Source of the DNA: Cyanidioschyzon merolae
Lineage: Eukaryota
Assembly (NCBI GenBank): GCA_000091205.1
Contig: AP006502.2
DNA length: 64,000 nucleotides
Reading direction: 5' to 3' (one strand)
Positions within the stretch are counted from its first letter, which is position 1. Every line of letters starts with the position of its first letter. This document shows, in pieces, positions 1 through 64,000 of this stretch. Under the pieces are notes generated by a model. That model was not told the DNA's origin. It did no database searches and worked only from the letters and a program-made list of their open reading frames with translations. Both the position numbers and the translations under genes were made by a program.

Positions 1-765
1 CGTGCCGTTCCCCTGCGGAGAGACCGAACGTCTTCGTTCCCATCGAGGGGAGTCACGTGTGCCTGGGTATACCCCGTGGCCCTGATTCGTGCTTTTCGGT
101 GCACACAACCCGCAACGCATATGAGCCGTACTCAAAGTTTTTTCCTGTCTTGCGTATTCGTTGGTTCGGCGACACTGCTGACATTGGCTACAGCCTGGGC
201 TCGCGTCTTTCTCGGTGTACATTTCCCGACGGATACGATTGCAGGTTTCCTTCAGGGCCTACTCATTCTCGCGCTAGTTCCCCGGCAATACGATGCATTT
301 TGTCCCCAGATGCGTTCGATATGGGTCGCGCTACGGAACACGCCAAAGTCCTTGGATGGCCTGCGGTTCGTAGGTATGACTGCTGTCGGTGCCCAGCTGC
401 TGCTGATCGCTGAACTACCCCGCCTTCAACTCTGGGGCAAGGCATCCTTCGTCTTTGGGGCCGAATGGAGCATGATCGCTCTTGGTGTAAGCGGCTTGCG
501 ATTCAGGCCATTTCGGCTGTCATGGGAGGTCCGTCTACTTGGCGCCCTGATCAGCGCGGTTTACGGAGCCGCCACTCTGTTCACAGCCGCGTTTTTCATT
601 TCCGAACAACAACGCCATCAACGGTCTCCTAAGCGACATCACCAATCCCAGAGATGGCTAGCCATACCACACTTGGCGATTTTCCTCTCCGTATATGGTG
701 CTGGTGTCCTGTTTTTTTGGATTGCTCCGAAAGTGCTCTCAAAATTTGAGTCATTTGTCGGATGA
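1..765 (+). CDS. PAP2-family lipid phosphate phosphatase-like protein, C-terminal part (gene begins upstream of window)
   Basis: ORF 76-765 carries the PAP2 C3 motif 'RVFLGVHFPTDTIAG' (SRxxxxxHxxxD type). The same frame upstream from nt 1 reads 'SFPSRGV', a degenerate PSGH-like C2 motif. The C-terminal half is hydrophobic and membrane-like. The ORF is truncated by the window edge. Confidence 0.45.
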   Translation, partial: RAVPLRRDRTSSFPSRGVTCAWVYPVALIRAFRCTQPATHMSRTQSFFLSCVFVGSATLLTLATAWARVFLGVHFPTDTIAGFLQGLLILALVPRQYDAFCPQMRSIWVALRNTPKSLDGLRFVGMTAVGAQLLLIAELPRLQLWGKASFVFGAEWSMIALGVSGLRFRPFRLSWEVRLLGALISAVYGAATLFTAAFFISEQQRHQRSPKRHHQSQRWLAIPHLAIFLSVYGAGVLFFWIAPKVLSKFESFVG

Positions 766-1241
766 CGCATTCGCACCGCATACATAAGGTTGCCGAAGAG
801 CGCTTACAAGCACCGCGCTTCAGATTCTGCTCAGAACTGTCCAATGATTGGACACCCAGTATGAATGCAATGCGTTTGGTATCCACGCCCGTCAGCGGAG
901 ACATCGCAGTGACAACCCAGGCACAGAGCCACGCAAGCGTGGCTGGAAAACTTTGGGATGACACGCAAGCTTTCTCACTTCCTAGTCTACGGGGAGCATC
1001 CAGAGGATGTAACGATACGAGATTCTCGGCATAAGGTTTTGATGCCAACGACGCGCCGAGTTTCGTAGACACCCGTGTTGGCTCTCGAATGCATAAGAGA
1101 GGCATCATGACGAATTCGACATATTCCTTACGCGATTTGTCCATTATGTTTCGTTCTGCGAATATCCCAGCACCGATACATGAGGTCCCTGGAGCAGGAC
1201 GCTGGTCTCAGCCTCGATTCGCCACAACACTCAAATCGGTA

Positions 1242-1871
1242 TCAGGGGCTCTGAGTTCCTGGAGTCTCAGAGCCCCGTCGTTCTCGCCGCAAGCTGTCGA
1301 GGTGGGAGCGGTAGAGAGCGCGCACTCTTTCATCAGCATTTGGTGGCAAGTACGATTCTAACTCAGGATCAGACGTCTCGATTGTTTCCGCTTCCCAGGT
1401 CGCCTCGTATTGGTCACTAACACAAACGGGGCACGTTATCTGCTTGCGACCTTTGCAGTATGAACACGGAATCGTCCGCCCCAGCACGCCTCTCCCGCCA
1501 CAAACAGGGCATTCAATCACGCTTTTTCCCGCACAAGTGGGACACTTCGGCTCCTCGGCACAGGCCTGAACGTACCGCATTAGTCGAGTGGCGTGGCGGG
1601 TACCGCTGCTCACACCGCGTCGACCAGACACACTCGTGCGCGACTGGAAGCGCTGTACACCGTACTTACGACGTGTAGTCCATTGCTTACTTGGAACCCC
1701 GTAAAACACGGTTTCGGCGTAGGCGAGGCTCTGTTCTTTACCTACCCACGAACCGGAGCGTCCCATTTCCAACAAAGTCGAGTACGTGACTCCGTTCACA
1801 TGACAGAGGGATCGCACGGTGTAGCGGATGTCCGCGGAGTCAGGCTTTGTTTGTGGCCCTGCGCCAGTCAC
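1242..1871 (-). CDS. DnaJ-type (CxxCxGxG) zinc-finger domain protein
   Basis: Four CxxC repeats are spaced as in the DnaJ central zinc-finger: 'CPTCAGKS','CPVCGGRG','CSYCKGRK','CPVCVSDQ'. The reading frame is GC-rich and free of stops. Confidence 0.45.
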   Translation of the reverse strand: MTGAGPQTKPDSADIRYTVRSLCHVNGVTYSTLLEMGRSGSWVGKEQSLAYAETVFYGVPSKQWTTRRKYGVQRFQSRTSVSGRRGVSSGTRHATRLMRYVQACAEEPKCPTCAGKSVIECPVCGGRGVLGRTIPCSYCKGRKQITCPVCVSDQYEATWEAETIETSDPELESYLPPNADERVRALYRSHLDSLRRERRGSETPGTQSP

Positions 1872-3907
1872 CTGAGCAAGAGCGCTGGGGTCTCGTTCGC
1901 ACTGTCGGCGATCCGCAGCTTCAGTTCCAGCTCATATGTCCCATGATACAAGGGATAGATGATACGTCCGCTCCGTTGCAGGTATGAGCGTTACGTGGAT
2001 GCGTGAGGTTGATGCTCCCACACCAGACGCTGGTTGCACGTGAGCGGGGCGCTGGTATGACTCACCGACTTATATTACGCGAGCTGTATCACGAACGGGG
2101 CATTGCTCTGAGAGGGTTCGTCCAGTTTGGATGCTGACGCAGAGTCCCTGTGCCTCATGCAAGTGCCTGGATGATATGGATTCCTCGTGAACGAGTCGCG
2201 AAAAGCACCTCGCCTGGTCGAGCCCAGGACTTGAAGCGCTGGGGCGACGATTCCATGCTGCGTGATCACTTTGGTCACACTCACTGAAACAGTACAAACT
2301 GAATGCATTCGTCTCTGGTCTGTGCGATACAGCCGGGGCTCGAGCGCCCCGTTCTGTGGCACCTTGCTCTGTACGCGGTCGTGGTACAGAGCCCTGTGCA
2401 TGCCAGTCTGCGCTTCTCATTCCCGCGTATGCGCGTTGCATCCGGGAGACATGTCGCTCGGGGCGAGCTCGGCTTTTGTAGGGCGGAAGCGGCGACACTT
2501 CGAGCGCCTGCATACCAGCGGACCCGCTGCATCGCGAGTCGATGCCCTGCAAGGCATCAATATGCCATCGGAACTCCGCATGATAAAGCCGCGTCAGCGT
2601 ATCCAGCGCCACAGCAATCGCATGAGTGAAGCTCTGAACCCACCGGGTCGCTGCATCTGACCTTCGTTGCGGCGGAGAATATCGGACTGGGCTGCGAAAT
2701 GACAGAATCTTCCCCGTATGGGTAGAGCGATCCAGTACAGGGGTATCGGCAGAGATCGCACACCGGCGAGTCTGCGGACATCGCTCGAAATGATGCCACA
2801 GAGTAGAGCCCGGCAGCTGGAGCTTCTCTGCATCGGGATCGCATTTCCCTAGATAGTATTGAACTGATGCAAATGAAAAAGAGTGGCGTACGTAGAGGAA
2901 CCAAACTGCAGACGATGGGTAGCGGCAGCGTGCCGGCATTTCGGCAACGCATTGGAAATCCGTCGATCTTCGTTTTCTAAGGATGCACGATGGTTTTCTG
3001 TAGCCAGAGATGCCCGATTGCAAAATAATTATCGGTATGTGGCACAACGTCCATCATTCCGTACTACACCTCAATTTCCCGTCGCAAGCTATTGGTCGGG
3101 ACGAGGTCCAGAGAGCATGCAGCCGTCGAAATGCGTTCCGGATCTGCTCGAGCACCACGCACCGCATAGCATCCCTTGTTGACGTTTTCTGGTCAGAGAA
3201 CATTGACGGTGATCGACGCTTCCCGTCCGAGTTGGCATGATGTCGGTATGTACCATACGCGTCGCCGCGACGCGTACTCGAGTTGTGAGTCGCTCGCACA
3301 CCGCCAGTCCAATGGATAACGGTAGCAGAGACGCACCTGGGACATCCACATCGGAATTCCAGAATGCAACGTACCGCGGGGACGTTCTTACCGGATTCCG
3401 CTCAAGTCAGCAAGTATCCAGAGAGATCCAAGAATGCATGCGAAAGAGGCACATGTGCGGAGATCACCACATTTCCGGTTTCCTAGCACTCCTTTGTACC
3501 TTGCGGGTGCAAGAGAATCCATCATGAAGCACTCGATCCGCAGACCAGTGGGTAAAGTGCGACCGCTCACGCGTACGGTATGCAAAAAAAGGCTGCGTAG
3601 GGATTCTAAAGCGTAGCGGGATCCAGAGCCTTTAGGAACAATGCGAGGCGGCCGGCATCCAGACGTGCAGTTGCTATCGAAACCTGTCAAGGCGTTTAGC
3701 CAGATTTGGTCTCGTCCCTGTGGTTCAAACAGGTTGCTTCGTGGGCAGGAGCTCCGGGCATCCGACCAAAGGCGACCGAATCGATCCGAATGCAACTTTG
3801 TCATATTTATGGATTTTTTCACCACAAAAATGAATCGTTCGTGAGGACTTGGAGCGAGCGCCCCGAATACGCGCTCAATGGATGCGTAGGCACCGCGGCG
3901 ATCGAAG

Positions 3908-4179
3908 AAGATATACGGGTCATGGAACTTGAACGTAGCGTGTAGCATGATAGACGCGTTCCCCGAAATCCGACGATCCATCCAGCAGTCCGGTATCGAT
4001 AGCCAGTAGAAACGCTCTGTCCAACATAATCGACCGTCTCTCAGTATCTTCTTGGCGAAGTATGGGTCATGGAACTTGAACGTAGCGTGTAGCATGATAG
4101 ACGCGTTCTCCGAAATCCGACGATCCATCCAGCAGTCCGGTATCGATAGCCAGTAGAAACGCTCTGTCCAGTAAAAAAG
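3908..4179. repeat. local duplication of a ~116-bp unit (copies at 3908-4023 and 4064-4179)
   Basis: The near-identical string 'gggtcatggaacttgaacgtagcgtgtagcatgatagacgcgtt(c/t)cccgaaatccgacgatccatccagcagtccggtatcgatagccagtagaaacgctctgtcca' occurs twice, 156 bp apart. Confidence 0.8.
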
Positions 4180-4541
4180 TAATCGGAGCGATCGGCTTTA
4201 TCACAGTCCAGAGGGCGCAGCGTCCGTTGATCGGAGACTGTGTAGAAAAATTGGCGCTGATAACGCTCATCATTTCGGGTATCTACCAGTTGCGTGATAC
4301 TGTTTTCTACAACTCCGTGACCTTCAAGTTGAACGCTCCTGCGGGTACTCAGAATCGTATTCGTGTCATGTTCTTGGATACGCCTCAAGCGAGACGCTGA
4401 GAACGTTGCTCACGAGCAAGACTAGCGGAACGGAAGCGCTGCGCGCTGGCTAAGCACCAGCGCCGGGAACCTGCATCCGCTCCACCGTCGCGACGTGCAC
4501 CACTGGTCTAGGTACCCGCGTTTTCATCTTCGACATCGTCT

Positions 4542-6917
4542 TTGTCTTTGTCAGCGAACATCGCTCCTCACCGCCAGATTCCATCAGTCATGGTAGAAGT
4601 ATGGCGTGTCTTGTTCGCGATCGTCTGTGTTTGCTTCTCCGCTATGTTTGCCGGCCTGACACTGGGAATGCTCACTCTCGATCTCTTCGATTTACGCATA
4701 ATCGCAGAGTCGGGAACGGTTCGTGAGCGCGAACAGGCGCGAAGAGTCATGAGCGTACGCAAGCACGGTAACTATTTGCTCTGCACGCTGCTTACCGGAA
4801 ACACAGCTGCGAATGCGCTTTTCTCTATTCTGACCGCGGAGCTAACCAGCGGCCTTATCGGCTTCGTCATTTCCACACTAGCAATTCTCTTCTTCGCCGA
4901 AATCATTCCCCAGTCTATCTGCCACCGGTTCGGGCTACGCATCGGAGCGGCCATGGTCTGGCTGGTGAAAATCTTCATGATCGTGCTCACCCCGATTTCC
5001 TTTCCCACAAGCCGCATTCTTGACTATTTTCTCGGAACAGAGCCAATTACGCGTTACAATAAGCGCGCCCTCAAAGCGCTTCTCAGCATTCAAACTAGAG
5101 ATAATGCGATCGCAGCTGCAGCTGAGACAGTGCAGGCCGAGCGACAGCGGAAGGCGCTCAAAACACGGCGACGCCGTCGTCGAAAGAAACGAGGTAGTGT
5201 TCAGAACTCACCGGTAACTTCCACTGGGGAGCATCCGCGAAGCTCGAACGAAACTGCTCCGGGACACGGCAAGTCGCTCAAGGATGCGATGAGACGCGCC
5301 TTTCGTAGCCGGTCGAGCAGCGAGCGTGCGTCTACGGAGAATCCCACTCCAGAAAGCGAAGCGGAGTCGGGCGCGCTGAGAGTCACCGGCACAGCGGATG
5401 CGATGTCGAGCAAGCTGGACGCATGGTCAACAGCGCCTGCAGACGCGCTCGTCGATGTCGAGCGGGGTGTTTCACCTTCACCGGCTGATGCGCGGATTAT
5501 CGCCCGTCCTCCAGAGGCGAGCGTCATCGGTGGTCGGGACTCGGCCTCGATTGTTGCCGGTGCAATTGGTGCCACGTACGCGGCAGCAGCGTCCAAGGCA
5601 AGCACTGAGCAGATCACCATGGAGGAGGGCCTGATCCTGAGCGGTGCTCTGGAATTTGCTGCCAAAACAGTCGAGCAGATTATGACGCCGCTGAATAAGG
5701 TTTTCATGCTGAGTGGCAAGGATCGACTGGACTTTAAAACCATGGCCAGCATCTTCCAGTCGGGACACTCACGTATTCCAGTCTACCTTGGAAAGCGCTC
5801 CAATATAACGGGTGTCATATTCACGAAGGATCTCATTTTGATTGACCCAGACGATAATATACCGGTATCGGCGATCTTGCTGCTCTTTCGTCGCGAGTTG
5901 CGTCGAGTCGTTGCGGATGTGCATCTCAACGTGCTGTTGAACGAGTTCAAGACGGGTCGCGGGCATCTCGCGATCGTTCAGCGGAGCAGCTCCGACGAAG
6001 CCGTCGGCATCGTGACCCTCGAGGATGTGATCGAGGAGATCATTCAGTCAGAAATTGTAGATGAAACGGACGTGTATCGGGATAACGTGCGGGATGAAGT
6101 CGTTGTCCGCAAACGCCGCATCGACGCGGATTTGCTGCGGATGCTGGATTCCACGCCCCGGTACGAGACGCACTTGACGGCCGGTGAGGTGTCCATTATT
6201 GCCTCCTTCTTGGCGAACAACTTTGCACGAGAATTTGGGGAATCAAAAATGAGCTTTCATCAATTGGAACATCTTTTGGCGAATTGCACCATCGCTGAAT
6301 ACGACCGACCCGGAGCGCCTATCAACGGCTTGGCTGAGGACGAGCCCTCACACCGAGATGCCATCTCCGATACTGCTGGGGCTAGTGACGACGATGCTTC
6401 TATACGCAAAGCGCCTGAGGTCACCGTATGGGACCTGGACGGCACGCGCAGTGCTGGGAGCAGCCCTGCGTGGATGGCCAGTCGGGGTCTGGACTTTGCC
6501 GCCGCCACGGGACGATCCTCCGGACGCAGTTTCGGTAGCAAAGAGGAGCACCATACGCTCGCTGCTCGGCGTTCGATACCGCTGAGTGCTGCCTCTGCAG
6601 ATGACTTGACAGAGCGATCGGCTGATTTCTACATCTACAAACGAGGTGTACCGTCGCATCACGCCACCCTGATCCTGTCGGGGCACGTGGAAATCATGTG
6701 GGATCGACGAAGGCGCATCTCTGAGACAGGGCCTTGGACGCTTCTCGCGCGAGAAGCTCTCGAAGATGAGCTCTACGTTGCAGATTTTACTGCGCGTGGG
6801 GTGGAGTTTCCGCTGCGCTTGTTGCGTATCCCTACCCGTCTCTATCGGCGATCGATACGGTTGTCGGCGGAAGAAGCCGCCTCGCCTCAGGCTGGTGTGA
6901 AAAGCAGCGCTTCCTGA
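4542..6917 (+). CDS. CNNM/DUF21 family metal (Mg2+) transporter-like protein with CBS-pair domain
   Basis: The N-terminal multi-pass hydrophobic DUF21 region is followed by a CBS pair ('MTPLNKVFMLSGKDRLDFKTMASIFQSGHSRIPVY...GIVTLEDVIEEII'). It has a long low-complexity insert and a C-terminal cNMP-binding-like tail. The 791-aa ORF is uninterrupted. Confidence 0.85.
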   Translation: MSLSANIAPHRQIPSVMVEVWRVLFAIVCVCFSAMFAGLTLGMLTLDLFDLRIIAESGTVREREQARRVMSVRKHGNYLLCTLLTGNTAANALFSILTAELTSGLIGFVISTLAILFFAEIIPQSICHRFGLRIGAAMVWLVKIFMIVLTPISFPTSRILDYFLGTEPITRYNKRALKALLSIQTRDNAIAAAAETVQAERQRKALKTRRRRRRKKRGSVQNSPVTSTGEHPRSSNETAPGHGKSLKDAMRRAFRSRSSSERASTENPTPESEAESGALRVTGTADAMSSKLDAWSTAPADALVDVERGVSPSPADARIIARPPEASVIGGRDSASIVAGAIGATYAAAASKASTEQITMEEGLILSGALEFAAKTVEQIMTPLNKVFMLSGKDRLDFKTMASIFQSGHSRIPVYLGKRSNITGVIFTKDLILIDPDDNIPVSAILLLFRRELRRVVADVHLNVLLNEFKTGRGHLAIVQRSSSDEAVGIVTLEDVIEEIIQSEIVDETDVYRDNVRDEVVVRKRRIDADLLRMLDSTPRYETHLTAGEVSIIASFLANNFAREFGESKMSFHQLEHLLANCTIAEYDRPGAPINGLAEDEPSHRDAISDTAGASDDDASIRKAPEVTVWDLDGTRSAGSSPAWMASRGLDFAAATGRSSGRSFGSKEEHHTLAARRSIPLSAASADDLTERSADFYIYKRGVPSHHATLILSGHVEIMWDRRRRISETGPWTLLAREALEDELYVADFTARGVEFPLRLLRIPTRLYRRSIRLSAEEAASPQAGVKSSAS

Positions 6918-8038
6918 GCAGCACCTGTCATGGCCCTCTGGTGTGCAGCGCATAGCTCTGGGCTGAACGCACGCTGCGCGCGTGTGAAGCACTGCAGATA
7001 CTCGGACCGTGCAACCGCACTGAGCGACGCCAATGCTGCCTGGAAACGAATCTGGTATGAGTTCGTCCAGATGCTGCTGCACGATGATGCTCAACGTTCG
7101 ATGAAGGATCCATGACCGGTACGATGCGTGGATTCGCTGCATCGGACATGAACTTTGTGGTTCTTGACGACCGCTTAGCGTCTGCTGGGGGATCATGGTC
7201 GACGCTCGCTGACGTTTACAAGAAAGACACGGGATCTGGATTCGCAAAAAGTCGCTGCGCAAGTGCACGCTGATGCTGATGTGGACAAGCGCGTTATCAC
7301 AGGTGACAACGCCTCGGACATGTAGGGTCTCATTTTCCAAGCCGAGTGTACCCATACGGCAGCAACTTTGTGGACCGAAGCGCCGAAGGAATGTATAGCT
7401 TCTCAAAGAGAGCGTTTGTCACGACAGTTGCCCGCGTGCGGCGGATAGCCACGAAATCTACGATTCGTAAATACGTCAAGTTGGACCGCACAGAGCCCAT
7501 GTAAACGCTTCAGATGCCACGGTGGCAAAGTCAGCTCCGCAGACACTCGGGCTCGAGCACGGTCTCGGAGCGCAATCCCTCTATTGTAGTATTGGCGCTT
7601 GGCGAAACGTACTGACTGCTGATCGAAAAGTGATGTCCTCTTTTCACGTCGCTTTCATTCTCGCGCTAATGACGACTGTGCAGTTCAACCGTCCATGCTT
7701 CCGAGTGAAATCCTGTGATCGCTCTTGCAACCGTTGCTGCCGTATGCAGCGACCATGCCCGAAAAACACCAAACTTCGGTCGTTTCACATGACCGCTCAT
7801 AGGAGAGTACACCGATCCACTGCCACCGGTTCACAGAGCGAGACGCCTGTTCAAAGGCACGGTCCAAATGGCTCCAGGCAACCTTGGGGATGCCGGGGAC
7901 GGGCTCCTTGCCTAGGTTGCTTCAGGCGTCGAATCGAATCCGGCATCCGGCATCCGATTCGATCCGACCGACCCGAAGCGTAGGTATTCGCTGGAATATC
8001 CTTGCAAAGTTGCTACCGTTTTTCGGCAGTCACACATA

Positions 8039-8058
8039 GACACACACACACACACACA
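8039..8058. repeat. (CA)n microsatellite
   Basis: The run 'cacacacacacacacacaca' is visible in the sequence. Confidence 0.9.
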
Positions 8059-8226
8059 GAGAAGTTTGAGGCACCTCTACGTGCCGGTGCATGACAGAAT
8101 GAATCCACGTCGATGACGCGTCTCGCTGCGAGAGCGCCCTGCACACGATGGGCTCTCCGTACACCGCCCGCTACGACAGCGCGCTGCTGCAGTCCATGCG
8201 CCAGCACTGCTGCTCCGCCTTCTCCG

Positions 8227-9510
8227 CTAGAGATGCACGTGCTCGGGCGTCGCTGAATCATCGGCATCCTTGCGATAGTACTCGATGAGAACGCGAGCAA
8301 CACACTCGCGCATGACACGACTATCGGGAATGCGTCCTGCTCGAAGCGTTTCGCGCATTTTTGTACCGCTAATACTAACCGGTGTCATTCCTGGGTGCTC
8401 CTCAACCAGGCCGACACGACCTAGCTCTTCAAAATACGCAGCATAACCCACGGGAATCGCTTCAATCGCCAGCTTGCCACCCAGGCTGCGGAAGATGCGC
8501 TGGGCCTCAAAATCATCCCAAATGGGGGTCTGATCATCGTACGGGGCATCGGCGTGTTTGCGTCCTACAATGAAATGCGTGAAACCCAGGTTCTGTCGAT
8601 AGATTGCGTGCATGACGGCCTCGTTGGGTCCAGCGTAGAACATGCGCATGTCGAGGCCCACCAGATGCAGCTGCTCGTGCAACGACTGTCCAGCTCGCTT
8701 CCAGACGTCCTCGTTTTGGTCACCTTGGCCAAGCACGCGCTGCTCTACCAGATTGATGTACGTTTGCATGCGAACAGTCGCTGGTACATCGTCCGACTTG
8801 AGCTCGCCCACAAGCGGATTCAAAAACACGCCCGTGTATCGCTCGGGATGCGCGGAGAGCAACTGTTCCGCCCCGTGAACCAGCGCATATTCATGCGCGC
8901 GATGCAGTGGGTTGCGCGTCTGGAATGCTACTGTCTGCTCGAAGCCTCGATGTTGAATGAGCTCTCGGACCTGTAGTGGTCCTTTGATGTACGAGGCGAA
9001 CGGGCGCGGGTCGGGTGCTGGTTCAAACATACACAGCGAGCCGCCGAGGCTGAAGCGCCGGCTGTCACCTGTCCACAGTCGAGCGCCCGGGTGATCTGTG
9101 CGTTCCGTTCTATAAACAATGCGTAAAAAACGTTGTAGATCGCGCTCATATATCGTTTCCACGGTCAAGACTCCTATAGCGACGCTGTTTTCGTCACGAA
9201 GGACGACCTCATCGCCGACTTTAATTCTGGCGGCATCCTCTGCGTCAACAGGTAGAAAGATGGGAATCGTCCAGGCGTAGGCTTCCCCGTGCCGCACGAT
9301 GCACGCACGCTCGAGAACGCTCTCGTAGTCATCGACGTTCATCGGCCCGGTAAGAGGTGACAGGGTTCCGTCCGCTATGCGGTGAAGCGTCGTGCAGTCC
9401 GCGCTGCTAACCGCAACGGACGGGCGGCTCAAGAGTGCCTCCACCGGCAGCCGGTTCCCGTACCGGTTCACTGGCTCGGCCAGTCCACCGTGAACTGGAG
9501 CTGTAACCAT
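8227..9510 (-). CDS. sulfate adenylyltransferase (ATP sulfurylase)
   Basis: Shows the ATP-sulfurylase motifs 'FQTRNPLHRAHEYA' (QTRNP.HRAHE) and 'VGRKHADAPYDD' (GRDHAG-type), plus an N-terminal PUA-like region. The 427-aa ORF is intact. Confidence 0.9.
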   Translation of the reverse strand: MVTAPVHGGLAEPVNRYGNRLPVEALLSRPSVAVSSADCTTLHRIADGTLSPLTGPMNVDDYESVLERACIVRHGEAYAWTIPIFLPVDAEDAARIKVGDEVVLRDENSVAIGVLTVETIYERDLQRFLRIVYRTERTDHPGARLWTGDSRRFSLGGSLCMFEPAPDPRPFASYIKGPLQVRELIQHRGFEQTVAFQTRNPLHRAHEYALVHGAEQLLSAHPERYTGVFLNPLVGELKSDDVPATVRMQTYINLVEQRVLGQGDQNEDVWKRAGQSLHEQLHLVGLDMRMFYAGPNEAVMHAIYRQNLGFTHFIVGRKHADAPYDDQTPIWDDFEAQRIFRSLGGKLAIEAIPVGYAAYFEELGRVGLVEEHPGMTPVSISGTKMRETLRAGRIPDSRVMRECVARVLIEYYRKDADDSATPEHVHL

Positions 9511-12500
9511 TTGATCGTGCTTTTGATAGATGGAATAAAGCAGAGCTGGTCAAGAAACCAGCCAGCCTTACGAAGTGAGCACCAGGCGCCAATATTCGTT
9601 GAAGCCACTCCCGGTACCCGTTGCGGCAAAAATGGGACGCTGCCGTTACGCTCCGCTGCGATGTTCTCTCCGATGACAAAACGTTTCCATTGACCGTCGG
9701 TTGCAGACTCCGAGATCGGTACTGGCTTGTGGGAAAGTGTCCACTATGACGCACTCCACCTCCAGGTTCCATTAAGTGTACTTCCTTTCGCATGGACTCG
9801 TTGTATTATACCTTCTATGGTCGGCCGAGCGCATGCCTTGCCGCATCCGCATTAGCGCCTAGACCGTTGGGGCGGATGCATCCCGGAGACAGCACGGCTT
9901 TGCCGTACCACTGAGGGCGTCAAGTCCAGGTGCGCTGGACTCGACACGGGATCAGAGTACGTAAGCTTTCTAGGAGTCAGCCGTATATGCTCTGGAAGAC
10001 TCAGTTCCGGAGAATGAGGTCAGGCAAGGAGACTAGAAACACTGACGTCAGGTTTCCACTATCCTTTTGGTAGAACGTCCACGAATTCGAGGTCGAGAGC
10101 AAAACGAGGCGATCCGACGATCTGACGCATTTCTTGTTCTGGTTGCGACATCGCTCCGAACGAGAATCCACAACGAGCGCTTCCACGGGCAGCTCTTCGT
10201 TCACCTGAATCGTTACGCCAAGAAGCTCTTCCATCAGTGCCTGCTTTTCTGGTCCACTTAGGTTACAGAAGAACTGGCTAAACGGGTACGACGACGGGTA
10301 CGAGTGTGCCTCATGTAGCGTTCGGCACATGGAACCGCGTACGGTTTTAGTTTCTGCGGTTTGCCTTATATATATGGCGTCTGCATAAGGTATGTACCGA
10401 CCGCAGGGGTGGCGTACCAGCGCTTCAAGATAATATGGCGAGCGTCTCGGCAAATCCCTGATCCTTCAGTCAGGCCAGATTGTATTTCCTGTCCCGAGTA
10501 TCAGTTTTGTTATCGCATGAATATTTGTGCACAAAATCTCTAGAGGAATGCGGACCGGTTGCAGCCTTGCATCCGGAACCCCTGAACGACAAATTGCTCG
10601 TCGAGGTGCTTGTAACTGAGCAAAGCTGGCGAGCCTTCGTCCTGCAAAATGCTACAAAATTTTTCACGGCGCCCTGTATCTCTCAATATTACGGATGCGA
10701 AGAGCTGATCTATGGATTCGGAAGCACAGAAATGGCGTTTGGCAACAGAGAGGGCGCATTCCACTCGGGTGAACACGGAAGAGAATGCTTGCATGAGAGG
10801 CGGCTCACCGCGAATTACAGCTTCGTCGTCCTTGAGTCCTGGCGCTTGGTGGAAAGTGACGTTTCCTGTCAACGGGAAAGAGGCATATGGGATGGAGAAG
10901 CCAAGACGTGCTTCGACGAAGGAAGAGCTATTGGACGATCCCGTCCGTTTGGTGTGAGTTGTCGGCGACCCTACGATTGAATCGTCGATAACGCCGATGC
11001 TGTTGTAATTCCTGTTTGTCTGCGGTATGCGAAAAGCGGTTCGCTTCTCGCTGAGTACCCGTGTGCAGGTCTACACTATCTCCGGAATGAGGGCTGATCC
11101 AGTGAGAGGAGCGCCATTGTTTCTTTGCATAAACGTTTGCGTCTCAAGACGTAATCGATTCTGTGATGCAAAACGCGCGACCGTCGCCTATAGAGGCGCC
11201 CTATTTTACTTGGCCCATTCGAGTCCCTTGTTCAGCGTTCGTTTCAACGGTACGAGCACGGCATATTGTGAGGCCTCCATGGTGGTGTTTCGTAGAAAAC
11301 GTGCGCAGCAGTAGACACAGACGAGGAGGCAGCTGCTACGCCAGGGCAAGATACGTTCTCTTTGGGGTGCATAACGTTCAGGATACATGCTGCGAAATGT
11401 GTGACTCATCCGCCCGGTGACGGTAGAATTACTGACTCGTGTACGCACGGTCGTTTGCAGAGGTCATCAGCGACACACCCTGGCCTTCGTGAGACCCTTT
11501 TCAAATCCATACAATAGATTCTTTTTCTTGAATACCTGCGAACCAACGAACAGAAACTAAAAGCGCGTGCAGGGACAGGCGCTCCAAAATGCATCACACT
11601 CTCAAGATAACGGTACTCCGTTGACACTCTCTAACGCTGATCTCTGGTGCTGCGTTCACTCAATAGCGCTCTTCTCCTGTAATGCACTGGAGCGGCGCTG
11701 TAAAGTCTGGAACTGGGCAACGAGCCCTGTTGAATGTCTAGGACGTCTGGCCGTACAAACAGCATATCGCAATCTGGGTATCCTGGTCTGCATCCAACGA
11801 CGAGTCGCAGAGGCGTGTTCATCGCGCCCTATACGATTCGTTGCAGACTGCGGTTCCGATGTGATTTCGGAAGCTACGCAGAACAAGCTTTTCTGGAAAG
11901 AAATTTCCCGACCTCATGTCACGGTTCATATACGTGCGTTCGCAAACATCTTGCAGTCCTCAGAAGAGATAGAAGACCATTATGCACGACCCGCGCTTGC
12001 GCAGGAGCGCGTCCTCGCCACTTGGTCCGGCACCGGCACTCAGACAGGCAGGTTATCGGAGAGCAGCTCCCGTTTGCTACGATTCTAGTCTAACGGTACT
12101 TGTCGAGCTTTGGTCAACAGACGAAACACCGCTTTTCGATTATGCACCGCTCCAGAGCTCATGTATAGCGTGATGGAACCCCGCATCGGGCACGTACGCA
12201 CGTTTCACCGCTCGTCGTAGACAGCAGTGCCTCCCGCAACGTCACTCCGGGACGCTGCGCTCCTCGATCAGAACTTCGAGCTGATCACCATAACCGCCCC
12301 GGTCTCGCGCAAGCCTCACTCTTCTCGCATATTTCAAGTTCCATGAGTAAAGACATCTACTGGATTTTCGCCTCTCGACAACGACTACTTGCACAGCGGA
12401 AAAGCCAGGCGCTCACGAAAGCGCCTCACCAGCAGCTCACGGGACGTCGTGGTAGCCGACGGCATACCGCCCAGAGGCGCTGGACGAGTCGCGCGGCAGG

Positions 12501-12604
12501 TCGCCGTGCTGCACAGGCGCTGCGTCCAGGGTGTATCGACACTTGGTGCACCAGCCCTGGCTTTGGGAGCCCCCGAGGGCACTTTCGGTGCGTTCTGAAC
12601 GATC

Positions 12605-13816
12605 ATGACCGACTCAAACTTGTTTTCTCCTAAACCGAACCAAATAGTGAGCACCACGGAGGCCTCAGAACGCGCTGACTCGCTTGGCACGAGTGCAGAG
12701 TCCGGCGCGCTGCGCAGCGACAGCAGCACAAGCCCAGGAGGAGTGGGGCGACGCTCGCCACTGGACTTGTTATCCAGCGGACGCAACGGCTACCCGAGCA
12801 CAGAACTCGAGCCGGTTCAGGATGAAGAACACCTTGGTGCAGCTCTGGATCAAGCGTTGAACTATGAATTACGTATCATGGCTGGGAACTCGAACCGCGA
12901 GCTCGCTGCTGCGATTGCCCGCAACCTAAAGATCGAGCTGATGGAAGCTGATGTTCGGCGCTTCTCCGACGGTGAGATCTATGTGTCGATCAAAGAGAAC
13001 GTACGGGGTAAGGACGTTTTCGTCGTCCAAGGAACTTCGCCGCCGGTGAATGACAACATCATGGAGCTGCTCCTCATGATCGATACGTTGAAGCGAGCGT
13101 CGGCGAAGCGCATCACCGCTGTGATGCCTTACTTTGGCTACGGTCGTCAAGATCGAAAGTGTGCGCCTCGAGTTCCCATATCCGCTCGCTTGATGGCGGA
13201 TCTTCTCGAAGTGAGCGGTGCGCATCGCGTGCTTGCATTCGAACTCCACGCTGGGCAGATCCAGGGCTTCTTCCGGATCCCTGTGGATCATATGTATGCA
13301 GTTCCGGTTTTTGTCAGCTACCTGCTGGAAAATAATTTTGACGGCCTCGTGGATCCTGTCATTGTCTCGCCGGATGCTGGCGGTATGGAGCGCGCTCGGG
13401 CGTTTGCCAAGCGCTTGAATGCGTCGCTCGCGATCATCGACAAGCGCCGGAGCGGGCCCAATGTCGCACACGTGATGCACATCATTGGTGAAGTCCACGA
13501 GCGTGATTGCATCATCATTGATGATATGGTGGACACCGCTGGGACGTTGACTGAGGCGGCCAAGGCTCTGAAAGACCACGGCGCGAAGAAAGTGCACGCG
13601 TACGCGGTTCACCCTGTATTGAGTGGTCCAGCGCTTGATCGCATTCGCGAGTCTGCGATCGACAAGGTCGTTGTTACGAACTCAATCATCGTAAGTGATG
13701 AACGGAAGCGGAAGAGTGGCAACAAGATCGTGCAGTTACCAGTGGATATACTGTTCAGTGACTGCATCAAGCGCATCCATCGGGAGCAAAGCGTATCCTC
13801 TTTATTTGATCAGTGA
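12605..13816 (+). CDS. ribose-phosphate pyrophosphokinase (PRPP synthetase) with ~87-aa Ser-rich N-terminal extension
   Basis: The PRPS core runs from 'LRIMAGNSNRELAAAIARNLKIELMEADVRRFSDGEIYVSIKENVRGKDVFVVQG'. It includes the PRPP-binding loop 'CIIIDDMVDTAGTL' and the flag region 'KRITAVMPYFGYGRQDRK'. Confidence 0.9.
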   Translation: MTDSNLFSPKPNQIVSTTEASERADSLGTSAESGALRSDSSTSPGGVGRRSPLDLLSSGRNGYPSTELEPVQDEEHLGAALDQALNYELRIMAGNSNRELAAAIARNLKIELMEADVRRFSDGEIYVSIKENVRGKDVFVVQGTSPPVNDNIMELLLMIDTLKRASAKRITAVMPYFGYGRQDRKCAPRVPISARLMADLLEVSGAHRVLAFELHAGQIQGFFRIPVDHMYAVPVFVSYLLENNFDGLVDPVIVSPDAGGMERARAFAKRLNASLAIIDKRRSGPNVAHVMHIIGEVHERDCIIIDDMVDTAGTLTEAAKALKDHGAKKVHAYAVHPVLSGPALDRIRESAIDKVVVTNSIIVSDERKRKSGNKIVQLPVDILFSDCIKRIHREQSVSSLFDQ

Positions 13817-15157
13817 GGTTCAAGAGCAATGCGTTGCACTGCAGCGAATGCGGGAACAGCTCGGCACAAGGTACGCACCTGCATGTCCTCGGCGACTTGA
13901 GTGGCACTCGGAAACGATACCTGGCAGGCGGCGAGCGTGCTTTGTACTGTGCGGGTTCACGGCAAGATCATATGCAGGTGCACGCATATGAACACTCGAA
14001 TGTTTTTTTGGTGGGATCTGTCTACCAGTGTGTTTATCATGCGCCAAAAACGGCTCATTTCTATGAAAGCGCGTGTCGATTCCGCGGTATCGTTGACGCG
14101 GTGTAACTTTCAAGAAAAATACCGCAGAAAGCATGACTATGCGGCACAAGCGTCCGTTACGCCCATGTCAGGATAAAATGAATGGGTCCACTCGATTGAT
14201 TCGGGCTTGCATTCTGAAATCTGGGTCGCGTCCCACTGGCATCGATACCAGCCTTGGCGGGGGTTCTGCGATTGTTTCGTTATCCTCTCCCTCGTGTCCG
14301 ACCTGAAAAACGCTGGTCACTCCTTCCCCTCTGTTTCCGTTGTCGACAGTATAAGGATGCTATCGGCAGCGCTCAAGCCCTGACTTTGATGCTTGCGGCT
14401 AATGTCAACGCTTTCCATGCATAGGCGATACTTGCAATCGATACCGCGCTTGCCAGTTCCGTCTTCTTTGTATGCAGCGTCGCTGTGCGCCCCTCGCACC
14501 AGTGACACGTGCCTGTGGTCAGATGCTGCCAACTGTTCACCACCACAGCTGCCACTCCGATCGCTGCCTCGTGACGCGTGAACGCTCGGTTCATCGCTCC
14601 CCACGTGGCCTTGACGGCAACAGGAGGCTCGCCTCGATCCCATCCTCGTTTGCCGACCCTGGGGTCGCGTTCTACGTTCACGGGCGCCTGCCGCGCGATG
14701 TTCTGTTCGAGAACGCTGCTCGCTACGCTTGAAAGCGCTCGCCGTTCCATTCGATAGAGGATTGGTGGAACGCGATATTGTCCATCACGAAACGAGTGCA
14801 GGAGGGAATATCCACGCTGGAGAGCAAGTCGAGTTCCTCAGGTCCATCTACGCCCGTTTCGTGCAAGACGCTGGCGTACGCTCCACTGGAAGCGATCGTT
14901 GCGATGGCTCGAGTGCGAGCCCAGCACCCGATTCTATGCAAACGGAAGAGACGGCATCCTGTGGAAGCGCACGCCCTGGGAGGTATTTTGCGTCAGTCAT
15001 GTGCCGGCTCGGCGGCGGCGGCGGCCACAAAGCAGAGGCAGACCTGTCTTTCAATCGGAGTCGATGATTTGGACACCATCAAATCGGTACAACTTTGTGC
15101 ATGAGCTTCTGTATGGTCGCCAAGGGACGACATGGAGTTTTTTATTTCGTCGTCGTC

Positions 15158-15182
15158 GTCGTCGTCGTCGTCAATCCAGCGG
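15158..15182. repeat. (CGT)n trinucleotide microsatellite
   Basis: 'cgtcgtcgtcgtcgtcgtcgtcgtc' encodes poly-Asp on the minus strand and poly-Ser on the plus strand, in ORFs that are probably spurious. Confidence 0.85.
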
Positions 15183-16607
15183 CGCGAGTTGCTGCACCCA
15201 CGAGTTGTCGTGAAACAGACAATATCGAAAAAGAGACGCATGCGTGATAAGCGCGTCCAACATGTCAGGAGCGGAGTATCACGCAGGCTTGTGCATATGA
15301 ACCTGATCATGGTATCGGTTGATTTTGGGAATCACTGATCGGAACGCGTCGCACACCATCGCGAGTCTCCGGGTACGTAACGAACGCCAGCGGCACAGCG
15401 TCAACGGGGGCACTTCGAAAAAGCAACCGGGCATCCTATCACGTACTATACATGCTTGGCCGTTTATTCCGGCAATCTGATTGTCGAGGCTGTACATCGA
15501 ATGCATCTAGGAAAAATTCGCAAGACAGACGCTGAGCGAGCAATACAATATCCGATTTTAAGCTGATACAGGTGTTTTCTCTGAACGCCCCACACGTTGC
15601 GGCCGGCGACAGTCTCGCGCTTGTCGCTCTGAGGACTCGCGATGCACGAGCTCGCAGGAACGTGCACCAGTGAGGTTAGTGAGCAAGAAACAACCTCCTG
15701 TGATCCTTTCATAAGAGGACAAATGCAGACCTTGACAGGGCGGCCCAGATACATTCGGGACTCTTCAGATCATGGACGTGGCCTTTGTGCCAATGACGCG
15801 CCCGACGGCCGCTCCAGTTCATGCAGAATCGAGGAAGGTGGACCCCCACAGAGATGCCATCAGTGACACACAAAAGTTATCCCACGAACATGGAGAGTAA
15901 ACACGTAGTCTCACTCACAGACCTCTCCCAGCATTTTTTGACAGGCCGTCTGCTATCGGCTGTAGCTTCTCTTTGTACACTTCGAGGCTGAGAGGCTACT
16001 TCACAAAGGTGGTTCGCGTCAGCACCACGTATCGTATGGAATTGATGGCGGCTACGAAGTCTCGGTTCACGAACTTCTTGTATTTATTGTATCTGCTTGA
16101 ACTCACCAATGCAAGGATTGCTAGAACACGTGCCCTCCGTACCACACCAGTCTCGTCATCATCCCGTGGGGCAAACACCTCTTCCCGCCTATCCCGCCTC
16201 TTCTTCTTCTTCCTCCTCGCTCTATCAAAGACCAGAAGAGGATTTTGCTCTTTCGTTTCTCTCCGGCACCCGATGACACCGGGAACTCCAGGATTCCCAA
16301 GTTACATCTCCATAACTTTCTCTTAGATTATGTATTTCTTCAAACGGACGCATTTCGAAAGCATCTTCCATACACCGCGAAATCGCATGATGAGACACGC
16401 ACCTGGTGATGGAACACCATTGGGATGAAATACTACAATCAGACTAATATGGACAATTTATGAAAGCATTTTGCCGCAGTCGCCGCCGGCACGTCCCACG
16501 CGAATCCCCGGGTTGACCTCGGGGGTCCATGGCAACAGCCTCCAAACGACAGCGAGCTTGCATGTCTCTTTTTCCGTAAGTTTCACACCAACCGCAGGCC
16601 GCTGATC

Positions 16608-17492
16608 ATGGATTCCGTGCGTCCAGATGGCCGCTCTTCCGAAGCGTTCCGACCTCTCCGTGTGGCGCTCGGCGTACTCGAACGCGCTGACGGTTCGAGC
16701 TTGCTCTCTCTGGGCGAGACTCGAGTGCTCGTGAGCGTTTACGGCCCACTGCAAAGCGAGCTATCGACTAGATCGGGCGGTGTCGCAGTGCAAACCCCCC
16801 GCGATGGCACTTGTCAGGTCACTTGGCTTGAACCGGAACCTACGCTCAGCGACATACTGACCACAACACGTGAAGCGCACCGAGGCGGCGTCCAGGGCGC
16901 ACCGTACCCTGTCCTGCCTCTGTCTGCAGAGCAGGCTGCAGTGCGATCTCGAGCGACGGGCTTACGAAGACATCCTGCCACGGAGACGCTGCTGGAGCGG
17001 CTCTTTTCGTCCGTGATCATCCTAATGGAGTACGCGTCCAGTTGTATCCATGTCATCGTTCAGGTGTTGCACCATGACGGTGGAACGTTGGCCGCGGCTG
17101 TCATTGCTGCGAGTTTGGCGCTCATGGATGCGGGCGTATCGCTGCGAGGCTTCCTGGTTGCGGTGCCCATCCTGGCACGAAGCATCGATCACGAGCAGGC
17201 AGACGTAAGCTGGCTGGTAGACCCGACGCTGGCGGAGCTGCGTCAGCAAAGTTTGGGTTCCAGTCTATGGGTTGTGGATCAAACCGGAAACATATGCTAT
17301 TGCCGGCTCGAGGCCCCGTTTGCCCTGGAAACTAGCGCACCAGCATCACTGTCGGATATTAACGCCAGCATGCACTTGGAGTGGCACCAAGACGCATACC
17401 GGATCGCCGCTGGTGCAGCAGAGAAACTATGCAGCTGGCTTCGCTCGGTCATGGAGTCGCAGATCAAGGACGCGTTGCCGGAGATCCAGTAG
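16608..17492 (+). CDS. exosome complex RNase PH-like subunit (Rrp46/Mtr3/Rrp41 class)
   Basis: The N-terminus 'RPDGRSSEAFRPLRVALGVLERADGSSLLSLGETRVLVSVYGP' matches the RNase PH domain-1 consensus (R.DGR...R......G.l..adGSa....G.T.vl..V.GP). Confidence 0.75.
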   Translation: MDSVRPDGRSSEAFRPLRVALGVLERADGSSLLSLGETRVLVSVYGPLQSELSTRSGGVAVQTPRDGTCQVTWLEPEPTLSDILTTTREAHRGGVQGAPYPVLPLSAEQAAVRSRATGLRRHPATETLLERLFSSVIILMEYASSCIHVIVQVLHHDGGTLAAAVIAASLALMDAGVSLRGFLVAVPILARSIDHEQADVSWLVDPTLAELRQQSLGSSLWVVDQTGNICYCRLEAPFALETSAPASLSDINASMHLEWHQDAYRIAAGAAEKLCSWLRSVMESQIKDALPEIQ

Positions 17493-17990
17493 GGCAGCGT
17501 CGTATAGCATACGCACCAGTTGCTTCCGGAAATTCTGTCGGGGAGAGCGTCTTTTACCGTGTGTGCCGTTGAGGAGGATGCTTCCCCAGCATGCGCATCT
17601 GCGAAGAACCGTCTCTCCTGGGAGCGTACCTCCAGCGGTGCGAGTGACTGGCGCGCCTCGTCTGCTGGGTGACTTGTCATGCGGGTTGCGCATCTTCCGG
17701 AGCCGCATCGGACGCGTGAGGCTATTCTCGAACCGAGAGCCGGCCTTCGCACCTACTAGACACGCTGGTCCATCTACGTGTCAACGGTTACTTTGCAACG
17801 ATACTGCTGATGGTTCCCAGGAACCCCTGCAAATGTATCCCAGGAGGTAACAGCTTCTATAGAACCTCGGAGGCCTATTATCCTTTGATTCGCCAATCGC
17901 TGAACGCTTCACAAACCCGCGTGATGGTCGTTTCAGTGCTCATTCAAACTCGTAATCGGCTACGCGGAAGCTCATCATCAGGGCAGAGTT

Positions 17991-20291
17991 TCACAGACCG
18001 AACTCTTCATCAAGAGCTGCAAATCGCAAGGCATCTGAGTATTGCCAGATACCGCTTCTCTGGTGCCTAGCTTGCTGCTCTTCCGCTGCGAAACGATGCG
18101 CAGCGGGCCGTCTGGTACCTTCGTCCTGCGGGTGAAGACACCAAGCGAGTCCACGCTGAACGAGCAGCCCGGCAACCGAGGTACCAGCTTCGTCTATACT
18201 ATGAAAGGATCGCGGCTCCTGTGTCGTTGGCCTGGACGCAACAAGCAGGTCGCCCAGCACAAGTCCTAACTCGGGCGCAATGCTTGGTGCGGGACCAGGG
18301 TCCTGTTTCGTCACCACCACATTTAGGGGGCGGTCCCATGTCAGTTCCCGTAACAAGGTACCGCTCTGCTCCCAGCACGGCTCGTCTGTATCAGGCACTG
18401 CAATGTCGTCAAACCTAAATGCAAACGTCTGTGCCGGGAGTTGCTCTAGAATGTGTACGTTCGCATCATGCGGAGGGAGCGTTCGCAAATGCGATGCATC
18501 AACCCAGAGCTCGCCGCCGCTGTCTATGAACCGTAAAAAAATCAAGTCGTGCTCACCTGGTGCAGTGTCCAGCACCCGAGCACGGTACCAGGGGCGTTCA
18601 CCAGGGTACTGGGCCAATACCAGGTCGAATGGGTGCGGCATTGGCTTGTGCGCGGTCTCGGTAACGAGTTGTCTCGCAACCAGATCACAAAGCTCTTGAA
18701 TGCGCGCTGCTTCAGCAGGATTTGCTTTTGGTGAGCGCAGAAAAAGCAAGCCGCCGGGAAGAATCTCCGTTACCGTTAGTGAACGCCAAACCACAGCTCT
18801 ACCCGAGTGCTCTGCGCCCACCCGCGACAAGCCGATCTCCTTGCCCGCGTCTGCAGAGACCGATGGAGCGGAAACAGCCCAGAGGCCTCGACGAGTTCGC
18901 TGCGCTCTTTGTTGCGCGCTTTGCAGCTGTTGCCAGGTCGCCGCAGGAAGCGATGCTCGCTCGAGCAGCGTGGCTAGACCTGCCTGCACCAGATGCTCAG
19001 CCCAGTCCCCGGAAAAAACGACATTTTGCTCGGAAGGATCCGTTTGCGATAGGGAAGGCCCCAGAACATACAGCGTGCCGAGAAAAGTCCCATAGCGATC
19101 GACATCCAAGATACGGACCCGCACGTCGCGCTGAAGAACATGCCTCCGTGCCTCGTTGTATGCACGCCAGCTGCAGTCCTCTTCCGCGGACAAGCGCTGG
19201 CCCTCGGTTTCGATGGGCCGAGGAACCGCACAGCGAACACCAGCGAGCGCAAATGATACTAGCAGCGCATCCTTGTTGAGGAAGACTTTGAAGCGAGACC
19301 CACTTCGAACGTATTCAACGATGCCGATACGTTCGCTCGTATCCGACAACGATTGCTGGCTTCCGCAGAGGATTGGGAAGAGGTCGCGAGCTCGACGACT
19401 TGCTTCTCTGCGAGTGACGTCATGGATGCGCCGAGGCTGCGTCAGGATCGTAGCAGGAGTCGTTGACCCCCGAGGTACAGCGCTCTCTCCGGCACCAGAC
19501 CTGTGAAGTGTAGAGCCGGTGGGCGCCCTCGAGCCGCCTCCCTGCTTTCGTTGCTGTTCTGGCGGTTGCTGCTTCCTCTTGCGCTCGATTTCGACAAAAG
19601 TGTTGACAGCTTGCTGACACGCTGCATCGCTTTGGTCGTTCGGGAGGGTCTTCAACTGAACCAGACCAGCTTCGAGTAGGGCAGCATTCAGCAAGCAGTC
19701 CGCCTGCCACAGGAGGACCTGCGGAACGCCCGTAGATGTCGATGAGGCGCTGCTTACCCTAGAAGGGCGCTGCGAAACAACTTGCACCCGAACGAGACCG
19801 GGGTGACCAATGAGACGCGTTCGTAGCCACTCGCGTGCAGTGAACCCTCCTTCGGTATCGAGCGGATATGCTCTGACGAACGCTAGCCCAACTTGCAATG
19901 CGCTTTGCAACGAACTCGTATGCAGCACCGGTTCCTGACTCGTATCTGTTGTCATCGATGTAGCAGACGCAGTCGTAGAGGTCGCCCTGGAACGTTGGTG
20001 CGACGGCAGCAATAATAGTGAATCACCGGAGAGCACTTGGATGACCTCAGCTTGCCAACGTGATCCGATTTCCGTCAAGTTAGGCGCCTCGAGTGGGCTC
20101 GCTGCTTTCGTTGTTGCGGGAGAAAACTTCCACCAGCCAAGCTCACGACGTCGAGCGTCTTCTTGAAGCGATTGCCAGCGCTTTGCATAGGCTGATACCA
20201 AGTCCATACCCCAGTCGCTCATCCAACCGAGACCGTTTCGGAGCAGGGCCTCTCCGAGCTGTGCATGCAGCGTATACGTCTCCTGTTGTTG

Positions 20292-20322
<31 letters not shown>

Positions 20323-21620
20323 TCGTCATGTAATGAATCGACTCCCGAGCCAGAGACTCCGCGGACAGTCACGATCCAGTGACCCAGCGGCGTCTGCTCT
20401 TTCCCGTAGACAAGGATATCGCGCTGGAGCAGAAACCGCTCGGTAAGAAAACGGGCTTGAAGAGCGATTCGTCCAGCGGGAGAGTTCGGATCCTCTGGGG
20501 AGGCTTTTGCCCCTAAATCGGTGTTATTCGAATCTGCTCGAGTTTGGCCAGATGATACGGATGGGGTTGCAAGACCCGCGAGCCAGGCGAGGATGAGCGC
20601 ATGCCGCTGCACCTGTCTGGAACTCTCTCGACTCGGTGCGGTTGCCGGCTCTGGAACCCGCAAAAGAACCACCGAACCACTAAGAACGCGTTCCACAACC
20701 GCCTTCAAATAAAAGGATCCGCCCATAGGTATATTCGCCTCCAACCAGGTCTTGACTTGGGTTACAGGCACAACAATGTGACGTTGAGGGTACTGCTTAC
20801 TCCAGATGCCGCATTCGTGAGCTCTTGCAGCTACCTCATCCTGCTGAAGCGCTGGATAGACGTGCGCAGCAAACCACTGCGCTACCACGATATTCCTCTG
20901 ACTGCAAAAAGCAGCGGTCTGGGAGCCCATCCCTACGTCACGCTGCTCCGGTGCCTGCGTTGCTGGTGCTGTCGTCGTCACCGTAGAGCTGCGTTCGCCT
21001 AAAGACGTCAAACCTTTTGGGCCAGTAGCGCTGGCGTGTGTACCCAATTGGTTTGGTGCAAGTCGTGCAAGCCCTGCTTTCAACAGCTGGCTCTGCAAAG
21101 ACTCCTTCGGGTCTAGATGGACAAGTGCGTACTCCGAGTGCCCATCGGTGCCAACGATGGAGAAGGTGACGTGGCGACCAATGGTGCTTTTCCGGGACCA
21201 TTCGCGGGCTTCAAACGCCCAGTCTTGCTCGATATCATCAGAAGCGGGGGATAAACCGTTCCCTTCGCACCCGTCCTTCGTCAGCAGAGCGTGACGATCA
21301 CCTGCTTCCGTTGCCGGGGCAGGGACGGAACTCGACTCCGGTCGTTGAGCAGGACAGGCGCGTGGTGTTTGAATCCCAGCGAGTCGAACGCGTCGAGCAG
21401 CTGGCAGTTCCGTACGAGAGAGATCTGCTGATGTCGGTGTCCAGAGTACGAGTTCATCCGCCTCGAGTACCGTACCAACGATTGCTCGTAGCCAGACGGG
21501 CGACGAGCTCGCGTCTTTTTCCGCGGATATTTTCATGGTTCCAGTGACACTTTGACCAGCGTCTGTTGTCTTCGGGCTATCAAGTCGCATGTTCCAGGTG
21601 GCCGTAAACGTGTGTAGCAC
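17991..21620 (-). CDS. staphylococcal-nuclease-domain and Tudor-domain protein (SND1/Tudor-SN-like), 1209 aa with poly-Gln tract
   Basis: The N-terminal SNase-like fold signature is 'VWLRAIVGTVLEADELVLW...RRVRLAGIQTPR', with several repeated SN-like modules. A Tudor-like segment 'YRARVLDTAPGEHDLIFLRFIDSGGELWVDASHLRTLP' is present. A Q22 run is encoded at 20285-20326. Confidence 0.65.
20285..20326. repeat. (CAA/CAG)n coding trinucleotide repeat (poly-Gln) inside the SND1-like gene
   Basis: The plus strand reads 'gttgttgttgttgttgctgctgctgctgctgctgctgct'; the minus-strand coding sense is CAG/CAA. Confidence 0.9.
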
Positions 21621-22696
21621 GGTCTTTCAAGACGCAAGGCGGTGAATCAAGTTGAAGCAACAGCGTTCGCAGCAGCTGCTTCTCACGATCAGAGACGATG
21701 GACGTCGTGAGTCGATGTTCCCAGAGACACTTGAAAGACGCTTCTTTGGAAGCAGCGTTTTCGCTGGGCTCGTAAGGAAAACGAAGTCGGGCTTTGAAGC
21801 GCACTGCAGCTCGTATATTCAGTTTGAAGCAACAACAGTAGCCGGCTGCTGTAACGAACCTCAAGGAGACTGTTGTCAAAGGCAGCGTTTCAGTTTCCTA
21901 GATGCAGAAATACAATCTAGTAAACCAGAAACTAAAATTTTTTGCAATAGAAACTTTTGCCTTAGCGGGAGATCGTCGCAGATCTGTTCAGGAACAACGT
22001 AAACAGACGATCTCAGAACCTGTTGGTCCGTCGTTCAGACTCCTCCGAAAATATACCTCACCCTCAACAAAAGATCGTCGCAAAGCGCTAGTGTAATTTT
22101 GAAAAGGTGAAATCACAACCCCTTGATCCCCGGTCTGAAGTTCTCCGAAAAGAAACTCGACTCTTTACGAAACCTCCAAATGAACGGATTCCGGATAGTT
22201 GCTGGGAGAACGGGGCAACGTGTCTGTGTTGTACCCGGCCGGCTGCCGTGCGAAACGAAAGTCACGGCCTCTGGTGCACGGTCGAGAGGACGTGTTGGAT
22301 GCGTTTTACGTGCCTTTAGTAGACAAACAGGAGCCTCTGCGTCTCCGAAAGCAGCAAGCCTGTAAGGTTCAAGGCAAGTACATCTACTTCCTATACAGGA
22401 ATCGAAGCCGCAGGCACCGGATCGGACCTGATGTGCTCACTGCAAGAAGCACAAGGTACCGCACTACCTACATGCTTACAACCTGCATCGTAATCTCTTG
22501 AGCTCTGGAACTGATACAGACGCTTGCCTTAAAGAGTTAGCGTTGGCTCACGAGTGAGACTCGCACTGCATCGCACTGTGCGTATACCAGTGGTCAACGA
22601 CCTTGCACCAACCGCAAAACGCTGGTTCGGAGTACTCGGTGAACACTTGGGACAACGTTGTCTAACTGCACTCGGCGATAAGAAAAGCTTCTCTGG

Positions 22697-25453
22697 ATGC
22701 TGGCAGAGGGCGTCACGAAAGGACTCACTGCCTCGGCGGTGGTGACGCTTGCCGAGTTTCGGCACTGTCTGCTGCAGGTCTTTCCAGCAGCGGAACGCCC
22801 GCAGCTGCTTGGCCTTGCTGTGGGCGTTGCCCCACGTGACTCGAAGAGTCTAGCTCTAGCGCTTTTAGGAAAAGCGTGGGCGCAGCAGCACGGTAAGCGT
22901 TTCGCAGCGATCTGGGTGCCCGAGGACGCCAACGAGGCCGAGGGATTCCAATGGTTCACACAGCTCGGTCGACTAGGCCTGGTTGTGGAGAAGGCAGCAG
23001 TCGCTATCCATGGACATCAATGGAGCAATGCTCGATCAGATTCGCTCTCGGTCTGTTCGTCTCCGGAACGACATGTGCAGGTACGAAAGATGCCAGTTCT
23101 GAACGCCTGCAAAGGTACGAAGGACGCGGAACGATTGCACGCCAAACCGGAAACCGATGAACCGGGGCGAGCGCACCCTGCCCAGGCGACTGCAGCTTCG
23201 GTGAGAGGACAGACGCCATCGGCTGCATTTGCAGGTCGTTTGCCCGCGTTAGACGAATACAGTGAACAAGGTGCATCCCGGAAGCTGCCCAGAGGAGCCC
23301 TGTGGGAGAGGCGACAACAACGCCTTCGCATTCTCTGCGCAGAAGCGCTTGAACGGGATCTAGGCTTGGTAGCCTTAGGACATTGTTTGGATGACCAGGT
23401 CTCTATTTTAGTGCATCGTATGCGCCACGGCGGCTTTCTCGATGGACTGAGTGCACTCGCGCCGGCCCAGGACCCGGTCGACCTACCGCTGCGGGTTCCG
23501 AGAATTGTTCGTCCATTTTGGCATCTATCCGAATTTCGACTCGTGGAGACGTGTCGAGCGGCAGGACTCGTTGAAGCGACTGGACGAGGGGACACTGCGG
23601 CTGTAGTCGTTTACAATGCTTCTGGACTGCGTGCTGCACGTAGCAAGGAAACCTCGGGTCCGTCTCGAGTTGGTAGCCCCGAGAGTACGCGCCCGATATC
23701 TGCGGAGACCTTTGCCGACCCAGCAATCGAGATGTTTCGTGCGCGGAACGCTGCCTCGAATGAACCTGTATCAACAACAACGGATAACTGTTGCGCCTCT
23801 CAAGGTCGTCCGGAGGCTACTTCAATCAAGCCTACCACTTCCTCCCCAAGTGATGTGCAACGCTCACCTGTTGCAGCGCTCATGGGCACTGCGTGTAGCG
23901 CTCCAGCGCCTGTGAATATCGAGCCGATCGAGAATGCCCGCACGAAAGGCGCAGCAGTAGCGTTGTCTGGTAGCTCGCGGCAGGTCGTTGCTGCGGCACC
24001 TGCAGCAGCGCATCCTGCATCGGAGAGTTCGGTACTGGACGAGCACGCCACCGCTTCAAGGCACCTGTACTTGGCGCCAGTGATCAAGGCACTGCGGAAA
24101 CATGAGCAGCTTTTGGATGAAGAAGCCGACCAGCTCCTCCTACAATGCGTCGAATTTTCCTCACCTCTGGGGTACCTGGTGATTCGGCCCGCAAAGCTGG
24201 CAGAGCACGCCCTCACCAAGGCAGTTGGGTTGCGCGCTCTACTGCGTATTCTCCAGTACGTGGGTGCGCACCAGCGTGCCAATCGCACGGAGGCGCTGGA
24301 GCGGCTCTACGAGGACATCACAGCACCCGCTACCAAGATGAGTGGACGCACCCTCATGGGATGTCTGCTGAAACCCCAGAACTCGCTCAACCGCATTGGG
24401 GCTTTTTTGCACAAGGTACGATGGCGGCAATCAACAGCAGGAATTCCAGATCAGCTGGGTGCCTTGCAGGCCGATCAAACATTTTATCTGAAACAGGCAG
24501 CTGATGCACACGAGGGCAAGGACCCGTCTCTGCAGTACTGGCATGAGGCTTGTGGTAATCATAGCGACCTCGCTGGAGAAGCGGGCGATGCGGAGCACCC
24601 GAGCGACGCCTTGGGGGCAGCGACGCATGCCAGCACACCTGCTGCACTGCGGAAACACCGAGGTCGCGCTGAGAAGAGCCACATGAATGCGCGTGTTCGC
24701 GAGCAGCACGACCAGAGTCGGTGCCGCTTCGTCACCAAAGCGGCAGATGCTAGCGATCCCGCCTCAAATAACAAACTAGGCTGGTATCCGCGATTCGTTG
24801 TTTGCCGAGAGCCCGCCTCTAGTGCTGGGCGTTCATACGAGTGGATGCCGTTGGGTCGATGCATTCTCTGGGATCGGCGGTTCATCATACGAATCGAGCG
24901 TCACGAAGCTAGTCATAGTGGCACAACGAGGGGCAAATCCTCTCCGCAAACCCCTCCTGACGTTTTGACCGGATTCGAGGGATCGTTCTCGGTGGAGAAG
25001 AAGAAGCAGGCGGACGTCTGTGAGGTCTATTCGCTCGCCACAGAGGCGCTGCGAACGACGATTTCGACGAGTGCCACTGGCGGTTGGGGCGCAGCAGACC
25101 AGGTCGGCAACCTGGCTCCAGCTGCGCTGCCCCCAGCATCCGAACGTGGCAAGCACTGGTTCCGTGTTCGACAGATGACGCTGCACGACTGGACGCAGGT
25201 GACAGCGTGGCGTCCCCGGTTGAAATGGACCTTTGTGCCGTACGTTTGTCGCTTAGCATTGCCGGTGTTTGACGATGGACGAAACCTCATCGCCGTACCG
25301 CATTTTGGCTTCAATCGTCGACCGGATCTGCGATTTACCGTCCTGTTCGCAACTGCGAATCGTACGCTCCCTCCCGAGCTTGATCGTACCATCGGGCAGG
25401 GCATTGGTGCAGAGTCACTGCTTGTCGACGAGAATCCTGGGCATGGCTTCTGA
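22697..25453 (+). CDS. hypothetical protein (918-aa uninterrupted ORF, Ala/Arg/Leu/Ser-rich, no recognisable domain)
   Basis: A 918-codon stop-free frame this long is very unlikely by chance even at this GC content. The opposite strand has only short ORFs here. I could not recognise any motif. Confidence 0.4.
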   Translation: MLAEGVTKGLTASAVVTLAEFRHCLLQVFPAAERPQLLGLAVGVAPRDSKSLALALLGKAWAQQHGKRFAAIWVPEDANEAEGFQWFTQLGRLGLVVEKAAVAIHGHQWSNARSDSLSVCSSPERHVQVRKMPVLNACKGTKDAERLHAKPETDEPGRAHPAQATAASVRGQTPSAAFAGRLPALDEYSEQGASRKLPRGALWERRQQRLRILCAEALERDLGLVALGHCLDDQVSILVHRMRHGGFLDGLSALAPAQDPVDLPLRVPRIVRPFWHLSEFRLVETCRAAGLVEATGRGDTAAVVVYNASGLRAARSKETSGPSRVGSPESTRPISAETFADPAIEMFRARNAASNEPVSTTTDNCCASQGRPEATSIKPTTSSPSDVQRSPVAALMGTACSAPAPVNIEPIENARTKGAAVALSGSSRQVVAAAPAAAHPASESSVLDEHATASRHLYLAPVIKALRKHEQLLDEEADQLLLQCVEFSSPLGYLVIRPAKLAEHALTKAVGLRALLRILQYVGAHQRANRTEALERLYEDITAPATKMSGRTLMGCLLKPQNSLNRIGAFLHKVRWRQSTAGIPDQLGALQADQTFYLKQAADAHEGKDPSLQYWHEACGNHSDLAGEAGDAEHPSDALGAATHASTPAALRKHRGRAEKSHMNARVREQHDQSRCRFVTKAADASDPASNNKLGWYPRFVVCREPASSAGRSYEWMPLGRCILWDRRFIIRIERHEASHSGTTRGKSSPQTPPDVLTGFEGSFSVEKKKQADVCEVYSLATEALRTTISTSATGGWGAADQVGNLAPAALPPASERGKHWFRVRQMTLHDWTQVTAWRPRLKWTFVPYVCRLALPVFDDGRNLIAVPHFGFNRRPDLRFTVLFATANRTLPPELDRTIGQGIGAESLLVDENPGHGF

Positions 25454-27467
25454 AAGCGATCATCTCGGTGCCGGTTGTTTACGGATGTAGAATTCGGAGA
25501 GAGCGCGAGGAGCTCAGCGTTAACCGCGATTCTGGATAGCTCTCGAAGCTACGCATCTCACAAAGAGTTTTCCGTGGAAGTAAACCGACGGTTGCGAGTT
25601 TCCCAGTAAGAAATGGTGCTTGGAACAGTCGACTCGTTCGCAGGGCACGCTGGCGGTGAAGCGTATCTGAACGTTGCGACCGATTAGCCGCAATGTTATA
25701 TCGTAAAAGACTGAAACGGAAACCGAGTGGCGAATGCGAACTCCGACAGGTAGCTCTCGAATGCGTATGTTTGTATATCCAGTTCAGAATAAAACGGAAT
25801 GGGTCTCTGTATCGGATCGGTATGTACATGCTAAAATTGTGGTCGCTTCTCCGTGCTATCAGCACCAGACGTTGAGAGGTTTCTCTCTGGCTGCTCCATT
25901 GTCTTTTGCCTCCTGTATCCGGCTTTCAATCCGACTGTCTCTCCTGCGCCTCCATTTTCGGTTTCATCCGTCGAAGGTTGTCGATGGTGGTGTTCAAGTC
26001 CTGATTCCGCAGCTTTAGGCTCCTGTCAGGCATTTGATGCACAGGCGCAAGTTGCGATCGTTGCTTCACTTCCCGTGCTCATCTTGTTTATACGCAGCGT
26101 CTTTAAGCCCTTCGCACCGCTTTCATGATTATTCTCAGGCGCCCTGCATGTATCCAGAACTTTAACTCATCAGGGATGCTGCGCGGTGGAGCGTGAACAC
26201 ACGCCACTTCGCTCAGTGCATGCCCTTGACGGGAGCGGATGATACCGTGGAATTCCTTTGCTCGGTTTCGGCGCCTGGAGCCTTCGACTTCCAAAACGCA
26301 CTTTTTCTGAACGCTTTCCTGAACGAGTACTGAATCCGCTGGACAAGCAAGTCCAAGATGTTCCATTCGATCGTGGATTTCCGGAGCGCAATGCTTCCCA
26401 GGATGACTCAGGAGCCAGAGAGACCGTTGAGGCTGCAATACATGTCGAGAAACGCCGACCCGTCTAGGCTCCCTTCATGCACAGCGGTGACGCATGCCGC
26501 AGTCGAAGCTATCGCTGTGATAACGCAAGCCCGATTCCAAGACCCTTTCTCCCGTGCAATCAGAAGAGACGGGTCCCTTTGGTACCATATCGAATGAGAG
26601 GTACCATGCCGATTTGGAATTCGGTTTCACCAGTTGCCATACGGGAGACGTGGATTCGTCTGTGGAACGGGGCATCGATTATTTGACGTGACAAGCACAG
26701 TGAACACCCGGCATGCGCTTGTGAACAAGTCATCACGGGCGGCGTGGCGTATGTTTCCTCGTGCATCCACTGGAGAGCATTGCTGCGCCCATGAGCTTCC
26801 TTGAAACAGAGAGATCCAAATCTTGAAGCAAGCGAGATTTCAGTACGCGACACATAACGAATGGAGAAGCGTGGAGATTTGTCCATATGCGTTGGATTCT
26901 GATAACGCATATTTTACGAAAGCTTGTTCGTAGGCGAGATGGATCATCCAGGTTGCTGTATTCTAACGAATTCCGGGTAAGGGAATCCAGGGATGCACTC
27001 CAGGAAAACAACATATGAATCCGTTAGCTTTTGTTGCTGGATTCCGAATGTTGACGTTGTACATGTGAACGAATGTCGAAGAGTCGCAAGTCAAGAGCAG
27101 AGCGAGCACTGAAGCGTCCCGTTTTTATCGGACACTAGTGCGGACAAAGCTTCTACTTCTCAACAATTGCTGCGCTTTTTCGATCGATAACCCAAGCAAC
27201 TCGATGGTTTACAGGTACTTGGTCGTGGTCTGGCTCCCGGCCCCCGGTAGAGAGTGACGCTCACCAAACAATACGCTAACGTGCTGCGCATGTTCAGCTG
27301 ACGAGACGGCTTTTACGACATGATCTGTGATCTAATGTCTATGCGATACTCCGATGCGCATCCTCTACGCCGCTGCACCAACAGGGAAAGCAGGCTCGCG
27401 TCTCAGCAACACACACAGCTCCAGTTCAGAAAGCGACAAGCCTCATGTCGCATAGCGTGCAATTGGC

Positions 27468-28529
27468 TCAGCCCCGAAACCGATTCTTTCGCTCCCGCAG
27501 CTCCGTCATCCACTGGGCGTCCGCTGCACGCAAGAAGACATTCCATTGCTGTTCGCCGCCAACAGTAGAGGGAATCGTCGCCTTGTTTTCTGCTCGCAGC
27601 CGCTCCGCCTCCTTGAGCTTGTTTCGGATGGACTCGTTGTTTGGTTCTACCGTCAGAGCGAATGCGAGATTCGCCACCGTGTACTCGTGGCCGCAAAATA
27701 CGTAGGTCTCTGGTGGTAAGGCTTTCAGTTTCTGCATAGCCTGCAACATATGAGCACCAGTTCCTTCGAAAAATCTACCGCATCCGCCGATAAACAACGT
27801 ATCGCCAGTGAACACTAGACCTGGAGCATCGCGTGGCGCTTCCGTATCCCGAACGTAGTAACAGACATGACCCCGGGTGTGGCATGGTGTCGCCAGAACC
27901 TTCACTTGCAGACGGCTCTGCGCGATGCGAAACTCATCCCCGTCGTGAACCGGCACCGTGCAGGCAGGGATTTCATCAGTCGCGCTACCGTAGATGACAA
28001 GACCTGGAAAACGACGAGCAAGCTCGCTGTTTCCTCCAGCGTGATCCCAGTGCTTGTGCGTGGTCAGCACGTGAGTGGGCTGTCGAACCGCGAGGCGCGC
28101 GTGAAGCTGTTCGAGGAACGTGTCTGGGTCTGCCGGATCGACTGCCACAATAACACGGCTGGGTCCGTGCTGGCTCTCGTCCAGAAGAACGTAACTGTAG
28201 TTATCTTGAAAGAGCGGGAACGCCTCGACCCTCAGACAGGTTCCAGGTATACGCACGCTGGTATCCGCGACTTTCCACGTATTGAGCATGGAGATAGGGA
28301 GACTCGACGCTCGCCGAGTTGGTCGGAGTACTGCTTCCGACGGTTTACCGCCGCACTCTGGAAAAACGTGACGACCGGGACGAGCAAGAGCAACCGGGCG
28401 CTGTTCACAACAAACCAAAGCGCTGTGGTGATACCGCGAACGCAGCACACGGTTGCACTGAGAACTCAGTGTAACGAAACGATGTTCGTGCCTAGTTGCG
28501 GGTATCCAGGACAGGCACAGGAAGCGCAT
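27468..28529 (-). CDS. hydroxyacylglutathione hydrolase (glyoxalase II) with ~95-aa N-terminal extension
   Basis: The metallo-beta-lactamase motif 'THKHWDHAGGN' is present. Glyoxalase-II specific blocks 'HTRGHVCYYV' and 'FTGDTLFIGGCGRFFEGTGAHMLQAM...PPETYVFCGHEYTVANLAFALTVEP' align closely with HAGH/GloB. Confidence 0.88.
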   Translation of the reverse strand: MRFLCLSWIPATRHEHRFVTLSSQCNRVLRSRYHHSALVCCEQRPVALARPGRHVFPECGGKPSEAVLRPTRRASSLPISMLNTWKVADTSVRIPGTCLRVEAFPLFQDNYSYVLLDESQHGPSRVIVAVDPADPDTFLEQLHARLAVRQPTHVLTTHKHWDHAGGNSELARRFPGLVIYGSATDEIPACTVPVHDGDEFRIAQSRLQVKVLATPCHTRGHVCYYVRDTEAPRDAPGLVFTGDTLFIGGCGRFFEGTGAHMLQAMQKLKALPPETYVFCGHEYTVANLAFALTVEPNNESIRNKLKEAERLRAENKATIPSTVGGEQQWNVFLRAADAQWMTELRERKNRFRG

Positions 28530-30006
28530 GTACGCCGCACTGACTGCTGATCAAAACGCCTCACCCAGTGCGCTTCGACGCAGCTGCCACAGACAGAGCC
28601 GCAAGCAAACAACGCAGACGATACTTCCAGTTCAGAGAGCGGGTCAAAGACAAGTCGTACCGGATAGACGCCGGTTTTCGGAGCGGAGTGCACAATGAGA
28701 CTCCGGGTTGCCCCAAGTGCTGGTAGGGAAACAGGTGCGGCGCCCGTCCTTTCGGGGAAAAACTGCACCCTCGACGAGTGAGAAACGCCCAGTACGTTCC
28801 GAACTGCTGCTAGGCGTTTTCGAGTTTTTGACGCTTTGGAACCTACGCCCGAACAGAGCTCTGCAACACGTTGACAACGTAGACGCTGAACGTATCGAGA
28901 TACGGAGCGTTTCTCCGCAAACTGCCAGAAGCGCTTGCCCAAGGCCGGTGCGTAGCCGTCGGTGCGCATCGCGCTGGCCACGCGGCTGGTGTACCTTTCG
29001 TGGAAGCGTTTTGCCAACGACCAAAAAAATGCGTTTGTGTTTGCTTGTTTTATTTTGGGGATGAAATAGAGTATGTTGAATTTCATGAAATTTACGTGTC
29101 GCTTATGTAGGTAAAGTATCAGTTACTGTTACCCCGGCTCGTGCGATGATACGACTTCGTTCTGAGTCAGGGCCCCCGAATATTGTACCGATTTTTTGAG
29201 TGACAGCATTTGTCTCCATATACCGACATCTGCATGGAATGATGGGCTTGATCGGGTGTGGATCAAGATAGTCGCAGACCGGGGCAAGCGCTCCGCTTTA
29301 CAGGCGCCGGAGAGCTCGGAAGCGCATACCACTGAACCACGGCACCCTTGCTCCATGTTTGGTGCTCGAGCGCGCTTTCTGTATACTTCGACGATTGACG
29401 AGCGCGACGGTGCAACCGGTATCGGAGAGTCAAAGTCTGAAAAGCGAAGACCCTGTAACCTACGTTATAGTTCACAAGTTGAGGTTCGCGACATCCAGTA
29501 ACGGAGCTGGAACCCCATCGTCGTGCACTCTACACTTGACGAGAACGAAACGATGCTTCTACCGCTACATCCTGTGCATGTTCGCGAGTCATCCGCGGTG
29601 ACGACCTGCACAGTGACGCTTCACGCGCGCGCCCTCGAAGAGCATCGCGAGAACTGATCATCAGTTGCAGGAGTAATGTCTGAGAGAATAACACAAAGTC
29701 GAGACTTTTGTTGGACGCGCCCGGTGATACGCTTCTCTCAGTACACCGTTACTCTGAAGATGCATTTTGAAGGGGTCGGAAACCAGCACAGGGAAGATAA
29801 AGATCCGTTTCAATCAGAGAATTGTAGCCTTTTGCAGCTTCGGCTCAGGCGCTTCTTTTGAGGCTGCCGCTGGAACGCGCTGTGGAGGCATCACAGCGCG
29901 TTCCAGCGGCAGCATCCCGACCGGCTCCATATTGCCACGCAGGCATATATCCAATGGTTGCACGTTTACTGAACTTCGGATGTCACAAGCGTGAGCGCCG
30001 CTGGAC

Positions 30007-30660
30007 TTGACTTTTGGTGTGCGAGGATTGCGTCACGAGTTGATGCAAGCGGTGCGACTGATCCAACGTACTTTTTGCGGCGTGCTGCAGAGACCGGCTG
30101 CGCTGTTATGCGCTCCTGCAACGCTCCGCCCGGTCAGCAAGCCGCTGCTCGTGCAAGGCACCTGGACACTGCCGACCAAGTCGGATGTTTACCAGACCGC
30201 GTTGGCGAAGCTGTACGCTGCCCGCGTGTGGGCAACGATACCACGGGCGTGGTACGCAACAAGCGTGGACAGCGACGAGAAGACGCTGGAGCGACTGCGG
30301 GAGCGGCAGGCGGTATTGGAAGGTGCTCGCGTCGAGCTCAACGAAGCCGACCTCGAGGAGACCTTTGTGAAAGGCGGCGGCCCTGGTGGCCAGAAAGTGA
30401 ACAAGACATCTTCGTGTGTAATACTGCGACATACTCCTACTGGAATAGTCATTCGCTGTCAAGCGTTTCGGTCCCAGTTCCAGAATAGACAGGAGGCCCG
30501 CCGCCTTCTCGCGCGAAAACTCGATCTGCAGCTGCGGGGAGAGGCTTCCCAGGTTTCTCAGGAAATCGCCCGCATACGTGCAAGAAAGCGGAAACGGCAG
30601 CAACGGGTCATGAAAAAATATTTCAAGAGTCGGTCCGATCAAGCTCGACTTGATTCGTGA
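30007..30660 (+). CDS. peptidyl-tRNA hydrolase, class-I release factor (RF-1) domain protein, ICT1/C12orf65-like
   Basis: GGQ motif in 'FVKGGGPGGQKVNKTSSCVILRHTPTGIVIRCQAFRSQFQNRQEARRLL'. It has a basic C-terminal tail and is short at 217 aa, so it lacks codon-recognition domains. Confidence 0.85.
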   Translation: MTFGVRGLRHELMQAVRLIQRTFCGVLQRPAALLCAPATLRPVSKPLLVQGTWTLPTKSDVYQTALAKLYAARVWATIPRAWYATSVDSDEKTLERLRERQAVLEGARVELNEADLEETFVKGGGPGGQKVNKTSSCVILRHTPTGIVIRCQAFRSQFQNRQEARRLLARKLDLQLRGEASQVSQEIARIRARKRKRQQRVMKKYFKSRSDQARLDS

Positions 30661-31786
30661 AAGTCGTTGGCTGGCGCTTGAGAGGAACCGCGCTCGGCGG
30701 AAGGCTTTTGCTCGTTTTTGTGGCGAGCATTGACAGCGATGGGACATTTGCTGGTTTTTTCACACGGATACTTTCGTTTTCCTGTGCCCGGCGCTAGTTG
30801 TCGCAGCAGGTCCTGAGGCCCCTGCGACGGGACGTACTGGAGAATGCGCAAGCGCCTTGAGAACAGTTTGGTGCGTTGGCGAAGCGCAGGCTTTCAGAGA
30901 TGTCGGTATGGAATGCCCAGCACCACGGAGATGTAATGGTCTCAACATGTCACCTTTTCTGGTAGAGAGAGGGTATACGATGTGAGGTCACAGTATATGG
31001 AGCAAATTTGACGCTCCGGAAAACCCGCATTTTCGACCCCGAAGAACCGAGCGATAGACACTCCACAGCTCAGTGTCGAGACGATTCCGAGACTGTTCTG
31101 GATCTTTATGGCTTTGCCCCTAGACCATCACGGTTATCATTGCAGAGTGAGACGCGATCGAGTTCGGTAATAGGGCGACGTCTTCACTGCGATTGTAGGT
31201 CAGTGCGACCATGAGCCTAAATCACCATCACCATCATCATCTTCTTCTTCCTCGCTATCGTTGTCGAGCGAGGCGCAATGGTGCTCGTCGCTCGCCACTG
31301 GATATCGAAGTATCTCTTCAGCAACAGTCGAACCGCGGGTGTTGCTGGCATACTGCTGGCTCATTGGCGAACACGCCGACAGAGAAATGCACCCGTGAAC
31401 CGTTTACCATGGAGCCCTTCGACTGAGTGCAGTGCTTTCCAGCGGTATGCGTGTATCCTCATCGCACATTACCCTTTCGTTTATTCTCATACTTTACCGT
31501 GTATGAAGCCTACGAGATGCTTGCGATCATGCTCACCGGCTTTATCACCATATGGTCGATGGAACCCGACCCCGAAATCGCTGCCGCTCAAGGAAACCTG
31601 CCAGGGCAGAGATCGCGCTGCGTCTGTCGATGCAGCAGCCGACTTTGCGGCCTGGGACATTGCGTGCGCATGGGAAGGTATGTATATTTTTATCCATAAA
31701 AATACATCAATGTTCCGTACGATGGGGCTCAAGCGGAGACGCGCGGAGCGCCGCCCGAAAGACGCCTTCAGTTCGTATCGGTTGTT

Positions 31787-33937
31787 GTGTGCGAGAGCGC
31801 GTGGCTCCGTTTCCCCATGGAGCGGAACGGAAGCTATACACACCAGCGTGCTCACTCAGAACGAAACTTTTCCAGCGATGACGAGGGACCCGTTCAGAAC
31901 GAGTCAGTTCCGCCGCCCAGTGCCTACAGCACCGTCGAAGTTGTGAGCGAGCGCAACGCTGACGAGCGGCGCCTCTACTTCACCCTCCACGATCACGGCT
32001 TTATAAGTGCGCTCCACGACATACCGCTCTACGTTGACCGAGAGAAGGGTATTTTAAATATGGTCGTTGAAATACCCCGCTGGACGAATGCCAAGTTTGA
32101 GCTGCGGACGCGACTTCCCTTGGCGCCTATCATGCAAGACGAGAAGAAGGGAAAGTTACGGTTTGTGCAGAACGTCTACCCATACAAAGGGTATATCTGG
32201 AACTATGGATGCTTTCCGCAGACATGGGAGGATCCAGAGCAAGTCCATATGGAGACGGGTGCCCTTGGTGATGGCGACCCGCTCGATGTCTGTGAGATCG
32301 GCCAGCATATCGCACAGATCGGTTCGATCAAGCAGGTGAAGGTGCTCGGCGTGCTGGGTATGATCGACGAGGGAGAAATGGATTGGAAAGTTCTGGTGAT
32401 GGATGTGCGAGACCCCAACGCCGACAACTTGAATGATGTTGACGATTTGTATCGCACAATTCCTGGTTTGGTGCACGCTACGTTTTCCTGGTTCCGCACA
32501 TACAAGGTGCCCGATGGCAAGGAGGAGAATAAGTTTGCTTTTCGCGAACGCGTACAGAGCCGCCAATACGCCCTTGAAATTGTCGAGGAGTGCCACAGAA
32601 GCTGGCAGCGACTTGTGTACGGAAAGGTGAAACACAGCAACCACCACTGTTCGAATACAACGCTGACTGATACACCACTCTACATGCCACCTGAAGAGGC
32701 AGCGTCCGTGGTCGAGCAGGTTCGCACGGAACTGAGCGCAACCACCGAGAACACCGGGGATGCGGGAATGAAACATGGTGCTCTTGCGACACGATCTCTG
32801 CGACCACTTCATCGTGAGGCCTCGATCAGTCAGCTGGAAAAATTCCACATGCCTGATTTCGCCCAGGAACTCACCAACGAATTCAATCAGCACGAGCGGT
32901 CTCTCTTCCAGGCGCCTTCGGAGACGATCAAGCACTTTCTGACGGAGCAACAGCGACAATATCCACACGGTAGTTCAGAGCTCTCGCTCCTCATCACCGA
33001 ATATGGAACAGCAGCGAAGATCATCGCCTCGAACATCCGCGATCAACCGGAGGCACCATTTGAGTACATGCGACAAAACGCCGATCGACAGCTGCATACC
33101 GCGCTGGCGACTTCAGGCTTCTGTTGCATGATCTATTCAGCGCAAACCGGGCAAATGATGCCCTTGGACCTGGACGCTGGCATTGGCAACTATGTCGTGG
33201 TCTACACTGCACTCGTTGGTGAAGTCGGCGGCACGCTGGGCAGCCTTTTTTCAGTTTATTATCGCAAATCTTACTCGGGTCGCGAGGGAGATACTGCTGA
33301 TCTGTTGCAGCGAATTGGATACGAGCAGGTAGCAGCTGGGTATGCACTGTACTCTTCGTCTGTGCATCTGGTGATTAGCACAGGTCTTGGCGCGCATATC
33401 TTCTTTCTGGATGATATCAGCGGGCACTTTGTACTGCGACAGAAGTTTGTGCAGATTCCACCCCGAGGTCGTGTCTATTCAGTAGACATATCGAGTTTAC
33501 CAAAAGCGATTGAGGGCGTGCGCCGCTATCTCGCCCAGCTGGAGTCCTCGAATGCGTCCCGTGAAACGAAACATACAGCGCTGATGGACGGACCAGCACC
33601 TGGCAAAATCTTTCGTTACGAACACAATGTGGTGGGCAATTTTCACCGGATTCTGCGGCACGGTGGTATCTTGCTGATGCCGGGACCACGGACCAACGCT
33701 TTGGCAGACTTTTTGGGTGTTGCGGCGCCGCTTGCGTTCTTGGCGCGTCAAGCAGGCGGCAAAGCGAGTGTGGGTAAGCGCCCAGTCTTGGAGCTGAGTG
33801 CCTGGACCCTGGATATGCGCGTTCCGCTCTTCATTGGCAGTATGAGCGATGTGAGTGATCTGGAGGTGTGCATTCTCGGACATCCGGTTCCGGAACGCTC
33901 CATCGTTACCGCTTCAGAGACTGTCTCATATACGTGA
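31787..33937 (+). CDS. fusion protein: family-I soluble inorganic pyrophosphatase (N-terminal) + fructose-1,6-bisphosphatase-like domain (C-terminal)
   Basis: PPase signature 'GDGDPLDVCEIG' and 'ILNMVVEIPRWTNAKFEL...KVLGVLGMIDEGEMDWKVLVMDVRDP'. The C-terminal 'GKIFRYEHN...LARQAGGKASVGKRPVLELSAWTLDMRVPLFIGSMSDVSDLEVCI' matches the FBPase C-terminal consensus (GKLRLLYE.NP....EKAGG.A..G...vLd..P..iH.R.P...GS..dV). The single ORF is 716 aa. Confidence 0.8.
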   Translation: MCESAWLRFPMERNGSYTHQRAHSERNFSSDDEGPVQNESVPPPSAYSTVEVVSERNADERRLYFTLHDHGFISALHDIPLYVDREKGILNMVVEIPRWTNAKFELRTRLPLAPIMQDEKKGKLRFVQNVYPYKGYIWNYGCFPQTWEDPEQVHMETGALGDGDPLDVCEIGQHIAQIGSIKQVKVLGVLGMIDEGEMDWKVLVMDVRDPNADNLNDVDDLYRTIPGLVHATFSWFRTYKVPDGKEENKFAFRERVQSRQYALEIVEECHRSWQRLVYGKVKHSNHHCSNTTLTDTPLYMPPEEAASVVEQVRTELSATTENTGDAGMKHGALATRSLRPLHREASISQLEKFHMPDFAQELTNEFNQHERSLFQAPSETIKHFLTEQQRQYPHGSSELSLLITEYGTAAKIIASNIRDQPEAPFEYMRQNADRQLHTALATSGFCCMIYSAQTGQMMPLDLDAGIGNYVVVYTALVGEVGGTLGSLFSVYYRKSYSGREGDTADLLQRIGYEQVAAGYALYSSSVHLVISTGLGAHIFFLDDISGHFVLRQKFVQIPPRGRVYSVDISSLPKAIEGVRRYLAQLESSNASRETKHTALMDGPAPGKIFRYEHNVVGNFHRILRHGGILLMPGPRTNALADFLGVAAPLAFLARQAGGKASVGKRPVLELSAWTLDMRVPLFIGSMSDVSDLEVCILGHPVPERSIVTASETVSYT

Positions 33938-34380
33938 AGCGTCGTAAACGAACTTTGCATCCAAGCAACGCGTGCGCACATCATGATCGATTCGGTATAG
34001 GAGCGTGAGAGAAACCACAAAACACTTTTGGACGGCAGCGCGTGTGGACGAGTCTTGTCAGCGCTTATCCAATGGTTCAGTGGATTCATCTGTGGAAGCA
34101 CACGATCCAGAAACGATTCGCCGCGGCGAAGTGCTCGCTGACCTCGCATTTGACAAAGCAATTTCGTCTTTTCTTTGAATCCAATACGCAATGTTTACGA
34201 GCCGTGCAATGATCCGAATGGCAACACCAACGGCGCCTCGGCGGTAGACGCAGTTGGCAGAGATCTCGTCACGAATGCGTCGCTGCACGCTCGTAGCCCG
34301 GGATATCGTGGCACTTGTCGTTGTCTCTCGAGGTGCCCGGAGATCGAAAGTGTCCACCATGACGAAACACTGGGTTGCAT

Positions 34381-37300
34381 TCACGATGTACCCGCTCCAT
34401 CGCGACCGCTGTCATCAGCGATACCTCCGGTCACATCGTCATCATCGTCAAGAGTCAGGTTGCCGAGGTCTACCTCGCGCGCCATGCTTGCCCGAGCTAT
34501 TTGCGCATAGATGCCATGAGCGCGCTCCATGAGTACGTAATGGGGTCCTTGCTCGACGACGTGTCCACTTTCGATGACACTAATCATGTCGGCAAAGTAG
34601 AGACTCTCGACGAGGTCGGCACGCAGCACGAAAACGACAGTGCGACCCGTGCAGATCGCTTTCAGGTCCAGTGCGACACCGTTCACCGTCATATCGAGCA
34701 ACGCCGCGTAACTCTCCGAGTCCAACAGAAGCATACTCGGATTACGGAGAAGGACGCGTGCAATGCCCAGCGCCTGCAACTGCGACGACGTGAAAAGCGC
34801 CTGTGCCGTTCTCGCTGATGGAACCATGGTCTGGTATCCGTTCGCAAGACGTAGAATCACCTCATGCATACCGACTAACGAGGCCGCACGGCGTACTTCC
34901 GCAAAGCATGTCCCAGTAGCACCAAAAGCGATGTTCTCGAAAACAGTCAGGCCGGCAATGAGACGGCTACCACGCCAGGGCACCAAGCCTATGGCAGCCG
35001 TCAGGGCCGCAGATGTGTAATCCTGCATCGGGTGCTCGCCAAGCATGATCCTGCCGCTGTCGGGGCGGCGCTTACCCGAAAGTAGCTCCAAAAGCAGTCG
35101 CTCCTCGCGTCGTTTCCGTAGAATGATACAATGGATCTGGTGATGTTCGATGGTGAGGTTCAGACTATGAAACACGTACTGCGCATAACGGCTGCCGATA
35201 CCATGCCGCGGGACCTTAGGATCGAGCGTATATGACTCCGCAAAAGAGCCGAACGGGGTTCCTGGGGACTGTGCGGAGGCGGGTGCGCTCCCGCTACGGC
35301 CACTGGTGGTTGACGAGACGCCGCGATCCTCTTCAAGAGGCGATGCGGTGGATGAGGCTTTCGATGCCCAGTCCTCAGGATCGTCCTTGACCGAGACATT
35401 ATCGAAAACAACGCGTACGCAGCGGTCGTCGACGCGCAAAACAGTTCCCAATCCTGCCTGACTAGCATCAACGATATCGAGCACGAAATCCAGGTACGCA
35501 TAGAGGTTCTGGCGTGCGTGCGAGTAACGCACCAGATTCTCCGTCATTCGAAGCAAGCTGATAATAAGCATGATGGCGAACAGAATGGCGGTTACTAGAC
35601 GGCCGCTTGAGCGATGCTTCGTTCTGGCAAGATGCCCGCCAATATAAATACCCAATACCGCGAAAATAGCGAGCACGAGGCCAAACGTCAGACCGCGTAG
35701 CAAGGACTGCAAGAGGTTCAGCCGCGCATCATGTTCACGTTCCACATCCGTAAACTCGTAAAGCCGTTGGAACTCCTTCTGGAACTGTTCTAGATAGACG
35801 ACGTTCGGCAGCGCAGCTCGGGACAGTTGCAGAAACTCACGAGCTTTCCGTGCTGCTTCTTCGTACCGCTGCTGGGCCCTGCGTGTAACGAACAGCTGGA
35901 GCATGCCCAGACCAGCAAGAATGGGCGTCGTGCCCAGAAGCACCAAAGTCAGAAACCAACTTTCAATGATACCGAAAATAAAGCTGCTGATAGCCTGCGC
36001 TGCGTACAAAGCGACACTCGACAGGTGCTCCACAGCGTCCAATACAAGTAGCTCCATTCGATCCAGTGTGTTCTGTTCGAAGAGCCAGCGATCGAGTCGA
36101 TCCGTGCCGACACCCGTTGTCAAAAGAAGCGCAGCAAACGACCAGAGACGGAGTCGGTAACGGACACGGCGACCAATCGTACCAAGCGAGCGACTCTGCC
36201 AGAGAACTACAAACGCAGCGGCACCGCTGATCACCCCGAATCCGATAAGGTAGCGATGAATGCTCGACACTGGGTTTCCAGCGATCACACCGTAAAAGAT
36301 CTGTGCCCAGTAATTCACGACGTGCCCGAAAAGGAACAGATACGCGGGAAAAATAACGCCAGATGCAAGGGCTGCCAACAACCCACCGACTGTCAACAGA
36401 GGTGCATTGAGGAGCCACTGACGCGGTGATAAGAGGTTCGCGATACTCTTCAGTTCTGCTAGATTGCGCTCAACGGTGTCCGAATCCACGGAGCACGCAC
36501 AGAGCGAAAATCCACAACACTGGAAGAGACCGCATCGGCGATTCCAGAGGGGTGGCAACGCTGCACTCATCGCAGGTTCGTCGGCAGAATCTCCATTCGC
36601 ATCATGCTGAGGTAAAGACTCTTCTGCACACTGTTTGGTGGCAGTCGAACTGGAACCAAGCGCCTTCTTCATCGATTCCGCCAGGGTGCGCGCGTACAGC
36701 GAGCCATCCGGGTAGATCCCGTAGACAAGCATCGCATAATAATCCATAAAAAATTCGCCGTGATCCGGCGAACTTCGCAACTTCTTGTTGAACACGTGTC
36801 TGAGGGCCTTGAACTTACCAAAGCCCCGCATGGAATCACCAGCTGGAAGCGACGTGGAAGCTTGCGCATCGCCTGGATATCGGCCAGCGGGCCCTGCAGA
36901 GCCAAAAGACGGCGATGTTTTGGGAAAGGCAGCCTGCATCCCCTGACGTGCTGCAGCTAACTGTTTCCCCGATGGATGTGGACCCTGCGCAGGTTGCGCC
37001 CCCGCAATATCGTCAACTGTAATCGCCACTGCGTCTTGGTCAACCAAACTCCGATTCATGGCGGCTTGAAAGGTCCCGTGTACAGCGTCGCTCGCTGTGG
37101 CAGGCGGCGTACTCTTGTTGAGATACTTGCGTGGAACGTAGGTTGGCGGCTCGTCTTCAGACGATGCGGAAGACAACGCCGAAGACGAGAGGTGTCCCGC
37201 CGAGCCTGTGTCCCCTGTATGAGCACCTGCGACAACGTTGTTTGCGGAAATAAGGCCAGTTCGAGGCGCGCTTTCAGACTGCGCACTGCCGCCGTCTGCA

Positions 37301-37704
37301 GCTGCTGCCGCCGAAGCTGTGCCTGCGACAACGTGTCTCTCGTCCGTACCACTCTGAGCTGCTGAAGAGCCACTGCTCTCAACTATGCTGAGTGCATTCT
37401 CGACAGCACGACCTTGAACAACACCAGCGGGTTCCATAGGGTTTCCGTGGGTCTCGAGATTAGCAGCTGCGCCGCTTCGTGAGCTCCCAGTCGACCGGGT
37501 GCTCCCAGCTGCGTTTGGCCTAGTAATATCCTCCCGTCGCTCCCCTGGACCATTACGGTTCGCATCCATAAAGTATCCAGTTCCCTTGTACGGATTTCCC
37601 GTGACCTCCACTGGACAATAGCACAAGGGGAACCCAACAGAGCGTTGCGTTTGTTCGCAACCTGGTGCTGCGGCGAAGAAACCGCGAGTACGAATCTTCT
37701 TCAT
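34381..37704 (-). CDS. ABC-transporter-like membrane protein (TMD + degenerate, probably non-catalytic NBD) with long disordered N-terminus
   Basis: The ABC NBD fold is recognisable in the C-terminal ~250 aa, but the key motifs are degenerate. Walker A position reads 'IILRKRREERLLLELLSGKRRPDSGRIML'. The signature LSGGQ is replaced by 'SSQLQALGIARVLL'. Walker B 'LLLDEAT' is replaced by 'LLLDSESYAALD'. Six or more TM helices lie upstream. Confidence 0.6.
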   Translation of the reverse strand: MKKIRTRGFFAAAPGCEQTQRSVGFPLCYCPVEVTGNPYKGTGYFMDANRNGPGERREDITRPNAAGSTRSTGSSRSGAAANLETHGNPMEPAGVVQGRAVENALSIVESSGSSAAQSGTDERHVVAGTASAAAAADGGSAQSESAPRTGLISANNVVAGAHTGDTGSAGHLSSSALSSASSEDEPPTYVPRKYLNKSTPPATASDAVHGTFQAAMNRSLVDQDAVAITVDDIAGAQPAQGPHPSGKQLAAARQGMQAAFPKTSPSFGSAGPAGRYPGDAQASTSLPAGDSMRGFGKFKALRHVFNKKLRSSPDHGEFFMDYYAMLVYGIYPDGSLYARTLAESMKKALGSSSTATKQCAEESLPQHDANGDSADEPAMSAALPPLWNRRCGLFQCCGFSLCACSVDSDTVERNLAELKSIANLLSPRQWLLNAPLLTVGGLLAALASGVIFPAYLFLFGHVVNYWAQIFYGVIAGNPVSSIHRYLIGFGVISGAAAFVVLWQSRSLGTIGRRVRYRLRLWSFAALLLTTGVGTDRLDRWLFEQNTLDRMELLVLDAVEHLSSVALYAAQAISSFIFGIIESWFLTLVLLGTTPILAGLGMLQLFVTRRAQQRYEEAARKAREFLQLSRAALPNVVYLEQFQKEFQRLYEFTDVEREHDARLNLLQSLLRGLTFGLVLAIFAVLGIYIGGHLARTKHRSSGRLVTAILFAIMLIISLLRMTENLVRYSHARQNLYAYLDFVLDIVDASQAGLGTVLRVDDRCVRVVFDNVSVKDDPEDWASKASSTASPLEEDRGVSSTTSGRSGSAPASAQSPGTPFGSFAESYTLDPKVPRHGIGSRYAQYVFHSLNLTIEHHQIHCIILRKRREERLLLELLSGKRRPDSGRIMLGEHPMQDYTSAALTAAIGLVPWRGSRLIAGLTVFENIAFGATGTCFAEVRRAASLVGMHEVILRLANGYQTMVPSARTAQALFTSSQLQALGIARVLLRNPSMLLLDSESYAALLDMTVNGVALDLKAICTGRTVVFVLRADLVESLYFADMISVIESGHVVEQGPHYVLMERAHGIYAQIARASMAREVDLGNLTLDDDDDVTGGIADDSGRDGAGTS

Positions 37705-37774
37705 GGCGGTGATGTGGCGGCACTGGGCGCCTGCGGGCCATCGCGTAGCCTATGCATCTGTCGAGCGCCACGTC

Positions 37775-38528
37775 AACGGATCTCAAGATCGACGCTGATG
37801 CGCTGATACATATCGGAATTTGGACACGTGTGCTTCGCGGACCTCGTGTGTGCCTGCGTGCAACGTACATGAATCGGTACATTTCAGTTCGCAAGATCGA
37901 CGCTGATGCGCTGATACATATCGGAATATGGACACGTGTGCTTCGCGGACCTCGTGTGTGCCTGCGTGCAACGTACATGAATCGGTACATTTCAGTTCGC
38001 AAGATTGACGCTGATGCGCTGATACATATCGGAATATGGACACGTGTGCTTCGCGGACCTCGTGTGTGCCTGCGTGCAACGTACATGAATCGGTACATTT
38101 CAGTTCGCGAGATCGACGCTGATGCGCTGATACATATCGGAATATGGACACGTGTGCTTCGCGGACCTCGTGTGTGCCTGCGTGCAACGTACATGAATCG
38201 GTACATTTCAGTTCGCAAGATCGACGCTGATGCGCTGATACATATCGGAATATGGACACGTGTGCTTCGCGGACCTCGTGTGTGCCTGCGTGCAACGTAC
38301 ATGAATCGGTACATTTCAGTTCGCAAGATCGACGCTGATGCGCTGATACAAATCGGAATATGGACACGTGTGCTTCGCGGACCTCGTGTGTGCCTGCGTG
38401 CAACGTACATGAATCGGTACATTTCAGTTCGCGAGATCGACGCTGATGCGCTGATACATATCGGAATATGGACACGTGTGCTTCGCGGACCTCGTGTGTG
38501 CCTGCGTGCAACGTACATGAATCGGTAA
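37775..38528. repeat. minisatellite: ~7 tandem copies of a 108-bp unit
   Basis: The unit '...cgctgatacatatcggaatatggacacgtgtgcttcgcggacctcgtgtgtgcctgcgtgcaacgtacatgaatcggtacatttcagttcgc(a/g)agatcgacgctgatg' recurs at 37801, 37909, 38017, 38125, 38233, 38341 and 38449. It produces 36-aa periodic artefact ORFs on both strands. Confidence 0.95.
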
Positions 38529-40092
38529 CGTTGCGTGATCCGATTGGAAACCTAAACTCGTTTCAGACCGGAAGCAGAACCGTTCGGGATGGAACAGCGT
38601 CAAAGTGTATTCTTCCATACCGCGGTTTTTATTTTTTTGAAATTGTATGCGTTCAGGAGAAATGATTCACGCAAAACGTTGTCATTTTGGGTGTCTCGTT
38701 CGATGCTGTCAAAAATAATACTTGAGGTCTTTACGTTCCAGAACATTGCCTGCAATTGCAATGCCATTAGGCGGTGTTTGGCGATATGGTTTGAACGCGG
38801 GCTTCCGTGCGCCCGCTGAAATCCCTAGGGCTTTGCTCGGGTCTTGCGCAGAGTGCTTGACAGCCAGCAAGTGGCATTGGATCACGCTGGGCTGTAGCCA
38901 GGGCGTTGGGTATACTCGAATCGAGGCACTTGTCTGTGGAGCAATGGATGATGTACGTTCTACGAAGCGTGAATAGATAGGGCGTCGTCCGCTGTTTCTG
39001 CTGGGGGATTCGTCCATTACCAAACAACAGCTAGAGGCTTGCCATGAAAACTCGCCCTTTGAATAGGGATTTGCGGCGCATCTAGATACCTCCTGTGCCA
39101 GTGTCGCTTCATGGTATCGCCTAGCATTCGATCAAGCCCTCCGTTACTCCAGCAATTGAAGCCCTCGAGAGGAGCAACGGTGAAACAGATGCAAAGTAAA
39201 GTATGCATCCATGCTACGCAGCGGATCCTGGTAGAATCACTGCATACAGGGGATTCGTACAGGAGAAGGACCGTTTTCGCATTAGTCCAATGATATAGAA
39301 CAGGCCAGTCTTCAAGACGAGCATCTTAACCATCCTCGGTTGCGTTATCCGAGCGGAATAATTGCCTTCTACACAATCACTCATGACTGGGTCTGTGTTC
39401 ACAGCACCTGCATGAATCGGGGTATAACCAATGAAGGAGATTCCCCACGATAGCGCACGACGCCGCGTTCGTGCCAGTACCACCATGCCATGAACACATG
39501 CTGATTACGCCATTTGCATCGCCAACTTCTCGTCGACAATAGAAACGCACGAGACTCGATGCACTTGTCCGCAATGCGGGCGACATCGCGTGCCTCAGAG
39601 ATCCGTTTGCGATTGGCCGTTCAATATATATTTACAAAGATCCAGGCCGACTGTGTGGCGTGCAGACGGAGACAACAAAGCCACCGTGGATCGTCATCAG
39701 CCTACAATGCCACAGATTCGTGCACGATCCACCGTTTAATAAAAACGGAGATCGTCGACGTCTCGCAGCAAGCGCATGCGTTCGAGTTTTGCATGCAATC
39801 GTCAACGTCAATCTTCATGCAAGAGAAACTATTCGTCCGAATCACTGAGCAGAAGCTAATTGCCAGCGAATTCCATCCGTCACACGAGAGAGAGAACATC
39901 CGCATATGCTGTAGTACATTTTGCGTGAACGGAATCAAGGAACATCTGTTATTTCCAGTGGTTTGCAGCTTCGATGCGACGGCGACGACGACGACGACCA
40001 CAACATCGCCTAGCACGACCCACCCATGCGTTCGAATCGTCCAAGCGAGGCCATTCGCCAGCATCCGAATCCTATGCTGCGCTTGTTTCCCG

Positions 40093-41304
40093 TCAGACAC
40101 CAACAATCACTGGGACATGGTCGCCGCCCTGTTCAAGCACCACAGAGCGCGCTCGATGATACGCTTCTCCGTCGAGAGATACAAGTTGCGGTGGATCAAG
40201 CTTGATGCGTATCCACGAGCACTTGAAATATCGGCACGATTGATCGTGGATGTGCTGTCCTGACTCCAACTGGAACATGAACTGGGCCAGTCGGAGCCTT
40301 GATACACCGGCAGGCACCAACAGCACATCCATGCAGGCGTCGTGCGCGTTCGCCAACGGAGCGAACTGTGCCTGTGGCGAAGCGTGGGTAACGTTCATAA
40401 TCACAATGAGCACATACTCGCGTTGTGCAATTGTTTCCGTGAGTTCATCTGCAGTTCGCCATCCCATTTCGGATTGCGAATCACGAATCACGTGGCGATA
40501 CTCAATCGCAGCAGAGAAGACGCGCTTACGAAGAATATACCAGCCAGCTCCGATGTTGAAACGAATCTGTCCCAGGCAGCGCATCCGCTCCGTTCGGATG
40601 TCAAGGTCCGCCACCAAACCTATCGTCAGCGAAAGGAACGCATACCCATTGGAACGACCGTTCAAAGACGATCGCGAAGTCATACGTGACGACTCTGTGG
40701 AAACAGAGTCCGCCTCATCAGCCTCTTCACCGGAGTTGGAACGAGTTAGGAGCGGAGTGTTCTCGGAAGAGACAGCCTTTGGACGCCTCCTGAACCGCAG
40801 ACAACCACAACAACGGCGCTCTCGATAAGACTCCGTTTCTTTCGCCCAGGATTTCGCAGAAACATCCGTAATCTCGTAGTGAAAGGCGTCTAGGCGCTCG
40901 CAAACCCCACAGAGCTCGCCACGTGACGTGCACTGGTGCAAGAGCGTCCCTATACGCCGGGCGGCCTCCAAAGCATCAACGACACCGAACGAAGCGGCGA
41001 GTCCGTTTCCCGTGCCCAGCGGAATGATACCCAAAGGTACTTCTGTTCCATACAAAACGTTTGCGACCTGGTGGAAAGTACCGTCACCACCGACACAGAG
41101 GACTGCCAGGGGCTCGCTCGGCGCAAACACGGCAGCTCGGGTTGGCAGGTCATCAGGAAACTGGGTCCAGAACTCCTCTATTTCTAGAGAAGGCTCGGCT
41201 GCAAGTAAAGTACGCTTGACCTCCTCCCAACGGCGTTTGACAGCTTGAAAATTCTTGCCCCCGCTCCTGCTGTTAATTACGACAAACAGGCGTTTCGTTA
41301 CCAT
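40093..41304 (-). CDS. lipid kinase with diacylglycerol-kinase catalytic domain (sphingosine/ceramide kinase-like)
   Basis: The DAGK_cat motifs are 'RLFVVINSRSGGKN', 'VLCVGGDGTFHQVANVL' and 'LGIIPLGTGNGLAASFG'. Confidence 0.8.
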   Translation of the reverse strand: MVTKRLFVVINSRSGGKNFQAVKRRWEEVKRTLLAAEPSLEIEEFWTQFPDDLPTRAAVFAPSEPLAVLCVGGDGTFHQVANVLYGTEVPLGIIPLGTGNGLAASFGVVDALEAARRIGTLLHQCTSRGELCGVCERLDAFHYEITDVSAKSWAKETESYRERRCCGCLRFRRRPKAVSSENTPLLTRSNSGEEADEADSVSTESSRMTSRSSLNGRSNGYAFLSLTIGLVADLDIRTERMRCLGQIRFNIGAGWYILRKRVFSAAIEYRHVIRDSQSEMGWRTADELTETIAQREYVLIVIMNVTHASPQAQFAPLANAHDACMDVLLVPAGVSRLRLAQFMFQLESGQHIHDQSCRYFKCSWIRIKLDPPQLVSLDGEAYHRARSVVLEQGGDHVPVIVGV

Positions 41305-41689
41305 CGAAAAAGCAGACGGAGTTGCAATGACGGGCAGTGGTCAGTGCGAGTTTCGCGATTCCCGTACAGGAGCCAAATCAAAACGGTACACCAGAGTGCT
41401 CGCGCTGTTCCTGCCTTGAGCATTTTTTTCGAAGTTTTGTTTGATGTTCAGTCTCTATTCTTGAAGTGGAGTTATTGGTGAATGAAAGATTTATACTAGG
41501 GTCTAGGTTGGTCAACCGCTCGCTCGGAGTGAAACCTTCGACGTTTTGTTGCCTCTGAAATTTGTGACCTCATAGACGACACAATAAAGCGGAATTCAAT
41601 TGAATATGGGTTCGTAAAATATCCGGTATCATTATCTAGTTCATACCTACAAACCTCCACGGTTCTGCTCCAGAGTTGTGTGTCGCATG

Positions 41690-41950
41690 CTCAAATGGCA
41701 TATTCTTCAAGTTTTTCGAATACCCGCGTGCGTAGTTGTGTGTGTACGTTCATATGCGGTTGCCTATCAGTTTACGTGTGTGCACGCATGTGTACCCGCA
41801 TTTGTTCATGTGCATGGATGTATATCCATAAAGGCGTGTGAGCGTCTTTATTCTTATGTGCGTATGAGTGTCTTTATGTGCATGGGCGTACGCGGATGCG
41901 TGTTCATGTGCATGTGTGTGTGTGTGTGGACGCGCCACTGTCGCCTCCCG
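41690..41950. repeat. degenerate GT/CATGTG-rich alternating purine-pyrimidine low-complexity tract
   Basis: Strings such as 'gtgtgtgcacgcatgtgtacccgcatttgttcatgtgcatggatg...catgtgcatgtgtgtgtgtgtgtgg' fill the interval. They produce His/Thr/Cys-rich artefact ORFs. Confidence 0.85.
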
Positions 41951-42318
41951 GAGCACTTCATACGAGAATAGGTGTTCTGCATGTCTGCGAGTCTCTCGTT
42001 TTGTCCTGAGCTATTCAGATAGCGAGCTTCGGACTCGAAAGGCGGGACATCCGGCGTTCAACATTGCCGGGAAGCCACCAATCGATGGTGATGGCGATGA
42101 CGATGATAAAGAAACCCCTTGAGGCCCATCACATTTTCAAGAGCTCCGCTGTAGCCTGCGCGTCTACGCCGTCCCTACGTGCAGGTTTTCGCAAACGTGG
42201 CAAAAGTGATGTGTCGACTCCTTCGTGAACAGAGGTTTGGATCGCTGCGCTTGTGATCACGATAATCGGGTCCGCATACCAGCTCGCAGAGTTACCACCG
42301 CTGCGCGACCTCGGTGCG

Positions 42319-43986
42319 TCAGAGAACAAAGCGGCTTAGATCCGTTTTCAGCAGCATGCCACCAAGCGCATCGCGAACATTCATCACGTCAATGAGAACT
42401 CGTTGGCCTCGCATTTCCGGAGCCTCAAAGCTTATCGTTTCTATGATACGTTCCACAACCGTATGTAAACGACGTGCACCGATATTTTCCACCGTTGTGT
42501 TCACCTCTGCAGCAATCGCCGCCATTTCGTGAATAGCTGCATCCGTGAACTCAAGTTCGACGCCTTCGGTCCGAAGAAGTGCCACTTGTTGTTTCAGGAG
42601 CGAGTTCTCTGGTTCGGTGAGTATTCGGTACAGGTCCGCTTCGGTGAGACCTCTAAGCTCCACTCGAATCGGCAGACGACCTTGGAGCTCCGCCATGAGG
42701 TCACTAGGCTTACATTGATGAAAGGCTCCCGCAGCGACGAAGAGAATATGATCAGTATTCACGTTTCCGTACTTTGTGGAAACGGTGGTGCCTTCCAGAA
42801 GCGGCAATAGATCGCGCTGCACGCCCTCCGCCGAAGCATCCGCTCCGTGTCGGTAATGGCTTGGCGTACAGATCTTGTCGATTTCATCGAGAAAAACGAT
42901 ACCATCCTGTTCGGTAAGCTGAAGCGCCTGGCGGGTCAGGCTCTCATCCGAAAGTAAGCGCTCTGCTTCTGCCTCCTCGATGACGCGACGGGCATCCCGA
43001 ATTTTCATCCGCCGTTTGGAGGATGAATTCCCTCCAGCTCCGCTTCGCTGGACAGTAAAGATGCGATCAAGGCTGCGAATCATCTCCGTCATGCGCTCGG
43101 CACTGGCGTCACCGAGCTGCAGGAATCCCGGTCGATTCGAAAGCGGACGTGTTTCTTCGACCTCGATTTCGCGATCCTCCAAGGCACCTTTTCGCAGAAG
43201 ACTTCGGAAGGATTCACGGGTCGACTCGCGGGCTGCCGGACCGGTCAACTCATCGAGGATACGATCCTCCACGAGCTTGTCCAGTTCATTTTTGAGTCGC
43301 TTACGTTGTTTCTGTTTCACGAGAGAAATCGCGTTCTCGACCAAGTCTCGAATGATTTGATCCACATCACGTCCATGGAAACCAACTTCTGTGTATTTAG
43401 ACGCTTCAGTTTTCACGAACGGAGCGTCGACGAGCTTTGCAAGCCTTCGTGCGATCTCTGACTTGCCAACACCAGTGGGTCCGCACAGTAGAATGTTCTT
43501 AGGAGCAACCTCTTCCCGCAGTTCTGGAGGCAGCTGGTGGCGGCGCCAACGGTTTCGCAGTGCAATAGCCATGGCACGTTTTGCTTCCGTCTGACCAACA
43601 ATAAAGCGGTCTAGCTCCGCAACTACCGCACGAGGCGTAAGTGCTCCCGTAGCGTCCGGTTGTTCTGAGGGCGTCTCGGAGGTCGCAACAGAGTCGGGCT
43701 GGTGAAGCGACGAGAGGCTATCGTCTACGTTCACAGTGTGACGGTCACCAGAAGAGCATACGCTTCGTACACTCGTTCTGTACGTGAGTGAGACTGTTGA
43801 AGACGAAGGCCTTTGCAACGAAAAGCGATGTTGAGAAAACGAAGCAACGCTTCGTAGCCACAAGCGTTGCCTCGAAACGCTTCCATTGTGCTTGGTGAAC
43901 GTCCGGATGTAGCGAGTTATAGAAGAGAGTTCAGCTCTACTGTTTAAACGCATCTCTTGCGATAAACAGTAGCACACCTTCGGCAA
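42319..43986 (-). CDS. hslU: ATP-dependent protease ATPase subunit HslU (ClpY) homologue with ~110-aa N-terminal extension
   Basis: Near-colinear with bacterial HslU: 'IVGQTEAKRAMAIALRNRWRR', 'PKNILLCGPTGVGKSEIARRLAKLVDAPFVKTEASKYTEVGFHGRDVDQIIRDL', 'GIVFLDEIDKI' and the I-domain insertion. Confidence 0.9.
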   Translation of the reverse strand: MPKVCYCLSQEMRLNSRAELSSITRYIRTFTKHNGSVSRQRLWLRSVASFSQHRFSLQRPSSSTVSLTYRTSVRSVCSSGDRHTVNVDDSLSSLHQPDSVATSETPSEQPDATGALTPRAVVAELDRFIVGQTEAKRAMAIALRNRWRRHQLPPELREEVAPKNILLCGPTGVGKSEIARRLAKLVDAPFVKTEASKYTEVGFHGRDVDQIIRDLVENAISLVKQKQRKRLKNELDKLVEDRILDELTGPAARESTRESFRSLLRKGALEDREIEVEETRPLSNRPGFLQLGDASAERMTEMIRSLDRIFTVQRSGAGGNSSSKRRMKIRDARRVIEEAEAERLLSDESLTRQALQLTEQDGIVFLDEIDKICTPSHYRHGADASAEGVQRDLLPLLEGTTVSTKYGNVNTDHILFVAAGAFHQCKPSDLMAELQGRLPIRVELRGLTEADLYRILTEPENSLLKQQVALLRTEGVELEFTDAAIHEMAAIAAEVNTTVENIGARRLHTVVERIIETISFEAPEMRGQRVLIDVMNVRDALGGMLLKTDLSRFVL

Positions 43987-44310
43987 TAGCTATCACGCAG
44001 GGTGAACAGAGAATAGCAAATCCCGTTACTGCGGAGAGTTCGAGGCGGGCTCGCGCTATGCGGCGCGTACGAGCTGGCTGCGCTACCAGTCCGGCGAGCG
44101 CGACACTCGCTTTTCGACATGGAAGACCACATATCCATGTAAGCATAAAATGGAACCGGTCAATAAATCTAATCGGGAGTAAGCATTAATGTTGGCGTCT
44201 TTTCTCATTGTCATCAATAACAGCTTTTACGTGTCTTTTCCGCGACTGCTCCTTTGTTCTCTGTTGTATCTCCGGCATGAGATTCGTCGATCTCTATTTT
44301 TCCATCAAGC

Positions 44311-45520
44311 TCAATCGTCAGCAGTCGAAGTGTGTTGAAGGCAACTTCCTAGTCCCGATCTCGCCGCCTCCGGCTCTTGTCAAAGTACTACATGCACGGC
44401 CGGAAGCTGTAATCTACGCTTCGCCTGCCATTTTCATCTTCTTTAGATAAAGCAAAAGTGCGCCCTTCAGCGCCGCGGTCCTTGACTGTGTTCAGCTGTT
44501 CCCAAACGACCATCACATGACCTCCGAGCGCCATCCTGTGTCAGTTGAAGGCACGCCGCATCGCCCGGTACGGGACCGGTACAGTGCGCTCCGCTCGATA
44601 CCTTCTTCCGTGTCTCCGGCCACTGCCGAACCCTGCGATGACGGGCTTCTGCTGCACGATACCCTCGAGGAGTACGTTTTGCGCTACGTGCGCAAGCGCG
44701 CGCTGTTCCACGTAACAGAGGATCCGCGGAAAGCAACGCTGTCCGCAAGGAAACAAGAACCCCGAGAGAAGTCCAGTTTCGAGAAGTGACATATAAGTTT
44801 TCACTCCGTCTACGGTCCCTCCTTGCAAAACGACGACACGTTCTCCAGTCGAAACAACCGTTGCGATGTCTCAAGTCCGGGTCCAACACCCGATGCTCAT
44901 GCAGACAGAACAGCCGGGAGCAGCCTCTGGAGGCATATCCCTCGAACGGTAACCAGCTGGTGCTGCGGAACCCTGTATCGTTGATGGCCGCGAAGAGAGG
45001 AGCGTTTCTCTTCCCTACCTTGTCGACTATTAGATCACGTAGGGAAGATCAGTGAAATTGCGGCATGGACAGGCGAGCGAGTCCTCAGTGAACGATGTCG
45101 AGTTGCTTTTGTCGTCCGTCCAGTGGCGTGCAGAACTGCGCACATGCGTCGCCTTGAGGCAGCAAGGTCGGAAACTTGAAGAACGTGTCACTTGGGCGTG
45201 CGACGCATAAAGCTAAAAGAGAAGAACGGAGGTTTGTGTGTGTGTTTCTGTGAACTGAATTATGATACCGGATAGTTTACCAACCCATATTCATTCGAAT
45301 CCCGCTACATTCCGTCAACTACGACCTTCCAAAGTTCAGGGGCAGCAAGGCGTCGAAGGTTTCACTCCGAACAGACAGTCGAGCAACCTAGACCTTGGCG
45401 TAAATGTTTCATCCAGGAATGATTCCACTTCAAATATGGAGACTATACATCAACCAAAATTTCGAGGAAGCTGCTCAAGGCTGGCATAGCGCGAGCACTT
45501 CGGTGTAACACTTTGATCCG
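44311..45520. repeat. direct repeat copy 1 (~1.2 kb) of a duplicated segment
   Basis: About 97% identical to 49403-50612, with a few substitutions and small indels. Both copies share a 90-aa ORF (44517-44789 / 49608-49880) and a 75-103-aa ORF. Confidence 0.9.
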
Positions 45521-46893
45521 ACGCTGGTGTAGCAAACGCGAACACTGAAATGTATGCCAGTGTCACCGGGTTCGCCAGATTCGCACACTGCCTCGATCGC
45601 TCGTCGCTTTAGCACCCCTAGCCTAATCATACTCTTGGAGGAACGGAGGTCTCGTGCATGCCTGCTTATCGCAACAGAGGATCCAGGGCTTGGTCTTATA
45701 TTCATTGACCTGATTCCATTGAGGAACAAGCTTTCCCGGGATGTTTCATGCATGACGCACGAACAGTGTAGCAACGCAACGGCACGAGAAATTCCGCGGC
45801 CGAACAGCTCCAGCAAGACCCAGTTGGTGTCTCCTGCAAAGCGAGGCCATCATATAGATGCGAGGGCTGGACCCAGGCTATCTCGAAAGAACGGAATACC
45901 TTCATGTCCGGAGCGCAACGAAAATGCCTCGCGCGATGGTATTTTCTGTAGAGAACGCACTTCATGGATCCGCGCTCTAGTTATTACAGTATAGTGCCTT
46001 CCTGTTTCACCGGTAGAAACGGTATATCGAGCGCGACGCCATTCAGTAAGTGGTATGGGCTGCTTCGACGCAGACAGTGTGTGGCGTCAACTGCGTGCAG
46101 TTCTACGCGACACGAGAACTCGACGCCTTCCTGCAGCACGATCTAGCCGCTGATTCGCTGATCGTGTATACTTGTGCGAATGCGTTGTCTGGTTGTCAGC
46201 ATCCTGTACACCAGGGATGCCTGGTGGAACATCCCGAGAAGCGGCCCGACGATTTTGCGCAATACGCGTCGTGGCTTACGCTCCAGGGCTCAGTGCCAGA
46301 GGGAAATGCGCAGCCTCTTTCACGAGAACTCGGCATGCTTTATTATCGAAGGAAGATAGAATGGTTAGAGCTGCCCATACCATCGCTGCAGTTTCCGACT
46401 CGGTTCTCAAGAGACCTGACCCGATGCGCTGAATACAGTTCACATAGGGTAAGCGAGTTTCGTTGGACTCCCACTCCAACAAGTCTACCAAGAGGTTCGC
46501 GCTTCCAATCTGACCACATAGGCTTCGCAAGGCTGTTTGAATGAGCGCTTGGATTTGATAAGGCTCAAGTCTCACGGGCACCGCAAAGTCGACGTCGAAC
46601 CTGAGGTACGCGAAGCGAGCAGGCAGCGTGCAGCAGGGTCGCAGCAGACGCATACCCGACACGTACCAAGAGACGCCTGTCCCGGTGAGCTGAACGCCTG
46701 ACGAGTCCCGATGCAGGCGCGCTAAAAGTGTTGCTTCGTGGTTCGTTAAGTGCTCGGCTTCGTCTCCAGGGCGGTCTTGAAAGCCCAGAGCTCACGAAGA
46801 CGTTGCTAGGATTCTGTTGACTGGGGCTAGCTCCGAAAGACCGTGTGTTCTTGCGACATTTCCGAATATCATTGACAGAGGCTGGCTGCTGGC

Positions 46894-48264
46894 TTGCGTC
46901 GGTTTATCTCAGACATTTATGGATACAATGGACATTGCACATCTTGCCGTCTCCTGGCGACGGCTGGCAACGGCTCTGTCTGCGACAAACGGAACCCGTT
47001 CGAGCATCCGCGCTCCTTGCAGACTCAGAAGCATCTGATTTTGTACGTTACAGTTGCAATTCATCAACGGGCTTTTTGCTATGGTTGCTGCGTTATCCTT
47101 GCACGTTCATTCTCATTTTCCGACGTTTTCACGTCACTTGTAGAGCTTATGGAACTGGACGTGCCTCTTGATGCACAAACGCAGAAACACTGGCGCTCCT
47201 GTGAAAGGCGAGTTGCTGACGCTTTGCGGGTGCTGCAACACGGCGCACTGCGCGGGGAGCGGGATCTCGTTCACGCCATTATCTACCGCAATGCGAACCA
47301 GCACCACAAACACGCCTACTTCCAAGGGCTTCGAAGCGCAGTGCGGGCGCTGGATCGCTTGGACGCTGCGTTTGCTGCACAGAAAGGAAGCTTCGCTCGA
47401 GGAACTCTGCAACTTGATGAGAGCAACTGGCTTGCCGCCCTGGCTCAACTGGATCAGGTACTCATACAGCACCTGTACTCGCGGCAGGAGGTCCAAAAGC
47501 GGCCGCCGCAAGTCACACACCCGCACGGGACGAACGCCTCGTCAGCCCCGGCCCTGCAGTTGTCTTTGGAGACGATAGCAAACGCACTGGAGCCTTTGTT
47601 GGAGGTTGCTATTGAGTGGCTTGCAGTTGTGCGTCACCGACTGCGCATCAGTTTTAAACACGCTTGGCACCACTTGGTCCTGCGTGCGAATTTCCTAGCG
47701 CTGGGCATGGCCCTTGTGGCAGCTGCAGGTCGGCTGCACGCAATCGTAGAGCGGGCGATGGAGAGTCTGACACACGCCCGCTGCCATTTGCACTGGATTC
47801 GAAAAACGCGTCAGAAGCATGCTCGACATGCCAGTACTCGTGAAAAGCGTCCGCAACAGCACCCATCGCGATCAGCGCAAAAAGCTGATCAGTTGCGAGA
47901 GCCAGTCAGCTCTGGAAGGCAACAGAGGCACGCAGGCATCACGCGTTCAACCGGTGTCATCGTCACGGGTTCTATCGAGGCACATGCGAGGATGCGCAGC
48001 ACGAACGACGAACCTTTACATGCAGCTCCTTCTCTGTATCACGCGTTAGAGGCGACACGCTCGCGCACCTCCGAATGGAGCGCCGCCCCTAACGTTTTTT
48101 CGACCTCGCCTCCTGATCGCGCTGCACCGCAGCGGACTCGGGAAGAAGAGCCCGCAGAGACCATGCCGCGAAGCCATTCAGTAGACAGCCTTGATGAGAT
48201 ATTTGCAGCGGCGGAAGCGTCGGAGGCCGACAGTCTTGAGCACCTGAGGCGTTATATTGACTGA
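46894..48264 (+). CDS. hypothetical protein (456-aa ORF) located between the two 1.2-kb direct repeats
   Basis: Long stop-free frame with no recognisable motif and no RT, integrase or gag signatures. Confidence 0.3.
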   Translation: MRRFISDIYGYNGHCTSCRLLATAGNGSVCDKRNPFEHPRSLQTQKHLILYVTVAIHQRAFCYGCCVILARSFSFSDVFTSLVELMELDVPLDAQTQKHWRSCERRVADALRVLQHGALRGERDLVHAIIYRNANQHHKHAYFQGLRSAVRALDRLDAAFAAQKGSFARGTLQLDESNWLAALAQLDQVLIQHLYSRQEVQKRPPQVTHPHGTNASSAPALQLSLETIANALEPLLEVAIEWLAVVRHRLRISFKHAWHHLVLRANFLALGMALVAAAGRLHAIVERAMESLTHARCHLHWIRKTRQKHARHASTREKRPQQHPSRSAQKADQLREPVSSGRQQRHAGITRSTGVIVTGSIEAHARMRSTNDEPLHAAPSLYHALEATRSRTSEWSAAPNVFSTSPPDRAAPQRTREEEPAETMPRSHSVDSLDEIFAAAEASEADSLEHLRRYID

Positions 48265-49402
48265 ATAGTGACGAAGGGAAGGCACTTGATGGGATAGAGC
48301 CACAGGTTTGCATTTGTGACCCGTCCTGGGCCAGCTTAAACTGTCGCAGACGATACGGTCATGTCTCGTCGCAGACGATACGCATTCCAAATCGGAGGAT
48401 ACAGGAAATCACAGAATACGCATGTAACTATTGTTTTCCGCGCGAATGATTCTGGCTGGAGGTTTTTGACGTTGCATCGAGCGGGGCTTGGAACGTCGAA
48501 GTAATCGGAAGCAGCAGCCCGCTTCTATTAGCTTTCTCGCCGGTGGTGCATTCCTTTCTGTGTCAAAACCGAACACTTGAACAGCTCCAGCAGTGCTCGT
48601 TTGTCTCCTGGAAACAAATGCGTGTACATGCGGATGCATCCTGTGCGGAGTTCTGTTCCGTCGGCTCTGCCTAGAGAACACGGGCTCGTAATTTAACAAG
48701 CCGCTCTTCTCTTTCCACGCGTAGAAGGCTAAGTATCCACCAACACGATCTGGAAGCGCGCTGTCTGTCGCCCCAGGGTCGCGGTTCCTAGTTTGAAGGC
48801 GCGCAGCACGGAACAGCCTCGCCATGACCTCGCAAGTGGTGTCGGGTCGCGCCTTGTGGACGCGCCACCATCATGTCTCTGTCCACATGCTGCAACTATG
48901 CCGTACAGAGCATTGAGTAGCACTGACTTGGTATACTACGTTTGTAAAATCAAGGTTCCGGTAAGCGCTCTAAAACTTAAGAACAGAAAGAACTCTTTGC
49001 AAATCCTCGTTGAGTCTCCGGGCGAAAGAATCTATTCGCTCCACCTGGGGCGCTCATGAAAATGTCCTTGTTCCTCGGCGCGACCTAGCCATGGGTAGCG
49101 TAGGATCTGAAGGCCCTATCCGAGCCCGAGCAAGCCACAAGTTCGAGCACGATAGGCATCAAGCGAGCTCTGCGCAGCAGGTCCGCGTCGGTATGTGTTT
49201 GGTAGCTGGCCATCACGTCCACATTCATATCAGAATAATATGGGACTGTTCCATATGCCTTACTCGGGTACATATGCTAACGATAAGGTATATTCCCACT
49301 ATGAGCAACATCAGCCTTTGCGGGCTTTTTCTGTGACCGCTTCCTTTTCCTCTCTCCTCTCTTCGACTTTAAAATGAGCTGGGCTCTACTGTCTTTCCTG
49401 AT

Positions 49403-50612
49403 CAATCGTCAGCAGTCGAAGTGTGTTGAAGGCAACTTCCTAGTCCCGATCTCGCCGCCTCCGGCTCTTGTCAAAGTACTACATGCACGGCCGGAAGCTG
49501 TAATCTACGCTTCGCCTGCCATTTTCATCTTCTTTAGATAAAGCAAAAGTGCGCCCTTCAGCGCCGCGGTCCTTGACTGTGTTCAGCTGTTCCCAAACGA
49601 CCATCACATGACCTCCGAGCGCCATCCTGCGTCAGTTGAAGGCACGCCGCATCGCCCGGTACGGGACCGGTACAGTGCGCTCCGCTCGATGCCTTCTTCT
49701 GTGTCTCCGGCCACTGCCGAACCCTGCGATGACGGGCTTCTGCTGCACGATACCCTCGAGGAGTACGTTTTGCGCTACGTGCGCAAGCGCGCGCTGTTCC
49801 ACGTAACAGAGGATCCGCGGAAAGCAACGCTGTCCGCAAGGAAACAAGAACCCCGAGAGAAGTCCAGTTTCGAGAAGTGACATATAAGTTTCATTCCGTC
49901 TACGGTCCCTCCGTGCAAAACGACGACACGTTCTCCAGTCGAAACAACCGTTGCGATGTCTCAAGTCCGGGTCCAACACCCGATGCTCATGCAGACAGAA
50001 CAGCCGGGAGCAGCCTCTGGAAGCATATCCCTCGAACGGTAACCAGCTGGTGCTGCGGAACCCTGTATCGTTGATGGCCGCGAAGAGAGGAGCATTTCTC
50101 TTCCCTACCTTGTCGACTATTAGATCACGTAGGGAAGATCAGTGAAATTGCGGCATGGACAGGCGAGCGAGTCCTCAGTGAACGATGTCGAGTTGCTTTT
50201 GTCGTCCGTCCAGTGGCGTGCAGAACTGCGCACATGCGTCGCCTTGAGGCAGCAAGGTTGGAAACTTGAAGAACGTGTCACTTGGGCGTGCGACGCATAA
50301 AGCTAAAAGAGAAGAACGGAGGTTTGTGTGTGTTTCTGTGAACTGGATTATGATACCGGATAGTTTACCAACCCATATGCAATCGAATCCCGCTACATTC
50401 CGTCAACTACGACCTTCCAAAGTTCAGGGGCAGCAAGGCGTCGAAGGTTTCACTCCGAACAGACAGTCGAGCAACCTAGACCTTGGTGTAAATGTTTCAT
50501 CCAGGAATGGTTCCACTTCAAATATAGAGGCTATACATCAACCAAAATTTCGAGGAAGCTGCTCAAGGCTGGCATAGCGCGAGCACTTTGGTGTTCCATT
50601 TTGATCTAACAC
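49403..50612. repeat. direct repeat copy 2 (~1.2 kb)
   Basis: See copy 1. The offset between copies is 5092 bp. Confidence 0.9.
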
Positions 50613-50696
50613 GACTTCAGCGCATTGAGCTCTGCGGTTCTCGGACAGCGCTCTTGGAACTGCGCCTACTTGTCTGCTTCCCTCACTTTACTGTAA

Positions 50697-51515
50697 ATGT
50701 CGAGGTTTTTGTCCCGAATATGGACTCGGGACGTGCTGCGAGCTTTCTGGGTCCAAGACCGACGGGTTCTACACCGATGTCTAGCTCCCGCTTCGTGTCG
50801 GCAGTGGCAGCTGCAGGGCTTCGGTTCGCGCAAACTCACCGATACGGCAGCGCGCTCGAAGGAGGAAGCAGAGACCGCTGCAGGTGGAGCGCCCCATGCG
50901 CAAACTCAGAGCGAAGTTCTCTCAACTATTGAGGCGCTATTGTCGAAACCGTGGACTGGAGAGTTTGAGGCAAACCTTGTGCCACTGGAGCCTCACCTGG
51001 AACGAGCAGCAACCATCTTAGCCCGCGAACAGGCGGACTGGCAGAAAGTTCAAGTCGCTACCGGTCCAAGTCCAACCGCTGAGGCCCGAGCGTTTGTACA
51101 CGACCTCCATTTGCTGTTCCTCGTCAAGGAAATGGCCCCGACAGCGTCTTTACTTGCAGAAACCGCCCTGGACCTTTTACGTTTGCGTATGGATGAGACC
51201 GGTTTCCTTGGCAGCCAAGTCAAACCGTCCAAGTCACAGCTAGAAAGCGAGATCGAGGACACAGTTCGTGCCTATGAGGCAGCAACACGCCGTCTAGAAT
51301 CTGCTAAAGAGAAAGCGGTTCGGGATGCTCCTATCCGCGAGCCGATTTGGAACGAGGCCATACGAAAATGGGAACTGGATGTAGGCATCCACATCCTGCA
51401 GCTGAGGCAAACCATCAGCATAGAGGGATACAGTGAACGGTTCGGAGCGATTGCAGGGCATCGCATTGTTCCAGCTAGAGTGGTGTCCATCGAGAAATCT
51501 GACTCCACAGGCTGA
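50697..51515 (+). CDS. hypothetical protein (272 aa, predicted coiled-coil-rich)
   Basis: Uninterrupted ORF immediately downstream of repeat copy 2, with no recognisable domain. Confidence 0.3.
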   Translation: MSRFLSRIWTRDVLRAFWVQDRRVLHRCLAPASCRQWQLQGFGSRKLTDTAARSKEEAETAAGGAPHAQTQSEVLSTIEALLSKPWTGEFEANLVPLEPHLERAATILAREQADWQKVQVATGPSPTAEARAFVHDLHLLFLVKEMAPTASLLAETALDLLRLRMDETGFLGSQVKPSKSQLESEIEDTVRAYEAATRRLESAKEKAVRDAPIREPIWNEAIRKWELDVGIHILQLRQTISIEGYSERFGAIAGHRIVPARVVSIEKSDSTG

Positions 51516-53071
51516 GCTGGTCAGTGCAAATACGAAAACACGCTCTCGATGAACACATCTATTGGAGATCCTGTGCTTGTCTTTCGCTCAAGAAGCCTTT
51601 GAATTGATCGTTGCTCTCGCGACGTATCCATACAAAATGGACAAGTGAAGCAACACCGACGTGGTAGACGATATCGAGACCGTGTTCGATGGAATCCCAG
51701 TCGGGCCTGCCCAGATGTGGAAACGAGTGAGGTGGATGCTGGTTCCGGCCTTGGCTGGATGCGAAACTATCGCAAGACAAGCATAGCGATGCAGACGGGC
51801 GCCAGTTTTGTAAGGACAAAATCACAAGTCACTGTAGGTGTTGTATGGGGGCCCGATATCCGCTGAAGACTTTTTGCAGGTCGTGGCATGCATTCGAAAG
51901 CGATACACCGACTCAGCGATTGCACACGGAAGCACACGCGTGGAGTTCTTGTGAAGCAACTGCTTCGTTAGCTTGCACTGGGGTCTTGTGCGCGTGAATT
52001 GATACGCGATGTTCAAAAGAATGTGACAAAATCTTCGATCGATTCGAAGAGCTAAAAGCTATGCGATTCCTGCATCTAACTGATTTTCGCGTTCGCCAAC
52101 GGGTCAGGGGCAACTCACCAGATCAGTGCCCTACTGCTTCTAGACTATCTGTGACTACCTATATGCGACACTGATACCTTCGGAGCGGCGGAATCGAACC
52201 AATGCGCTGCGGAGCACCAACTCCTCACATGAAGGTAGTAGATTGCGAACGACATGAGGCGCGCGCTCGATCTGCAGTCAATGCACGGCAACGTTCGCTT
52301 CGTGCACATGAACGCCCGGCAACGAGAATTTCCGCGACCCTTCCAGCTAAAAGCGGTTATAACGACCAGAAGATAGGTCTGAGGATTCACAGGCCCTACT
52401 TAGCGGGTATGAAGGCGCTAGTCGCAGCATCCAATGATATAGGTGCACAGCTCTGCCCGGTGATGTTTCGGAGGTGAACCAGCGACCCTGAAGCATGCCA
52501 CATCTTGATCACGGTGCATGGCGCCCTGCATGAAGAAGGCATCGAGTCGGACGCAGCGCGCGTCGCCCATGAGCACTTGCAGCGCGCGTGGAAAACGATT
52601 TGAGTGCATTCCCATGTGGTACGCGGGTACTCTCCAAAAAAGCATCGATAAAAGCACCCAGTGCACTGCAAGGAGAGGGCGCACTCCTCCTCCTCCTCCT
52701 CCTCCCCTCCGTGTATCGTTCCAGACTGTGAGCTCGTGTTGCGAACACTGGCAGTTGCGAATCACAGATCGCTGCAGTGGCCCGCCACTGGTCATCGAGT
52801 GACTCGTCTCGGAGGTGCGCTCGCCGCCCAGCGCTGCTCCGTGAGCGCGCCCAGTGCTTCATGACCACATGGGTATTGTTCCGGATTTTTCCAGCACCTC
52901 ATTGGCATCCCCTTTCACCGTCGCATCTGATATCCTGACAAAACAGCAACACCACGCAGGGGAATCGTCTGGAGTTGTTCAGCTGGGCGGAGCGCCCAGC
53001 CGCATACCGGGACTCCAGAGTTCCTAGGTATCTCGCATCGAAATGCGCCAGCGTGGCGTGCGTAATGGCCT

Positions 53072-55489
53072 TCAGCACGCGCTGGAGCGCGTGCTCCAGT
53101 GCTCGTCCCACTCCCGAATGTACTGACTAGCCCTTGGTATATTGCAGCTGCCCAAAAGTTGGGCGACGGCATTTCGAAACCATTCCTGCGCCGAGACTGC
53201 GCTATCCGACGAGACAGAGTGCATTGCGCTGCACTGTTCGAGCGCTTCTCGCCAGGCTCTGTATAGCCGCTCACGCCATTGTCGTAGGCAGCTTTCCCAG
53301 GTGGCAGATATCGTCGCAGTCGCTGGTCCATCGAGTGTTGCAGCAGTGGCAAGAGTAGTAGCAGCATCAAGAGCAGCGTATCCTGCATCCGGCTCGAGCG
53401 CAGCAGACTTGGCGGCATCGTTCGAATGGCGTTGTCGTTGCAGCGGAGCAGTTGTAATCGAGGCAGCTTCGTTCCATTCTGCTCGCACGCGAGGCTTCAG
53501 CGGTGCGCCGCTCGGCAGGCACTCGACGGCGAGAAGCATCGTGAGCCATGCAGTCGCTCGCAGTTCGGGAGTGTCGTGCATCCAGTTATGGAACGGTGCT
53601 TCGAGCACCTGATAAAGTGCGCCTTCGAAAACGAGCGGTGTCGCCTCTGCAAGCAGTGGTGCCAAGTGTGCCATTCTGTCGGCAGTAACTGCCGCGAGCC
53701 TGTTCAGTATTTCCGTCAACTGTTCCGTGATTTGCACTTCGAAGCAATGACTTGTGAGTTTGGTGCGCAGCTCCTGTGCCCAGCGTTGCAGCTCATCAGC
53801 AATTCCTCGAAACGGTTGCGAATCACCGACGAGCGCGATGCACTGATCATAGAGCGTTGCTTGCGCCCCAACGGTAAGCTGTCCCAGTAGCTCGCAGTTG
53901 TGATGCCATAGACTCCAGCGCTCTGCAGTGACAGGGCCCTGCAACGCTGCGAATTCACCTGCCGACAGCGCCTCGGCAAATAGCGCGACGAGATGCCTCT
54001 GGAGCAGAATCTTCACTTTGGCGACGGATTGCTCCTGGCTGTCAGCAGTTTCGCATACTGCGCGCCAGCTGCGATGCTCTGCAGCGAAAGCCTTCCATTC
54101 GACAAGCTTGGCTGCGAGCGCTGCGAGCGACTCCCCCAGGCTCGACACATCATCCGGCTCTGAATCGAGTAGTCTGCGCTCAGATTCCGACAAAGAGCAA
54201 ACAGTGAGTGCATGCCGCAGCTCGCATTCAAGGCGGCGAAGATTCCGAATTTCCACCTCCAGCGCCGCAAGCCGAGTCCACTCCAGGGCCTGGAACAAGG
54301 GCCGGTGACGCAGTGCTGTGAATACCCGTCGCCAACGCTTCTCCTCTGCTCCAAATTCCGGTGTATGTTCGCGTAAAAGCCTCGAAAGATCCTGCAACTG
54401 TTCAGGAATATGCTCCACGTGCGTCAGCTGGCCCCAATCGAACGCCACCAATGTCGAGGGAGGCTCCAGCTCCGGGCTAGTAGTGCCAGCGGTCAGGTCG
54501 AGGGCGGGCCCTTCGAATGAGGTTAGCGTCCTATGCAACAAAGGTGGCGTCAGAATTCCCGCAAGTGCGTCCGTCCCGTTTTGTCTAGCGTTATTGACAG
54601 TCTGCTGCACAGCAACGCCATCAGAGACTTGATCCTGAGGCCCGGGCGAAGGCGACCGCCTCCGAAGAGCAGACGCTGACGAAGGCACCGGCTGGCTGCT
54701 TGCAGCGGCTGCGTCAAGAGGCAGACGTGCCCCTCCTTCGACGTCGACCGCAGCACCTTCATCTGCTGTGATGCCTTTGAGAGTGACAGGAGGTTCTCGT
54801 GCAGTGCTTTCCATGGTACCTGAGCTCATGACTTTGTCGGTCGTCGCTCGCTGACCCCGAAGCTGCAGCTCCGCAGCATAGCACTCTCGATAGCTATCCT
54901 GGAGCACCTGCACAAAGCGCGTTGCCTCAGCTAGGTCGCTCGGAGCACAAAATAAACAACTCCCATCGTTGAAGAGGAGTGTGAGCCTTGTTTTCGACTC
55001 CGTCGACTCTGAAACCCACTCAACTGCTCGTAGATCCCTGGCGTCCCAGCTTCGGGTGAGTAGCAGACGCTCGCCAGATAACTTGTGTAGGGCAAGCGTA
55101 GGCCGCTGTTTCGAAACACCCTGTCCTTTTTTAGAGGACCTGGTTAGTGCTAGAAATCGCTTTTTCTCTGTCTGCTTTCGCATTCTCTGAAGGAGGCGTC
55201 GCCCTGTGCTTTCCCACTCCACTCGTCGCAACTCGAGGACCGCAAGACATTCCTGGCCAACCTGAAGCGCCACCGCTCCGCTGACCTCTTTCTGAGGTTT
55301 TGAAGTACGATAAGTTTGCTCTGACTGGCTCATTCTCGAGATTGGAGGTTTCCCACTAAACACGCGTTGAACCGCTCTGCGGCCCAGACGTCTCGTGCTT
55401 GGTTCGCCTCCTGTCGAGGAGAAATCAAAGTCTGGCGGATGCCGGAACGTGTCCCGCACACCTGCATTGATCGCATTGTACCTCGACAT
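53072..55489 (-). CDS. hypothetical protein (805 aa, coiled-coil/helical, no recognised domain)
   Basis: An 805-codon stop-free frame with GC-biased codon usage like neighbouring genes. Confidence 0.4.
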   Translation of the reverse strand: MSRYNAINAGVRDTFRHPPDFDFSSTGGEPSTRRLGRRAVQRVFSGKPPISRMSQSEQTYRTSKPQKEVSGAVALQVGQECLAVLELRRVEWESTGRRLLQRMRKQTEKKRFLALTRSSKKGQGVSKQRPTLALHKLSGERLLLTRSWDARDLRAVEWVSESTESKTRLTLLFNDGSCLFCAPSDLAEATRFVQVLQDSYRECYAAELQLRGQRATTDKVMSSGTMESTAREPPVTLKGITADEGAAVDVEGGARLPLDAAAASSQPVPSSASALRRRSPSPGPQDQVSDGVAVQQTVNNARQNGTDALAGILTPPLLHRTLTSFEGPALDLTAGTTSPELEPPSTLVAFDWGQLTHVEHIPEQLQDLSRLLREHTPEFGAEEKRWRRVFTALRHRPLFQALEWTRLAALEVEIRNLRRLECELRHALTVCSLSESERRLLDSEPDDVSSLGESLAALAAKLVEWKAFAAEHRSWRAVCETADSQEQSVAKVKILLQRHLVALFAEALSAGEFAALQGPVTAERWSLWHHNCELLGQLTVGAQATLYDQCIALVGDSQPFRGIADELQRWAQELRTKLTSHCFEVQITEQLTEILNRLAAVTADRMAHLAPLLAEATPLVFEGALYQVLEAPFHNWMHDTPELRATAWLTMLLAVECLPSGAPLKPRVRAEWNEAASITTAPLQRQRHSNDAAKSAALEPDAGYAALDAATTLATAATLDGPATATISATWESCLRQWRERLYRAWREALEQCSAMHSVSSDSAVSAQEWFRNAVAQLLGSCNIPRASQYIREWDEHWSTRSSAC

Positions 55490-55549
55490 GGCAGGGTGCT
55501 ATACTGGCCTCGTTGACGTATTCTGAGGCTCTAGGTTGAAAGAAACTTG

Positions 55550-57112
55550 TCAACCTTGAGTGCTTTGCTTTTTTGCCCTCACTTGGGCGGAAAAATCTGT
55601 ATGAGTTTCGCAACCGGCCAACGCGTCCTCCGACTTGCTTGTGTTGAAAGAGAAACGCTGCCCCCTGGAACCGTTTCTCGGCGAACGCGTAGGCCGTGCC
55701 CCAGACGAGACAGTTTCGGGATCCAGGGAAGGGGTTCGGAAGCTTCTAGCGTCGAAGTTTCCAGAATCACAGCGGTTTTCGCACAAACGCGGCTCACTTT
55801 GGGGCGGCAACCAACTCTGGCGGCGGCAGCACTTGCTGCAGCCAACAGCGAGAAAAGCCTCGACCAGCCCCGCGAGACAATCCACGACATAGTGGTGTCG
55901 AAGGAAAACCGCCGCCCAGGAGACCGATACCACGTAGGCCCATGAAACAGAGACAAGTGCGAAGAAAACCCGTCTTCTATGGCCACCTGCTGCTTGATTC
56001 CCGGAAACAAACGACTGCCCCTTGAAGGCGCTTGCCATCAGCGCGTACTTGCGGCAGGGCGTCATGGAAGTTATGAAGCGTCTCTGAGAATGCTGCCGTA
56101 TTGCATATTCAGTACATTTGATCGCCATCCAGGTGGCCGTGGCAACATGCAGCGATGGGAACGCCGCGAACACCCATAGGTTCCGTTTGAAAAGGGTAGA
56201 ATACAGAGGAAGCCCCAGCCACTCGTCGATCGCTTCGAGTCGCGCTGCCGAACCTGTTTGCCTCCGAGAATACCATCTGCGGGACTTTGCGTTTGTGGAT
56301 GCAGCACACTGTTGTGATGTTGGCCAGAATGCACCCGTTTCCTGGAGAACAAACCAGGGCGGGGCCGTTGGCCATACAATGTGCAGGATAATGGCTATAA
56401 AGTTCAGCCAACCGTACGAAGATAGCAAGTCAAGAGTAACGGTCCAGGTCGTGGGATCCAGCGATGTCGCCGACATCCTGGGATTCTTTGATGTGCCAGC
56501 AACAAGATACAGCAACAAGAGGAACGTGGCAGCTGGCACAAACGCATGCAGACTGTAGATGAAAGCAGCAAGCAACTCCGCTGTGTAAATATGACCCTGC
56601 GATTCCGTAGAATCATTCAGACGCGAACCGCAAAGCCAAAGCTGCATCGACATTGCACTACTCTGGTTTGGTGCCAGCAACCGAGTCTGATCGATCGTAG
56701 CGAACGGACGACGGTCTCGCGAAGTCTGCTCGATGAAAGCCCAGCTCATTTCATTTCCAGAGTCGCCCGTGTTCTGCAGTGCATGCATTCGATTCAGTTG
56801 CAAGGCACGTGTTCCTAAGGCGCTTGACAGTGACAGCATACGGATCAAAGCCCGATCCAACTTGGGGAGAAAACACAGATGTTGGACTGGCGGCCTACGC
56901 TGGGCAGGCACCACCACCCCGTAAAAGTTATAGATTAGCCACCATAATGTAAAGGGCAGAACTGCCCACAACAGATTTTTCCTTCTTGCACGAGAGTTTG
57001 AGCGTTTTTTTGATTGACTGGTAAAGCAAGCACGAGTGTCTGGCACCCGAGTCCGACGTATGTGATCCTCTTGCTCGGGCCGTGAAGTCTCCTCGCTCTC
57101 CAAACCTGCCAT
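55550..57112 (-). CDS. PAP2-family sphingolipid synthase-like membrane protein (inositol-phosphorylceramide synthase AUR1 / SMS-like)
   Basis: Multi-pass membrane protein. The PAP2 catalytic motifs are 'FAAFPSLHVATATWMA' (C2-like, SxH) and 'FLRHHYVVDCLAGL' (C3-like, H-x3-D). The HYxxD...G arrangement is typical of the IPC-synthase / sphingomyelin-synthase clade. Confidence 0.65.
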   Translation of the reverse strand: MAGLESEETSRPEQEDHIRRTRVPDTRACFTSQSKKRSNSRARRKNLLWAVLPFTLWWLIYNFYGVVVPAQRRPPVQHLCFLPKLDRALIRMLSLSSALGTRALQLNRMHALQNTGDSGNEMSWAFIEQTSRDRRPFATIDQTRLLAPNQSSAMSMQLWLCGSRLNDSTESQGHIYTAELLAAFIYSLHAFVPAATFLLLLYLVAGTSKNPRMSATSLDPTTWTVTLDLLSSYGWLNFIAIILHIVWPTAPPWFVLQETGAFWPTSQQCAASTNAKSRRWYSRRQTGSAARLEAIDEWLGLPLYSTLFKRNLWVFAAFPSLHVATATWMAIKCTEYAIRQHSQRRFITSMTPCRKYALMASAFKGQSFVSGNQAAGGHRRRVFFALVSVSWAYVVSVSWAAVFLRHHYVVDCLAGLVEAFLAVGCSKCCRRQSWLPPQSEPRLCENRCDSGNFDARSFRTPSLDPETVSSGARPTRSPRNGSRGQRFSFNTSKSEDALAGCETHTDFSAQVRAKKQSTQG

Positions 57113-58313
57113 GATTAGGGAAACAATCCAGCGAGTGATGCACTAAGCCAAATACCGCAACGTGCGTGTAGTTTCCCAGGCAAAGACTCTGAGTTTGACA
57201 CAGTGTCCGACTTTTCAAATGCGCTCCTTGCTCGTGAAACACAGCCCAAGGCGCTCACAGACAAGCTTCCAAGTGGTCTCCCAACAGCGTACTCGTCTGT
57301 GTACAGCGTACAATCAACAACGTTTTGAAACAGGGACACATAACGTCGAACTGGAGCAGTGCCGTTCCCGCCTTGTGCTGCACGCATGCATGACGCGTGG
57401 ACACGGATCAGTCCGATACGTGCATTGTGCTGTCGATCGATTTTTTTCGATGAAAAGAACGTTCCATGGACCACGGGATACCAGCGTGCGTAATGGATAT
57501 TGAAATAAACGGAAGCGCTCAATGTTCTTCACTCTACCTCCAAGTTGCATCACTTTTACTTCCTTTCGGATGCGATGGCCGTTTTGTACGTTGTATCGTG
57601 CGCCGAGTGCCTGCCTTGCTGCATGCGTGATAGCAGTTATGCCGCCGGTGCAGATGCAGCACGGGCACAGAACGGCTTTGCCAGATCACTGAGGGCATCG
57701 GATCGCGGGACGCTTCACCTGATACGAAGTCGGAATACGTAATCATTCTGGGGGCTTGAAAACTGGGCAGGCAGATGTTCTTTATGCGGCAGCGGGAAGC
57801 GATGTACTAGGATTCCAACCCGACCAAGGCGATGCCCAGACACAGGATACCCGCTCCTAATCCCAGAATAAACTGTGACGAGGCGGTGAAGGACCTCACG
57901 AATCTGAAGAACCATTTGACAATGAACCTCGAACGTTTCATGATACGCGCCGTGTTTGTGCTGTATCCGGGTGTCTCTTGCAAAGGAATATGGGCGATTA
58001 TCAATGGCATCATGAACGATCGATAGTATAAAGATGAGATCGAATTCGTCGACAAGACGACATCACGCAGGAGCACAAATGAAGCTTCCGTAATCTGTGC
58101 GGTTATACAGGAGCACTGCGCAGTCTTGGGGCTGGCGAATCGAGCAGGAAGGATATCAGAGTTGAAAAAGATAAGGAAAGACACTATCGCCTCGTCCTGC
58201 GCAATTTTGTGTTTCTGGACCGAGAACTCGAATGCAAGGCGGAGATGAAGCCTAATGAGGAAAACATGAAGAGTGGGAGAGACGGAAGGCGTCCCTAATG
58301 GGTAAGCGCTTCA

Positions 58314-59597
58314 ATGGCGTTCTGTTGTGCAACATCAAGTCACATTTTTGTGACTATCGACTCCAGAATCCTACATGGCATCATGAGGGAGAACAGTCCG
58401 GAGTTCGATGTTAGCAGGGAGAACTTCACCGGTGAAAACCGGGAGACGTACTGGAAGAATATCTTCGATTTCAGATGTCTCAAAACAAGCAAGAAAAAGA
58501 ACTTCACTGAGATGATCGAAACCGATGGAGTAGCCATGTGTGTACACCATCGGCGCTTGAAGGCAGATCGTCCAGTTCCGCTCTCGACTTCGCCCTCGGC
58601 GAAGCATGAACATGAGTAGAGGACGGATCCTGCCACTCAGAAAGTGCAGGATCACGACCTTGTCGTTGGCGCAGCGGAGCATGAAGATGAGAAGGAGGCG
58701 GGTCTTGAGAAGCAGAAAGTGCAGGATGACGACTTTGTCGTTGGCGCAGACCCCCGAAACACAAATATCATAACGATCGCTGTACCTAAGCGTGCGGAAG
58801 ATGGCATTGACGGCAACTTATGTCAGAAAGACATACGTCTTTTGAGGTTCTCTAGAGCAAGATACTATCGAGAATCGGGAACCATGAATGCAAGGAAGAA
58901 AATCGACACATGGAATGGAGGAATGAAGGGTCACCTGGGAGCTTTGAGCGAAGTGACGAGCCGAGGAGCGGACTTTCGAGCTTTTCGGAAATTCATGGAG
59001 GTTCGCGTTGCTCATTGGGAGGTGCTGTGGAAAGAGTATACAAAGCCCCGGTCGGCTCGTTTGCGAATGAATCTATACAGTGGGAAGCAGCGGGCGTTTG
59101 CCAACTTTTTCAATCAGTTGAGTGCCTTGAAGGAGGACGAGAGTCAAAGGCTCGTAGTAGCGTATGGGACAGCGCACTGGGCGCCCAAGAAAGGCACTAA
59201 GCCAGCTCCAACGACAAGAACTTACGAGGAGTGCGCAAGGCGTTTTGTTACGATACCTATAGATGAGTTTCGAACATTGTATACACACCATGAGCTGGGG
59301 TGTATACTTCAAAGGGTCGAGATGGAAAAGAGCCAGTAGAGCCCTGAAGTTATAAAAAAGTACGGAGCACTGACGGAAGACCAAATGGAAAGGAGGGCGA
59401 GAGTTCGAGGATTGCTTGCACTAGTGAGTACAACTACCAGTGGCAAGAAACGCATGGAGTTTGTGAACCGCGAATTCAATGCCGCAATCAATATAAGGAA
59501 ATGTGCGGTGCTGGAGAAGAGACCTCCAGAGTTGGCGAGAGAGAATTTTGTTGGACAATCTCTCAAAGTCGAACTATATGAGAAAAAGTTGGAATAA
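58314..59597 (+). pseudogene. TnpB/Fanzor-like (OMEGA-family RuvC) nuclease gene remnant; one reading frame with two in-frame TAG codons
   Basis: One frame contains three ORF pieces: 58314-58619, 58644-59339 and 59385-59597. RuvC-I-like '[18 protein letters not shown]' lies at ~58734-58790. 'FVTIPIDEFRTLYTHHELGC' at ~59240-59305 resembles the TnpB 'V.VDP.YTSQ.CS.CG' block with cysteines lost. RuvC-III-like 'KRMEFVNREFNAAINI' at 59451-59495 matches 'R.F.C..CG...RD.NAA.NI' but with C to M/V and D to E changes. The in-frame TAGs are at 58617-58619 and 59337-59339. Confidence 0.6.
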
Positions 59598-59994
59598 GTG
59601 GTGTGTGGCCGGTCCAAACAGGTTGCGAGGCGTCTGCACAACTGTCGGAGACGTTCTGTCTAGGGCGGGCTCCTCGCCACTACTGTACACCGCTGGCGGA
59701 AACGTTTTTCTTTTGAAAAGCGTTCGTTGTTGGCTTTGGTGAGCTCAAGCTTTGACTATCATTTGTTGAATAACCAAATTAAAACCAGTGAGTGGATCGT
59801 GTGCTCCAGTGGAAAACACCGTGCTCCACTGTTGGTTGCTTACGCGCCTCACTCTGAGGAGGCCGTGCATTTCAGGAGCGATCCGTCCCCTGCTGCTACA
59901 GAGCGCATAACGCCGTGACCTCCCGACGAGGCACTGACAAGGTTAGTGTACAAGTTCCAGGATCCGAGCAGCACCAGACGGCAACGCGCTACAA

Positions 59995-62253
59995 ATGCCA
60001 AAGCAAAAGCTTAAGCTGCCGCGTGGGCCGCAAGGCCGGCTTCCATCATCCTCTACTGATCCAAACCGAGGTAACCGCATACCTGGAGGTGGCGGTTGGG
60101 GTCGAAGTCGCGCTACCGTTAAACGAATACGGATGTATGCTCGTCCCGCTTATGAGCGAGACCGCAACGGACGCATCCAGCATGATCGTGGCGACCTGAC
60201 GAGTTCGGTCGTGAAAGAACCCGGTGCGGGTCGAATCGCTCCAAATCGTCGTTGGTTTGGAAATACTCGTACAATTGACCAGGAGAGTCTCCAGACTTTT
60301 CGAGAGAGCATTTCAGGTGCAGAGCGCGATCCATACACGATAGTTCTGAGACAACGGCATCTACCGTGGACGCTCATCAAGGAAGGCATGGAAGCGAGAG
60401 ACGTTGAACGTTTTGAACATGCCGCAGGCAGGGCAAACCTGCGGTCGCATGCATTGGCGGAAGGCTCGGAAATGACAAGGGGAGTACGGTTCAAGTCCTC
60501 TCAGGCGCTGCTTCGTTTGGAGCCTTTCGCTGAAACATTTCACCAACGTCGCTGGAGAAAGCGACCGCGAATCGCCTTCGATAGTATAGAAGAACTGGCG
60601 GAAAGCGTTCGAGATACTGCCACAACTGCAGCCGCGGCCGCCGGTGCTGCTCAAGCCACCACTGCGGAGCCTGGCGCTGGCAGCGAAGAGCCGAGACCCG
60701 AGGCAGGCCCAGATACATTGCGATCACGCAGTCTGCCTCCAGTACCAGGAGCCGAACGGTCTACAGCAGGTTCATTGAAACAGCTTGCCTCGGAGCAGGT
60801 TCCTGAGCGCAGCATCGATGCACTGGGCAAGACGGCGTACACGAAAGGCCAAAGCCACCGCATCTGGTCGGAGTTGTACAAAGTCATAGATGCTTCCGAC
60901 GTGGTGCTGTTCGTGCTCGATGCTCGGGATCCACTCGGCACCCGTATACCGCTCATTGAAAATATGCTCCGCAAAGAGCATGCTCACAAACACTTGGCTT
61001 TCGTTCTGAACAAGTGCGACCTGGTGCCAAAACATGTCACTGCTGTCTGGTTACGTCTCCTGAGCCGTGAGTATCCCACCGTTGTTTTTCGTGCAAATGA
61101 CTGCAAACGCGCATTCGGGCGTGGAGCGCTCCTACAGCTACTCCGGCAGTTCGCGCGCCTGCATCGCAAAGATCGCCAGTCCATCACCTGCGGTCTCGTG
61201 GGCTACCCTAACGTTGGCAAATCGTCCATCATCAATGCTTTGCGGAAGGAGAAGGTGGTGCGAGCCGCCCCTATTCCCGGAGAGACCAAAGTCTGGCAAT
61301 ATGTAACCCTTTTCCGTCGTGTGTACCTCGTTGACTGCCCAGGGGTGGTGCACGCGCGCCTCGCTGGACACATGGACGTCTCTGACATGGTGCTTCGCGG
61401 TGTTGTTCGGATTGAGAGCCTCCGCGATGATGCGGAGCGGCATATACCGCGTCTGCTTGAACGAGTCAACCGACATCATCTCGAAGCTGTTTACCGAGTG
61501 AGCCTGGATGGATGCGACGCCGACGGTTTTCTCGACGCTATCGCCCGGGCTCGCGGCAAACTTCTTCCTGGCGGTGAGCCCGATCGCAACGCTGCAGCCA
61601 AACTGCTCATTCATGATTTCATTCTGGGTCGACTGCAATGGTACGTCGCACCGCCGGCGATGCCCTCCTCAGTGGCGAAGGCAAACGCAGTGCTCTCTCT
61701 GGACGGCAGCGCTCGCGCCTCTGTCATTGGTACGAACGCGGTTGAGGTGTCGTCCGCTGGCGACGATCGGAACTCGCAAATGCAACGCCATACAGGGAGC
61801 AATGCTGGCGTCTCGAGTCCCGGATCAGAAGCGCTTGACATGGACGAAAGACGAGCCCACTCTGGATCAGCGGCCACCCGCCCGCTGGTAGATGGAGCTG
61901 ATCTGCTCCTGCACGATCTACTAGCCGAACAGAGTTTCGATGAAGATGATGAGGCTCCTGAGGCGCTGTCTGTGTTTACGACAACGAATACTAGCCGAGA
62001 TACCAGCGCTGGAACGCAGTTCACACCGGATGCAGCGGATAGTACTGCGGGGACATCGTCACCAGTCCGAGTCTCTGAAACTGCCGAGCGGTCCATCCGA
62101 AAAGCCCGGAAAAAGTCAACATCAACGCGATCGAAGCGGCGTGCAGGTCGTCTTTCCAAGCGGTTGCGTCGGCTGGCAGAGTGGAATACGGAGCCCGTGC
62201 TGCAGGCAAATCTCCAACGGACATTGCAGAAAACCGAGCCCAGGGTCCATTAA
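59995..62253 (+). CDS. NOG2: nucleolar GTP-binding protein 2 (NOG2/GNL2, circularly permuted YlqF/YawG GTPase)
   Basis: The N-terminal NGP1 motif is 'NRIPGGGGWGRSRATVKRIRMY'. The GTPase motif order is permuted: G4 'VLNKCDLVP' precedes G1 'GYPNVGKSSIINAL' and G3 'YLVDCPGVV'. It has a basic C-terminal tail. Confidence 0.9.
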   Translation: MPKQKLKLPRGPQGRLPSSSTDPNRGNRIPGGGGWGRSRATVKRIRMYARPAYERDRNGRIQHDRGDLTSSVVKEPGAGRIAPNRRWFGNTRTIDQESLQTFRESISGAERDPYTIVLRQRHLPWTLIKEGMEARDVERFEHAAGRANLRSHALAEGSEMTRGVRFKSSQALLRLEPFAETFHQRRWRKRPRIAFDSIEELAESVRDTATTAAAAAGAAQATTAEPGAGSEEPRPEAGPDTLRSRSLPPVPGAERSTAGSLKQLASEQVPERSIDALGKTAYTKGQSHRIWSELYKVIDASDVVLFVLDARDPLGTRIPLIENMLRKEHAHKHLAFVLNKCDLVPKHVTAVWLRLLSREYPTVVFRANDCKRAFGRGALLQLLRQFARLHRKDRQSITCGLVGYPNVGKSSIINALRKEKVVRAAPIPGETKVWQYVTLFRRVYLVDCPGVVHARLAGHMDVSDMVLRGVVRIESLRDDAERHIPRLLERVNRHHLEAVYRVSLDGCDADGFLDAIARARGKLLPGGEPDRNAAAKLLIHDFILGRLQWYVAPPAMPSSVAKANAVLSLDGSARASVIGTNAVEVSSAGDDRNSQMQRHTGSNAGVSSPGSEALDMDERRAHSGSAATRPLVDGADLLLHDLLAEQSFDEDDEAPEALSVFTTTNTSRDTSAGTQFTPDAADSTAGTSSPVRVSETAERSIRKARKKSTSTRSKRRAGRLSKRLRRLAEWNTEPVLQANLQRTLQKTEPRVH

Positions 62254-63502
62254 ACGAGTACAGAGTGAGAGCAGTACCATTTAAGAGATTGTAGAACCTT
62301 AATTTCAGTGGGCCTGAGTTACGGAACACCATAATCGTTTATCGCTAGCAACTGCTGGGGGGCTCGTTTCTGGTGTATATATATCTATGGCGCACCAGCT
62401 TTGCTGGAATGCCGAACCGTACCAAACCATACCATACAAGTGCGTTGCTCCAAGCGAGAATCCAATACCCTTTCCCTTGGCCTCTGAAAGAGTTCAGTCC
62501 AAGCCCATAGCTTTTCCGCAGGATGCGCATACTGAGCATCACACGATTCCCTCGAAAAGTTCGGTCGAAACAACGCTGTCAGACGCTCGGGCAGCACGAG
62601 GCATTTCCGCATTGTGACCGCGATGTTGTCGTTTCTGTGCATATATATCGCTTTGGCTCATGGTTGCTCGTGGAATTACACGATACCAAGCATCTCAGTT
62701 GTGTTTTCCTCGTCATCCAACGTTCGCCCAGAGCTTACCTTACACCATCTCGTGTGTGCGTCTCCGTTTTGCGTCCCTTGCCTCTACTCGTTTCATCTTG
62801 AACTCGTGCTCGTAATACGCGCGTGCTAGCCTGGAAGAATCGATGGGAATCATACAGAATAGATTCCCGCACTTATCATACACTTCCGTGGAAGGAGCAG
62901 AAGTGCTGGCCTTGCGCGTCACAGCACGCTCTGCGAAGCGCGCTACCTCCAAACGAAGCGACTTGTCGATCGTTTCCTTTCCCAAATTGCTGAACGAGAT
63001 GAAGAATGCATGTTTCTTGTTGCGATTCATCGGAAACCGTTGAATACGCTTGCACGGTCCCATATACTCCTGTAAAATGTCGTCTGCAAGCACCAGGTGG
63101 ACGCTCAGTTCTCTTCTGCATGAATTGCCAAAAGTTTTCTTGTGTTCGATAAGGGTCTCAGTGCCTCAATGCGGGTCTTGAAGCAGTTATTCCACGAGTT
63201 AGTATGCCTGCCGACGTCCATCATGCCCGCTCTTCTATAATACTGGGCCCCGGAGAAGTTCAGCAGTTTCACCAGATTATCGCTCTAGTCTTTTGCTCGG
63301 TCCAATTGATTTTGGGGTACGGCGACGGCTACAAAGACTTTTAGCGGAAGTTCAGGCCCACGAATAAGACTTCCTCTATATCTACCCTGAACTACTGAAA
63401 AAGAATCTCGTAGCTCGATTCATGCGAAGTATTTGAAAAGTGCATGCAGATTCATGTTCCGTAGGCCTCCATGCTCGATGTAAACCTCTTTCCATTTCCT
63501 TG

Positions 63503-63982
63503 CTATAAGAGCGAGACCTTGGACGCGCTCCGCAAACGCTCTTCGCAAAGTTCTGGAAATGCTTTAATCATGTTCGCAGAGGCTAGTTGCTGTTCACTCC
63601 GTAGGACATGCAGTACAGAAGTGCATATACTGAGATAGAGGGTCTTGATTGGACATTTGGAAGCCAAGCGGAACACAGTTTTGTCGTGCCGACGGCGCTC
63701 GGATGCGAGAAGCGTTCGTCGCTCATGAAGGCGCAATGCAAGATAAGACAGTGGCGCGAAATGTACTCCAGGTATCGCGTTTCGACCATCCTTGGAATAC
63801 GATGTTTTTCGGTCCGCATCCGAGAACAATACGATGAGTTTGATCGATCGTTTTCTTCTGGACGCTTTTTCCGAATTCGCCACCATCAGCTCTTCCATCA
63901 GTCCCGACTTTTCTGTTTGAGTGTGATGAGGCTGGGACAGTGATAGAGCGGTAATTATGAAGAGTTGGATATTGAGCCGCAT
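63503..63982 (-). CDS. hypothetical small protein with signal-peptide-like N-terminus (159 aa)
   Basis: The N-terminus 'MRLNIQLFIITALSLSQP' is a classic hydrophobic h-region followed by a polar stretch. It sits in a lower-GC tail of the window. No RxLR, LFLAK or other effector motif was seen. Confidence 0.25.
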   Translation of the reverse strand: MRLNIQLFIITALSLSQPHHTQTEKSGLMEELMVANSEKASRRKRSIKLIVLFSDADRKTSYSKDGRNAIPGVHFAPLSYLALRLHERRTLLASERRRHDKTVFRLASKCPIKTLYLSICTSVLHVLRSEQQLASANMIKAFPELCEERLRSASKVSLL

Positions 63983-64000
63983 ATTGTTTTCGGTATCGAG

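Follow-up and report, generated by a model that had tools for sequence, protein, structure and literature searches.

The gene analysed here, located in a 64,000-nucleotide window of Cyanidioschyzon merolae DNA (assembly GCA_000091205.1, contig AP006502.2), probably encodes a catalytically competent family I inorganic pyrophosphatase (PPase), likely cytosolic, that carries at its C-terminus a pseudoenzyme derived from fructose-1,6-bisphosphatase (FBPase). The reading frame is open across 2,151 nt, with no stop codon or frameshift separating the two parts. The longer mechanical ORF (31787..33937, + strand) begins with a GTG codon and has 716 aa, starting 30 nt upstream of the first ATG at 31817. 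The protein read from this ATG has the RefSeq length and is identical at 706 of 706 positions to XP_005539167.1 of C. merolae 10D. A preliminary description made from the DNA letters had reported a single ORF joining a PPase with the signature DGDPLDV to an FBPase-fold domain, and the Pfam, PDB and AlphaFold2/Foldseek matches given below agree with it. The proposed division into two halves of about 330 aa was inaccurate: a PPase core of about 250 aa comes first, and some 75 aa of linker separate it from a class I FBPase-fold domain of about 320 aa (Table 1). The arrangement had also been taken as undescribed, but the NCBI title of XP_005539167.1/BAM83131.1 already reads 'inorganic pyrophosphatase fused with fructose-1,6-bisphosphatase', and a Gracilaria domingensis entry bears the identical title. 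The fusion is therefore already known at the annotation level and is not new.

Table 1. Features of the fusion gene and its product. Positions refer to the window; residue numbers (aa) refer to the ATG-started protein.
Feature	Positions	Strand	Basis or remark
PPase/FBPase-like fusion CDS	31817..33937	+	706 aa and stop; translation check
N-terminal extension, aa 1-40	31817..31936	+	Acidic, predicted disordered, non-conserved
Family I (yeast/animal-type) soluble inorganic pyrophosphatase, aa 41-292	31937..32692	+	Pfam, PDB, Foldseek, catalytic residues
PPase signature DGDPLDV, aa 152-158	32270..32290	+	D152, D154, D157 = yeast D115, D117, D120; invariant columns
Interdomain linker, aa 293-368	32693..32920	+	Poorly conserved, partly disordered; linker alignment
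Linker motif LHREAS(336)ISQL	32807..32836	+	S336 = nt 32822-32824
Class I FBPase-fold domain predicted to lack the catalytic apparatus (pseudo-FBPase), aa 369-686	32921..33874	+	Pfam, PDB, Foldseek, alignments
SAQ, counterpart of FBPase S96-E97-E98	33137..33145	+	Both metal-ligand glutamates gone; alignment mapping
PLDLDAGIGNY, aa 449-459	33161..33193	+	Aligns with FBPase ~103-113; phmmer (E. coli FBPase, human FBP2), MAFFT
YTALVGEVGG, aa 463-472, counterpart of FDPLDGSSNID	33203..33232	+	D118->T464, D121->V467, 4-residue deletion
R600-Y601 = FBPase R243-Y244	33614..33619	+	Among the few substrate-site residues kept
LADFLGVAAP, aa 629-638, counterpart of GKLRLLYECNP	33701..33730	+	K274->L, R276->D, E280->V, 2-residue deletion

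The PPase part matched its family over the whole domain. Pfam PF00719 (Pyrophosphatase) scored 161.3 bits against a gathering cut-off of 23.5 (E 2e-47, aa 82-264, covering the complete profile from 1 to 153), and yeast PPase in the PDB matched the full extent of the domain with an E of 1e-90. Foldseek comparison of the AlphaFold2 model with human and yeast PPase gave TM-scores to the target of 0.84-0.87 and an rmsd of 2.3-2.6 Å. The 14 catalytic residues scored (E48, K56, E58, R78, Y89, Y93, D115, D117, D120, D147, D152, K154, Y192 and K193 in yeast numbering) were all identical in C. merolae and invariant in 44 of 44 members of the fused family. By these residues, nothing of the PPase active site has been lost. 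S. cerevisiae IPP1 and human PPA1 share with the fusion the fold, these residues and about 50% identity over 250 aa, whereas yeast, animal and fungal PPases lack the C-terminal extension of about 410 aa formed by the linker and the FBPase-like domain.

At the N-terminus, the extension preceding the PPase core had a pLDDT below 50 at aa 1-25 in the AlphaFold2 model, was nearly missing in Galdieria and presented no obvious transit-peptide character in aa 1-40. The cytosol is the probable location, as suggested solely by the missing conserved N-terminal extension. Genomic context was rejected as a source of clues, the neighbours being unrelated eukaryotic housekeeping genes with no tRNAs among them.

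The domain scan assigned the C-terminal part to the FBPase family, as the preliminary description had proposed. Both Pfam domains exceeded their gathering cut-offs, with 75.5 bits against 34.8 for PF00316 (FBPase, E 5e-21) and 69.6 bits against 27 for PF18913 (FBPase_C, E 3e-19). E. coli FBPase (PDB 2gq1) matched aa 369-686 with an E of 1e-31 to 1e-32, and the AlphaFold2 model compared with human FBP2 gave a TM-score to the target of 0.80-0.83. The fold, both Pfam domains and 28-35% identity are common to class I FBPases such as E. coli Fbp (2gq1), human FBP2 (3ifa) and pig FBP1, and the fusion also keeps their R243, Y113, GG motifs and C-terminal 'AGG...G..P.L' region. All NCBIfam FBPase equivalogs remained below cut-off, the best being NF006778 with 177.5 bits against 368, i.e., less than half. 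The best matches outside the fused family were bacterial, at 33-35% identity and with an 'FPH' motif in common. In this light the domain was considered as possibly bacterial in origin (Bacteroidia/E. coli-like), although the ranking of scores is an unreliable guide to it because of long-branch effects expected of a pseudoenzyme.

The catalytic apparatus of FBPase was traced residue by residue (pig/human numbering, with family counts from alignments of 47 fused members). The mobile catalytic loop 52-72, including D68, was removed by a deletion of 13-14 residues in 47/47 members. In C. merolae, the positions of D68, D74, E97, E98, D118, D121 and E280 are occupied by a gap, R419, A442, Q443, T464, V467 and V635, respectively, so that none of the seven metal ligands is present. 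D74, E97, E98, D118 and D121 were replaced in essentially all 47 members, with a lone glutamate in the E98 column; E280 is the sole metal ligand surviving family-wide (41/47), and the other species thus keep at most one of the seven. An altered metal-binding motif and a non-canonical second module had been suspected before. That view held, with degeneration reaching beyond what it had envisaged, while the placing of the motif did not: PLDLDAGIGNY had been read as the counterpart of DPLDGSSN, which in fact corresponds to YTALVG (aa 463-468) within YTALVGEVGG. The S123-S124-N125 substrate segment is replaced there, and the exact placement of the 4-residue deletion around SSNID differs slightly between aligners.

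Most substrate ligands were also replaced. K274 became leucine in 47/47 members, Y264 became L, M or K, N212 became D in 41/47, and Y215 was replaced. R276 was replaced as well. Among the listed substrate ligands, only R243 (invariant, 47/47) and Y244 (Y in 12/47 and H in 32/47) persist. In the AMP site, the counterparts were partly retained (T27 as S/T, E29 as E/D, T31 as S, and Y113 unchanged) and partly exchanged (G28 to N/S, K112 to N, R140 to Y), and the loop FPHGSNDLSLL of this region is highly conserved in the fused family. Since E280 and R243 are kept in most members, the domain may have retained some phosphate-binding capacity.

The linker joining the two domains had a pLDDT below 50 at aa 312-344 in the AlphaFold2 model, and it holds a conserved motif of its own. 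LHREAS(336)ISQL follows the pattern hydrophobic-x-basic-x-x-Ser-x-x-x-hydrophobic of the SnRK1/AMPK/CDPK type. The full motif was found in 39 of 44 family members, against a mean of 1.8 of 44 in shuffled linkers, and its serine was invariant in all 41 red-algal sequences. Two Rhodosorus sequences are without the full motif, and it was not found in the three glaucophyte sequences, where the basic residue is missing. By its match to this pattern, S336 is a candidate site that may be phosphorylated by a kinase of the SnRK1/AMPK/CDPK type. In the supplement text examined from two C. merolae TOR papers (proteomics and phosphoproteomics), no pyrophosphatase entry was found.

Orthologues with the same fusion, whose existence had been raised as a point to check, were present in Cyanidiophyceae, Porphyridium, Rhodosorus, Florideophyceae, Rhodelphis and the glaucophytes Cyanophora and Cyanoptyche. 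More than 45 proteins show the architecture; their sources are independent genomes as well as transcript assemblies, the latter covering at least five species. Both domains lie on one transcript in the MMETSP assemblies of Porphyridium aerugineum, Rhodosorus and Cyanoptyche, in the Agarophyton TSA entry GEZJ01001565 and in the Rhodelphis Trinity assembly; since these orthologues contain both domains, the fusion is probably expressed as a single mRNA in C. merolae too. An exhaustive phmmer search found no further lineage between the fused family and ordinary FBPases. The PPase domain was absent in the longer FBPase-containing proteins of the set (P0254, P0268, P0278, P0308, P0315, P0367, P0329 and P0290). 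Another protein, P0389, combines an FBPase-like domain that is degenerate with an unrelated N-terminus.

The FBPase-like domain of C. merolae is 45-56% identical to those of Galdieria, other red-algal classes and glaucophytes, and 81 alignment columns are at least 90% conserved within the fused family only. Such conservation across phyla implies strong constraint on the domain. The derived deletions are common to all fused lineages, and the NJ trees of the two domains are congruent, which indicates one ancient fusion preceding the divergence of red algae, Rhodelphis and glaucophytes.

With an enzyme fold, lost catalytic residues and long-term conservation, the FBPase-like part has the hallmarks of a pseudoenzyme, its inactivity being predicted from the alignment. 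That the domain is conserved across phyla although its catalytic residues are gone points to a non-catalytic function, and the most likely task of the second half is regulation or scaffolding, not a second enzymatic activity. The earlier suggestion of an allosteric or regulatory module is plausible in this respect, whereas a link between PPi removal and a sugar-phosphatase step is at odds with the lost FBPase machinery. The role would probably be regulatory or oligomerising: the domain could oligomerise the PPase through FBPase-type dimer/tetramer interfaces, and by binding a metabolite or a partner protein it could also adjust PPi hydrolysis. A further level of control may come, in red algae, from phosphorylation of S336 in the disordered linker. 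The fusion would plausibly serve to control cytosolic PPi removal, and with it the UDP-glucose-dependent synthesis of floridean starch and floridoside. Such a role would fit lineages with cytosolic storage-glucan synthesis, as a correlation only.

A broader and speculative reading, in which little confidence can be placed as a whole, would see in the fusion an ancient regulatory device of the non-green Archaeplastida (Rhodophyta, Rhodelphis and Glaucophyta). The dead FBPase would act as a sensor of a gluconeogenic metabolite (FBP, F2,6BP, AMP or a hexose phosphate) or bind genuine FBPase, with Ser336 as a SnRK1-type switch in red algae. Through this control of PPi hydrolysis in the cytosol, the device would govern the making of cytosolic (floridean) starch and floridoside from UDP-glucose. 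As a rare genomic change, the fusion would either unite the three groups or mark a loss in Viridiplantae as starch synthesis entered the plastid.

Other explanations were weighed against a PPase bearing a pseudoenzyme module. The database name implies a truly bifunctional enzyme, with an active fructose-1,6-bisphosphatase as the C-terminal half and two pull steps, for gluconeogenesis and UDP-glucose synthesis, on one polypeptide. The Pfam scores above threshold are in line with this, as are the UniRef title 'fructose-bisphosphatase' of a Cyanidiococcus fragment and the retention of R243 and Y244 in C. merolae and of E280 in most members. The reading is nevertheless highly improbable given the metal ligands (none in C. 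merolae, at most one elsewhere), the missing loop, the shortened SSNID segment, the substitutions at K274, Y264, N212 and Y215, and an equivalog score under half of the cut-off. Single mutations among such residues in pig and human FBPase abolish catalysis. An artefact, with two adjacent genes read as one ORF through a faulty gene model or assembly, could draw on the Cyanidiococcus model P0042 alone, which is truncated to 401 aa and splits the protein. The continuous frame, the recurrence of the architecture in independent genomes and transcript assemblies, and the motif held by the linker itself leave this with practically no likelihood, and it was rejected on the continuous ORF and the transcript-derived orthologues.

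Two further possibilities also give the domain a function of its own. A neofunctionalised catalytic domain would use the FBPase fold with a different active site or substrate, drawing on residues conserved in the family only, such as the FPHGSND loop, SGHF, NFH, a conserved Cys pair and ASVGKR. Many of the family-only conserved columns are indeed polar or ionisable (H384, H537, H610, R483, K484, R655, C437, D492 and D495), but they are scattered along the sequence without an evident motif, no metal-capable acidic cluster stands in place of the lost one, and interfaces account for the conservation equally well, so that a new catalytic activity seems improbable. In FBPases, R243 extends from one subunit across the C1-C2 interface to the active site of the next. 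The dead domain might accordingly hetero-oligomerise with a genuine tetrameric FBPase as a pseudo-subunit, tethering the PPase or modulating the FBPase, with R243 completing the 6-phosphate site of its neighbour. The invariance of R243 despite the dismantling of its own pocket, and the retention of the FBPase fold and core, would be expected in such a metabolon; the argument is purely inferential, however, and R243 could be structural, which makes this reading doubtful.

The fusion protein has apparently not been studied: full-text literature searches, covering papers outside the subscription literature, found no paper on it or on its dead FBPase half. Judged from the residues lost, its 'FBPase' half cannot work as an FBPase, but red algae, Rhodelphis and glaucophytes have kept it for more than 1 billion years. 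The present reading corrects the database names that imply FBPase activity; without this correction, red-algal metabolic reconstructions might count a non-existent FBPase isozyme. It would add a further example of a pseudoenzyme domain, here on a housekeeping PPase, and would offer a handle on cytosolic PPi, and thus on UDP-sugar and floridean-starch control in red algae, in which C. merolae is genetically tractable. In addition, the fusion could serve as a rare genomic change bearing on the order in which the Archaeplastida branched, which is under debate.

Joining of a PPase core to a regulatory domain is found in the family II CBS-domain PPases. The trypanosomatid acidocalcisomal PPase, composed of EF-hand and PPase (PDB 5cuy/5c5v), likewise combines a PPase core with a non-catalytic domain, and it matched the fusion directly with an E of about 1e-50. 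The accessory domain described here differs in being C-terminal, an FBPase-fold pseudoenzyme by prediction and unrelated to EF-hand or CBS, with a putative regulatory role. A triple fusion of ATP sulfurylase, APS kinase and PPase occurs in oomycetes, diatoms and haptophytes (PMC2705460; see also PMC2275785). It resembles the present case in placing a PPase domain on one polypeptide with metabolic enzyme domains, as an ancient and lineage-wide arrangement. However, the partners in the triple fusion are active and produce PPi, whereas the partner in the C. merolae protein is predicted to have no catalytic activity and does not belong to the PPi-producing enzymes.

The PPase-FBPase-like gene is an uninterrupted ORF in the ORF listing of the window, and Pfam, PDB-sequence and Foldseek matches all confirm that it joins an inorganic pyrophosphatase (PPase) to a fructose-1,6-bisphosphatase (FBPase)-like domain, as the preliminary description, accurate in most respects, had proposed. 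Counted from the first ATG, the product has 706 aa and is identical at 706/706 positions to C. merolae 10D XP_005539167.1 / BAM83131.1 (UniRef100_M1UXE4), which identifies the window as C. merolae nuclear DNA. NCBI names this entry 'inorganic pyrophosphatase fused with fructose-1,6-bisphosphatase', as it does a Gracilaria domingensis entry, while a member of the family at JGI is called 'fructose-1,6-bisphosphatase/inorganic pyrophosphatase'. Since the identical protein is so named, the genome annotators had already noticed the fusion; the arrangement is not novel, contrary to the earlier supposition. No paper discussing the protein was found in the literature searched, most subscription journals being outside its coverage. 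Near-identical copies occur on hot-spring metagenome contigs (JGI/ENA/Logan), so C. merolae-like strains are well sampled in public metagenomes; one of them, the database protein P0001, differs only by T353A and L589M, neither of which falls in the conserved cores.

From N- to C-terminus, an extension of 40 aa precedes the PPase (~250 aa); a linker of ~75 aa then leads to the FBPase-like domain (~320 aa), and the last 20 aa form a tail. An AlphaFold2 model from the 44-sequence family alignment (mean pLDDT 76.7, pTM 0.52) places a disordered linker between two well-folded domains, with Foldseek TM-scores to target of 0.84-0.87 for human and yeast PPase and 0.79-0.83 for human FBP2/FBP1.

Features of the fusion protein and of its surroundings in the window
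Feature	Position (nt)	Strand	Residues (aa)	Remarks
Fusion ORF	31787-33937	+		mechanical start GTG 31787; first ATG 31817; in-frame stop upstream at 31697
Match to yeast PPase			41-292	PDB sequences, E 1e-90
PF00719			82-264	Pfam, E 2e-47, above gathering score
DGDPLDV			152-158	PPase signature, as first described; by translation
Disordered part of linker			312-344	pLDDT <50
Match to E. coli FBPase (2gq1) and human FBP2			369-686	PDB sequences, E 1e-31 and 3e-30
PF00316			422-542	best-scoring stretch; Pfam, E 5e-21, above gathering score
PLDLDAGIGNY			449-459	pairs with FBPase residues 103-113
PF18913			547-685	Pfam, E 3e-19, above gathering score
RF-1 domain protein	30007-30660	+		directly upstream of fusion ORF; GGQ motif 'GGPGGQKVNK'
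ABC half-transporter	34381-37704	-		neighbour of fusion gene
Tandem repeat	37784-38527			108-bp unit x 6.9, 98% identity
ORF over repeat	37553-38518	-		probable repeat artefact
ORF over repeat	37752-38528	+		probable repeat artefact
Purine-skewed stretch	58001-60000	+		GC skew 0.154, AT skew 0.146
ORF within skewed stretch	58644-59339	+		231 aa, no Pfam match

The window has ~55% G+C and long ORFs without introns, and contains neither tRNAs nor an operon-like context for the fusion gene. The surrounding genes are of eukaryotic housekeeping type, also including a glyoxalase II-like protein, Tudor-SN, a DAG/sphingosine-kinase-like protein, an AAA ATPase and an NGP1-type GTPase. The RF-1 domain ORF probably encodes an organellar ICT1/peptidyl-tRNA-hydrolase-type release factor. 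The tandem repeat lies immediately upstream of the ABC-transporter ORF start, and the two ORFs over it are likely artefacts because their Pfam matches are spurious. The purine skew further downstream is unusually strong; the ORF within it ends in '...VTIPIDEFRTLYTHHELGC', and this stretch could be a mobile-element remnant.

The C-terminal domain was aligned pairwise by phmmer with E. coli FBPase and human FBP2, and by MAFFT as 47 family domains with human FBP2 and 8 bacterial FBPases (pig/human numbering). The mobile catalytic loop 52-72, including D68, is deleted in C. merolae, and a 13-14-residue deletion is present there in 47/47 members. D74 is replaced by R (A/Q/S and others in the family), E97-E98 by A-Q ('SAQ'; in the family, E97 becomes S/T/A and E98 is variable) and E280 by V (kept in 41/47). 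FDPLDGSSNID reads YTALVGEVGG, with a 4-residue deletion; across the 47 members, D118 becomes N, T or S, and D121 becomes C, V, L, M and others. The metal motif is thus altered, as first noted, but the segment originally quoted, PLDLDAGIGNY, is not the motif and lies about 10 residues upstream of it. Other changes in C. merolae are N212 to D (D in 41/47), Y215 to S (variable), Y264 to M (L/M/K), K274 to L (L in 47/47) and R276 to D (variable), while R243 is kept and invariant (47/47); Y244 is kept in C. merolae and is Y in 12/47 and H in 32/47 members. With the best NCBIfam FBPase equivalog the score is 177.5 bits, where the cut-off is 368. Since none of the seven metal ligands (0/7) remains in C. 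merolae, it is not credible that the protein hydrolyses FBP by the canonical route. As judged from these alignments, the FBPase half is a pseudoenzyme that has the FBPase fold and has lost the catalytic apparatus.

In the PPase half, the 14 active-site residues of yeast IPP1 (E48, K56, E58, R78, Y89, Y93, D115, D117, D120, D147, D152, K154, Y192 and K193) are identical in 44/44 aligned family members. This active site is intact, and the protein should function as a PPase. Its likely location is the cytosol, since the short, acidic N-terminal extension lacks conservation and is almost missing in Galdieria.

The C. merolae PPase domain is 65-85% identical to those of other fusion members, from Cyanidium through glaucophytes. 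Identity of the C-terminal domain is 73% with Cyanidium, 56% with Galdieria, 52-54% with Porphyridium, Rhodosorus and Agarophyton, and 45-49% with glaucophytes. In its alignment, 81 columns reach at least 90% conservation in the fused family alone, 50 conserved columns are common to the family and genuine FBPases, and 47 conserved in canonical FBPases are lost or changed. Among the segments that are strongly conserved and specific to the family are T.KRF....QR.FPHGSN.LSLL, which corresponds to helices H1/H2 and the AMP loop, as well as VYYRKS..G..GD..DLLQR, SGHF, NFH, PGP and ARQAGG.ASVGKR..LELSAW. Sequence conservation thus shows both halves to be under long-term constraint. A decaying relic is ruled out by the identity across lineages and the 81 family-specific columns.

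Among the Cyanidiophyceae, the three-domain arrangement occurs in Cyanidioschyzon, a Cyanidiococcus-like genome, Cyanidium and two Galdieria species; further carriers are Porphyridium purpureum, P. aerugineum, Rhodosorus marinus, the florideophytes Agarophyton and Gracilaria, many assemblies with florideophyte-like sequences, Rhodelphis limneticus (the non-photosynthetic sister of red algae; partial transcript) and the glaucophytes Cyanophora paradoxa and Cyanoptyche gloeocystis. Below the family, the next matches are single-domain PPases of fungi and animals for the full protein, and ordinary FBPases (~335 aa, 30-38% identity) for the C-terminal domain; an exhaustive phmmer scan of 1.84 billion representatives gave no intermediate family or green-plant member. 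Three C-terminal-domain deletions are common to all fusion members, and in NJ trees of each domain red algae are monophyletic, with Rhodelphis and glaucophytes outside. The common deletions and both trees support one ancient, vertically inherited fusion, with loss or absence in Viridiplantae. P0042, a public gene model from Cyanidiococcus yangmingshanensis, probably represents this fusion in truncated form, with 401 aa and only the FBPase-like half. It is named 'inorganic pyrophosphatase' by NCBI and 'fructose-bisphosphatase' by UniRef, the latter implying an activity that, from its residues, the domain cannot have. Another database protein, P0389 (658 aa), unrelated to this family, has a degenerate FBPase-like C-terminal domain ('VVVDPLMGADG', D121 lost, weak Pfam scores) after a 340-aa low-complexity region without a PPase domain; given this second case, pseudo-FBPase modules may have arisen more than once.

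Outside one block, the linker is variable and predicted to be disordered. The block is almost invariant in red algae (L331-H-R-E-A-S336-I-S-Q-L340 in C. merolae; florideophyte consensus LGRSNSWLDMTHIPPPEF). Of the 44 linkers, 39 match the pattern [MLVIF]-x-[RKH]-x-x-S-x-x-x-[MLVIF], which SNF1/AMPK/SnRK1 and plant CDPKs recognise; shuffled linkers give a mean of 1.8/44, and sequence relatedness inflates the observed count. Every red-algal sequence (41/41) has the Ser, with R or K at -3 in 41/41; glaucophytes keep Ser or Thr and lack the basic residue. Phosphorylation control at the Ser is thereby suggested, a candidate site by motif match only, and the weight of the evidence lies in column-level invariance inside a variable, disordered segment.

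The sequences of several orthologues were translated from transcript assemblies (MMETSP, TSA GEZJ, Trinity), so both domains are co-transcribed in those species; the fusion is no gene-model artefact. Given the catalytic residues lost from the FBPase half, a protein active both as PPase and as FBPase is very unlikely; a neofunctionalised catalytic site in this domain is improbable. Most plausibly, the domain acts non-catalytically. Since FBPases are tetramers, it could oligomerise the PPase; it could also sense a metabolite via remnants of the AMP or 6-phosphate sites, or bind a partner such as genuine FBPase, which the invariant R243 would fit because in FBPases this residue extends into the active site of the neighbouring subunit. 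The storage glucan of red algae and glaucophytes is made from nucleotide sugars in the cytosol, so regulated cytosolic PPi removal would, speculatively, be a logical control point for it.

The analysis adds a corrected FBPase motif mapping, evidence for a conserved pseudoenzyme module, a taxonomic range that covers Rhodophyta, Rhodelphis and Glaucophyta, the search having turned up none in the green lineage, and a candidate regulatory serine, for an uncharacterised protein with misleading database names that is experimentally tractable in C. merolae. Trypanosomatid acidocalcisomal PPases, which matched it in the PDB-sequence search, are a precedent for a PPase with a regulatory accessory domain, and the ATP sulfurylase-APS kinase-PPase of stramenopiles and haptophytes is one for PPase domains fused to metabolic enzymes (PMC2705460).

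Follow-up and report, generated by a model that had tools for sequence, protein, structure and literature searches.

Can a protein that retains the predicted fold of an ABC exporter, and none of the motifs by which such exporters bind and hydrolyze ATP, still be of use to the cell, and in what capacity? The question is raised by a long open reading frame in a 64,000-nucleotide stretch of the genome of Cyanidioschyzon merolae 10D (hereafter, the window), which the initial annotation, made from the nucleotide sequence alone, described as a possible non-hydrolytic pseudo-transporter. The explanation that we find rather probable is that the gene is functional and kept by selection, and that it encodes a homolog of ABCB half-transporters of the MDR/P-gp type, whose nucleotide-binding domain (NBD) has turned into a pseudo-ATPase.

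Gene boundaries and annotation status

The maximal open reading frame, for which a length of 1107 amino acids was initially given, is present at 34381..37704 on the minus strand; its first 45 codons (37570..37704, minus strand), however, are not coding, as in-frame stops occur in this 5' extension in three close strains (L003, L005, and L006) and the GenBank protein begins with Met46. The real coding sequence runs from Met46 to the stop codon (34381..37569, minus strand) and comprises 1062 amino acids; residues 46-1107, in the numbering of the maximal frame used throughout, are identical to the C. merolae 10D protein XP_005539168.1/BAM83132.1 (P0018), and the orthologs are colinear with it.

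The gene has thus already been annotated, under the name "ABC transporter, LktB-related." Our literature searches did not find a published description of its degeneracy, nor any paper that names the product or cites its accession numbers; searches for a precedent under "pseudo-NBD," "pseudo-ABC" or related pseudoenzyme terms were likewise negative, and the only C. merolae ABC protein found in the literature was CmABCB1. No functional link is apparent between the gene and its neighbors, which encode a PPase-FBPase fusion, a DAGK-like protein, a ClpX-like protein, and glyoxalase II.

Domain architecture and predicted fold

The transmembrane domain (TMD; residues 429-753; 35446..36420, minus strand) matches the Pfam family ABC_membrane (PF00664) with 43.2 bits at a cut-off of 28, and the AlphaFold2 model places in it the six long helices of a type IV ABC exporter. 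The NBD (residues 843-1075; 34480..35178, minus strand) is modeled with pLDDT values of 85-95 and matches ABC_tran (PF00005) with 36.4 bits (cut-off 25), only over positions 27-133 of the 137-position profile, so that the match begins just past the P-loop and stops at the Walker B Asp; its matches in the PDB have E-values of 1e-20 and better. When the AlphaFold2 model was used as a Foldseek query, TmrB, MsbA, CmABCB1, and Atm1 were retrieved with E-values of about 1e-24 and TM-scores of about 0.70. The TMD-NBD architecture and the type IV exporter fold are therefore predicted to be intact, in agreement with the intact ABC fold that was originally proposed. The NBD contains a Ser/Ala/Pro/Gly-rich insertion (residues 775-842; 35179..35382, minus strand), which separates strand beta-1 from the rest of the domain at the place of the A-loop, is modeled with pLDDT below 50 and is nearly missing from one of the orthologous sequences (P0022).

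A phmmer search of the PDB with the TMD alone yielded 49 matches, all of them in the MDR/P-gp clade (P-gp, ABCB4, ABCB11, plant ABCB1/19, CmABCB1, and Ste6), with E-values from 2e-13 to 1e-4 and identities of about 20%. The initial annotation, which referred to ABCB half-transporters, left the type unspecified; by its PDB matches, the TMD appears to be MDR/P-gp-like.

The relationship to LktB, implied by the database name, is not supported: the protein scores 92.8 bits with TIGR01846, whose cut-off is 725.55, it has no N-terminal C39 or C39-like domain, and its TMD has no match to HlyB. What it does share with the HlyB/LktB type I secretion transporters is a generic similarity of the NBD, seen in the same TIGR01846 score and in an E-value of 1e-20 with the HlyB NBD. 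Our analysis corrects this misleading name, as well as a truncated gene model in Cyanidiococcus.

Loss of the ATP-binding and catalytic motifs

The positions equivalent to the NBD motifs were determined by alignment to a canonical bacterial NBD and to plant ABCB1. In place of the Walker A sequence GPSGAGKT the protein has LRKRREER (residues 862-869; 35098..35121, minus strand), the string that the initial annotation, extending it by one residue to 870, had pointed out; Glu868 occupies the position of the Walker lysine, and in the AlphaFold2 model the strand ends at residue 862 and a helix begins at 865, which leaves no P-loop. The Q-loop region GLVPWRGS (residues 906-913; 34966..34989, minus strand), aligned to GMVTQE, has VPWRGS instead of V(S/T)QE, with the Gln missing in all four sequences of the family, and the X-loop is replaced by TMVPSARTAQ. 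The signature motif LSGGE/Q corresponds to FTSSQ (residues 971-975; 34780..34794, minus strand); the previously indicated SSQLQ does exist at 973-977, and the conclusion that the motif is lost holds, but its register was two residues off. In the Walker B region MLLLDS (residues 991-996; 34717..34734, minus strand), where LLLDS (992-996) aligns to hhhDE, the Asp is still present, whereas Ser stands in the place of the catalytic Glu, in accordance with the DSES noticed earlier (995-998). Finally, in the H-loop remnant FVLRADL (residues 1025-1031; 34612..34632, minus strand), aligned to IAHRL, the His is replaced by Asp1029. The degeneration first noticed in three motifs is thereby confirmed and extends to the Q-loop Gln, the X-loop, and the H-loop His. 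Nor are canonical motifs hidden elsewhere: the patterns GK[ST], G....GK[ST], SGG, and [LFY]SGG[QE] occur nowhere in the whole protein.

One might suppose that the domain still binds or hydrolyzes nucleotides in some non-canonical mode, given that the NBD retains the Walker B Asp, the Gln ending the signature and its entire hydrophobic core, and that the A-loop position is still a Tyr in the most distant ortholog. We consider this very unlikely: there is neither a glycine-rich loop nor a Lys-Ser/Thr pair, the lysine position is acidic, the predicted helix runs across the former P-loop, and none of the four sequences has the catalytic Glu, the H-loop His, or the Q-loop Gln. A new ligand site in place of the P-loop is not evident either, as the most distant ortholog has a different replacement (ITHAWTEK vs. 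RKRREER). Since canonical ATP binding requires the P-loop, a protein devoid of it should not power itself by ATP hydrolysis, and C. merolae probably operates this one without ATP. The original reading of the protein as a non-hydrolytic pseudo-transporter is thus supported, the word "non-hydrolytic" being deduced from the sequence and the predicted structure.

Orthologs and selective constraint

A search with a word index and the whole protein gave two relatives only, the words being dominated by the low-complexity N-terminus, and was repeated with the TMD-NBD part. A HMMER scan, in which all of the 1.84 billion cluster representatives were read, retrieved three orthologous sequences, namely P0002 (syntenic), that of Cyanidiococcus yangmingshanensis, and P0022; two of the three are syntenic where the context is available. 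They are colinear with the C. merolae protein at 41-63% identity, and the next-best matches are ordinary ABCB proteins (E ~1e-46). The four-sequence alignment revealed the same motif losses in all three orthologs, none of which has the intact motifs that would have marked the C. merolae copy as a mere pseudogene: the Walker A equivalents are VRKRKEER, VRKRREER, and ITHAWTEK, the signature reads FSQAQ, FSPAQ, and LTKAQ, the Walker B pair is DS, DT, and DT, and the position of the H-loop His is taken by Asn, Ser, and Arg. Being common to all four family sequences, the losses must be old.

The NBD is the best-conserved domain of the protein. It has 99 invariant positions out of 233 in the four sequences, against 87 out of 325 in the TMD, and between two genomes its identity reaches 72% (TMD, 64%), with 64-82% for four neighboring genes in the same pair. 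As dS between C. merolae and P0002 is saturated (pS 0.70-0.82), the dN/dS values of this pair were dropped, and the P0002/Cyanidiococcus pair was used instead, with the neighboring genes as calibration. For this pair, omega comes to 0.076 in the NBD and 0.066 in the TMD, within the range of the neighboring enzyme genes (0.03-0.08); these values are rough, dS being near saturation in this pair too (between-species pS 0.63-0.80). Within the species, the 1062-codon frame is open not only in 10D but also in no fewer than 12 strain variants, and among 13 strain variants the NBD has a single variable site. The differences between strains (two synonymous and five non-synonymous in L003, five and twelve in L005) are too few for a test of selection.

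These data bear on the supposition that we deal with a pseudogene, or with an artifact of annotation or assembly whose reading frame is open by chance. The loss of every catalytic motif could suggest as much, as could the splitting of the gene at residue ~223 in one metagenome contig and a frameshift within the low-complexity insert in the Cyanidiococcus assembly. Both frameshifts, however, fall into low-complexity segments and leave the downstream frames intact; together with the frame kept open among the strains, the colinear orthologs, the low omega (~0.07-0.08), similar to that of the neighboring enzyme genes, and an NBD conserved above the TMD, this makes the supposition hardly credible. 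The initial argument against a pseudogene, which appealed to the maintenance of the long frame, is borne out by this constraint.

Possible function

The natural point of comparison is CmABCB1 (C. merolae CMD148C), which Kodan et al. reportedly presented in 2014 as an active, ATP-driven homodimeric pump. The two proteins share the TMD-NBD order of half-transporters and the type IV exporter fold (Foldseek matches to 3WME and 6A6N, E ~1e-23, TM-score ~0.70). Unlike CmABCB1 and the rest of the MDR/P-gp clade, with which its identity is only about 20%, the protein in question lacks any ATP-binding or catalytic motif and is extended at the N-terminus by 380 residues, among which are a PPxY motif and a cysteine cluster; it also has the 68-residue insertion in the NBD. 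CmABCB1 itself is an active homodimeric pump driven by ATP (PMC8733880).

Partial degeneration is familiar from TAP1/2, TM287/288, TmrAB, BmrCD, and MsRv1273c/72c, as well as from CFTR, SUR, MRP1, and Pdr5, which resemble our protein in having a non-canonical Walker B Glu, H-loop His, and signature. In the heterodimeric exporters the dead site may take a structural or regulatory role (PMC7756269). Their degenerate site, however, has a Walker A motif and binds ATP tightly, and one consensus site is always kept, whereas here the P-loop has disappeared altogether, and this chain brings only dead halves to the two composite sites. It could nevertheless be asked whether the protein obligatorily pairs, as the non-catalytic chain, with a canonical ABCB half-transporter (a CmABCB1-like one, for instance) whose gene lies elsewhere in the genome; such a heterodimer would have only one P-loop, and the chain would modulate or silence the ATPase of its partner or contribute one half of the substrate pathway. 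Asymmetric NBDs are indeed common among heterodimeric type IV exporters (PMC7756269), the PDB matches of the TMD group it with CmABCB1 in the MDR/P-gp clade, and the strong conservation of the NBD core and of the intracellular coupling regions is what one would expect if conformational coupling still matters. We nonetheless hold this partnership to be rather unlikely. In the known heterodimers not only is ATP still bound at the degenerate site, but the deviations are split over both chains (PMC7756269), while here a single chain has Walker A, Walker B, the H-loop, and the signature all defunct, which would leave the heterodimer without any consensus site; besides, no other ABC gene lies within the 64-kb window.

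If, as we prefer to think, the gene encodes a functional pseudo-ATPase of its own, the dead NBD could be retained as a structural module, docking on the conserved intracellular coupling loops and probably serving for dimerization or conformational control. The likeliest form of the protein would be a homodimer residing in a non-organellar membrane and doing an ATP-independent job, such as gradient-driven or facilitated transport, or gating and regulation. In general terms, its role would be independent of ATP: that of a carrier, a regulator, or a non-catalytic partner.

For an exporter-like membrane domain working without ATP there is a precedent in the SbmA/BacA peptide transporters, which have an ABC-exporter-like membrane domain and are driven by the proton gradient; SbmA has no NBD. 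Unlike them, the C. merolae protein keeps a complete, dead NBD, and this is its most conserved domain. We may tentatively suggest, while considering it doubtful, that in one lineage of extremely acidophilic red algae a P-gp-type exporter was converted into an ATP-independent membrane machine, be it a carrier (facilitative or driven by the proton gradient) or a pseudo-transporter with a regulatory role, in which the dead NBD is a nucleotide-free module for dimerization and gating. If true, nature would have evolved a "pseudo-ABC transporter" without a single functional nucleotide site. A half-transporter devoid of the P-loop, signature, catalytic base, Q-loop and H-loop, whose NBD is nevertheless its most constrained part, would be a natural test case for the ABC fold without nucleotide and for the structural contribution of the NBD; it would also allow one to ask whether a type IV TMD can run on another energy source. 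As C. merolae is genetically tractable, its proteins are thermostable, and CmABCB1 is an established structural model, the question is accessible to experiment.

The N-terminal arm

The initial annotation regarded the first ~350 residues as a low-complexity disordered region. Such a region does exist, but it spans approximately residues 46-317 (36754..37569, minus strand), as residues 1-45 are non-coding, and it includes conserved islands. Presumably disordered, it consists of Ala, Ser, and Gly to 41%, is only 23-26% identical to the orthologs and carries 10 of the 12 non-synonymous differences of strain L005; Pfam recognizes no domain between residues 46 and 429. The island EDEPPTYVPR (residues 183-192; 37129..37158, minus strand), containing the PPxY motif, is kept in C. 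merolae, P0002, and Cyanidiococcus (as PPAY in the latter) and is missing from P0022. The alignment of the four sequences further revealed a conserved motif FFMDYYAMLVYGIYPDG (residues 318-334; 36703..36753, minus strand) and, directly N-terminal to the elbow helix, a juxtamembrane cysteine cluster CGLFQCCGFSLCAC (residues 391-404; 36493..36534, minus strand), which is partial in P0022 and kept in the other three sequences. With its PPxY motif and cysteine cluster, the arm would probably be involved in trafficking and membrane anchoring.

Targeting to the plastid or the mitochondrion was also considered and appears unlikely: the F-rich start 'MKKIRTRGFFAAAP' is non-coding in other strains, and two orthologs (P0002 and Cyanidiococcus) begin with acidic N-termini, which do not resemble organellar targeting peptides. 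Upstream of the gene, the intergenic region contains a tandem repeat of 6.9 copies of a 108-bp unit (37784..38527).

Domain architecture and loss of the ATP-binding motifs

The ORF at 34381..37704 (-), whose residues are numbered here from the first codon of the maximal 1107-aa reading frame, encodes a protein whose ABCB-type architecture is intact and conserved but whose ATP-contacting motifs are all gone. Both domains were recognized by Pfam (ABC_membrane, 43.2 bits vs. a cut-off of 28; ABC_tran, 36.4 bits vs. 25), the latter match being confined to profile positions 27-133, that is, beginning just past the P-loop and stopping at the Walker B aspartate. The AlphaFold2 model (residues 330-1085, 37-sequence alignment, mean pLDDT 74) contains six long transmembrane helices, a nucleotide-binding domain (NBD) with pLDDT of 85-95 and a disordered insert at 779-839; Foldseek against the PDB retrieved TmrB, MsbA, CmABCB1, Atm1, HlyB, ABCB10, and P-gp (E-values ~1e-23 to 1e-25, TM-scores ~0.70, normalised on half-transporters). 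Taken together, the Pfam, AlphaFold2, and Foldseek results predict a half-transporter with the full type IV ABC exporter fold. All 49 PDB matches of the transmembrane domain (TMD) alone (residues 400-760) belong to the eukaryotic MDR/P-gp clade (P-gp, ABCB4, ABCB11, plant ABCB1/19, CmABCB1, Ste6), with no MsbA, HlyB, TAP, or mitochondrial ABCB among them.

Alignment to a canonical bacterial NBD and plant ABCB1 gave the following motif equivalences: Walker A, GPSGAGKT, is replaced by LRKRREER (862-869), with Glu868 at the lysine position; the Q-loop V(T/S)QE by VPWRGS; the X-loop TxVGExG by TMVPSARTAQ; the signature LSGGQ by FTSSQ (971-975); Walker B, hhhhDE, by LLLLDS, the aspartate being retained and the catalytic glutamate changed to Ser996; and the H-loop histidine by Asp1029. 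The initial annotation had placed both Walker strings correctly and rightly considered the signature lost, but its signature string, SSQLQ, was two residues out of register. The canonical motifs are not present elsewhere in the protein, as neither GK[ST], G....GK[ST], nor SGG occurs anywhere in it. Since in the AlphaFold2 model the strand of the former P-loop stops at 862 and the helix begins at 865, the glycine-rich loop is predicted to be replaced by a helix extended at its N-terminal side.

Orthologs and selection

When the TMD-NBD part was compared by HMMER with the entire set of 1.84 billion cluster representatives, it matched three close relatives (E-values 6e-281 to 9e-133), followed by ordinary, mostly full-length ABCB proteins at ~1e-46. 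The first, P0002, is 63% identical to the C. merolae protein over this part, and its gene, like that of C. merolae, adjoins genes of a pyrophosphatase-FBPase fusion and a DAGK-like protein. The second, P0021, is F1559_000863 of Cyanidiococcus yangmingshanensis, and the third, P0022, is the most distant (41% identity). All three lack the motifs lost in C. merolae, and no ortholog with intact motifs was found among the cluster representatives. In P0002, Cyanidiococcus, and P0022, respectively, the Walker A position reads VRKRKEER, VRKRREER, and ITHAWTEK; the signature position FSQAQ, FSPAQ, and LTKAQ; the Walker B position DS, DT, and DT; and the H-loop position Asn, Ser, and Arg. As the losses are common to all four aligned sequences, they are older than the divergence of these lineages.

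The F1559_000863 model (739 aa; VWRR01000001.1, Cyanidiococcus locus L007 ~6200-7130) is shortened by a frameshift in the low-complexity insert, probably an assembly indel; downstream, the NBD runs on without stops in another frame, and part of it has been annotated as a distinct "gene" of 185 aa. The contig carrying P0022 (L004, SRR31152685, 4435 bp) has a GC content of ~66-73%, far higher than the 55% of C. merolae, and the 443-aa ORF upstream of P0022 on it has no Pfam match.

Synonymous sites have reached saturation between C. merolae and P0002. Within the protein, dN is lowest (0.175) and identity highest (72%) in the NBD, compared with an identity of 64% in the TMD and 26% in the N-terminal region; four neighboring genes are 64-82% identical. 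P0002 and Cyanidiococcus form a closer pair, for which the NBD has an omega of 0.076, the TMD of 0.066, and the N-terminus of 0.13, two neighboring genes having 0.079 and 0.031. Invariant among the four sequences are 99/233 positions of the NBD, 87/325 of the TMD, and 9/290 of the N-terminal region. The NBD omega, lying within the range of the neighboring genes, and its invariant positions bear out the earlier view that the gene has not decayed into a pseudogene; within the protein, it is the dead NBD that selection guards most closely. The C. merolae protein has 13 strain variants with 0-12 residue differences, mainly in the N-terminal region, the single variable NBD site being 1007; synonymous and non-synonymous differences within the species are too few to inform on selection. 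On one 5862-bp metagenomic contig (P0010 and P0012) the gene is broken into ORFs of 185 and 816 aa at about residue 223, within the disordered N-terminal region; the contig is either misassembled or carries a natural allele without most of the N-terminal arm.

Further conserved features in the four-sequence alignment are an island with a PPxY motif at 183-192 (EDEPPTYVPR), the motif YYAxxVYGIYPDG at 318-334, a cluster of juxtamembrane cysteines at 391-404 (CGLFQCCGFSLCAC) ahead of the elbow helix, intracellular coupling regions (e.g., RYRLRLWSFAALLxTTGVxTDRLDR), and a C-terminal tail of acidic character. At the place of the A-loop, where strand beta-1 joins the remainder of the NBD, lies a Ser/Ala/Pro/Gly-rich insert of 68 residues that is almost missing in P0022. 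The N-termini of P0002 and Cyanidiococcus are acidic, so that targeting to plastids or mitochondria seems unlikely.

Possible function

All degenerate-site type I/IV exporters described in a review of the subject (PMC7756269) have one degenerate site, which still binds ATP, in addition to one consensus site; the C. merolae half-transporter, in contrast, is devoid of any nucleotide-site motif. It looks like a novel form of a known transporter type. Our literature search, of incomplete coverage, found no paper naming this gene and no "pseudo-NBD," "pseudo-ABC," or pseudoenzyme precedent, which is absence of evidence only.

Such a chain should be unable to bind ATP canonically, and a homodimer would have two dead composite sites. 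The main rival explanation, in which the protein would pair with a canonical ABCB half-transporter without being catalytic itself, seems less likely to us; in this heterodimer one site would lack the P-loop and the other the signature, and therefore no consensus site would be formed. No second ABC gene is present within the 64-kb window. Given no canonical ATP binding and no consensus site in either type of dimer, the role of the protein is most likely ATP-independent. In such a role the NBD would serve as a structural module for dimerisation and coupling, and the N-terminal arm as a trafficking or anchoring element. The working form that we are inclined to favor is a homodimer, either a carrier (gradient-driven or facilitative) or a regulator. 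C. merolae inhabits environments of very low pH, and a proton-driven mode might be plausible there; SbmA/BacA is what we speculatively take to be a loose precedent. What the initial annotation observed holds, apart from minor corrections, and the non-hydrolytic pseudo-transporter that it suggested is supported by sequence, predicted structure, and evolution, from which we infer the functional role of this lineage-restricted orphan. The protein is unusual for ABC specialists and amenable to experiment.

Gene boundaries and genomic surroundings

Residues 46-1107 are identical to XP_005539168.1/BAM83132.1 of C. merolae 10D, encoded on a 1.62-Mb contig; hence the gene, already annotated in GenBank, is not new, and the window comes from the nuclear genome of this red alga, which has almost no introns. 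The GC content of 55% agrees with this origin, as does the close packing of intronless genes along the two strands. The GenBank product name, "ABC transporter, LktB-related," is unsupported, as all NCBIfam family models score far below their own cut-offs and no Pfam domain is found in the N-terminal 384 residues.

The 1107-aa ORF does exist, but its first 45 codons (37570-37704) are non-coding: in the closely related metagenomic strains L003, L005, and L006 they contain in-frame stops, the first ATG reading "MT*." The real coding sequence is 34381..37569 (-), at most 1062 aa, and the F-rich, transit-peptide-like start MKKIRTRGFFAAAP lies outside the protein because of these stops.

About 215 bp upstream of the real start codon there is a tandem repeat (37784-38527) with 6.9 copies of a 108-bp unit at 98% identity. 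The repeat gives rise to three artefactual ORFs (321, 258, and 242 aa); strain L005 has it as well, but it is absent from the orthologous site in L001. The neighboring gene at 31787-33937 (+) encodes a 706-aa fusion of inorganic pyrophosphatase and FBPase (PF00719 plus PF00316/PF18913). L001, L005, and L006 conserve this fusion; the gene call in the Cyanidiococcus assembly is limited to a 401-aa FBPase part. Ordinary eukaryotic genes near the locus encode a CNNM-type metal transporter (4542-6917, +), ATP sulfurylase (8227-9510, -), and an SNase-Tudor protein (17991-21620, -).

Follow-up and report, generated by a model that had tools for sequence, protein, structure and literature searches.

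In a window of 64 kb from Cyanidioschyzon merolae 10D chromosome 20 (the whole stretch of DNA that we analyzed), two direct repeats each sit in a separate old member of a non-coding repeat family with a unit of ~1.4 kb. These two members are probably old linked paralogues that were homogenized by ectopic gene conversion around resident host genes. Overall, the finding is an ordinary one.

Two direct repeats lie within old members of a dispersed family

The initial annotation of the window had proposed near-identical 1.2-kb direct repeats 5.09 kb apart, and blastn confirmed them, with slightly corrected coordinates. The alignment of 44311-45518 with 49402-50606 spans 1208 positions and contains 19 mismatches and 2 gap openings; the near-identity first described therefore stands, although the figure is 98.2% rather than ~97%. 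The offset from the first repeat (R1) to the second (R2) is 5091 nt, dropping to 5088 nt along the tract. The direct repeats are real, and their similarity is far above chance. The ends first placed at 44311 and 49403 do delimit a real tract, but they miss a weaker similarity that reaches left to ~44120 and ~49214. Using sensitive blastn and an nhmmer profile, we found four full-length copies of one family in the window (c1 to c4), plus a single 3' fragment (c5):

44311-45518, plus strand: R1, high-identity (putatively converted) tract within c3, 98.2% identical to 49402-50606
49402-50606, plus strand: R2, high-identity (putatively converted) tract within c4, blastn match to 44311-45518
44120-45537, plus strand: c3, family copy with R1 (nhmmer 44120-45528, profile positions 3-1406; 3' terminal inverted repeat to ~45537)
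49214-50614, plus strand: c4, family copy with R2 (nhmmer, profile positions 5-1404)
14147-15573, plus strand: c1, family copy, ~58-60% identical to c3/c4 (blastn and nhmmer profile), in the spacer between PRPP synthetase and RNase PH-like genes
25764-27139, plus strand: c2, family copy, ~58% identical to c3/c4, downstream of CMT116C
41352-41715, minus strand: c5, 3'-terminal ~345 nt only, inverted (profile positions 1060-1400, E=1.4e-66)

Copy c3 can be aligned end to end with c1, c2, and c4, and family members are 1376 to 1427 nt long. Pairwise identity is ~55 to 60% over the full 1.4 kb for all family pairs except c3/c4, and c5 is 73 to 78% identical to the 3' ends of c3 and c4. Three further distinct copies, located on unrelated metagenome contigs (L020 to L022), matched the profile with E values of 1e-122 to 1e-174 and are 63 to 67% identical to the copies in the window. 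Diverged copies with common ends (c1 to c4, L020 to L022, and in part c5) thus occupy unrelated sites, as in a dispersed family. We know the family here from C. merolae and closely related metagenome strains only; copies were not found at the syntenic loci of other Cyanidiales, and when metagenomes were scanned with an invariant 20-mer from the family's 3' core, this locus alone matched.

A sharp identity step points to gene conversion

Between c3 and c4, a sharp identity step lies inside homologous sequence. Over their first ~190 nt, the two copies are as far apart as any other family pair, with 33 to 36 identical positions per block of 58 to 60 (54% identity over 191 nt). From position 44311 onward, 55 to 60 of every 60 positions are identical (98.2% over 1208 nt), and past 45518 similarity is at the background level again, with just ~10 to 30 nt of family homology left before the element ends. 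Differing columns amount to 88 of 191 just upstream of the tract versus 22 of 1208 within it. The identity thus changes abruptly in continuous homology, with older divergence on both sides, and the tract ends within c3 and c4 align exactly with their homologous positions in the older copies. Both boundaries, left and right, and their flanks are identical among all metagenome strains examined.

Since the step to near-identity falls inside an older homologous element, it argues for recent homogenization of two old copies rather than for a new insertion or duplication, and it fits better than the recent origin first ascribed to the repeats. We infer that the internal tract of 1208 nt was copied by ectopic gene conversion from one of the two copies onto the other, 5.09 kb away in the same orientation, which would have left the first ~190 nt and the last ~20 nt at the background divergence of the family; alternatively, c3 and c4 may have been held alike by repeated conversion. 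The pattern resembles known ectopic gene conversion and concerted evolution in that a tract of 98 to 99% identity has sharp ends inside much older, diverged homology, the partners are 5 kb apart in direct orientation, and the differences are patchy along the tract. There are 12 differences in its first 980 nt and 10 in its last 228 nt (Fisher p=0.004), and this uneven spread suggests more than one event.

Where our case differs from those systems is in the background divergence, which at ~42 to 46% is far beyond the usual limit of homologous recombination. C. merolae recombines homologous DNA efficiently, as its use in gene targeting attests, and homologous recombination is strongly disfavored between sequences that are ~58% identical. 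Given this background identity, a single late conversion of fully diverged copies would be mechanistically awkward, and the conversion account therefore requires that concerted evolution has run continuously ever since the copies originated, or else that a rare homeologous repair took place. Also counting against it are c1 and c2, which lie 11.6 kb apart and have not been homogenized.

A single-step non-allelic duplication or replacement, arising through template switching or break-induced replication, might instead have copied the 1.2 kb between family members. The sharp left boundary of the tract would suit such an event, as would the background identity of 55 to 60%, which is below what ordinary homologous recombination needs. 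We nonetheless consider this improbable, given that the uneven differences suggest several events and that both tract ends fall in exact register inside the element. Ends in exact register require homology-guided repair, and for this reason single-step copying and gene conversion are indistinguishable by outcome.

The repeats enclose host genes in ancestral synteny

The internal 3.9 kb is single-copy within the window and carries two genes, with a third lying to the left of c3:

46276-46653, minus strand: Rpp14/Pop5-family RNase P/MRP subunit gene, 125 aa (Pfam PF01900, E=6e-7)
47149-48264, plus strand: CMT124C, 371 aa as annotated, NEPRO_N/RMP1-like (the mechanical ORF begins at 46894)
42319-43734, minus strand: HslU-type AAA+ ATPase gene, left neighbor of c3 (Pfam AAA_2, 1.6e-32)

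The Rpp14/Pop5 product matches the human Rpp14 chain 6AHR_H (E=3e-5), and an orthologue is found at the same position in sequences L011 and L012. Its protein cluster, whose sources were JGI, Logan, and ENA only, held no NCBI record, and it appears that this probable Rpp14/Pop5 gene is missing from the C. merolae reference protein set. The 456-aa ORF, which had been described as an orphan, is CMT124C (P0025, identical to BAM83135 / XP_005539171), and it has orthologues that are 43% identical in Cyanidiococcus and in one further Cyanidiales lineage (P0002 and P0003). Pfam matches of CMT124C to RMP1 and NEPRO_N were both below threshold, and the RMP1 assignment remains weak because a profile of the orthologues had no significant match when searched against the PDB. 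In the literature on CMT124C, CMT125, and the WSV repeat, we found no annotation at the level of the locus.

Rpp14/Pop5 and CMT124C stand head-to-head, adjoining HslU (91% amino-acid identity to the Cyanidiococcus orthologue; the 471-aa gene call is from contig L001), and this arrangement is kept in related Cyanidiales that do not have the repeats. The corresponding spacers in these relatives are shorter and contain no family copies. Rpp14/Pop5 and CMT124C are resident host genes that lie between c3 and c4 by happenstance.

The initial annotation had likened the structure to an LTR-bounded element (a LARD or solo-LTR derivative). We find that it is like LTR derivatives (LARD, TRIM, solo LTR) in geometry only, with ~1.2-kb direct repeats around a few kilobases. 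The missing hallmarks that the annotation itself listed were indeed missing: the termini are not TG...CA (the tract begins TCAATCGTCAGC and finishes ...TTTGATC), direct reading found neither a primer-binding site nor a polypurine tract at the repeats, and Pfam returned no gag, RT, or IN matches in the internal region. Target-site duplications flanking the repeats, for which we also looked, were absent, the flanking bases being different. The internal 3.9 kb is made up of two host genes, both conserved and in their ancestral synteny, and is therefore not derived from a retroelement; the boundaries of the repeats fall inside an older element. No LTR retrotransposons have been reported in the C. 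merolae genome (Nozaki et al. 2007, PMC1955436).

The other two readings offered at the outset fared differently. The idea that a small gene had undergone tandem segmental duplication finds no support, given that just the 1.2-kb tract is doubled, that the 3.9 kb between the repeats occurs once in the window, and that neither small ORF is a gene. Taken alone, each repeat unit comes close to the remaining reading, a non-autonomous element of an undescribed type, although the 6.3-kb whole does not. We also rejected a Campbell-type integration of a circle bearing Pop5 and CMT124C, given that these genes are in ancestral synteny.

Relative to Cyanidiococcus, the block of HslU, Pop5, and CMT124C is inverted. 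The inverted fragment c5 lies at the left breakpoint and the full copy c4 at the other, each close to a flanking gene:

40093-41304, minus strand: sphingosine/diacylglycerol kinase-like gene, left flank of the inversion, starting 48-68 nt beyond c5
50697-51515, plus strand: CMT126C, 272 aa, right flank of the inversion, starting 83-91 nt past c4

An inverted sequence of ~345 nt (c5 and the 3' end of c4) at both breakpoints is reminiscent of inversions flanked by inverted repeats, as in non-allelic homologous recombination and in the staggered-break model from Drosophila. In contrast to those systems, the probability that inverted copies occur at both breakpoints by chance is here ~0.15, since 3 of 5 local spacers carry a copy.

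The 6.3-kb structure could also be viewed as a mobile or excisable unit: an LTR/LARD element, or else a cassette able, through recombination between the direct repeats, to leave as a 5.09-kb circle or to multiply in tandem. Metagenome contigs do carry both of the reciprocal junctions that excision would leave: three have the order CMT124C, repeat, Pop5 (L005 to L007), two are 5213 nt long with exact terminal overlaps of 123 nt, equivalent to a 5090-nt circle (L003 and L004), and one runs from the left flank through a single repeat into the right flank, without the internal segment (L016). However, a collapsed-repeat assembly graph yields exactly these three types of contig, and the repeat copies are identical within each long contig, as would be expected of one unitig used twice; the "circular" and "deleted" junctions are thus best explained as repeat collapse in assembly. 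The complete order of repeat, internal segment, and repeat is present in the Sanger-finished 10D reference and in contigs L001 and L002. Given also that the internal genes are ancestral residents whose synteny is conserved, that a haploid cell would probably not survive losing them, and that LTR hallmarks are absent in a genome without reported LTR retrotransposons (PMC1955436), we regard an excisable unit as very unlikely.

The family is non-coding

Two small ORFs had been described as conserved in both repeats, one of 90 aa (44517-44789 and 49608-49880) and one of 75/103 aa (45262-45489 and 50266-50577). They are intact in both copies because c3 and c4 are 98% identical, but they are not conserved as genes: the homologous stretches of c1, c2, and c5 are disrupted by stops and frameshifts. 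A protein search with the 90-aa ORF found no relative beyond its own cluster, Pfam had no matches in the family sequence, and substitutions showed no three-base periodicity in any family pair or segment. On the basis of these absences, and of the broken reading frames elsewhere, we rejected a coding role for the 90-aa, 75-aa, and longer minus-strand ORFs. When the longest junk ORF was used for an exhaustive phmmer search, just other family copies came up at E<=1e-3. A 502-aa ORF (P0134), rich in Trp, Cys, and Arg, is not regenerated from its contig by the standard code and looks like an artifact of an alternative genetic code. Searches with Rfam (at gathering and permissive thresholds) and for tRNAs found nothing in or near the repeats, and an RNase P/MRP RNA gene, which we had considered as a possible neighbor of the protein subunit genes, was not found either. 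The family is non-coding.

If the unit had a function, whether as a regulatory module employed in two places or as a gene for a non-coding RNA or a small protein, selection could keep the copies alike. The intact small ORFs of c3 and c4 would agree with this, as would the similar lengths across the family and the 3' ends of c3, c4, and c5, each of which is followed after 26 to 91 nt by an ATG in the same orientation. Yet selection is hardly plausible as the cause, given the ORFs that are broken in the other copies and have neither codon periodicity nor homologues, the lack of an Rfam match even at the permissive threshold, the placement of c1 and c2, to which the gene-upstream pattern does not apply, and the sharp step from 54% to 99% identity in one element, which is not its expected product. 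A "promoter module," an idea prompted by the ATG that follows shortly after the end of c3, of c4, and of c5, likewise fails for c1 and c2.

Element ends suggest a class II origin

The family consensus has termini that form ~20-nt terminal inverted repeats (TIRs), CCA(G)TGTCAGAWTAAAATGG, in which 19 of 20 aligned columns match (1 mismatch, 1 gap). Their score of 30 compares with 13.4 +/- 2.7 for shuffled sequences (maximum 24, n=2000) and with a maximum of 20 for internal windows; the inverted repeat is significant for the consensus alone, and scores within individual copies are not above those of shuffles. No target-site duplications were visible around any of the 4 full copies, and at ~40% divergence they may have eroded. 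No transposase-encoding partner of the family was identified; eight transposase-related elements are listed for C. merolae (Nozaki et al. 2007, PMC1955436). Because its consensus ends in TIRs, the family is most likely a decayed non-autonomous class II (DNA transposon-like) element, although this assignment stays weak, since the TIR is significant only at the consensus level and comes with neither target-site duplications nor a transposase partner. The 5' truncation of c5 had also raised the idea of a non-LTR retroposon, which we rejected because poly(A), a simple-repeat tail, and a target-site duplication are all absent.

The family is like TIR (class II) and long MITE-like families in its dispersed, non-coding copies of a uniform ~1.4 kb, its consensus TIR of ~20 nt, and its one truncated copy. 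It is unlike them in having no recognizable target-site duplications, no link to a transposase, and TIRs that are not significant in individual copies, and 1.4 kb is long for a MITE. A survey of MITEs reported none in C. merolae (PMC3964958). The same genome contains the WSV repeat, with 253 copies of 3.2 kb on average and a truncated ORF that has weak BLASTX similarity to WSSV WSV486 (Nozaki et al. 2007, PMC1955436). That repeat, which is interspersed on all chromosomes, is comparable in its unknown nature and in having only truncated or junk ORFs; going by its published description (PMC1955436), it contrasts with the family here, which is 1.4 kb long, lacks coding signal, and has 4 to 5 copies per 64 kb.

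A more far-reaching reading, which we think unlikely, is that the family is a previously unclassified TIR-bounded non-autonomous DNA element whose linked copies convert, may have mediated the inversion, and might loop out or amplify the 5.09-kb cassette. If this were true, linked copies would be actively reshaping a genome reputed to be almost free of transposons and to have no MITEs. Loop-out or amplification of the Pop5-CMT124C cassette in natural populations would be suggested by the metagenome contigs only if these are not assembly artifacts.

Significance

The main value of our analysis is a correction: what resembled an LTR-like structure with orphan genes is better described as two copies of a dispersed repeat, probably homogenized by conversion, around conserved RNase P/MRP-related genes. 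Near-identical repeats of 1.2 kb are moreover shown to be a source of circular-looking and deletion-type contigs in metagenome assemblies. For C. merolae itself, a genome described as nearly transposon-free, the work documents a non-coding family with consensus TIRs, and it offers a probable local case of concerted evolution, together with repeats at inversion breakpoints, in an organism that is used for gene targeting by homologous recombination.

Direct repeats flanking CMT124C belong to an older dispersed family

The direct repeats at 44311-45518 (repeat 1) and 49402-50606 (repeat 2) are real: blastn aligns 1208 positions with 19 mismatches and 2 gap openings, an identity of 98.2%, and a global alignment has 22 differing columns. 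Both repeats keep the 90-aa and the 75/103-aa ORF intact. The initial annotation had raised the possibility of an LTR-bounded element, a reading we found to be wrong: the repeats are homogenised copies, two in number, from a dispersed family of old origin, and conserved housekeeping genes lie between them.

At sensitive blastn settings, the similarity between the repeats reached leftwards to about 44130/49220, and the spacer holding repeat 1 had further diverged matches in the window, at 14163-14954 and 25775-26882. We defined a family of ~1.4 kb by pairwise comparison and a four-way alignment, and a search profile built from the latter matched five places in the window and no others.

Copies of the repeat family in the window
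14147-15573, + strand, c1, full-length, profile match
25764-27139, + strand, c2, full-length, profile match
44120-45528, + strand, c3, full-length, profile match (contains repeat 1)
49214-50614, + strand, c4, full-length, profile match (contains repeat 2)
41352-41715, - strand, fragment c5 (profile match 41372-41715, profile positions 1060-1400 only)

Every pair except c3/c4 is ~55-60% identical over the full element length; c5, which is inverted, diverged and partial, aligns at 73-78% identity with the final ~345 nt of repeats 1 and 2. Three metagenome contigs (L020-L022) each carry one distinct copy (nhmmer E=1e-122 to 1e-174; 63-67% identity to the window copies), so the family is dispersed beyond the window and has at least 8 distinct copies in all. 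On L021, a nearly full copy (2282-3636) is followed directly by a short partial match (3681-3836, profile positions 153-286), indicating that copies can adjoin or nest elsewhere.

The family is non-coding. Substitutions between copies lack three-base periodicity in every segment, neither the 90-aa nor the 75-aa ORF is uninterrupted in c1, c2 or c5, the 90-aa ORF has no relatives outside its own cluster, and Pfam gave no convincing match to the ORFs of any copy. When the longest stop-to-stop frame (193 aa, on the c3 minus strand) served as query, exhaustive phmmer searching returned only three other arginine-rich ORFs, on L020-L022. Poly(A) tails, target-site duplications and per-copy inverted repeats were not evident in the copies. 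The ends of the consensus pair as a terminal inverted repeat, CCA-TGTCAGAATAAAATGG versus CCAGTGTCAGATTAAAATGG, with a score of 30; shuffles scored 13.4 +/- 2.7, none of 2000 exceeding 24, and no internal window scored above 20. This terminal pairing leads us to infer, at moderate confidence, that the family is a DNA-transposon-like element, non-autonomous and decayed. For the C. merolae genome, Nozaki et al. 2007 (PMC1955436) reported 26 non-LTR elements, 8 transposase-related elements and no LTR retrotransposons, together with an unexplained interspersed repeat (253 copies, average 3.2 kb) weakly similar to WSSV WSV486, a possible counterpart of the family described here.

Other local repeats in the window are a 108-bp tandem repeat at 37784-38527 (6.9 copies, 98% identical), a 110-nt direct repeat present twice at 3914-4170 (147-nt spacing, 98% identical) and a 75-nt tandem pair at 58599-58748 (81% identical). 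The 108-bp repeat sits in the spacer past an ABC-transporter-like gene (34381-37704, minus strand), is traversed by ORFs on both strands, and also occurs at the edge of the metagenome contig L016.

Probable homogenisation of c3 and c4

Over their first ~190 nt, c3 and c4 are 54-60% identical, and c1 and c2 are just as close to each of them; from 44311 on they are 98-99% identical, and past 45518, ~10-20 nt short of the 3' end of the element, identity drops back to background. The high-identity tract begins and ends inside an older homologous copy, in exact register with it, which neither insertion nor duplication in recent times can explain. Gene conversion acting on old linked paralogues can. 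Differences are spread unevenly within the tract, with 12 over its first 980 nt and 10 over the remaining 228 nt (Fisher p=0.004), which suggests more than one event, and the tract boundaries and diverged flanks are the same in all metagenome strains examined. The main weakness of gene conversion is that homologous recombination at only ~58% identity is hard; it would require either that c3 and c4 were homogenised continuously since their origin while their edges escaped and diverged, or that homeologous repair, a rare event, took place between them. No comparable homogenisation was seen between c1 and c2.

Metagenome contigs from closely related strains (about 99% identical) include two in the reference order (L001 and L002), three permuted to CMT124C, repeat, Pop5 (L005-L007), two of 5213 nt whose exact 123-nt terminal overlaps make them equivalent to a 5090-nt circle (L003 and L004), and one in which a single repeat bridges both outer flanks and the internal segment is absent (L016). 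The non-reference contigs are the reciprocal products expected of direct-repeat recombination. A 1.2-kb repeat collapsed in a de Bruijn assembly graph also yields exactly such contigs, and the two repeat copies in each long contig are mutually identical, as expected of one unitig used twice. We treated L003-L007 and L016 as assembly artefacts; real circles or tandem amplification are a less likely source. Four independent contigs (L005, L006, L007 and L010) start or end within 46583-47016, ~430 nt that take in the 5' end of Pop5 together with its spacer to CMT124C, which suggests a strain-variable or hard-to-assemble site.

The enclosed genes are resident and lie in an inverted block

The 456-aa ORF between the repeats is present as initially annotated, although it is not an orphan: it is CMT124C, and it has Cyanidiales relatives. 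The nearest form a 99%-identical hot-spring metagenome cluster that includes C. merolae 10D CMT124C (BAM83135, 371 aa), identical to the window translation; 43%-identical relatives occur in Cyanidiococcus yangmingshanensis and a second Cyanidiales lineage. Neighbouring ORFs exactly match the 10D proteins BAM83133, CMT126C, CMT127C, CMT128C and CMT116C, which places the window on chromosome 20 of that strain.

Genes beside CMT124C
46276-46653, - strand, also between the repeats, Rpp14/Pop5-family gene (Pop5), 125 aa (Pfam E=6e-7; human Rpp14 chain 6AHR_H E=3e-5)
Left neighbour of the repeats, HslU-type ATPase

In both relatives (Cyanidiococcus, L011; the second lineage, L012-L014) the gene order is 271aa(-), HslU(-), Pop5(-), CMT124C-like(+), kinase(+), with the head-to-head Pop5/CMT124C pair conserved beside HslU. 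By tblastx these loci had no similarity to the repeats or remaining spacer DNA, and the family profile found no match in them. Since synteny is kept in relatives that lack the repeats, the internal genes are resident host genes and not element cargo.

In the same tblastx comparison the HslU-Pop5-CMT124C block was co-linear with the relatives' loci and both flanks were reversed in the window, a gene-order pattern that indicates a three-gene inversion (41305-50696) relative to Cyanidiococcus and the second lineage. Its breakpoints lie exactly at the inverted 3' fragment c5 and the full-length c4, which are 75-78% identical over their common ~345 nt, compared with about 50% for c1 or c2 versus c3 in the same region. 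This placement would fit recombination between inverted copies. It would also fit a staggered-break inversion in which a full copy beside the kinase gene, at that time inverted, had its 3' end duplicated; this model predicts what is observed, with only a fragment at the left breakpoint and the full copy at the right one. Copies would co-occur in this way by chance with a probability of roughly 0.15.

Other Cyanidiales conserve the Rpp14/Pop5-family protein, with its synteny. Its cluster holds JGI, Logan and ENA records only, with no NCBI entry for C. merolae 10D, and accessions run consecutively through BAM83133, BAM83134 (presumably HslU) and BAM83135; the reference protein set thus appears to lack this gene. 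Locus tags pass from CMT124C to CMT126C (47149-51515), skipping CMT125 exactly at c4; in the original genome project the number may have gone to something other than a protein, for instance a repeat or hypothetical transcript, and our literature search found no paper naming it.

CMT124C had RMP1 and NEPRO_N Pfam matches, both sub-threshold, and a three-orthologue profile found nothing in the PDB, so its assignment as RMP1/NEPRO_N-like is weak. Pop5 and CMT124C are divergent (46276-48264), with ~500 nt from the Pop5 start to the annotated ATG at 47149, and this pairing is kept in Cyanidiococcus and another lineage; the two may encode RNase P/MRP subunits that are regulated together. Overall, we regard the locus as an ordinary finding with minor points of interest.

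Follow-up and report, generated by a model that had tools for sequence, protein, structure and literature searches.

The closest described relative of the locus reported here is CMe-1A, a repeat of the red alga Cyanidioschyzon merolae with about 150 copies and a 3,169-bp consensus encoding a 734-aa protein, whose copies are about 80% identical to the consensus and lack terminal inverted repeats (TIRs), whose coding part is given as a single exon ['734 (1)'], and whose 5' region is common to a second element, TE-N2_CMe (Bao and Jurka, Mobile DNA 2013, PMC3627910). The window analyzed was a 64,000-nucleotide stretch of C. merolae contig AP006502.2. Positions 57448–59734 are almost certainly a fixed, degenerate and non-functional copy of CMe-1A, a Fanzor1-encoding repeat, located in the spacer between CMT128C and a gene for a Nug1-family GTPase.

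Alignment of the window to the published consensus was collinear with one internal deletion, and identity was 77.6% over consensus positions 1–423, 88.2% over 1399–2194 and 87.5% over 2121–3169, consistent with membership of CMe-1A at about 80% identity or more. Genomic relatives numbered 335, and the repeat unit is sharply bounded and about 3.2 kb long, as in a multi-copy mobile element. A consensus built from 21 full-length metagenome copies was 94.5–95.3% identical to the published one and recovered the same ORF. Both flanking proteins were exact matches to C. merolae 10D entries (BAM83138.1 and BAM83139.1), placing the copy in the host genome of CMe-1A, and the consecutive numbering of the two entries indicates that no annotated gene lies between them. 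The spacer is 2.9 kb long, with CMT128C (PAP2-like) on one side and the Nug1-family GTPase gene on the other. The initial annotation had proposed that a eukaryotic housekeeping gene is adjoined by the remnant of a RuvC nuclease of Fanzor/TnpB type, and this description holds: the neighbor is the Nug1-family GTPase gene of C. merolae 10D, and the remnant is 88% identical at the nucleotide level to CMe-1A, is homologous by profile search to three Fanzor1 proteins of solved structure, and has a fold matching SpuFz1, PpFz1 and GtFz1. The frame that it delimited, 58314–59597, is real but too narrow, as the element runs from ~57448 to ~59734 and its coding remnant begins at 57878 in other frames. 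The interest that it attached to a family only recently described in eukaryotes does not carry over, this family itself having been published in 2013; the locus is an ordinary one and adds no new eukaryotic Fanzor. The window also holds a second, older Fanzor1 remnant at 62.6–63.7 kb, as well as fragments of the 5' module common to CMe-1A and TE-N2_CMe.

All features of the element lie on the + strand. Directly 5' of it is a T-rich tract (57441–57447), and a pyrimidine tract occupies this place in all independent copies; a T/C-rich run preceded each of 24 unique 5' junctions, with unrelated sequence further out. The tract either reflects a target (TAM-like) preference or is where the element itself truly begins. 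No empty site giving exact boundaries or a target-site duplication was found, as every orthologous locus of the environmental strains bears the same insertion. The 5' non-coding region (57448–57875, consensus 1–423), the part common to CMe-1A and the separate element TE-N2_CMe, ends at the junction of a 975-bp internal deletion (57876–57877), where consensus 424–1398 is missing. With the deletion, the remaining 5' non-coding sequence, the start codon (ATG, consensus 906) and codons 1–164 of Fanzor1 are lost; the consensus CMe-1 starts with MEKEVEDPGGPVSPAAGKKRKTV...KKQKREARRQRLQERR, a eukaryote-type N-terminal extension that is basic and NLS-like, and this segment is absent from the window copy. 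At the other end, a 3' non-coding tail (59661–59734), placed by the 3' junctions of 53 unique copies, closes with a hairpin of about 43 nt (59692–59734; GCTGGCGGAAACGTTTTTC-TTTT-GAAAAGCGTTCGTTGTTGGC). The published consensus ends within the 3' arm of this hairpin, and conservation runs about 10–12 nt further. The hairpin of the window copy has a minimum free energy of -18 kcal/mol (z = -4.0), and its stem is kept in both of two sequence variants. A short motif built around the palindromic AAACGTTT recurs at both ends of the element, and the 3' hairpin accounts for it better than true TIRs would.

A copy whose protein is dead might still be a source of RNA, its intact 3' end being transcribed as an omega RNA for a Fanzor1 acting in trans. 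The well-kept 3' 1.8 kb (87.5% identical to the consensus), which includes the structured terminal hairpin, would fit such a role, as in characterized Fanzors and TnpBs the guide RNA comes from the 3' end of the element (PMC10530073). However, alifold on 65 aligned 3' tails returned a 3-bp stem only and no covariation-supported omega-RNA structure, Rfam gave no match over the whole window, and the 3' non-coding tail was the least conserved part across copies (0.82). [quoted passage not shown] An intact ORF, with the N-terminus and all three catalytic motifs, was found in none of the 80 fetched copies, which leaves the present-day activity of the family uncertain and deprives an RNA made here of a protein partner among these relatives. 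A function as RNA source is very unlikely.

The coding part of the degenerate CMe-1A copy is a Fanzor1 (CMe-1) pseudogene covering codons 165–734 over three frames (57878–59660), as delimited by tblastn and codon alignment. In the tblastn search, aa 167–262 fell at 57883–58170 (frame 1) and aa 248–734 at 58125–59660 (frame 3), and 466 of 569 codons were identical in the codon-by-codon alignment to CMe-1A. The frame at 58314–59597 is the downstream part of this pseudogene, and its translation, its two in-frame TAGs and its motifs were as initially reported. The TAGs are codons 102 (58617) and 342 (59337) and the terminal TAA is at 59595; the RuvC-I block occupies residues 142–157 (Asp146), LVVAYGTAHW is at residue 280, YTHHELGC at 323, and the RuvC-III block, RMEFVNREFNAAINI, at 380–394. 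From the base composition of the window about 17 stops would be expected in 427 codons, and the probability of two or fewer is ~6e-6, indicating that the near-open frame did not arise by chance. Among 68 copies, codon positions 1 and 2 were conserved more than position 3.

Compared with the consensus, the pseudogene carries a premature TAG in place of Lys214 (58024–58026) and three frameshifts within 58165–58345 (-1 at ~58165, -1 at ~58261, and +1, an extra T, at 58345). Within the ORF, a tandem repeat of 75 nt (25 aa) is present as two units (58597–58747; self-match of 58599–58674 to 58674–58749, 81.6%) where the published consensus has one, and the extra unit bears the TAG at 58617–58619. 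In the protein, the repeat maps to a linker that directly precedes RuvC-I and is disordered (pLDDT <50 for residues 259–298 of family member P0016), and relative P0001 has five units. Downstream, a TAG replaces Arg627 (59337–59339), also in environmental orthologs, and a TAA in place of Ala713 (59595–59597) cuts off the last 22 consensus codons. Orthologous loci from environmental strains (L083, L085, and L086) had the deletion and the stops in common with the window copy at 98.2–98.4% identity; the same lesions in environmental relatives of the alga imply that the decay is old.

These lesions bear on whether the locus could be a functional, intron-containing Fanzor gene, starting at the ATG at 58298 or 58314, from which splicing removes the TAG-containing segments. 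The initial annotation had taken the ATG-GGTAAG at 58298 for a possible 5' splice site and the stops for possible intron content. The string exists and does look like a splice donor, but it falls between the frameshifts and aligns to the conserved internal Met-Gly-Lys of 'LMGKRFN' in the intronless consensus ORF. Both TAGs lie within conserved coding sequence and are mutations relative to the CMe-1A consensus, being point changes or part of the duplicated repeat unit. The three single-base frameshifts, the loss of the true start with 164 codons in the 975-bp deletion, and the loss of the RuvC-III Asp also argue against a functional gene, as does the scarcity of introns in C. merolae, which has very few. 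Although introns have been acquired by Fanzor genes of other eukaryotes (PMC10530073), the published CMe-1A is single-exon, and a functional spliced gene at this locus is highly improbable.

The assignment of the pseudogene to Fanzor1 was supported by profile searches and by fold. The frame at 58314–59597 scored 345 bits against a profile built from distant relatives only. The A1 family profile found 1,431 relatives, and the A2 profile (85 relatives) searched against PDB returned only Fanzor1 chains (PpFz1 9cf0, 2.3e-21; SpuFz1 8gkh, 4.6e-15; GtFz1 9cer, 7.8e-8), with alignments extending across the DPG, DEFRT, and NRDxNAAxNI motifs. An AlphaFold (AF2) model of P0016, a family member sharing about 70% identity with the translation from the window, had a pLDDT of 85.6 and a pTM of 0.80. 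Structure prediction with a Foldseek comparison had been suggested as a check, and the model of this family member did match SpuFz1 (E = 2.5e-13, TM 0.62); its top seven matches were SpuFz, PpFz, and GtFz structures with E-values up to 4e-9, followed by weak matches to Cas12 variants. The suggested Pfam check failed, as no TnpB model matched the read-through translation. Searches of this translation with Pfam-A and NCBIfam yielded nothing even at E ≤ 10, Pfam searches of close relatives and of all 22 A1 members gave nothing relevant, and PF07282 stayed below its threshold (13–18 bits against a cut-off of 26.3), in distant relatives only. A PF26935 tag on relatives was discarded as a weak match to 'DUF8286'. 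The shallow A1 profile had no TnpB or Fanzor match among PDB sequences because it was too little diverged, not because homology was absent; single distant relatives gave borderline matches at best (9cf0, E = 0.027) or none, and AlphaFold on a shallow alignment was unusable (pLDDT 40). The empty Pfam and NCBIfam searches and the shallow profile could be read as favoring a chance resemblance of short RuvC-like motifs in unrelated or non-coding sequence, but the A2 profile, the Foldseek match and the direct identity to CMe-1A all concur and refute this, leaving it practically no probability. The Fanzor was recognizable by eye from three short motifs where the Pfam models miss it.

Profile and structure-sequence alignments showed that the RuvC-I catalytic Asp (G-A-D-P, 58749–58751) is kept. 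The initial annotation had remarked on the absent RuvC-II Glu and had left the choice between inactivation and a rearranged site; the latter applies, as all 85 relatives carry an alternative Glu in V/I-D-E-F-R-T. The window keeps this Glu (59265–59267) within I-D-E-F-R-T, which is the counterpart of DEFRTS in PpFz1 and of DEYKTS in SpuFz1. In these relatives D314 and E486 were invariant and D555 nearly so (at least 90%), showing that the family has the triad with a relocated Glu (Asp of RuvC-I, Glu in DE[FY][RK]T, and Asp of RuvC-III). A relocated ("rearranged") catalytic Glu is documented for Fanzors (PMC10530073), and the missing canonical RuvC-II Glu is this family-wide state, not inactivation. 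The true catalytic lesion is not in RuvC-II but in RuvC-III, where codon alignment revealed a change of the catalytic Asp to Glu (NRDFNAAINI to NREFNAAINI, 59472–59474). The YTHHELGC block, initially aligned to a zinc-finger motif, is homologous in position to the zinc ribbon, which in Fanzor1 and TnpB has two Cys pairs and lies in the TNB domain between the Glu strand and RuvC-III, but the CxxC pairs are missing across the clade, one CxxC being found in 2/85 members and two in 0/85, while CMe-1 has only HHELGC...C. Zinc-ribbon loss is thus a clade-wide trait and no lesion of the window copy. With four stops, three frameshifts and the RuvC-III substitution, and with the start codon and first 164 codons deleted, the window copy has neither an intact ORF nor a complete triad; these losses, together with the extra repeat unit, make it incapable of RNA-guided cutting, and it is a neutral relic.

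The ancestral element is about 3.2 kb long. Some 900 nt of non-coding sequence at its 5' end precede a single ORF of 734 aa without introns, and the short 3' tail closes with a hairpin. Its CMe-1 protein is a Fanzor1, a eukaryotic TnpB homolog with a single RuvC nuclease domain and the catalytic Glu moved to the 'DEFRT' strand. To judge from the homologs SpuFz1, PpFz1, and GtFz1, intact copies would bind RNA transcribed from the 3' end of the element and cut matching DNA. Movement of CMe-1A may be of the IS200/IS605 or Helitron style, the signals for end and target (TAM-like) being supplied by the conserved hairpin at the 3' terminus and by the T-rich 5' flank, which is invariant. The host alga lives at about 45°C and pH 2, and its CMe-1 Fanzor1 may represent an uncharacterized subclade that is or was an active nuclease. 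These two proposals, a single-strand mode of movement and present or past RNA-guided activity of a Fanzor1 devoid of a zinc ribbon, are rather unlikely to be correct, though they would provide a mechanism for an element whose classification and target-site behavior have lacked explanation since 2013. The locus itself, a neutral pseudogene of a repeat cataloged in that year (the Repbase-type consensus CMe-1A), answers no open question. The gains are incremental, namely refined termini, clade-wide zinc-ribbon loss and a second, older remnant, and they could aid the reconstitution of a red-algal Fanzor or the classification of CMe-1A.

Among known systems, prokaryotic TnpB (ISDra2 TnpB; OrfB_IS605/Cas12f1-like_TNB) and Cas12f are distant kin with the RuvC fold and have the NAAxNI signature of RuvC-III in common with CMe-1. 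In contrast to TnpB, CMe-1 has no significant Pfam match, its canonical RuvC-II Glu is replaced (LVVAYG) and relocated, its N-terminal extension is long, of eukaryotic type and bears a basic NLS-like segment, and it has no TnpA partner. SpuFz1 (Spizellomyces punctatus, 8gkh/9ce*), PpFz1 (Parasitella parasitica, 9cf0-3), and GtFz1 (Guillardia theta, 9cer-t) have the same overall fold (TM ~0.5–0.62 over ~600 residues) and the same RuvC motifs, among them D-E-[FY]-[RK]-T with the relocated Glu and the N-R-D of RuvC-III, yet sequence identity to CMe-1 is just 13–17%. These three bear Cys pairs after DE[FY][RK]TS (e.g., FCPKC and VCPRC), which the CMe-1 clade is without, and their omega-RNAs and activity have been shown experimentally. 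Compared by eye from the text of the Bao and Jurka (2013) supplement, the Fanzor1 proteins VCa-1 and VCa-2 of the green alga Volvox carteri have a clade-specific block '...V-A-Y-[GS]-x-x-K-F-...-G-E-x-[AS]-V-P-T-...-K-E-C-...-V-D-E-F-R-' in common with both the A2 consensus and CMe-1. CMe-1A (Bao and Jurka, 2013, PMC3627910) agrees with the locus in host, element, 734-aa ORF and ends without TIRs, and is collinear with it at 78–88% identity. The window copy differs from its consensus in the 975-bp internal deletion, the frameshifts, the stops and the RuvC-III Asp to Glu change, and across copies the conservation past the published 3' end completes a terminal hairpin, while T-rich sequence precedes the published 5' end.

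The frame at 58314-59597 (+), proposed in the initial annotation as a Fanzor/TnpB-like nuclease remnant, gave a conceptual translation identical to the one first read; codons 102 and 342 are in-frame TAGs, and a TAA at 59595 terminates the frame. On this strand the 16-letter RuvC-I-like motif occupies residues 142-157 of the frame, followed by LVVAYGTAHW at residue 280, YTHHELGC at residue 323 and RMEFVNREFNAAINI at residue 380. Based on the base composition of the window, ~17 stops would be expected in 427 codons and 2 were seen (P ~6e-6), indicating that the near-open frame is not due to chance. Frame and motifs were therefore confirmed, but the coordinates covered only part of the feature. 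The frame starts where it does solely because of a +1 shift at 58345.

The element to which this dead copy belongs was published in 2013, and the feature is hence already known. The single Fanzor1 family reported from Cyanidioschyzon merolae, CMe-1A, has about 150 copies, each ~80% identical to a consensus of roughly 3 kb, with no TIRs and with TSDs undetermined, and its 5' 635 bp double as a separate element, TE-N2_CMe, of ~70 copies (Bao and Jurka, 2013; PMC3627910). The supplement of that study gives a consensus of 3,169 bp and a protein of 734 aa (CMe-1), with the ORF given as one exon (Bao and Jurka, 2013). Related proteins reach ~590 aa, with an N-terminal part corresponding to window 57832-58026, in another frame upstream. 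Comparison with 80 of 335 genomic relatives revealed homology over 57878-59730, and 57437-57875 was also homologous in ~20 loci, where ~1 kb absent from the window separates the two blocks. Coverage depth showed a unit of ~3.2 kb with sharp ends, and the majority consensus of 21 full-length copies contained one long ORF of ~750-775 aa with a basic N-terminus. This independently built consensus was 94.5-95.3% identical to that published for CMe-1A, of which positions 1-423, 1399-2194 and 2121-3169 aligned to window 57448-57875 (77.6% identity), 57878-58672 (88.2%) and 58674-59722 (87.5%), respectively, all on the plus strand. In the coverage profile of loci L015-L082, roughly half of the copies whose flank was long enough lacked homology with the initial ~700 nt of the reference 5' region, where coverage fell from ~60 to ~30 copies, suggesting either subfamilies that differ in their 5' modules or frequent 5' truncation.

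The read-through translation had no match in Pfam-A or NCBIfam, even at E ≤ 10. A search of a large protein collection returned 177 relatives at 60-80% identity, all metagenomic and likewise without Pfam TnpB matches, part of them tagged PF26935, which is merely "DUF8286". Among PDB chains, a shallow profile of 22 close relatives (A1) had no match to TnpB, Fanzor or Cas12, and AlphaFold with the same alignment gave an unusable model (pLDDT 40). An exhaustive search with A1 yielded 1,431 relatives, many of 600-700 aa in which the match fell in the C-terminal ~270 residues, and 85 of these, at ~30% identity to the window family, were aligned (A2). In A2, D314 (G-x-D-P-G) and E486 (V-D-E-F-R-T) were invariant and D555 (N-R-D-x-N-A-A-x-N-I) nearly so. 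The PDB matches of the A2 profile were Fanzor1 chains only, from Parasitella (9cf0, 2.3e-21), Spizellomyces (8gkh, 4.6e-15) and Guillardia (9cer, 7.8e-8), with alignments spanning all three motifs; the window's own frame scored 345 bits against a profile from the distant relatives alone. AlphaFold with A2 gave pLDDT 85.6 and pTM 0.80, and the seven best Foldseek matches of this model in the PDB were SpuFz, PpFz and GtFz (E 2.5e-13 to 4e-9; TM up to 0.62 over ~600 residues), followed by Cas12 variants at E ≥ 0.01. At the family level, the window sequence is a Fanzor.

Alignment to the consensus revealed many lesions in the window copy. Through a 975-bp deletion (consensus 424-1398), the copy has lost the ATG at consensus 906 and codons 1-164, the latter including the NLS-like N-terminus. 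Further downstream on the plus strand are a TAG for Lys214 at 58024, single-base deletions at ~58165 and ~58261, an inserted T at 58345, an additional 75-nt repeat unit with a TAG at 58617, a TAG for Arg627 at 59337, an Asp to Glu change in RuvC-III (NREF, 59472-59474) and a TAA for Ala713 at 59595. The 75-nt (25-aa) tandem repeat, acidic and ATQEVQDNDLVVGAAKHEDEKEA-like, lies at 58597-58747 in the window, varies from 1 to ~5 units between copies (relatives P0001, P0002 and P0004) and is the sole disordered stretch of the AlphaFold model (P0016 residues 259-298), just before RuvC-I. The ATG at 58298 followed by GGTAAG, suggested earlier as a possible 5' splice site, is present, but ATG-GGT-AAG aligns with Met-Gly-Lys of the conserved "LMGKRFN" and is thus coding sequence in an ORF published as single-exon, not a splice donor.

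The flanking ORFs exactly match two proteins of C. merolae strain 10D on a 1.62-Mb record, BAM83138.1 (CYME_CMT128C) and BAM83139.1, a "GTP-binding protein of Nug1 family", bearing out the eukaryotic context and adjoining housekeeping gene; these accessions are consecutive, so no annotated gene lies between them. Three contigs of environmental, Cyanidioschyzon-like genomes, Ga0078972_1002924, Ga0504774_000052 and Ga0504777_000533 (loci L083, L085 and L086), carry orthologous loci with the same 2.88-kb spacer and the same order of CMT128C, element and Nug1 gene. They were 98.2-98.4% identical to the window and had the deletion and two of its TAGs in common with it. The non-coding spacer was ~98.3% identical, indicating that the metagenomes hold very close relatives of strain 10D. 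On sequence comparison, the element had inserted, and had largely decayed, before these populations diverged. All three loci carry the insertion, and none offered an empty site that would define a TSD.

In 68 copies, the first two codon positions were more conserved (0.91-0.95) than the third (0.81-0.87), implying that the family spread under protein-level selection, as Bao and Jurka (2013) likewise argued. None of the 80 loci compared had a fully intact copy. By homology, intact CMe-1 would be an RNA-guided DNA endonuclease taking its guide RNA from the element's 3' end; for such an RNA there was no Rfam match, no alifold consensus structure and no synonymous-site constraint close to the ORF end. 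A terminal hairpin of ~43 nt was conserved at the 3' ends of L003-L082, in the window at 59692-59734 (+; MFE -18, z -4). It came in two sequence variants, CGTTTTTC-TTTT-GAAAGACG and GTTCGA-CTT-TCGAAC, each with the stem preserved, and its outer pairs and conservation run ~10-12 nt past the published CMe-1A end, which falls inside the 3' arm. A short T/C-rich tract preceded every independent 5' junction (24 unique copies; window 57441-57447, CGATGACAAAACG...), just ahead of the published 5' end, and may reflect target preference, act as a TAM or belong to the element itself. Within the 3' hairpin, the 5' arm contains a similar sequence, TTTTTCTTTT. Speculatively, hairpin and T/C-rich flank would fit single-strand/Helitron-like movement, or else a TAM-like target preference.

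Other remnants occur in the window. A second, much older Fanzor1-like pseudogene, broken over three frames, lies a short way downstream of the Nug1 gene at 62556-63715 (-) and shares ~30-33% amino-acid identity with CMe-1 and with the relative P0122 (aa 296-626). Since Bao and Jurka listed one C. merolae Fanzor1 family only, it may represent an uncatalogued ancient lineage. A diverged CMe-1-like fragment at 15846-16435 (-), with its C-terminal ~100 codons 42-45% identical to CMe-1 and a piece like consensus 788-967 (72%), is probably an internally deleted copy of another subfamily. Solo 5'-module fragments at 9671-9921 (+), 4057-4168 (-) and 3904-4021 (-), the latter two a tandem pair, correspond to consensus 1-247 and about 5-116 at 76-80% identity and are presumably TE-N2_CMe copies.

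The core of the Fanzor reading thus held, with its coordinates, splice donor, RuvC-II loss and zinc finger corrected; the refined CMe-1A termini, the second, older Fanzor1 remnant and the clade-wide loss of the zinc ribbon are small additions. At RuvC-II, the absence of Glu from "LVVAYG..." had been read as consistent with either inactivation or a rearranged catalytic site. A lesion was ruled out, because the Glu-less state is the consensus throughout the clade. Fanzors have Gly or Pro for the canonical RuvC-II Glu and an alternative, essential Glu ~45 residues downstream (Jiang et al., 2023; PMC10530073). The clade's alternative is the invariant Glu of DEFRT, ~35 residues past AYG and retained in the window (IDEFRT, 59265-59267, +), which together with the shared Glu-less AYG places the family in the rearranged-site subgroup. 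YTHHELGC, read initially as a zinc-finger entry, does sit exactly at the first Cys pair of Fanzor1/TnpB (DEFRTSSFCPKC in PpFz1), but in the interval from the Glu strand to RuvC-III a CxxC was found in only 2 of 85 clade members, and two CxxC in none. The positional alignment is thus correct, yet in this protein the block does not open a zinc finger. The Pfam TNB model reached only 13-18 bits, in distant relatives, and one conserved Cys is left in the A2 subclade ("RGLLWC"). Whereas SpuFz1, PpFz1 and TnpB carry a CxxC...CxxC zinc ribbon, the whole CMe-1 Fanzor1 subclade (85 A2 members) has none, and Volvox VCa-1 and VCa-2, judged by eye from the 2013 supplement, also belong to this zinc-ribbon-less subclade.

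Follow-up and report, generated by a model that had tools for sequence, protein, structure and literature searches.

Introduction

Canonical Fanzor1 and TnpB proteins have a CCCC zinc finger (PMC3627910; Saito et al. 2023), and its conservation in both SpuFz1 and TnpB has been reported (Saito et al. 2023, Extended Data Fig. 10). The Fanzor1 family of Cyanidioschyzon merolae, CMe-1A, was described as ~150 copies, each ~80% identical to the consensus (Bao & Jurka 2013, Mobile DNA 4:12, PMC3627910). CMe-1A is ~3 kb long and shares its 5' 635 bp with a second repeat, TE-N2_CMe; TIRs and TSDs were not found for it and a transposase was not identified (PMC3627910). Some CMe-1A copies were reported to be still intact, and the coding capacity of the family was judged to be unusually long-lasting (PMC3627910).

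Here we analyse an interrupted Fanzor-like reading frame in a 64,000-nt stretch of C. merolae DNA, referred to below as the window. Nine long ORFs of this stretch match annotated proteins of strain 10D exactly, and by the naming scheme of the CMT locus tags the stretch belongs to chromosome 20. We conclude that the frame belongs to a dead, internally deleted CMe-1A copy lying between CMT128C and a Nug1-family GTPase gene, a reading to which we assign a probability of about 0.93. The copy is assigned to CMe-1A through the published description of that family, which has been known since 2013.

Results

An interrupted frame of Fanzor1 descent

Three open reading frame (ORF) pieces in the window (58314-58619, 58644-59339 and 59385-59597) share one frame, with codons starting at coordinates divisible by 3. 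Between 58314 and 59597 the stops in this frame are TAG 58617-58619 and TAG 59337-59339, and the translation contains 'VVGADPRN', 'IDEFRT', 'HHELGCILQ' and KKRMEFVNREFNAAINI. By chance, 428 codons of this composition would contain about 24 stops, with a probability of 6e-9 for two or fewer, and the remaining five frames hold 6-23 stops each over the same interval. The scarcity of stops therefore marks a genuine former coding frame. The original prediction described the three pieces as co-framed and separated only by the two TAGs. The common frame and both TAGs are present, but the word 'only' has to be dropped: TAG 58024-26, TAA 59595-97 and three frameshifting indels also disrupt the ancestral frame, and the opening 11 codons of the first piece (58314-58346, 'MAFCCATSSHI') lie outside it.

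A protein search with the frame returned 177 relatives of 48-80% identity, all from hot-spring metagenomes. Scanning a collection of hot-spring metagenomes gave 242 related loci, the sequences of 80 of which were taken for analysis, and a profile search against 1.84 billion representatives returned 1,503 relatives, with lengths of 600-740 aa in many cases. The paralogues have in common a repeat unit with constant ends (for example 3395-5998 of locus L002) to which an upstream 5' module is added in many copies, and full-length copies measure ~3.2-3.4 kb. We built a majority consensus from 56 non-redundant paralogous copies, and it is against this sequence, not the Repbase CMe-1A consensus, that all lesions below are scored. 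The consensus is one uninterrupted ORF of ~800 codons that begins 'MKKQVDDPGG', closes '...WRRFV*' and terminates ~60 nt ahead of the 3' end of the element. Its RuvC triad comprises an Asp in 'GADPG', a Glu in 'DEFRT' and an Asp in 'NRDFNAA'. No fully intact ORF was found among the 56 sampled copies. The window copy is 87.6% identical to this consensus at the DNA level over 1824 bp, and the locus is thus one copy of a dispersed, multi-copy repeat that has C. merolae as host and is represented by the 242 related loci in metagenomes containing C. merolae-like strains.

Its Fanzor1 relationship emerged from profile and structure comparisons. In Pfam scans neither the window translation nor the four paralogues nor the consensus had a significant match, the best sub-threshold hit being Cas12f1-like_TNB at E=0.5, and single-sequence phmmer searches against the PDB returned noise only. 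A profile of 32 sequences, distant relatives included, matches the Parasitella Fanzor1 structure 9CF0 (E=1.7e-20) and the Guillardia Fanzor1 structure 9CER (E=4.5e-5). We used the same 32-sequence alignment for AlphaFold modelling of a paralogue of the window copy, P0003, which gave a pLDDT of 69, rising to 80-95 in the RuvC half, and a pTM of 0.60; an earlier model from a shallow 23-sequence alignment had been unusable, with a pLDDT of 35. The seven best PDB matches to the P0003 model were SpuFz, PpFz and GtFz structures (E from 3e-11 to 1.5e-6), followed by Cas12 and TnpB. These comparisons bear out the Fanzor-like assignment made at the outset: by profile and predicted fold, the frame is a Fanzor1 gene remnant.

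Both ends of the element are present around an internal deletion

CMT128C and the Nug1-family GTPase gene carry consecutive protein accessions (BAM83138 and BAM83139), so no protein is annotated between them. The features of the interval are as follows.

55550-57112, minus strand: CMT128C, an exact match to the annotated 10D protein BAM83138.
57441..59732, plus strand: the whole CMe-1A-type copy, an internally deleted derivative between the divergently transcribed CMT128C and Nug1-family GTPase gene; paralogue DNA homology begins at 57437-57442 and stops at 59724-59732.
57441..57875, plus strand: 5' module of the element, 67-73% identical to segments upstream of many copies; the 5' terminus, TTTTTTTCGATGAAAAGAACGTTCCATGGACC, is conserved.
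57876..57882, plus strand: internal-deletion junction, with ~940 bp gone (the remainder of the 5' region plus the ATG and codons 1-166), from comparison with L022, L076/L077 and the consensus frame.
57883..59663, plus strand: Fanzor1 ORF remnant, consensus codons ~167 to the end, with the natural stop TAG at 59661-59663 (tblastn and consensus alignment).
58597..58747, plus strand: two units of a 75-bp (25-aa) tandem repeat, '..HEDEKEA..QKVQD.D.VVGA', the last of which enters the RuvC-I strand.
59664..59732, plus strand: 3' non-coding tail, the conserved end of the family, consisting of a hairpin GGCGGG-CTC-CTCGCC, then ACTACTGTACAC, then a terminal hairpin AACGTTTTTC-TTTT-GAAAAGCGTT.
59995-62253, plus strand: Nug1-family GTPase gene, an exact match to the annotated 10D protein BAM83139.

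The 5' module at 57441..57875 is probably the counterpart of the TE-N2_CMe-like 5' part in the account of Bao & Jurka. Such modules are seen elsewhere as well, for instance at 9733-9975 of the window, and two more degraded Fanzor1-like relics occur within the same 64,000 nt. The number of 75-bp repeat units varies among paralogues from none to several; TRF gave no score for the two diverged units at 58597..58747.

The 5' module (57441-57875) is joined straight to ORF codon 167 at 57883, leaving neither the start codon nor any of codons 1-166. In the alignment with L022, window positions 57441-57875 correspond to 2701-3134 and those from 57872 onward to 4074 onward. An identical junction is present in L076/L077, a diverged copy that is only 76-82% identical to the window copy, and for this reason the ~940-bp deletion is probably older than the insertion at the present locus. 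Other copies keep the 5' module in combination with different internal deletions. We considered a LINE-like origin, as many copies appear to be 5'-truncated and have a constant 3' end. This was rejected: several of these copies keep the 5' module and are internal deletions, and the unit contains neither a poly-A nor an RT ORF.

Three hairpins recur in the last 130 nt of the element, the terminal one in two alternative versions. They bear on the idea that the coding part is dead and a non-coding role is kept, the locus acting either as a 'ghost' source of guide RNA for an intact CMe-1 protein elsewhere or as part of the promoter region shared by the flanking genes. The 3' terminal hairpins are intact in the window copy and recurrent across copies, stand-alone ghost loci are mentioned by Saito et al. 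(2023), and some CMe-1A copies are intact according to Bao & Jurka (PMC3627910). RNAalifold, however, predicted no consensus structure for an alignment of 41 3' ends, Rfam gave no match, 3 of the 69 nt in the 3' tail vary between strains, which shows no sign of constraint, and 0 of the 56 sampled paralogues are intact. A retained non-coding role is, in our judgement, very unlikely.

The copy carries multiple disabling lesions

For comparison within the species, the orthologous locus was taken from five metagenome assemblies of strains ~99% identical to 10D, making six strains with 10D itself. Scored against the 56-copy consensus, the window copy shows the following changes and retained sites, all on the plus strand.

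58024..58026, plus strand: nonsense TAG (AAG, Lys, in the family), common to all six strains.
58165..58169, plus strand: frameshift by a 1-bp deletion in an A-run (A6 to A5), in 10D and metagenome strain L091 and not in the four others.
58263..58346, plus strand: stretch out of the ancestral frame, from a 1-bp deletion (~58263-64) to a 1-bp T insertion (T-run 58342-58346), enclosing TAA 58297-99, a stop in the frame of the three ORF pieces.
58617..58619, plus strand: TAG, the first of the two originally noticed (family AAG x20, AAA x5, GAG x5, CAG x2), common to all six strains.
58749..58751, plus strand: RuvC-I Asp codon GAC in 'VVGADPRN', kept.
59265..59267, plus strand: RuvC-II Glu codon GAG in 'IDEFRT', kept.
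59331..59339, plus strand: 'SQ*' where the family has 'CQR', that is, a Cys-to-Ser change (59331-33) and the second TAG originally noticed (family CGG x36, AGG x13).
59472..59474, plus strand: RuvC-III catalytic position, GAA (Glu) for an Asp that is present in 48 of 53 covering paralogues; Gly in strain L087.
59595..59597, plus strand: TAA, 22 codons premature, in strain 10D only (CCA in the other strains, GCA/CCA in the family), inside a clustered-substitution patch at 59595-59604.

The copy therefore has no intact translatable ORF: in addition to the loss of the start and 166 codons, the ancestral frame is broken by four nonsense codons (TAG 58024, TAG 58617, TAG 59337 and TAA 59595) and by three frameshifting indels (58165-69, about 58263-64 and 58342-46). 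The catalytic triad of Fanzor1 is incomplete as well. Its first two residues, D and E, are kept, and the third Asp is Glu, the GAA at 59472-59474 confirming the replacement noticed originally. Decay of the element, which the original prediction took as the simplest reading, is strongly supported. Its attribution of the inactivation to nonsense mutations is probably not correct, given that the internal deletion had removed the start codon and 166 codons and that three frameshifts are present; the two TAGs are simply two of several disabling lesions, nonsense mutations of the usual kind. The copy thus yields no Fanzor protein, and no function could be detected for it.

Comparison with the paralogues also revises the proposed origin of the two TAGs, each of which had been placed one transition away from CAG or TGG and ascribed to C-to-T decay. 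Position 58617 aligns mostly with AAG and 59337 with CGG. The former would most simply have arisen by an A-to-T transversion from AAG, and the latter would require two CpG-type transitions from CGG, so that CpG decay may have contributed to it. Paralogues carry sense codons at both sites. Across the paralogues, premature stops number 114 TAG, 61 TGA and 42 TAA; they are scattered in position and derive mostly from TAC, AAG, TTG, TGG and GAG, codons one step from a stop. The predominance of TAG in this count could be taken to mean that TAG is read through or reassigned and that the frame is translated. Such recoding would leave the frameshifts in place, TGA and TAA interrupt the paralogues too, and TAG is the stop codon of two of the nine verified host genes in the window, in line with the earlier statement that TAG is an ordinary terminator here. 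We give recoding almost no credence.

Short spliceosomal introns spanning each TAG, the removal of which would restore the ORF, had been offered as another alternative. The in-frame arrangement of the pieces is what speaks for it. Introns are very rare in C. merolae. The paralogues match the window copy in length at both TAGs and carry AAG or CGG, both sense codons, in their place, so that the window copy has no inserted sequence there, and any removal would cut out conserved codons; moreover, splicing could not make good the loss of the start and 166 codons, nor undo the three frameshifts and the two further stops. Introns are ruled out on both grounds, the chance that we would still allow them being negligible.

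The missing zinc finger is a trait of the clade

The original prediction counted the loss of zinc-finger Cys residues among the signs of decay. These residues are indeed absent by comparison with canonical Fanzor/TnpB proteins, but the consensus lacks them too. At the zinc-finger region it reads 'TSYTHHELGC...EKCQR...RGLLALVS...KRMEFVNRDFNAAINIR' and, in a longer reading, 'DEFRTSYTHHELGCTLQRVEMEKCQRSPED...VRGLLALVSTT..GKKRMEFVNRDFNAAINIRRC', without a CxxC...CxxC pattern. The His, His, Cys and Cys that the consensus does have in this region are each kept in 48-53 of 55 covering copies. Distant full-length relatives with recognisable RuvC-II and RuvC-III give the same picture: 57 of 62 are without both Cys pairs and have the D-E-D triad kept, and none of the three catalytic residues varies across the 32-sequence alignment (A3). 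Because the consensus and most distant relatives are likewise without the finger, its absence is not a lesion; judged from these alignments, the missing CxxC...CxxC is a clade trait and not decay of the window copy. The only changes specific to the window copy around the zinc-finger/RuvC-III region are Cys-to-Ser at 59331-33, a site at which 53 of 55 covering paralogues have Cys, and Asp-to-Glu at 59472-74. A literature search on DUF8286 and on Fanzors without a zinc finger found nothing useful.

The relic is old, unconstrained and still gaining lesions

All six strains examined have the insertion, which is fixed among them. The five metagenome strains all share TAG 58024, TAG 58617, TAG 59337 and the frameshift pair with 10D. 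Polymorphic among the six are the A-run frameshift (10D and L091), TAA 59595 (10D only) and the RuvC-III residue (Glu in five, Gly in one). These data bear directly on whether the stops and frameshifts could be assembly or sequencing errors in the 10D reference, as one of the frameshifts falls in a homopolymer run (58165-69). That very A-run deletion is also found in L091, and the shared stops and frameshift pair come from five independent metagenome assemblies. Errors in the reference can be dismissed with near certainty as the source of the lesions.

Nonsynonymous sites in the relic, counted outside two clustered-substitution patches, are polymorphic at 20 of 1241 sites, compared with 17 of 2746 in the two flanking genes (2.6 times; p=0.004), and their rate does not differ from that at flanking synonymous sites (p=0.47). 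The pN/pS of the relic is 0.81 against ~0.5 for the host genes, a difference that is not significant with so few sites. The relic is thus old, unconstrained and still gaining lesions, and purifying selection on the orthologous locus, which would have spoken against decay, is not seen: nonsynonymous sites change at a neutral rate and lesions segregate among strains.

Divergence between copies carries a different signature. The dN/dS of the window copy against the consensus is 0.36 in frame and 0.73 and 1.11 in the two wrong frames; for all copies against the consensus it ranges from 0.24 to 0.58 (median 0.37), with 0.90 and 1.15 in the wrong frames. The low value in frame compared with ~1 out of frame means that selection on the protein was still acting while the copies acquired the greater part of their differences, and that only the final part is due to neutral change. 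If the ancestral omega was 0.1-0.2, a rough estimate of the neutral phase would be ~5-7% divergence, or ~85-120 substitutions, which would agree roughly with the handful of disabling mutations expected.

The original prediction had also raised the alternative of a domesticated, non-catalytic Fanzor derivative kept by the host, which the fixation of the insertion in six strains and the in-frame dN/dS of 0.36 could be held to favour. The low dN/dS is, however, common to all 56 dead paralogues and therefore reflects history before inactivation. The start of the ancestral ORF is gone, three frameshifts and four stops interrupt what is left, and the locus is without a gene annotation. One frameshift, one stop and the RuvC-III residue differ between strains, and nonsynonymous polymorphism stands at the synonymous-site rate of the host, 2.6 times its nonsynonymous rate. 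Domestication is accordingly rejected, and we regard it as barely credible. It is the combination of old lesions shared by all strains with lesions still being gained within the species that rules out both domestication and assembly error.

One comparison is harder to square with this reading in its simplest form. The pairwise dN/dS between the window copy and L076, which has the same deletion, is 0.29, a value hard to reconcile with a non-coding state ever since the deletion unless gene conversion or recurrent deletion is invoked. An in-frame ATG lies 17 codons before the junction in both copies (position 57832 in the window copy). The value could be explained by gene conversion from functional copies, by recurrent deletion or by a shortened variant that was once functional. 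Conversion-like patches between strains occur at 58393-58440 and 59595-59604. We tried placing the window copy as the sister of L076, and counts of shared derived changes do not single L076 out.

Discussion

The history that we propose for the dead CMe-1A copy begins with an element of ~3.2 kb encoding a single ~800-aa protein that had the Fanzor1/TnpB RuvC triad and no CCCC finger. By analogy with its relatives, this protein would have been an RNA-guided DNA endonuclease, and its guide RNA would have come from the 3' end of the element. The internal deletion, with loss of the start codon and 166 codons, probably came first, before insertion at the present site. Three frameshifts, four nonsense codons, the Cys-to-Ser change and the Asp-to-Glu change then accumulated, and lesions are still being gained within the species, where the copy evolves at about the neutral rate.

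For the locus itself the outcome carries little weight: it is the relic of a transposon family described in 2013, in a part of C. merolae chromosome 20 that has no annotation. The signature of past selection over ~20% divergence between copies fits the remark made that year on long-lived coding capacity. What may matter to the Fanzor/TnpB field concerns the family and not the locus, namely that CMe-1 and its broad relatives are without a finger supposed to be conserved and keep the catalytic triad. A bolder proposal would place CMe-1 in a large Fanzor1-like clade that has lost the zinc finger, kept D-E-D and remained under purifying selection. It would add that an N-terminally deleted variant (the window copy and L076, with the new in-frame ATG at 57832) was long functional before dying, or that the dead copy supplies guide RNA in trans. 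We think this combined proposal unlikely; if true, it would mean that an RNA-guided nuclease works without a zinc finger.

Among the known systems, non-autonomous deletion derivatives of DNA transposons likewise keep both ends and lose an internal segment, as seen in the window copy, L076, L032 and the second L039 copy. They differ in that no transposase, TIR or TSD was found for CMe-1A, either here or in the 2013 paper. Bacterial TnpB (IS200/IS605 and IS607; ISDra2 TnpB, 8H1J) and Cas12f belong to the same RuvC fold family, with weaker fold matches (E ~5e-3), and the sub-threshold Pfam match to the Cas12f1-like TNB domain falls at 'NRDFNAAINIR'. In contrast to bacterial TnpB, the element has a eukaryotic host, a far longer N-terminal half, no TnpA alongside and no zinc finger.

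The characterised Fanzor1 proteins SpuFz1 (8GKH), PpFz1 (9CF0) and GtFz1 (9CER) are closer. They are alike in profile and fold over the WED/REC and RuvC regions, have the D...E...D triad in equal motif order and share the 'DEFRTS' and 'NRD.NAA.N' motifs. Compared with these three, the CMe-1 consensus and most of the wider clade are without the CCCC zinc finger of the NUC/TNB domain, the window copy has Glu at RuvC-III and no intact ORF, and any guide RNA is putative. The closest system is CMe-1A as published. The window copy differs from it in being internally deleted and multiply disrupted, and 0 of 56 sampled copies are intact here whereas some were reported intact. In other respects the family to which it belongs agrees with the published one: both come from the same species, lack obvious terminal inverted repeats, are multi-copy at ~80-88% identity to a consensus, have a 5' module that also occurs alone, and form a ~3-kb unit most of which is filled by a Fanzor1 ORF.

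Strain differences and element ends of the CMe-1 copy

Comparison of 10D with five other strains, which differ from it at a background of about 1%, identified two dense patches of substitution in the CMe-1 copy: approximately 20 of 48 positions differ at 58393-58440 and 6 of 10 at 59595-59604. For the patch at 58393-58440, the family consensus is nearer to the 10D allele than to that of the other strains. Both patches look like ectopic gene conversion among dispersed CMe-1 copies.

Three recurrent hairpins are located at the 3' end of the family (59600-59732 in the window; 3' ends of the metagenome loci L001-L086). The terminal hairpin has two alternative versions among copies, CGTTCGA-CTT-TCGAACG and AACGTTTTTC-TTTT-GAAAGACGTT, the latter being that of the window copy. 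The 5' terminus of CMe-1 (57441), 'TTTTTTCGATGA.AAAACGTTTCC', is similar to the 3' half of this latter version. Some copies carry unrelated sequence at their 3' end.

In the family alignment of 56 copies, the codon 3' of 'KRPPE' is TAG in 13, TTG in 11, TGG in 8 and TCG in 6; the window copy has TTG (59529-59531). Possibly a CMe-1 subfamily originally terminated at this TAG; the final ~40 'codons' would then belong to a non-coding 3' region.

Related sequences in the window and around other copies

Three further fragments were identified in the window:

9733-9975 (+), lone fragment of the CMe-1 5' module (TE-N2_CMe-like), 68-70% identical to 57530-57752
15897-16154 (-), Fanzor1-like relic, C-terminal part, 45% amino acid identity to consensus residues 639-732
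62764-63335 (-), Fanzor1-like relic, 34-35% amino acid identity to CMe-1 consensus residues 436-626

The relic at 15897-16154 reads 'FVNRDFVAAINSIRYVVL', with two stops and the RuvC-III Asp retained. In the relic at 62764-63335, homology is shared between two frames with one stop inside, and decay is far beyond that of the copy at 57441-59732.

Elsewhere, two CMe-1 copies lie inverted, head-to-head, at L005/L006 (1741-7432), with a mutual identity of about 78%. At L002, a reverse-transcriptase (RVT_1) ORF and a 474-aa ORF (814-2710, -) lie directly upstream of a CMe-1 copy and apparently represent a retroelement unrelated to CMe-1.

Distant relatives

Database searches also identified a large clade of Fanzor1-like proteins of 600-740 aa from metagenomic eukaryotes (P0227-P0373). 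The CCCC zinc finger of canonical Fanzor1/TnpB is missing in 57 of the 62 members checked; the clade retains the D-E-D catalytic triad together with 'RGLLWC.ST...FVNRD.NAAINIRRC'.
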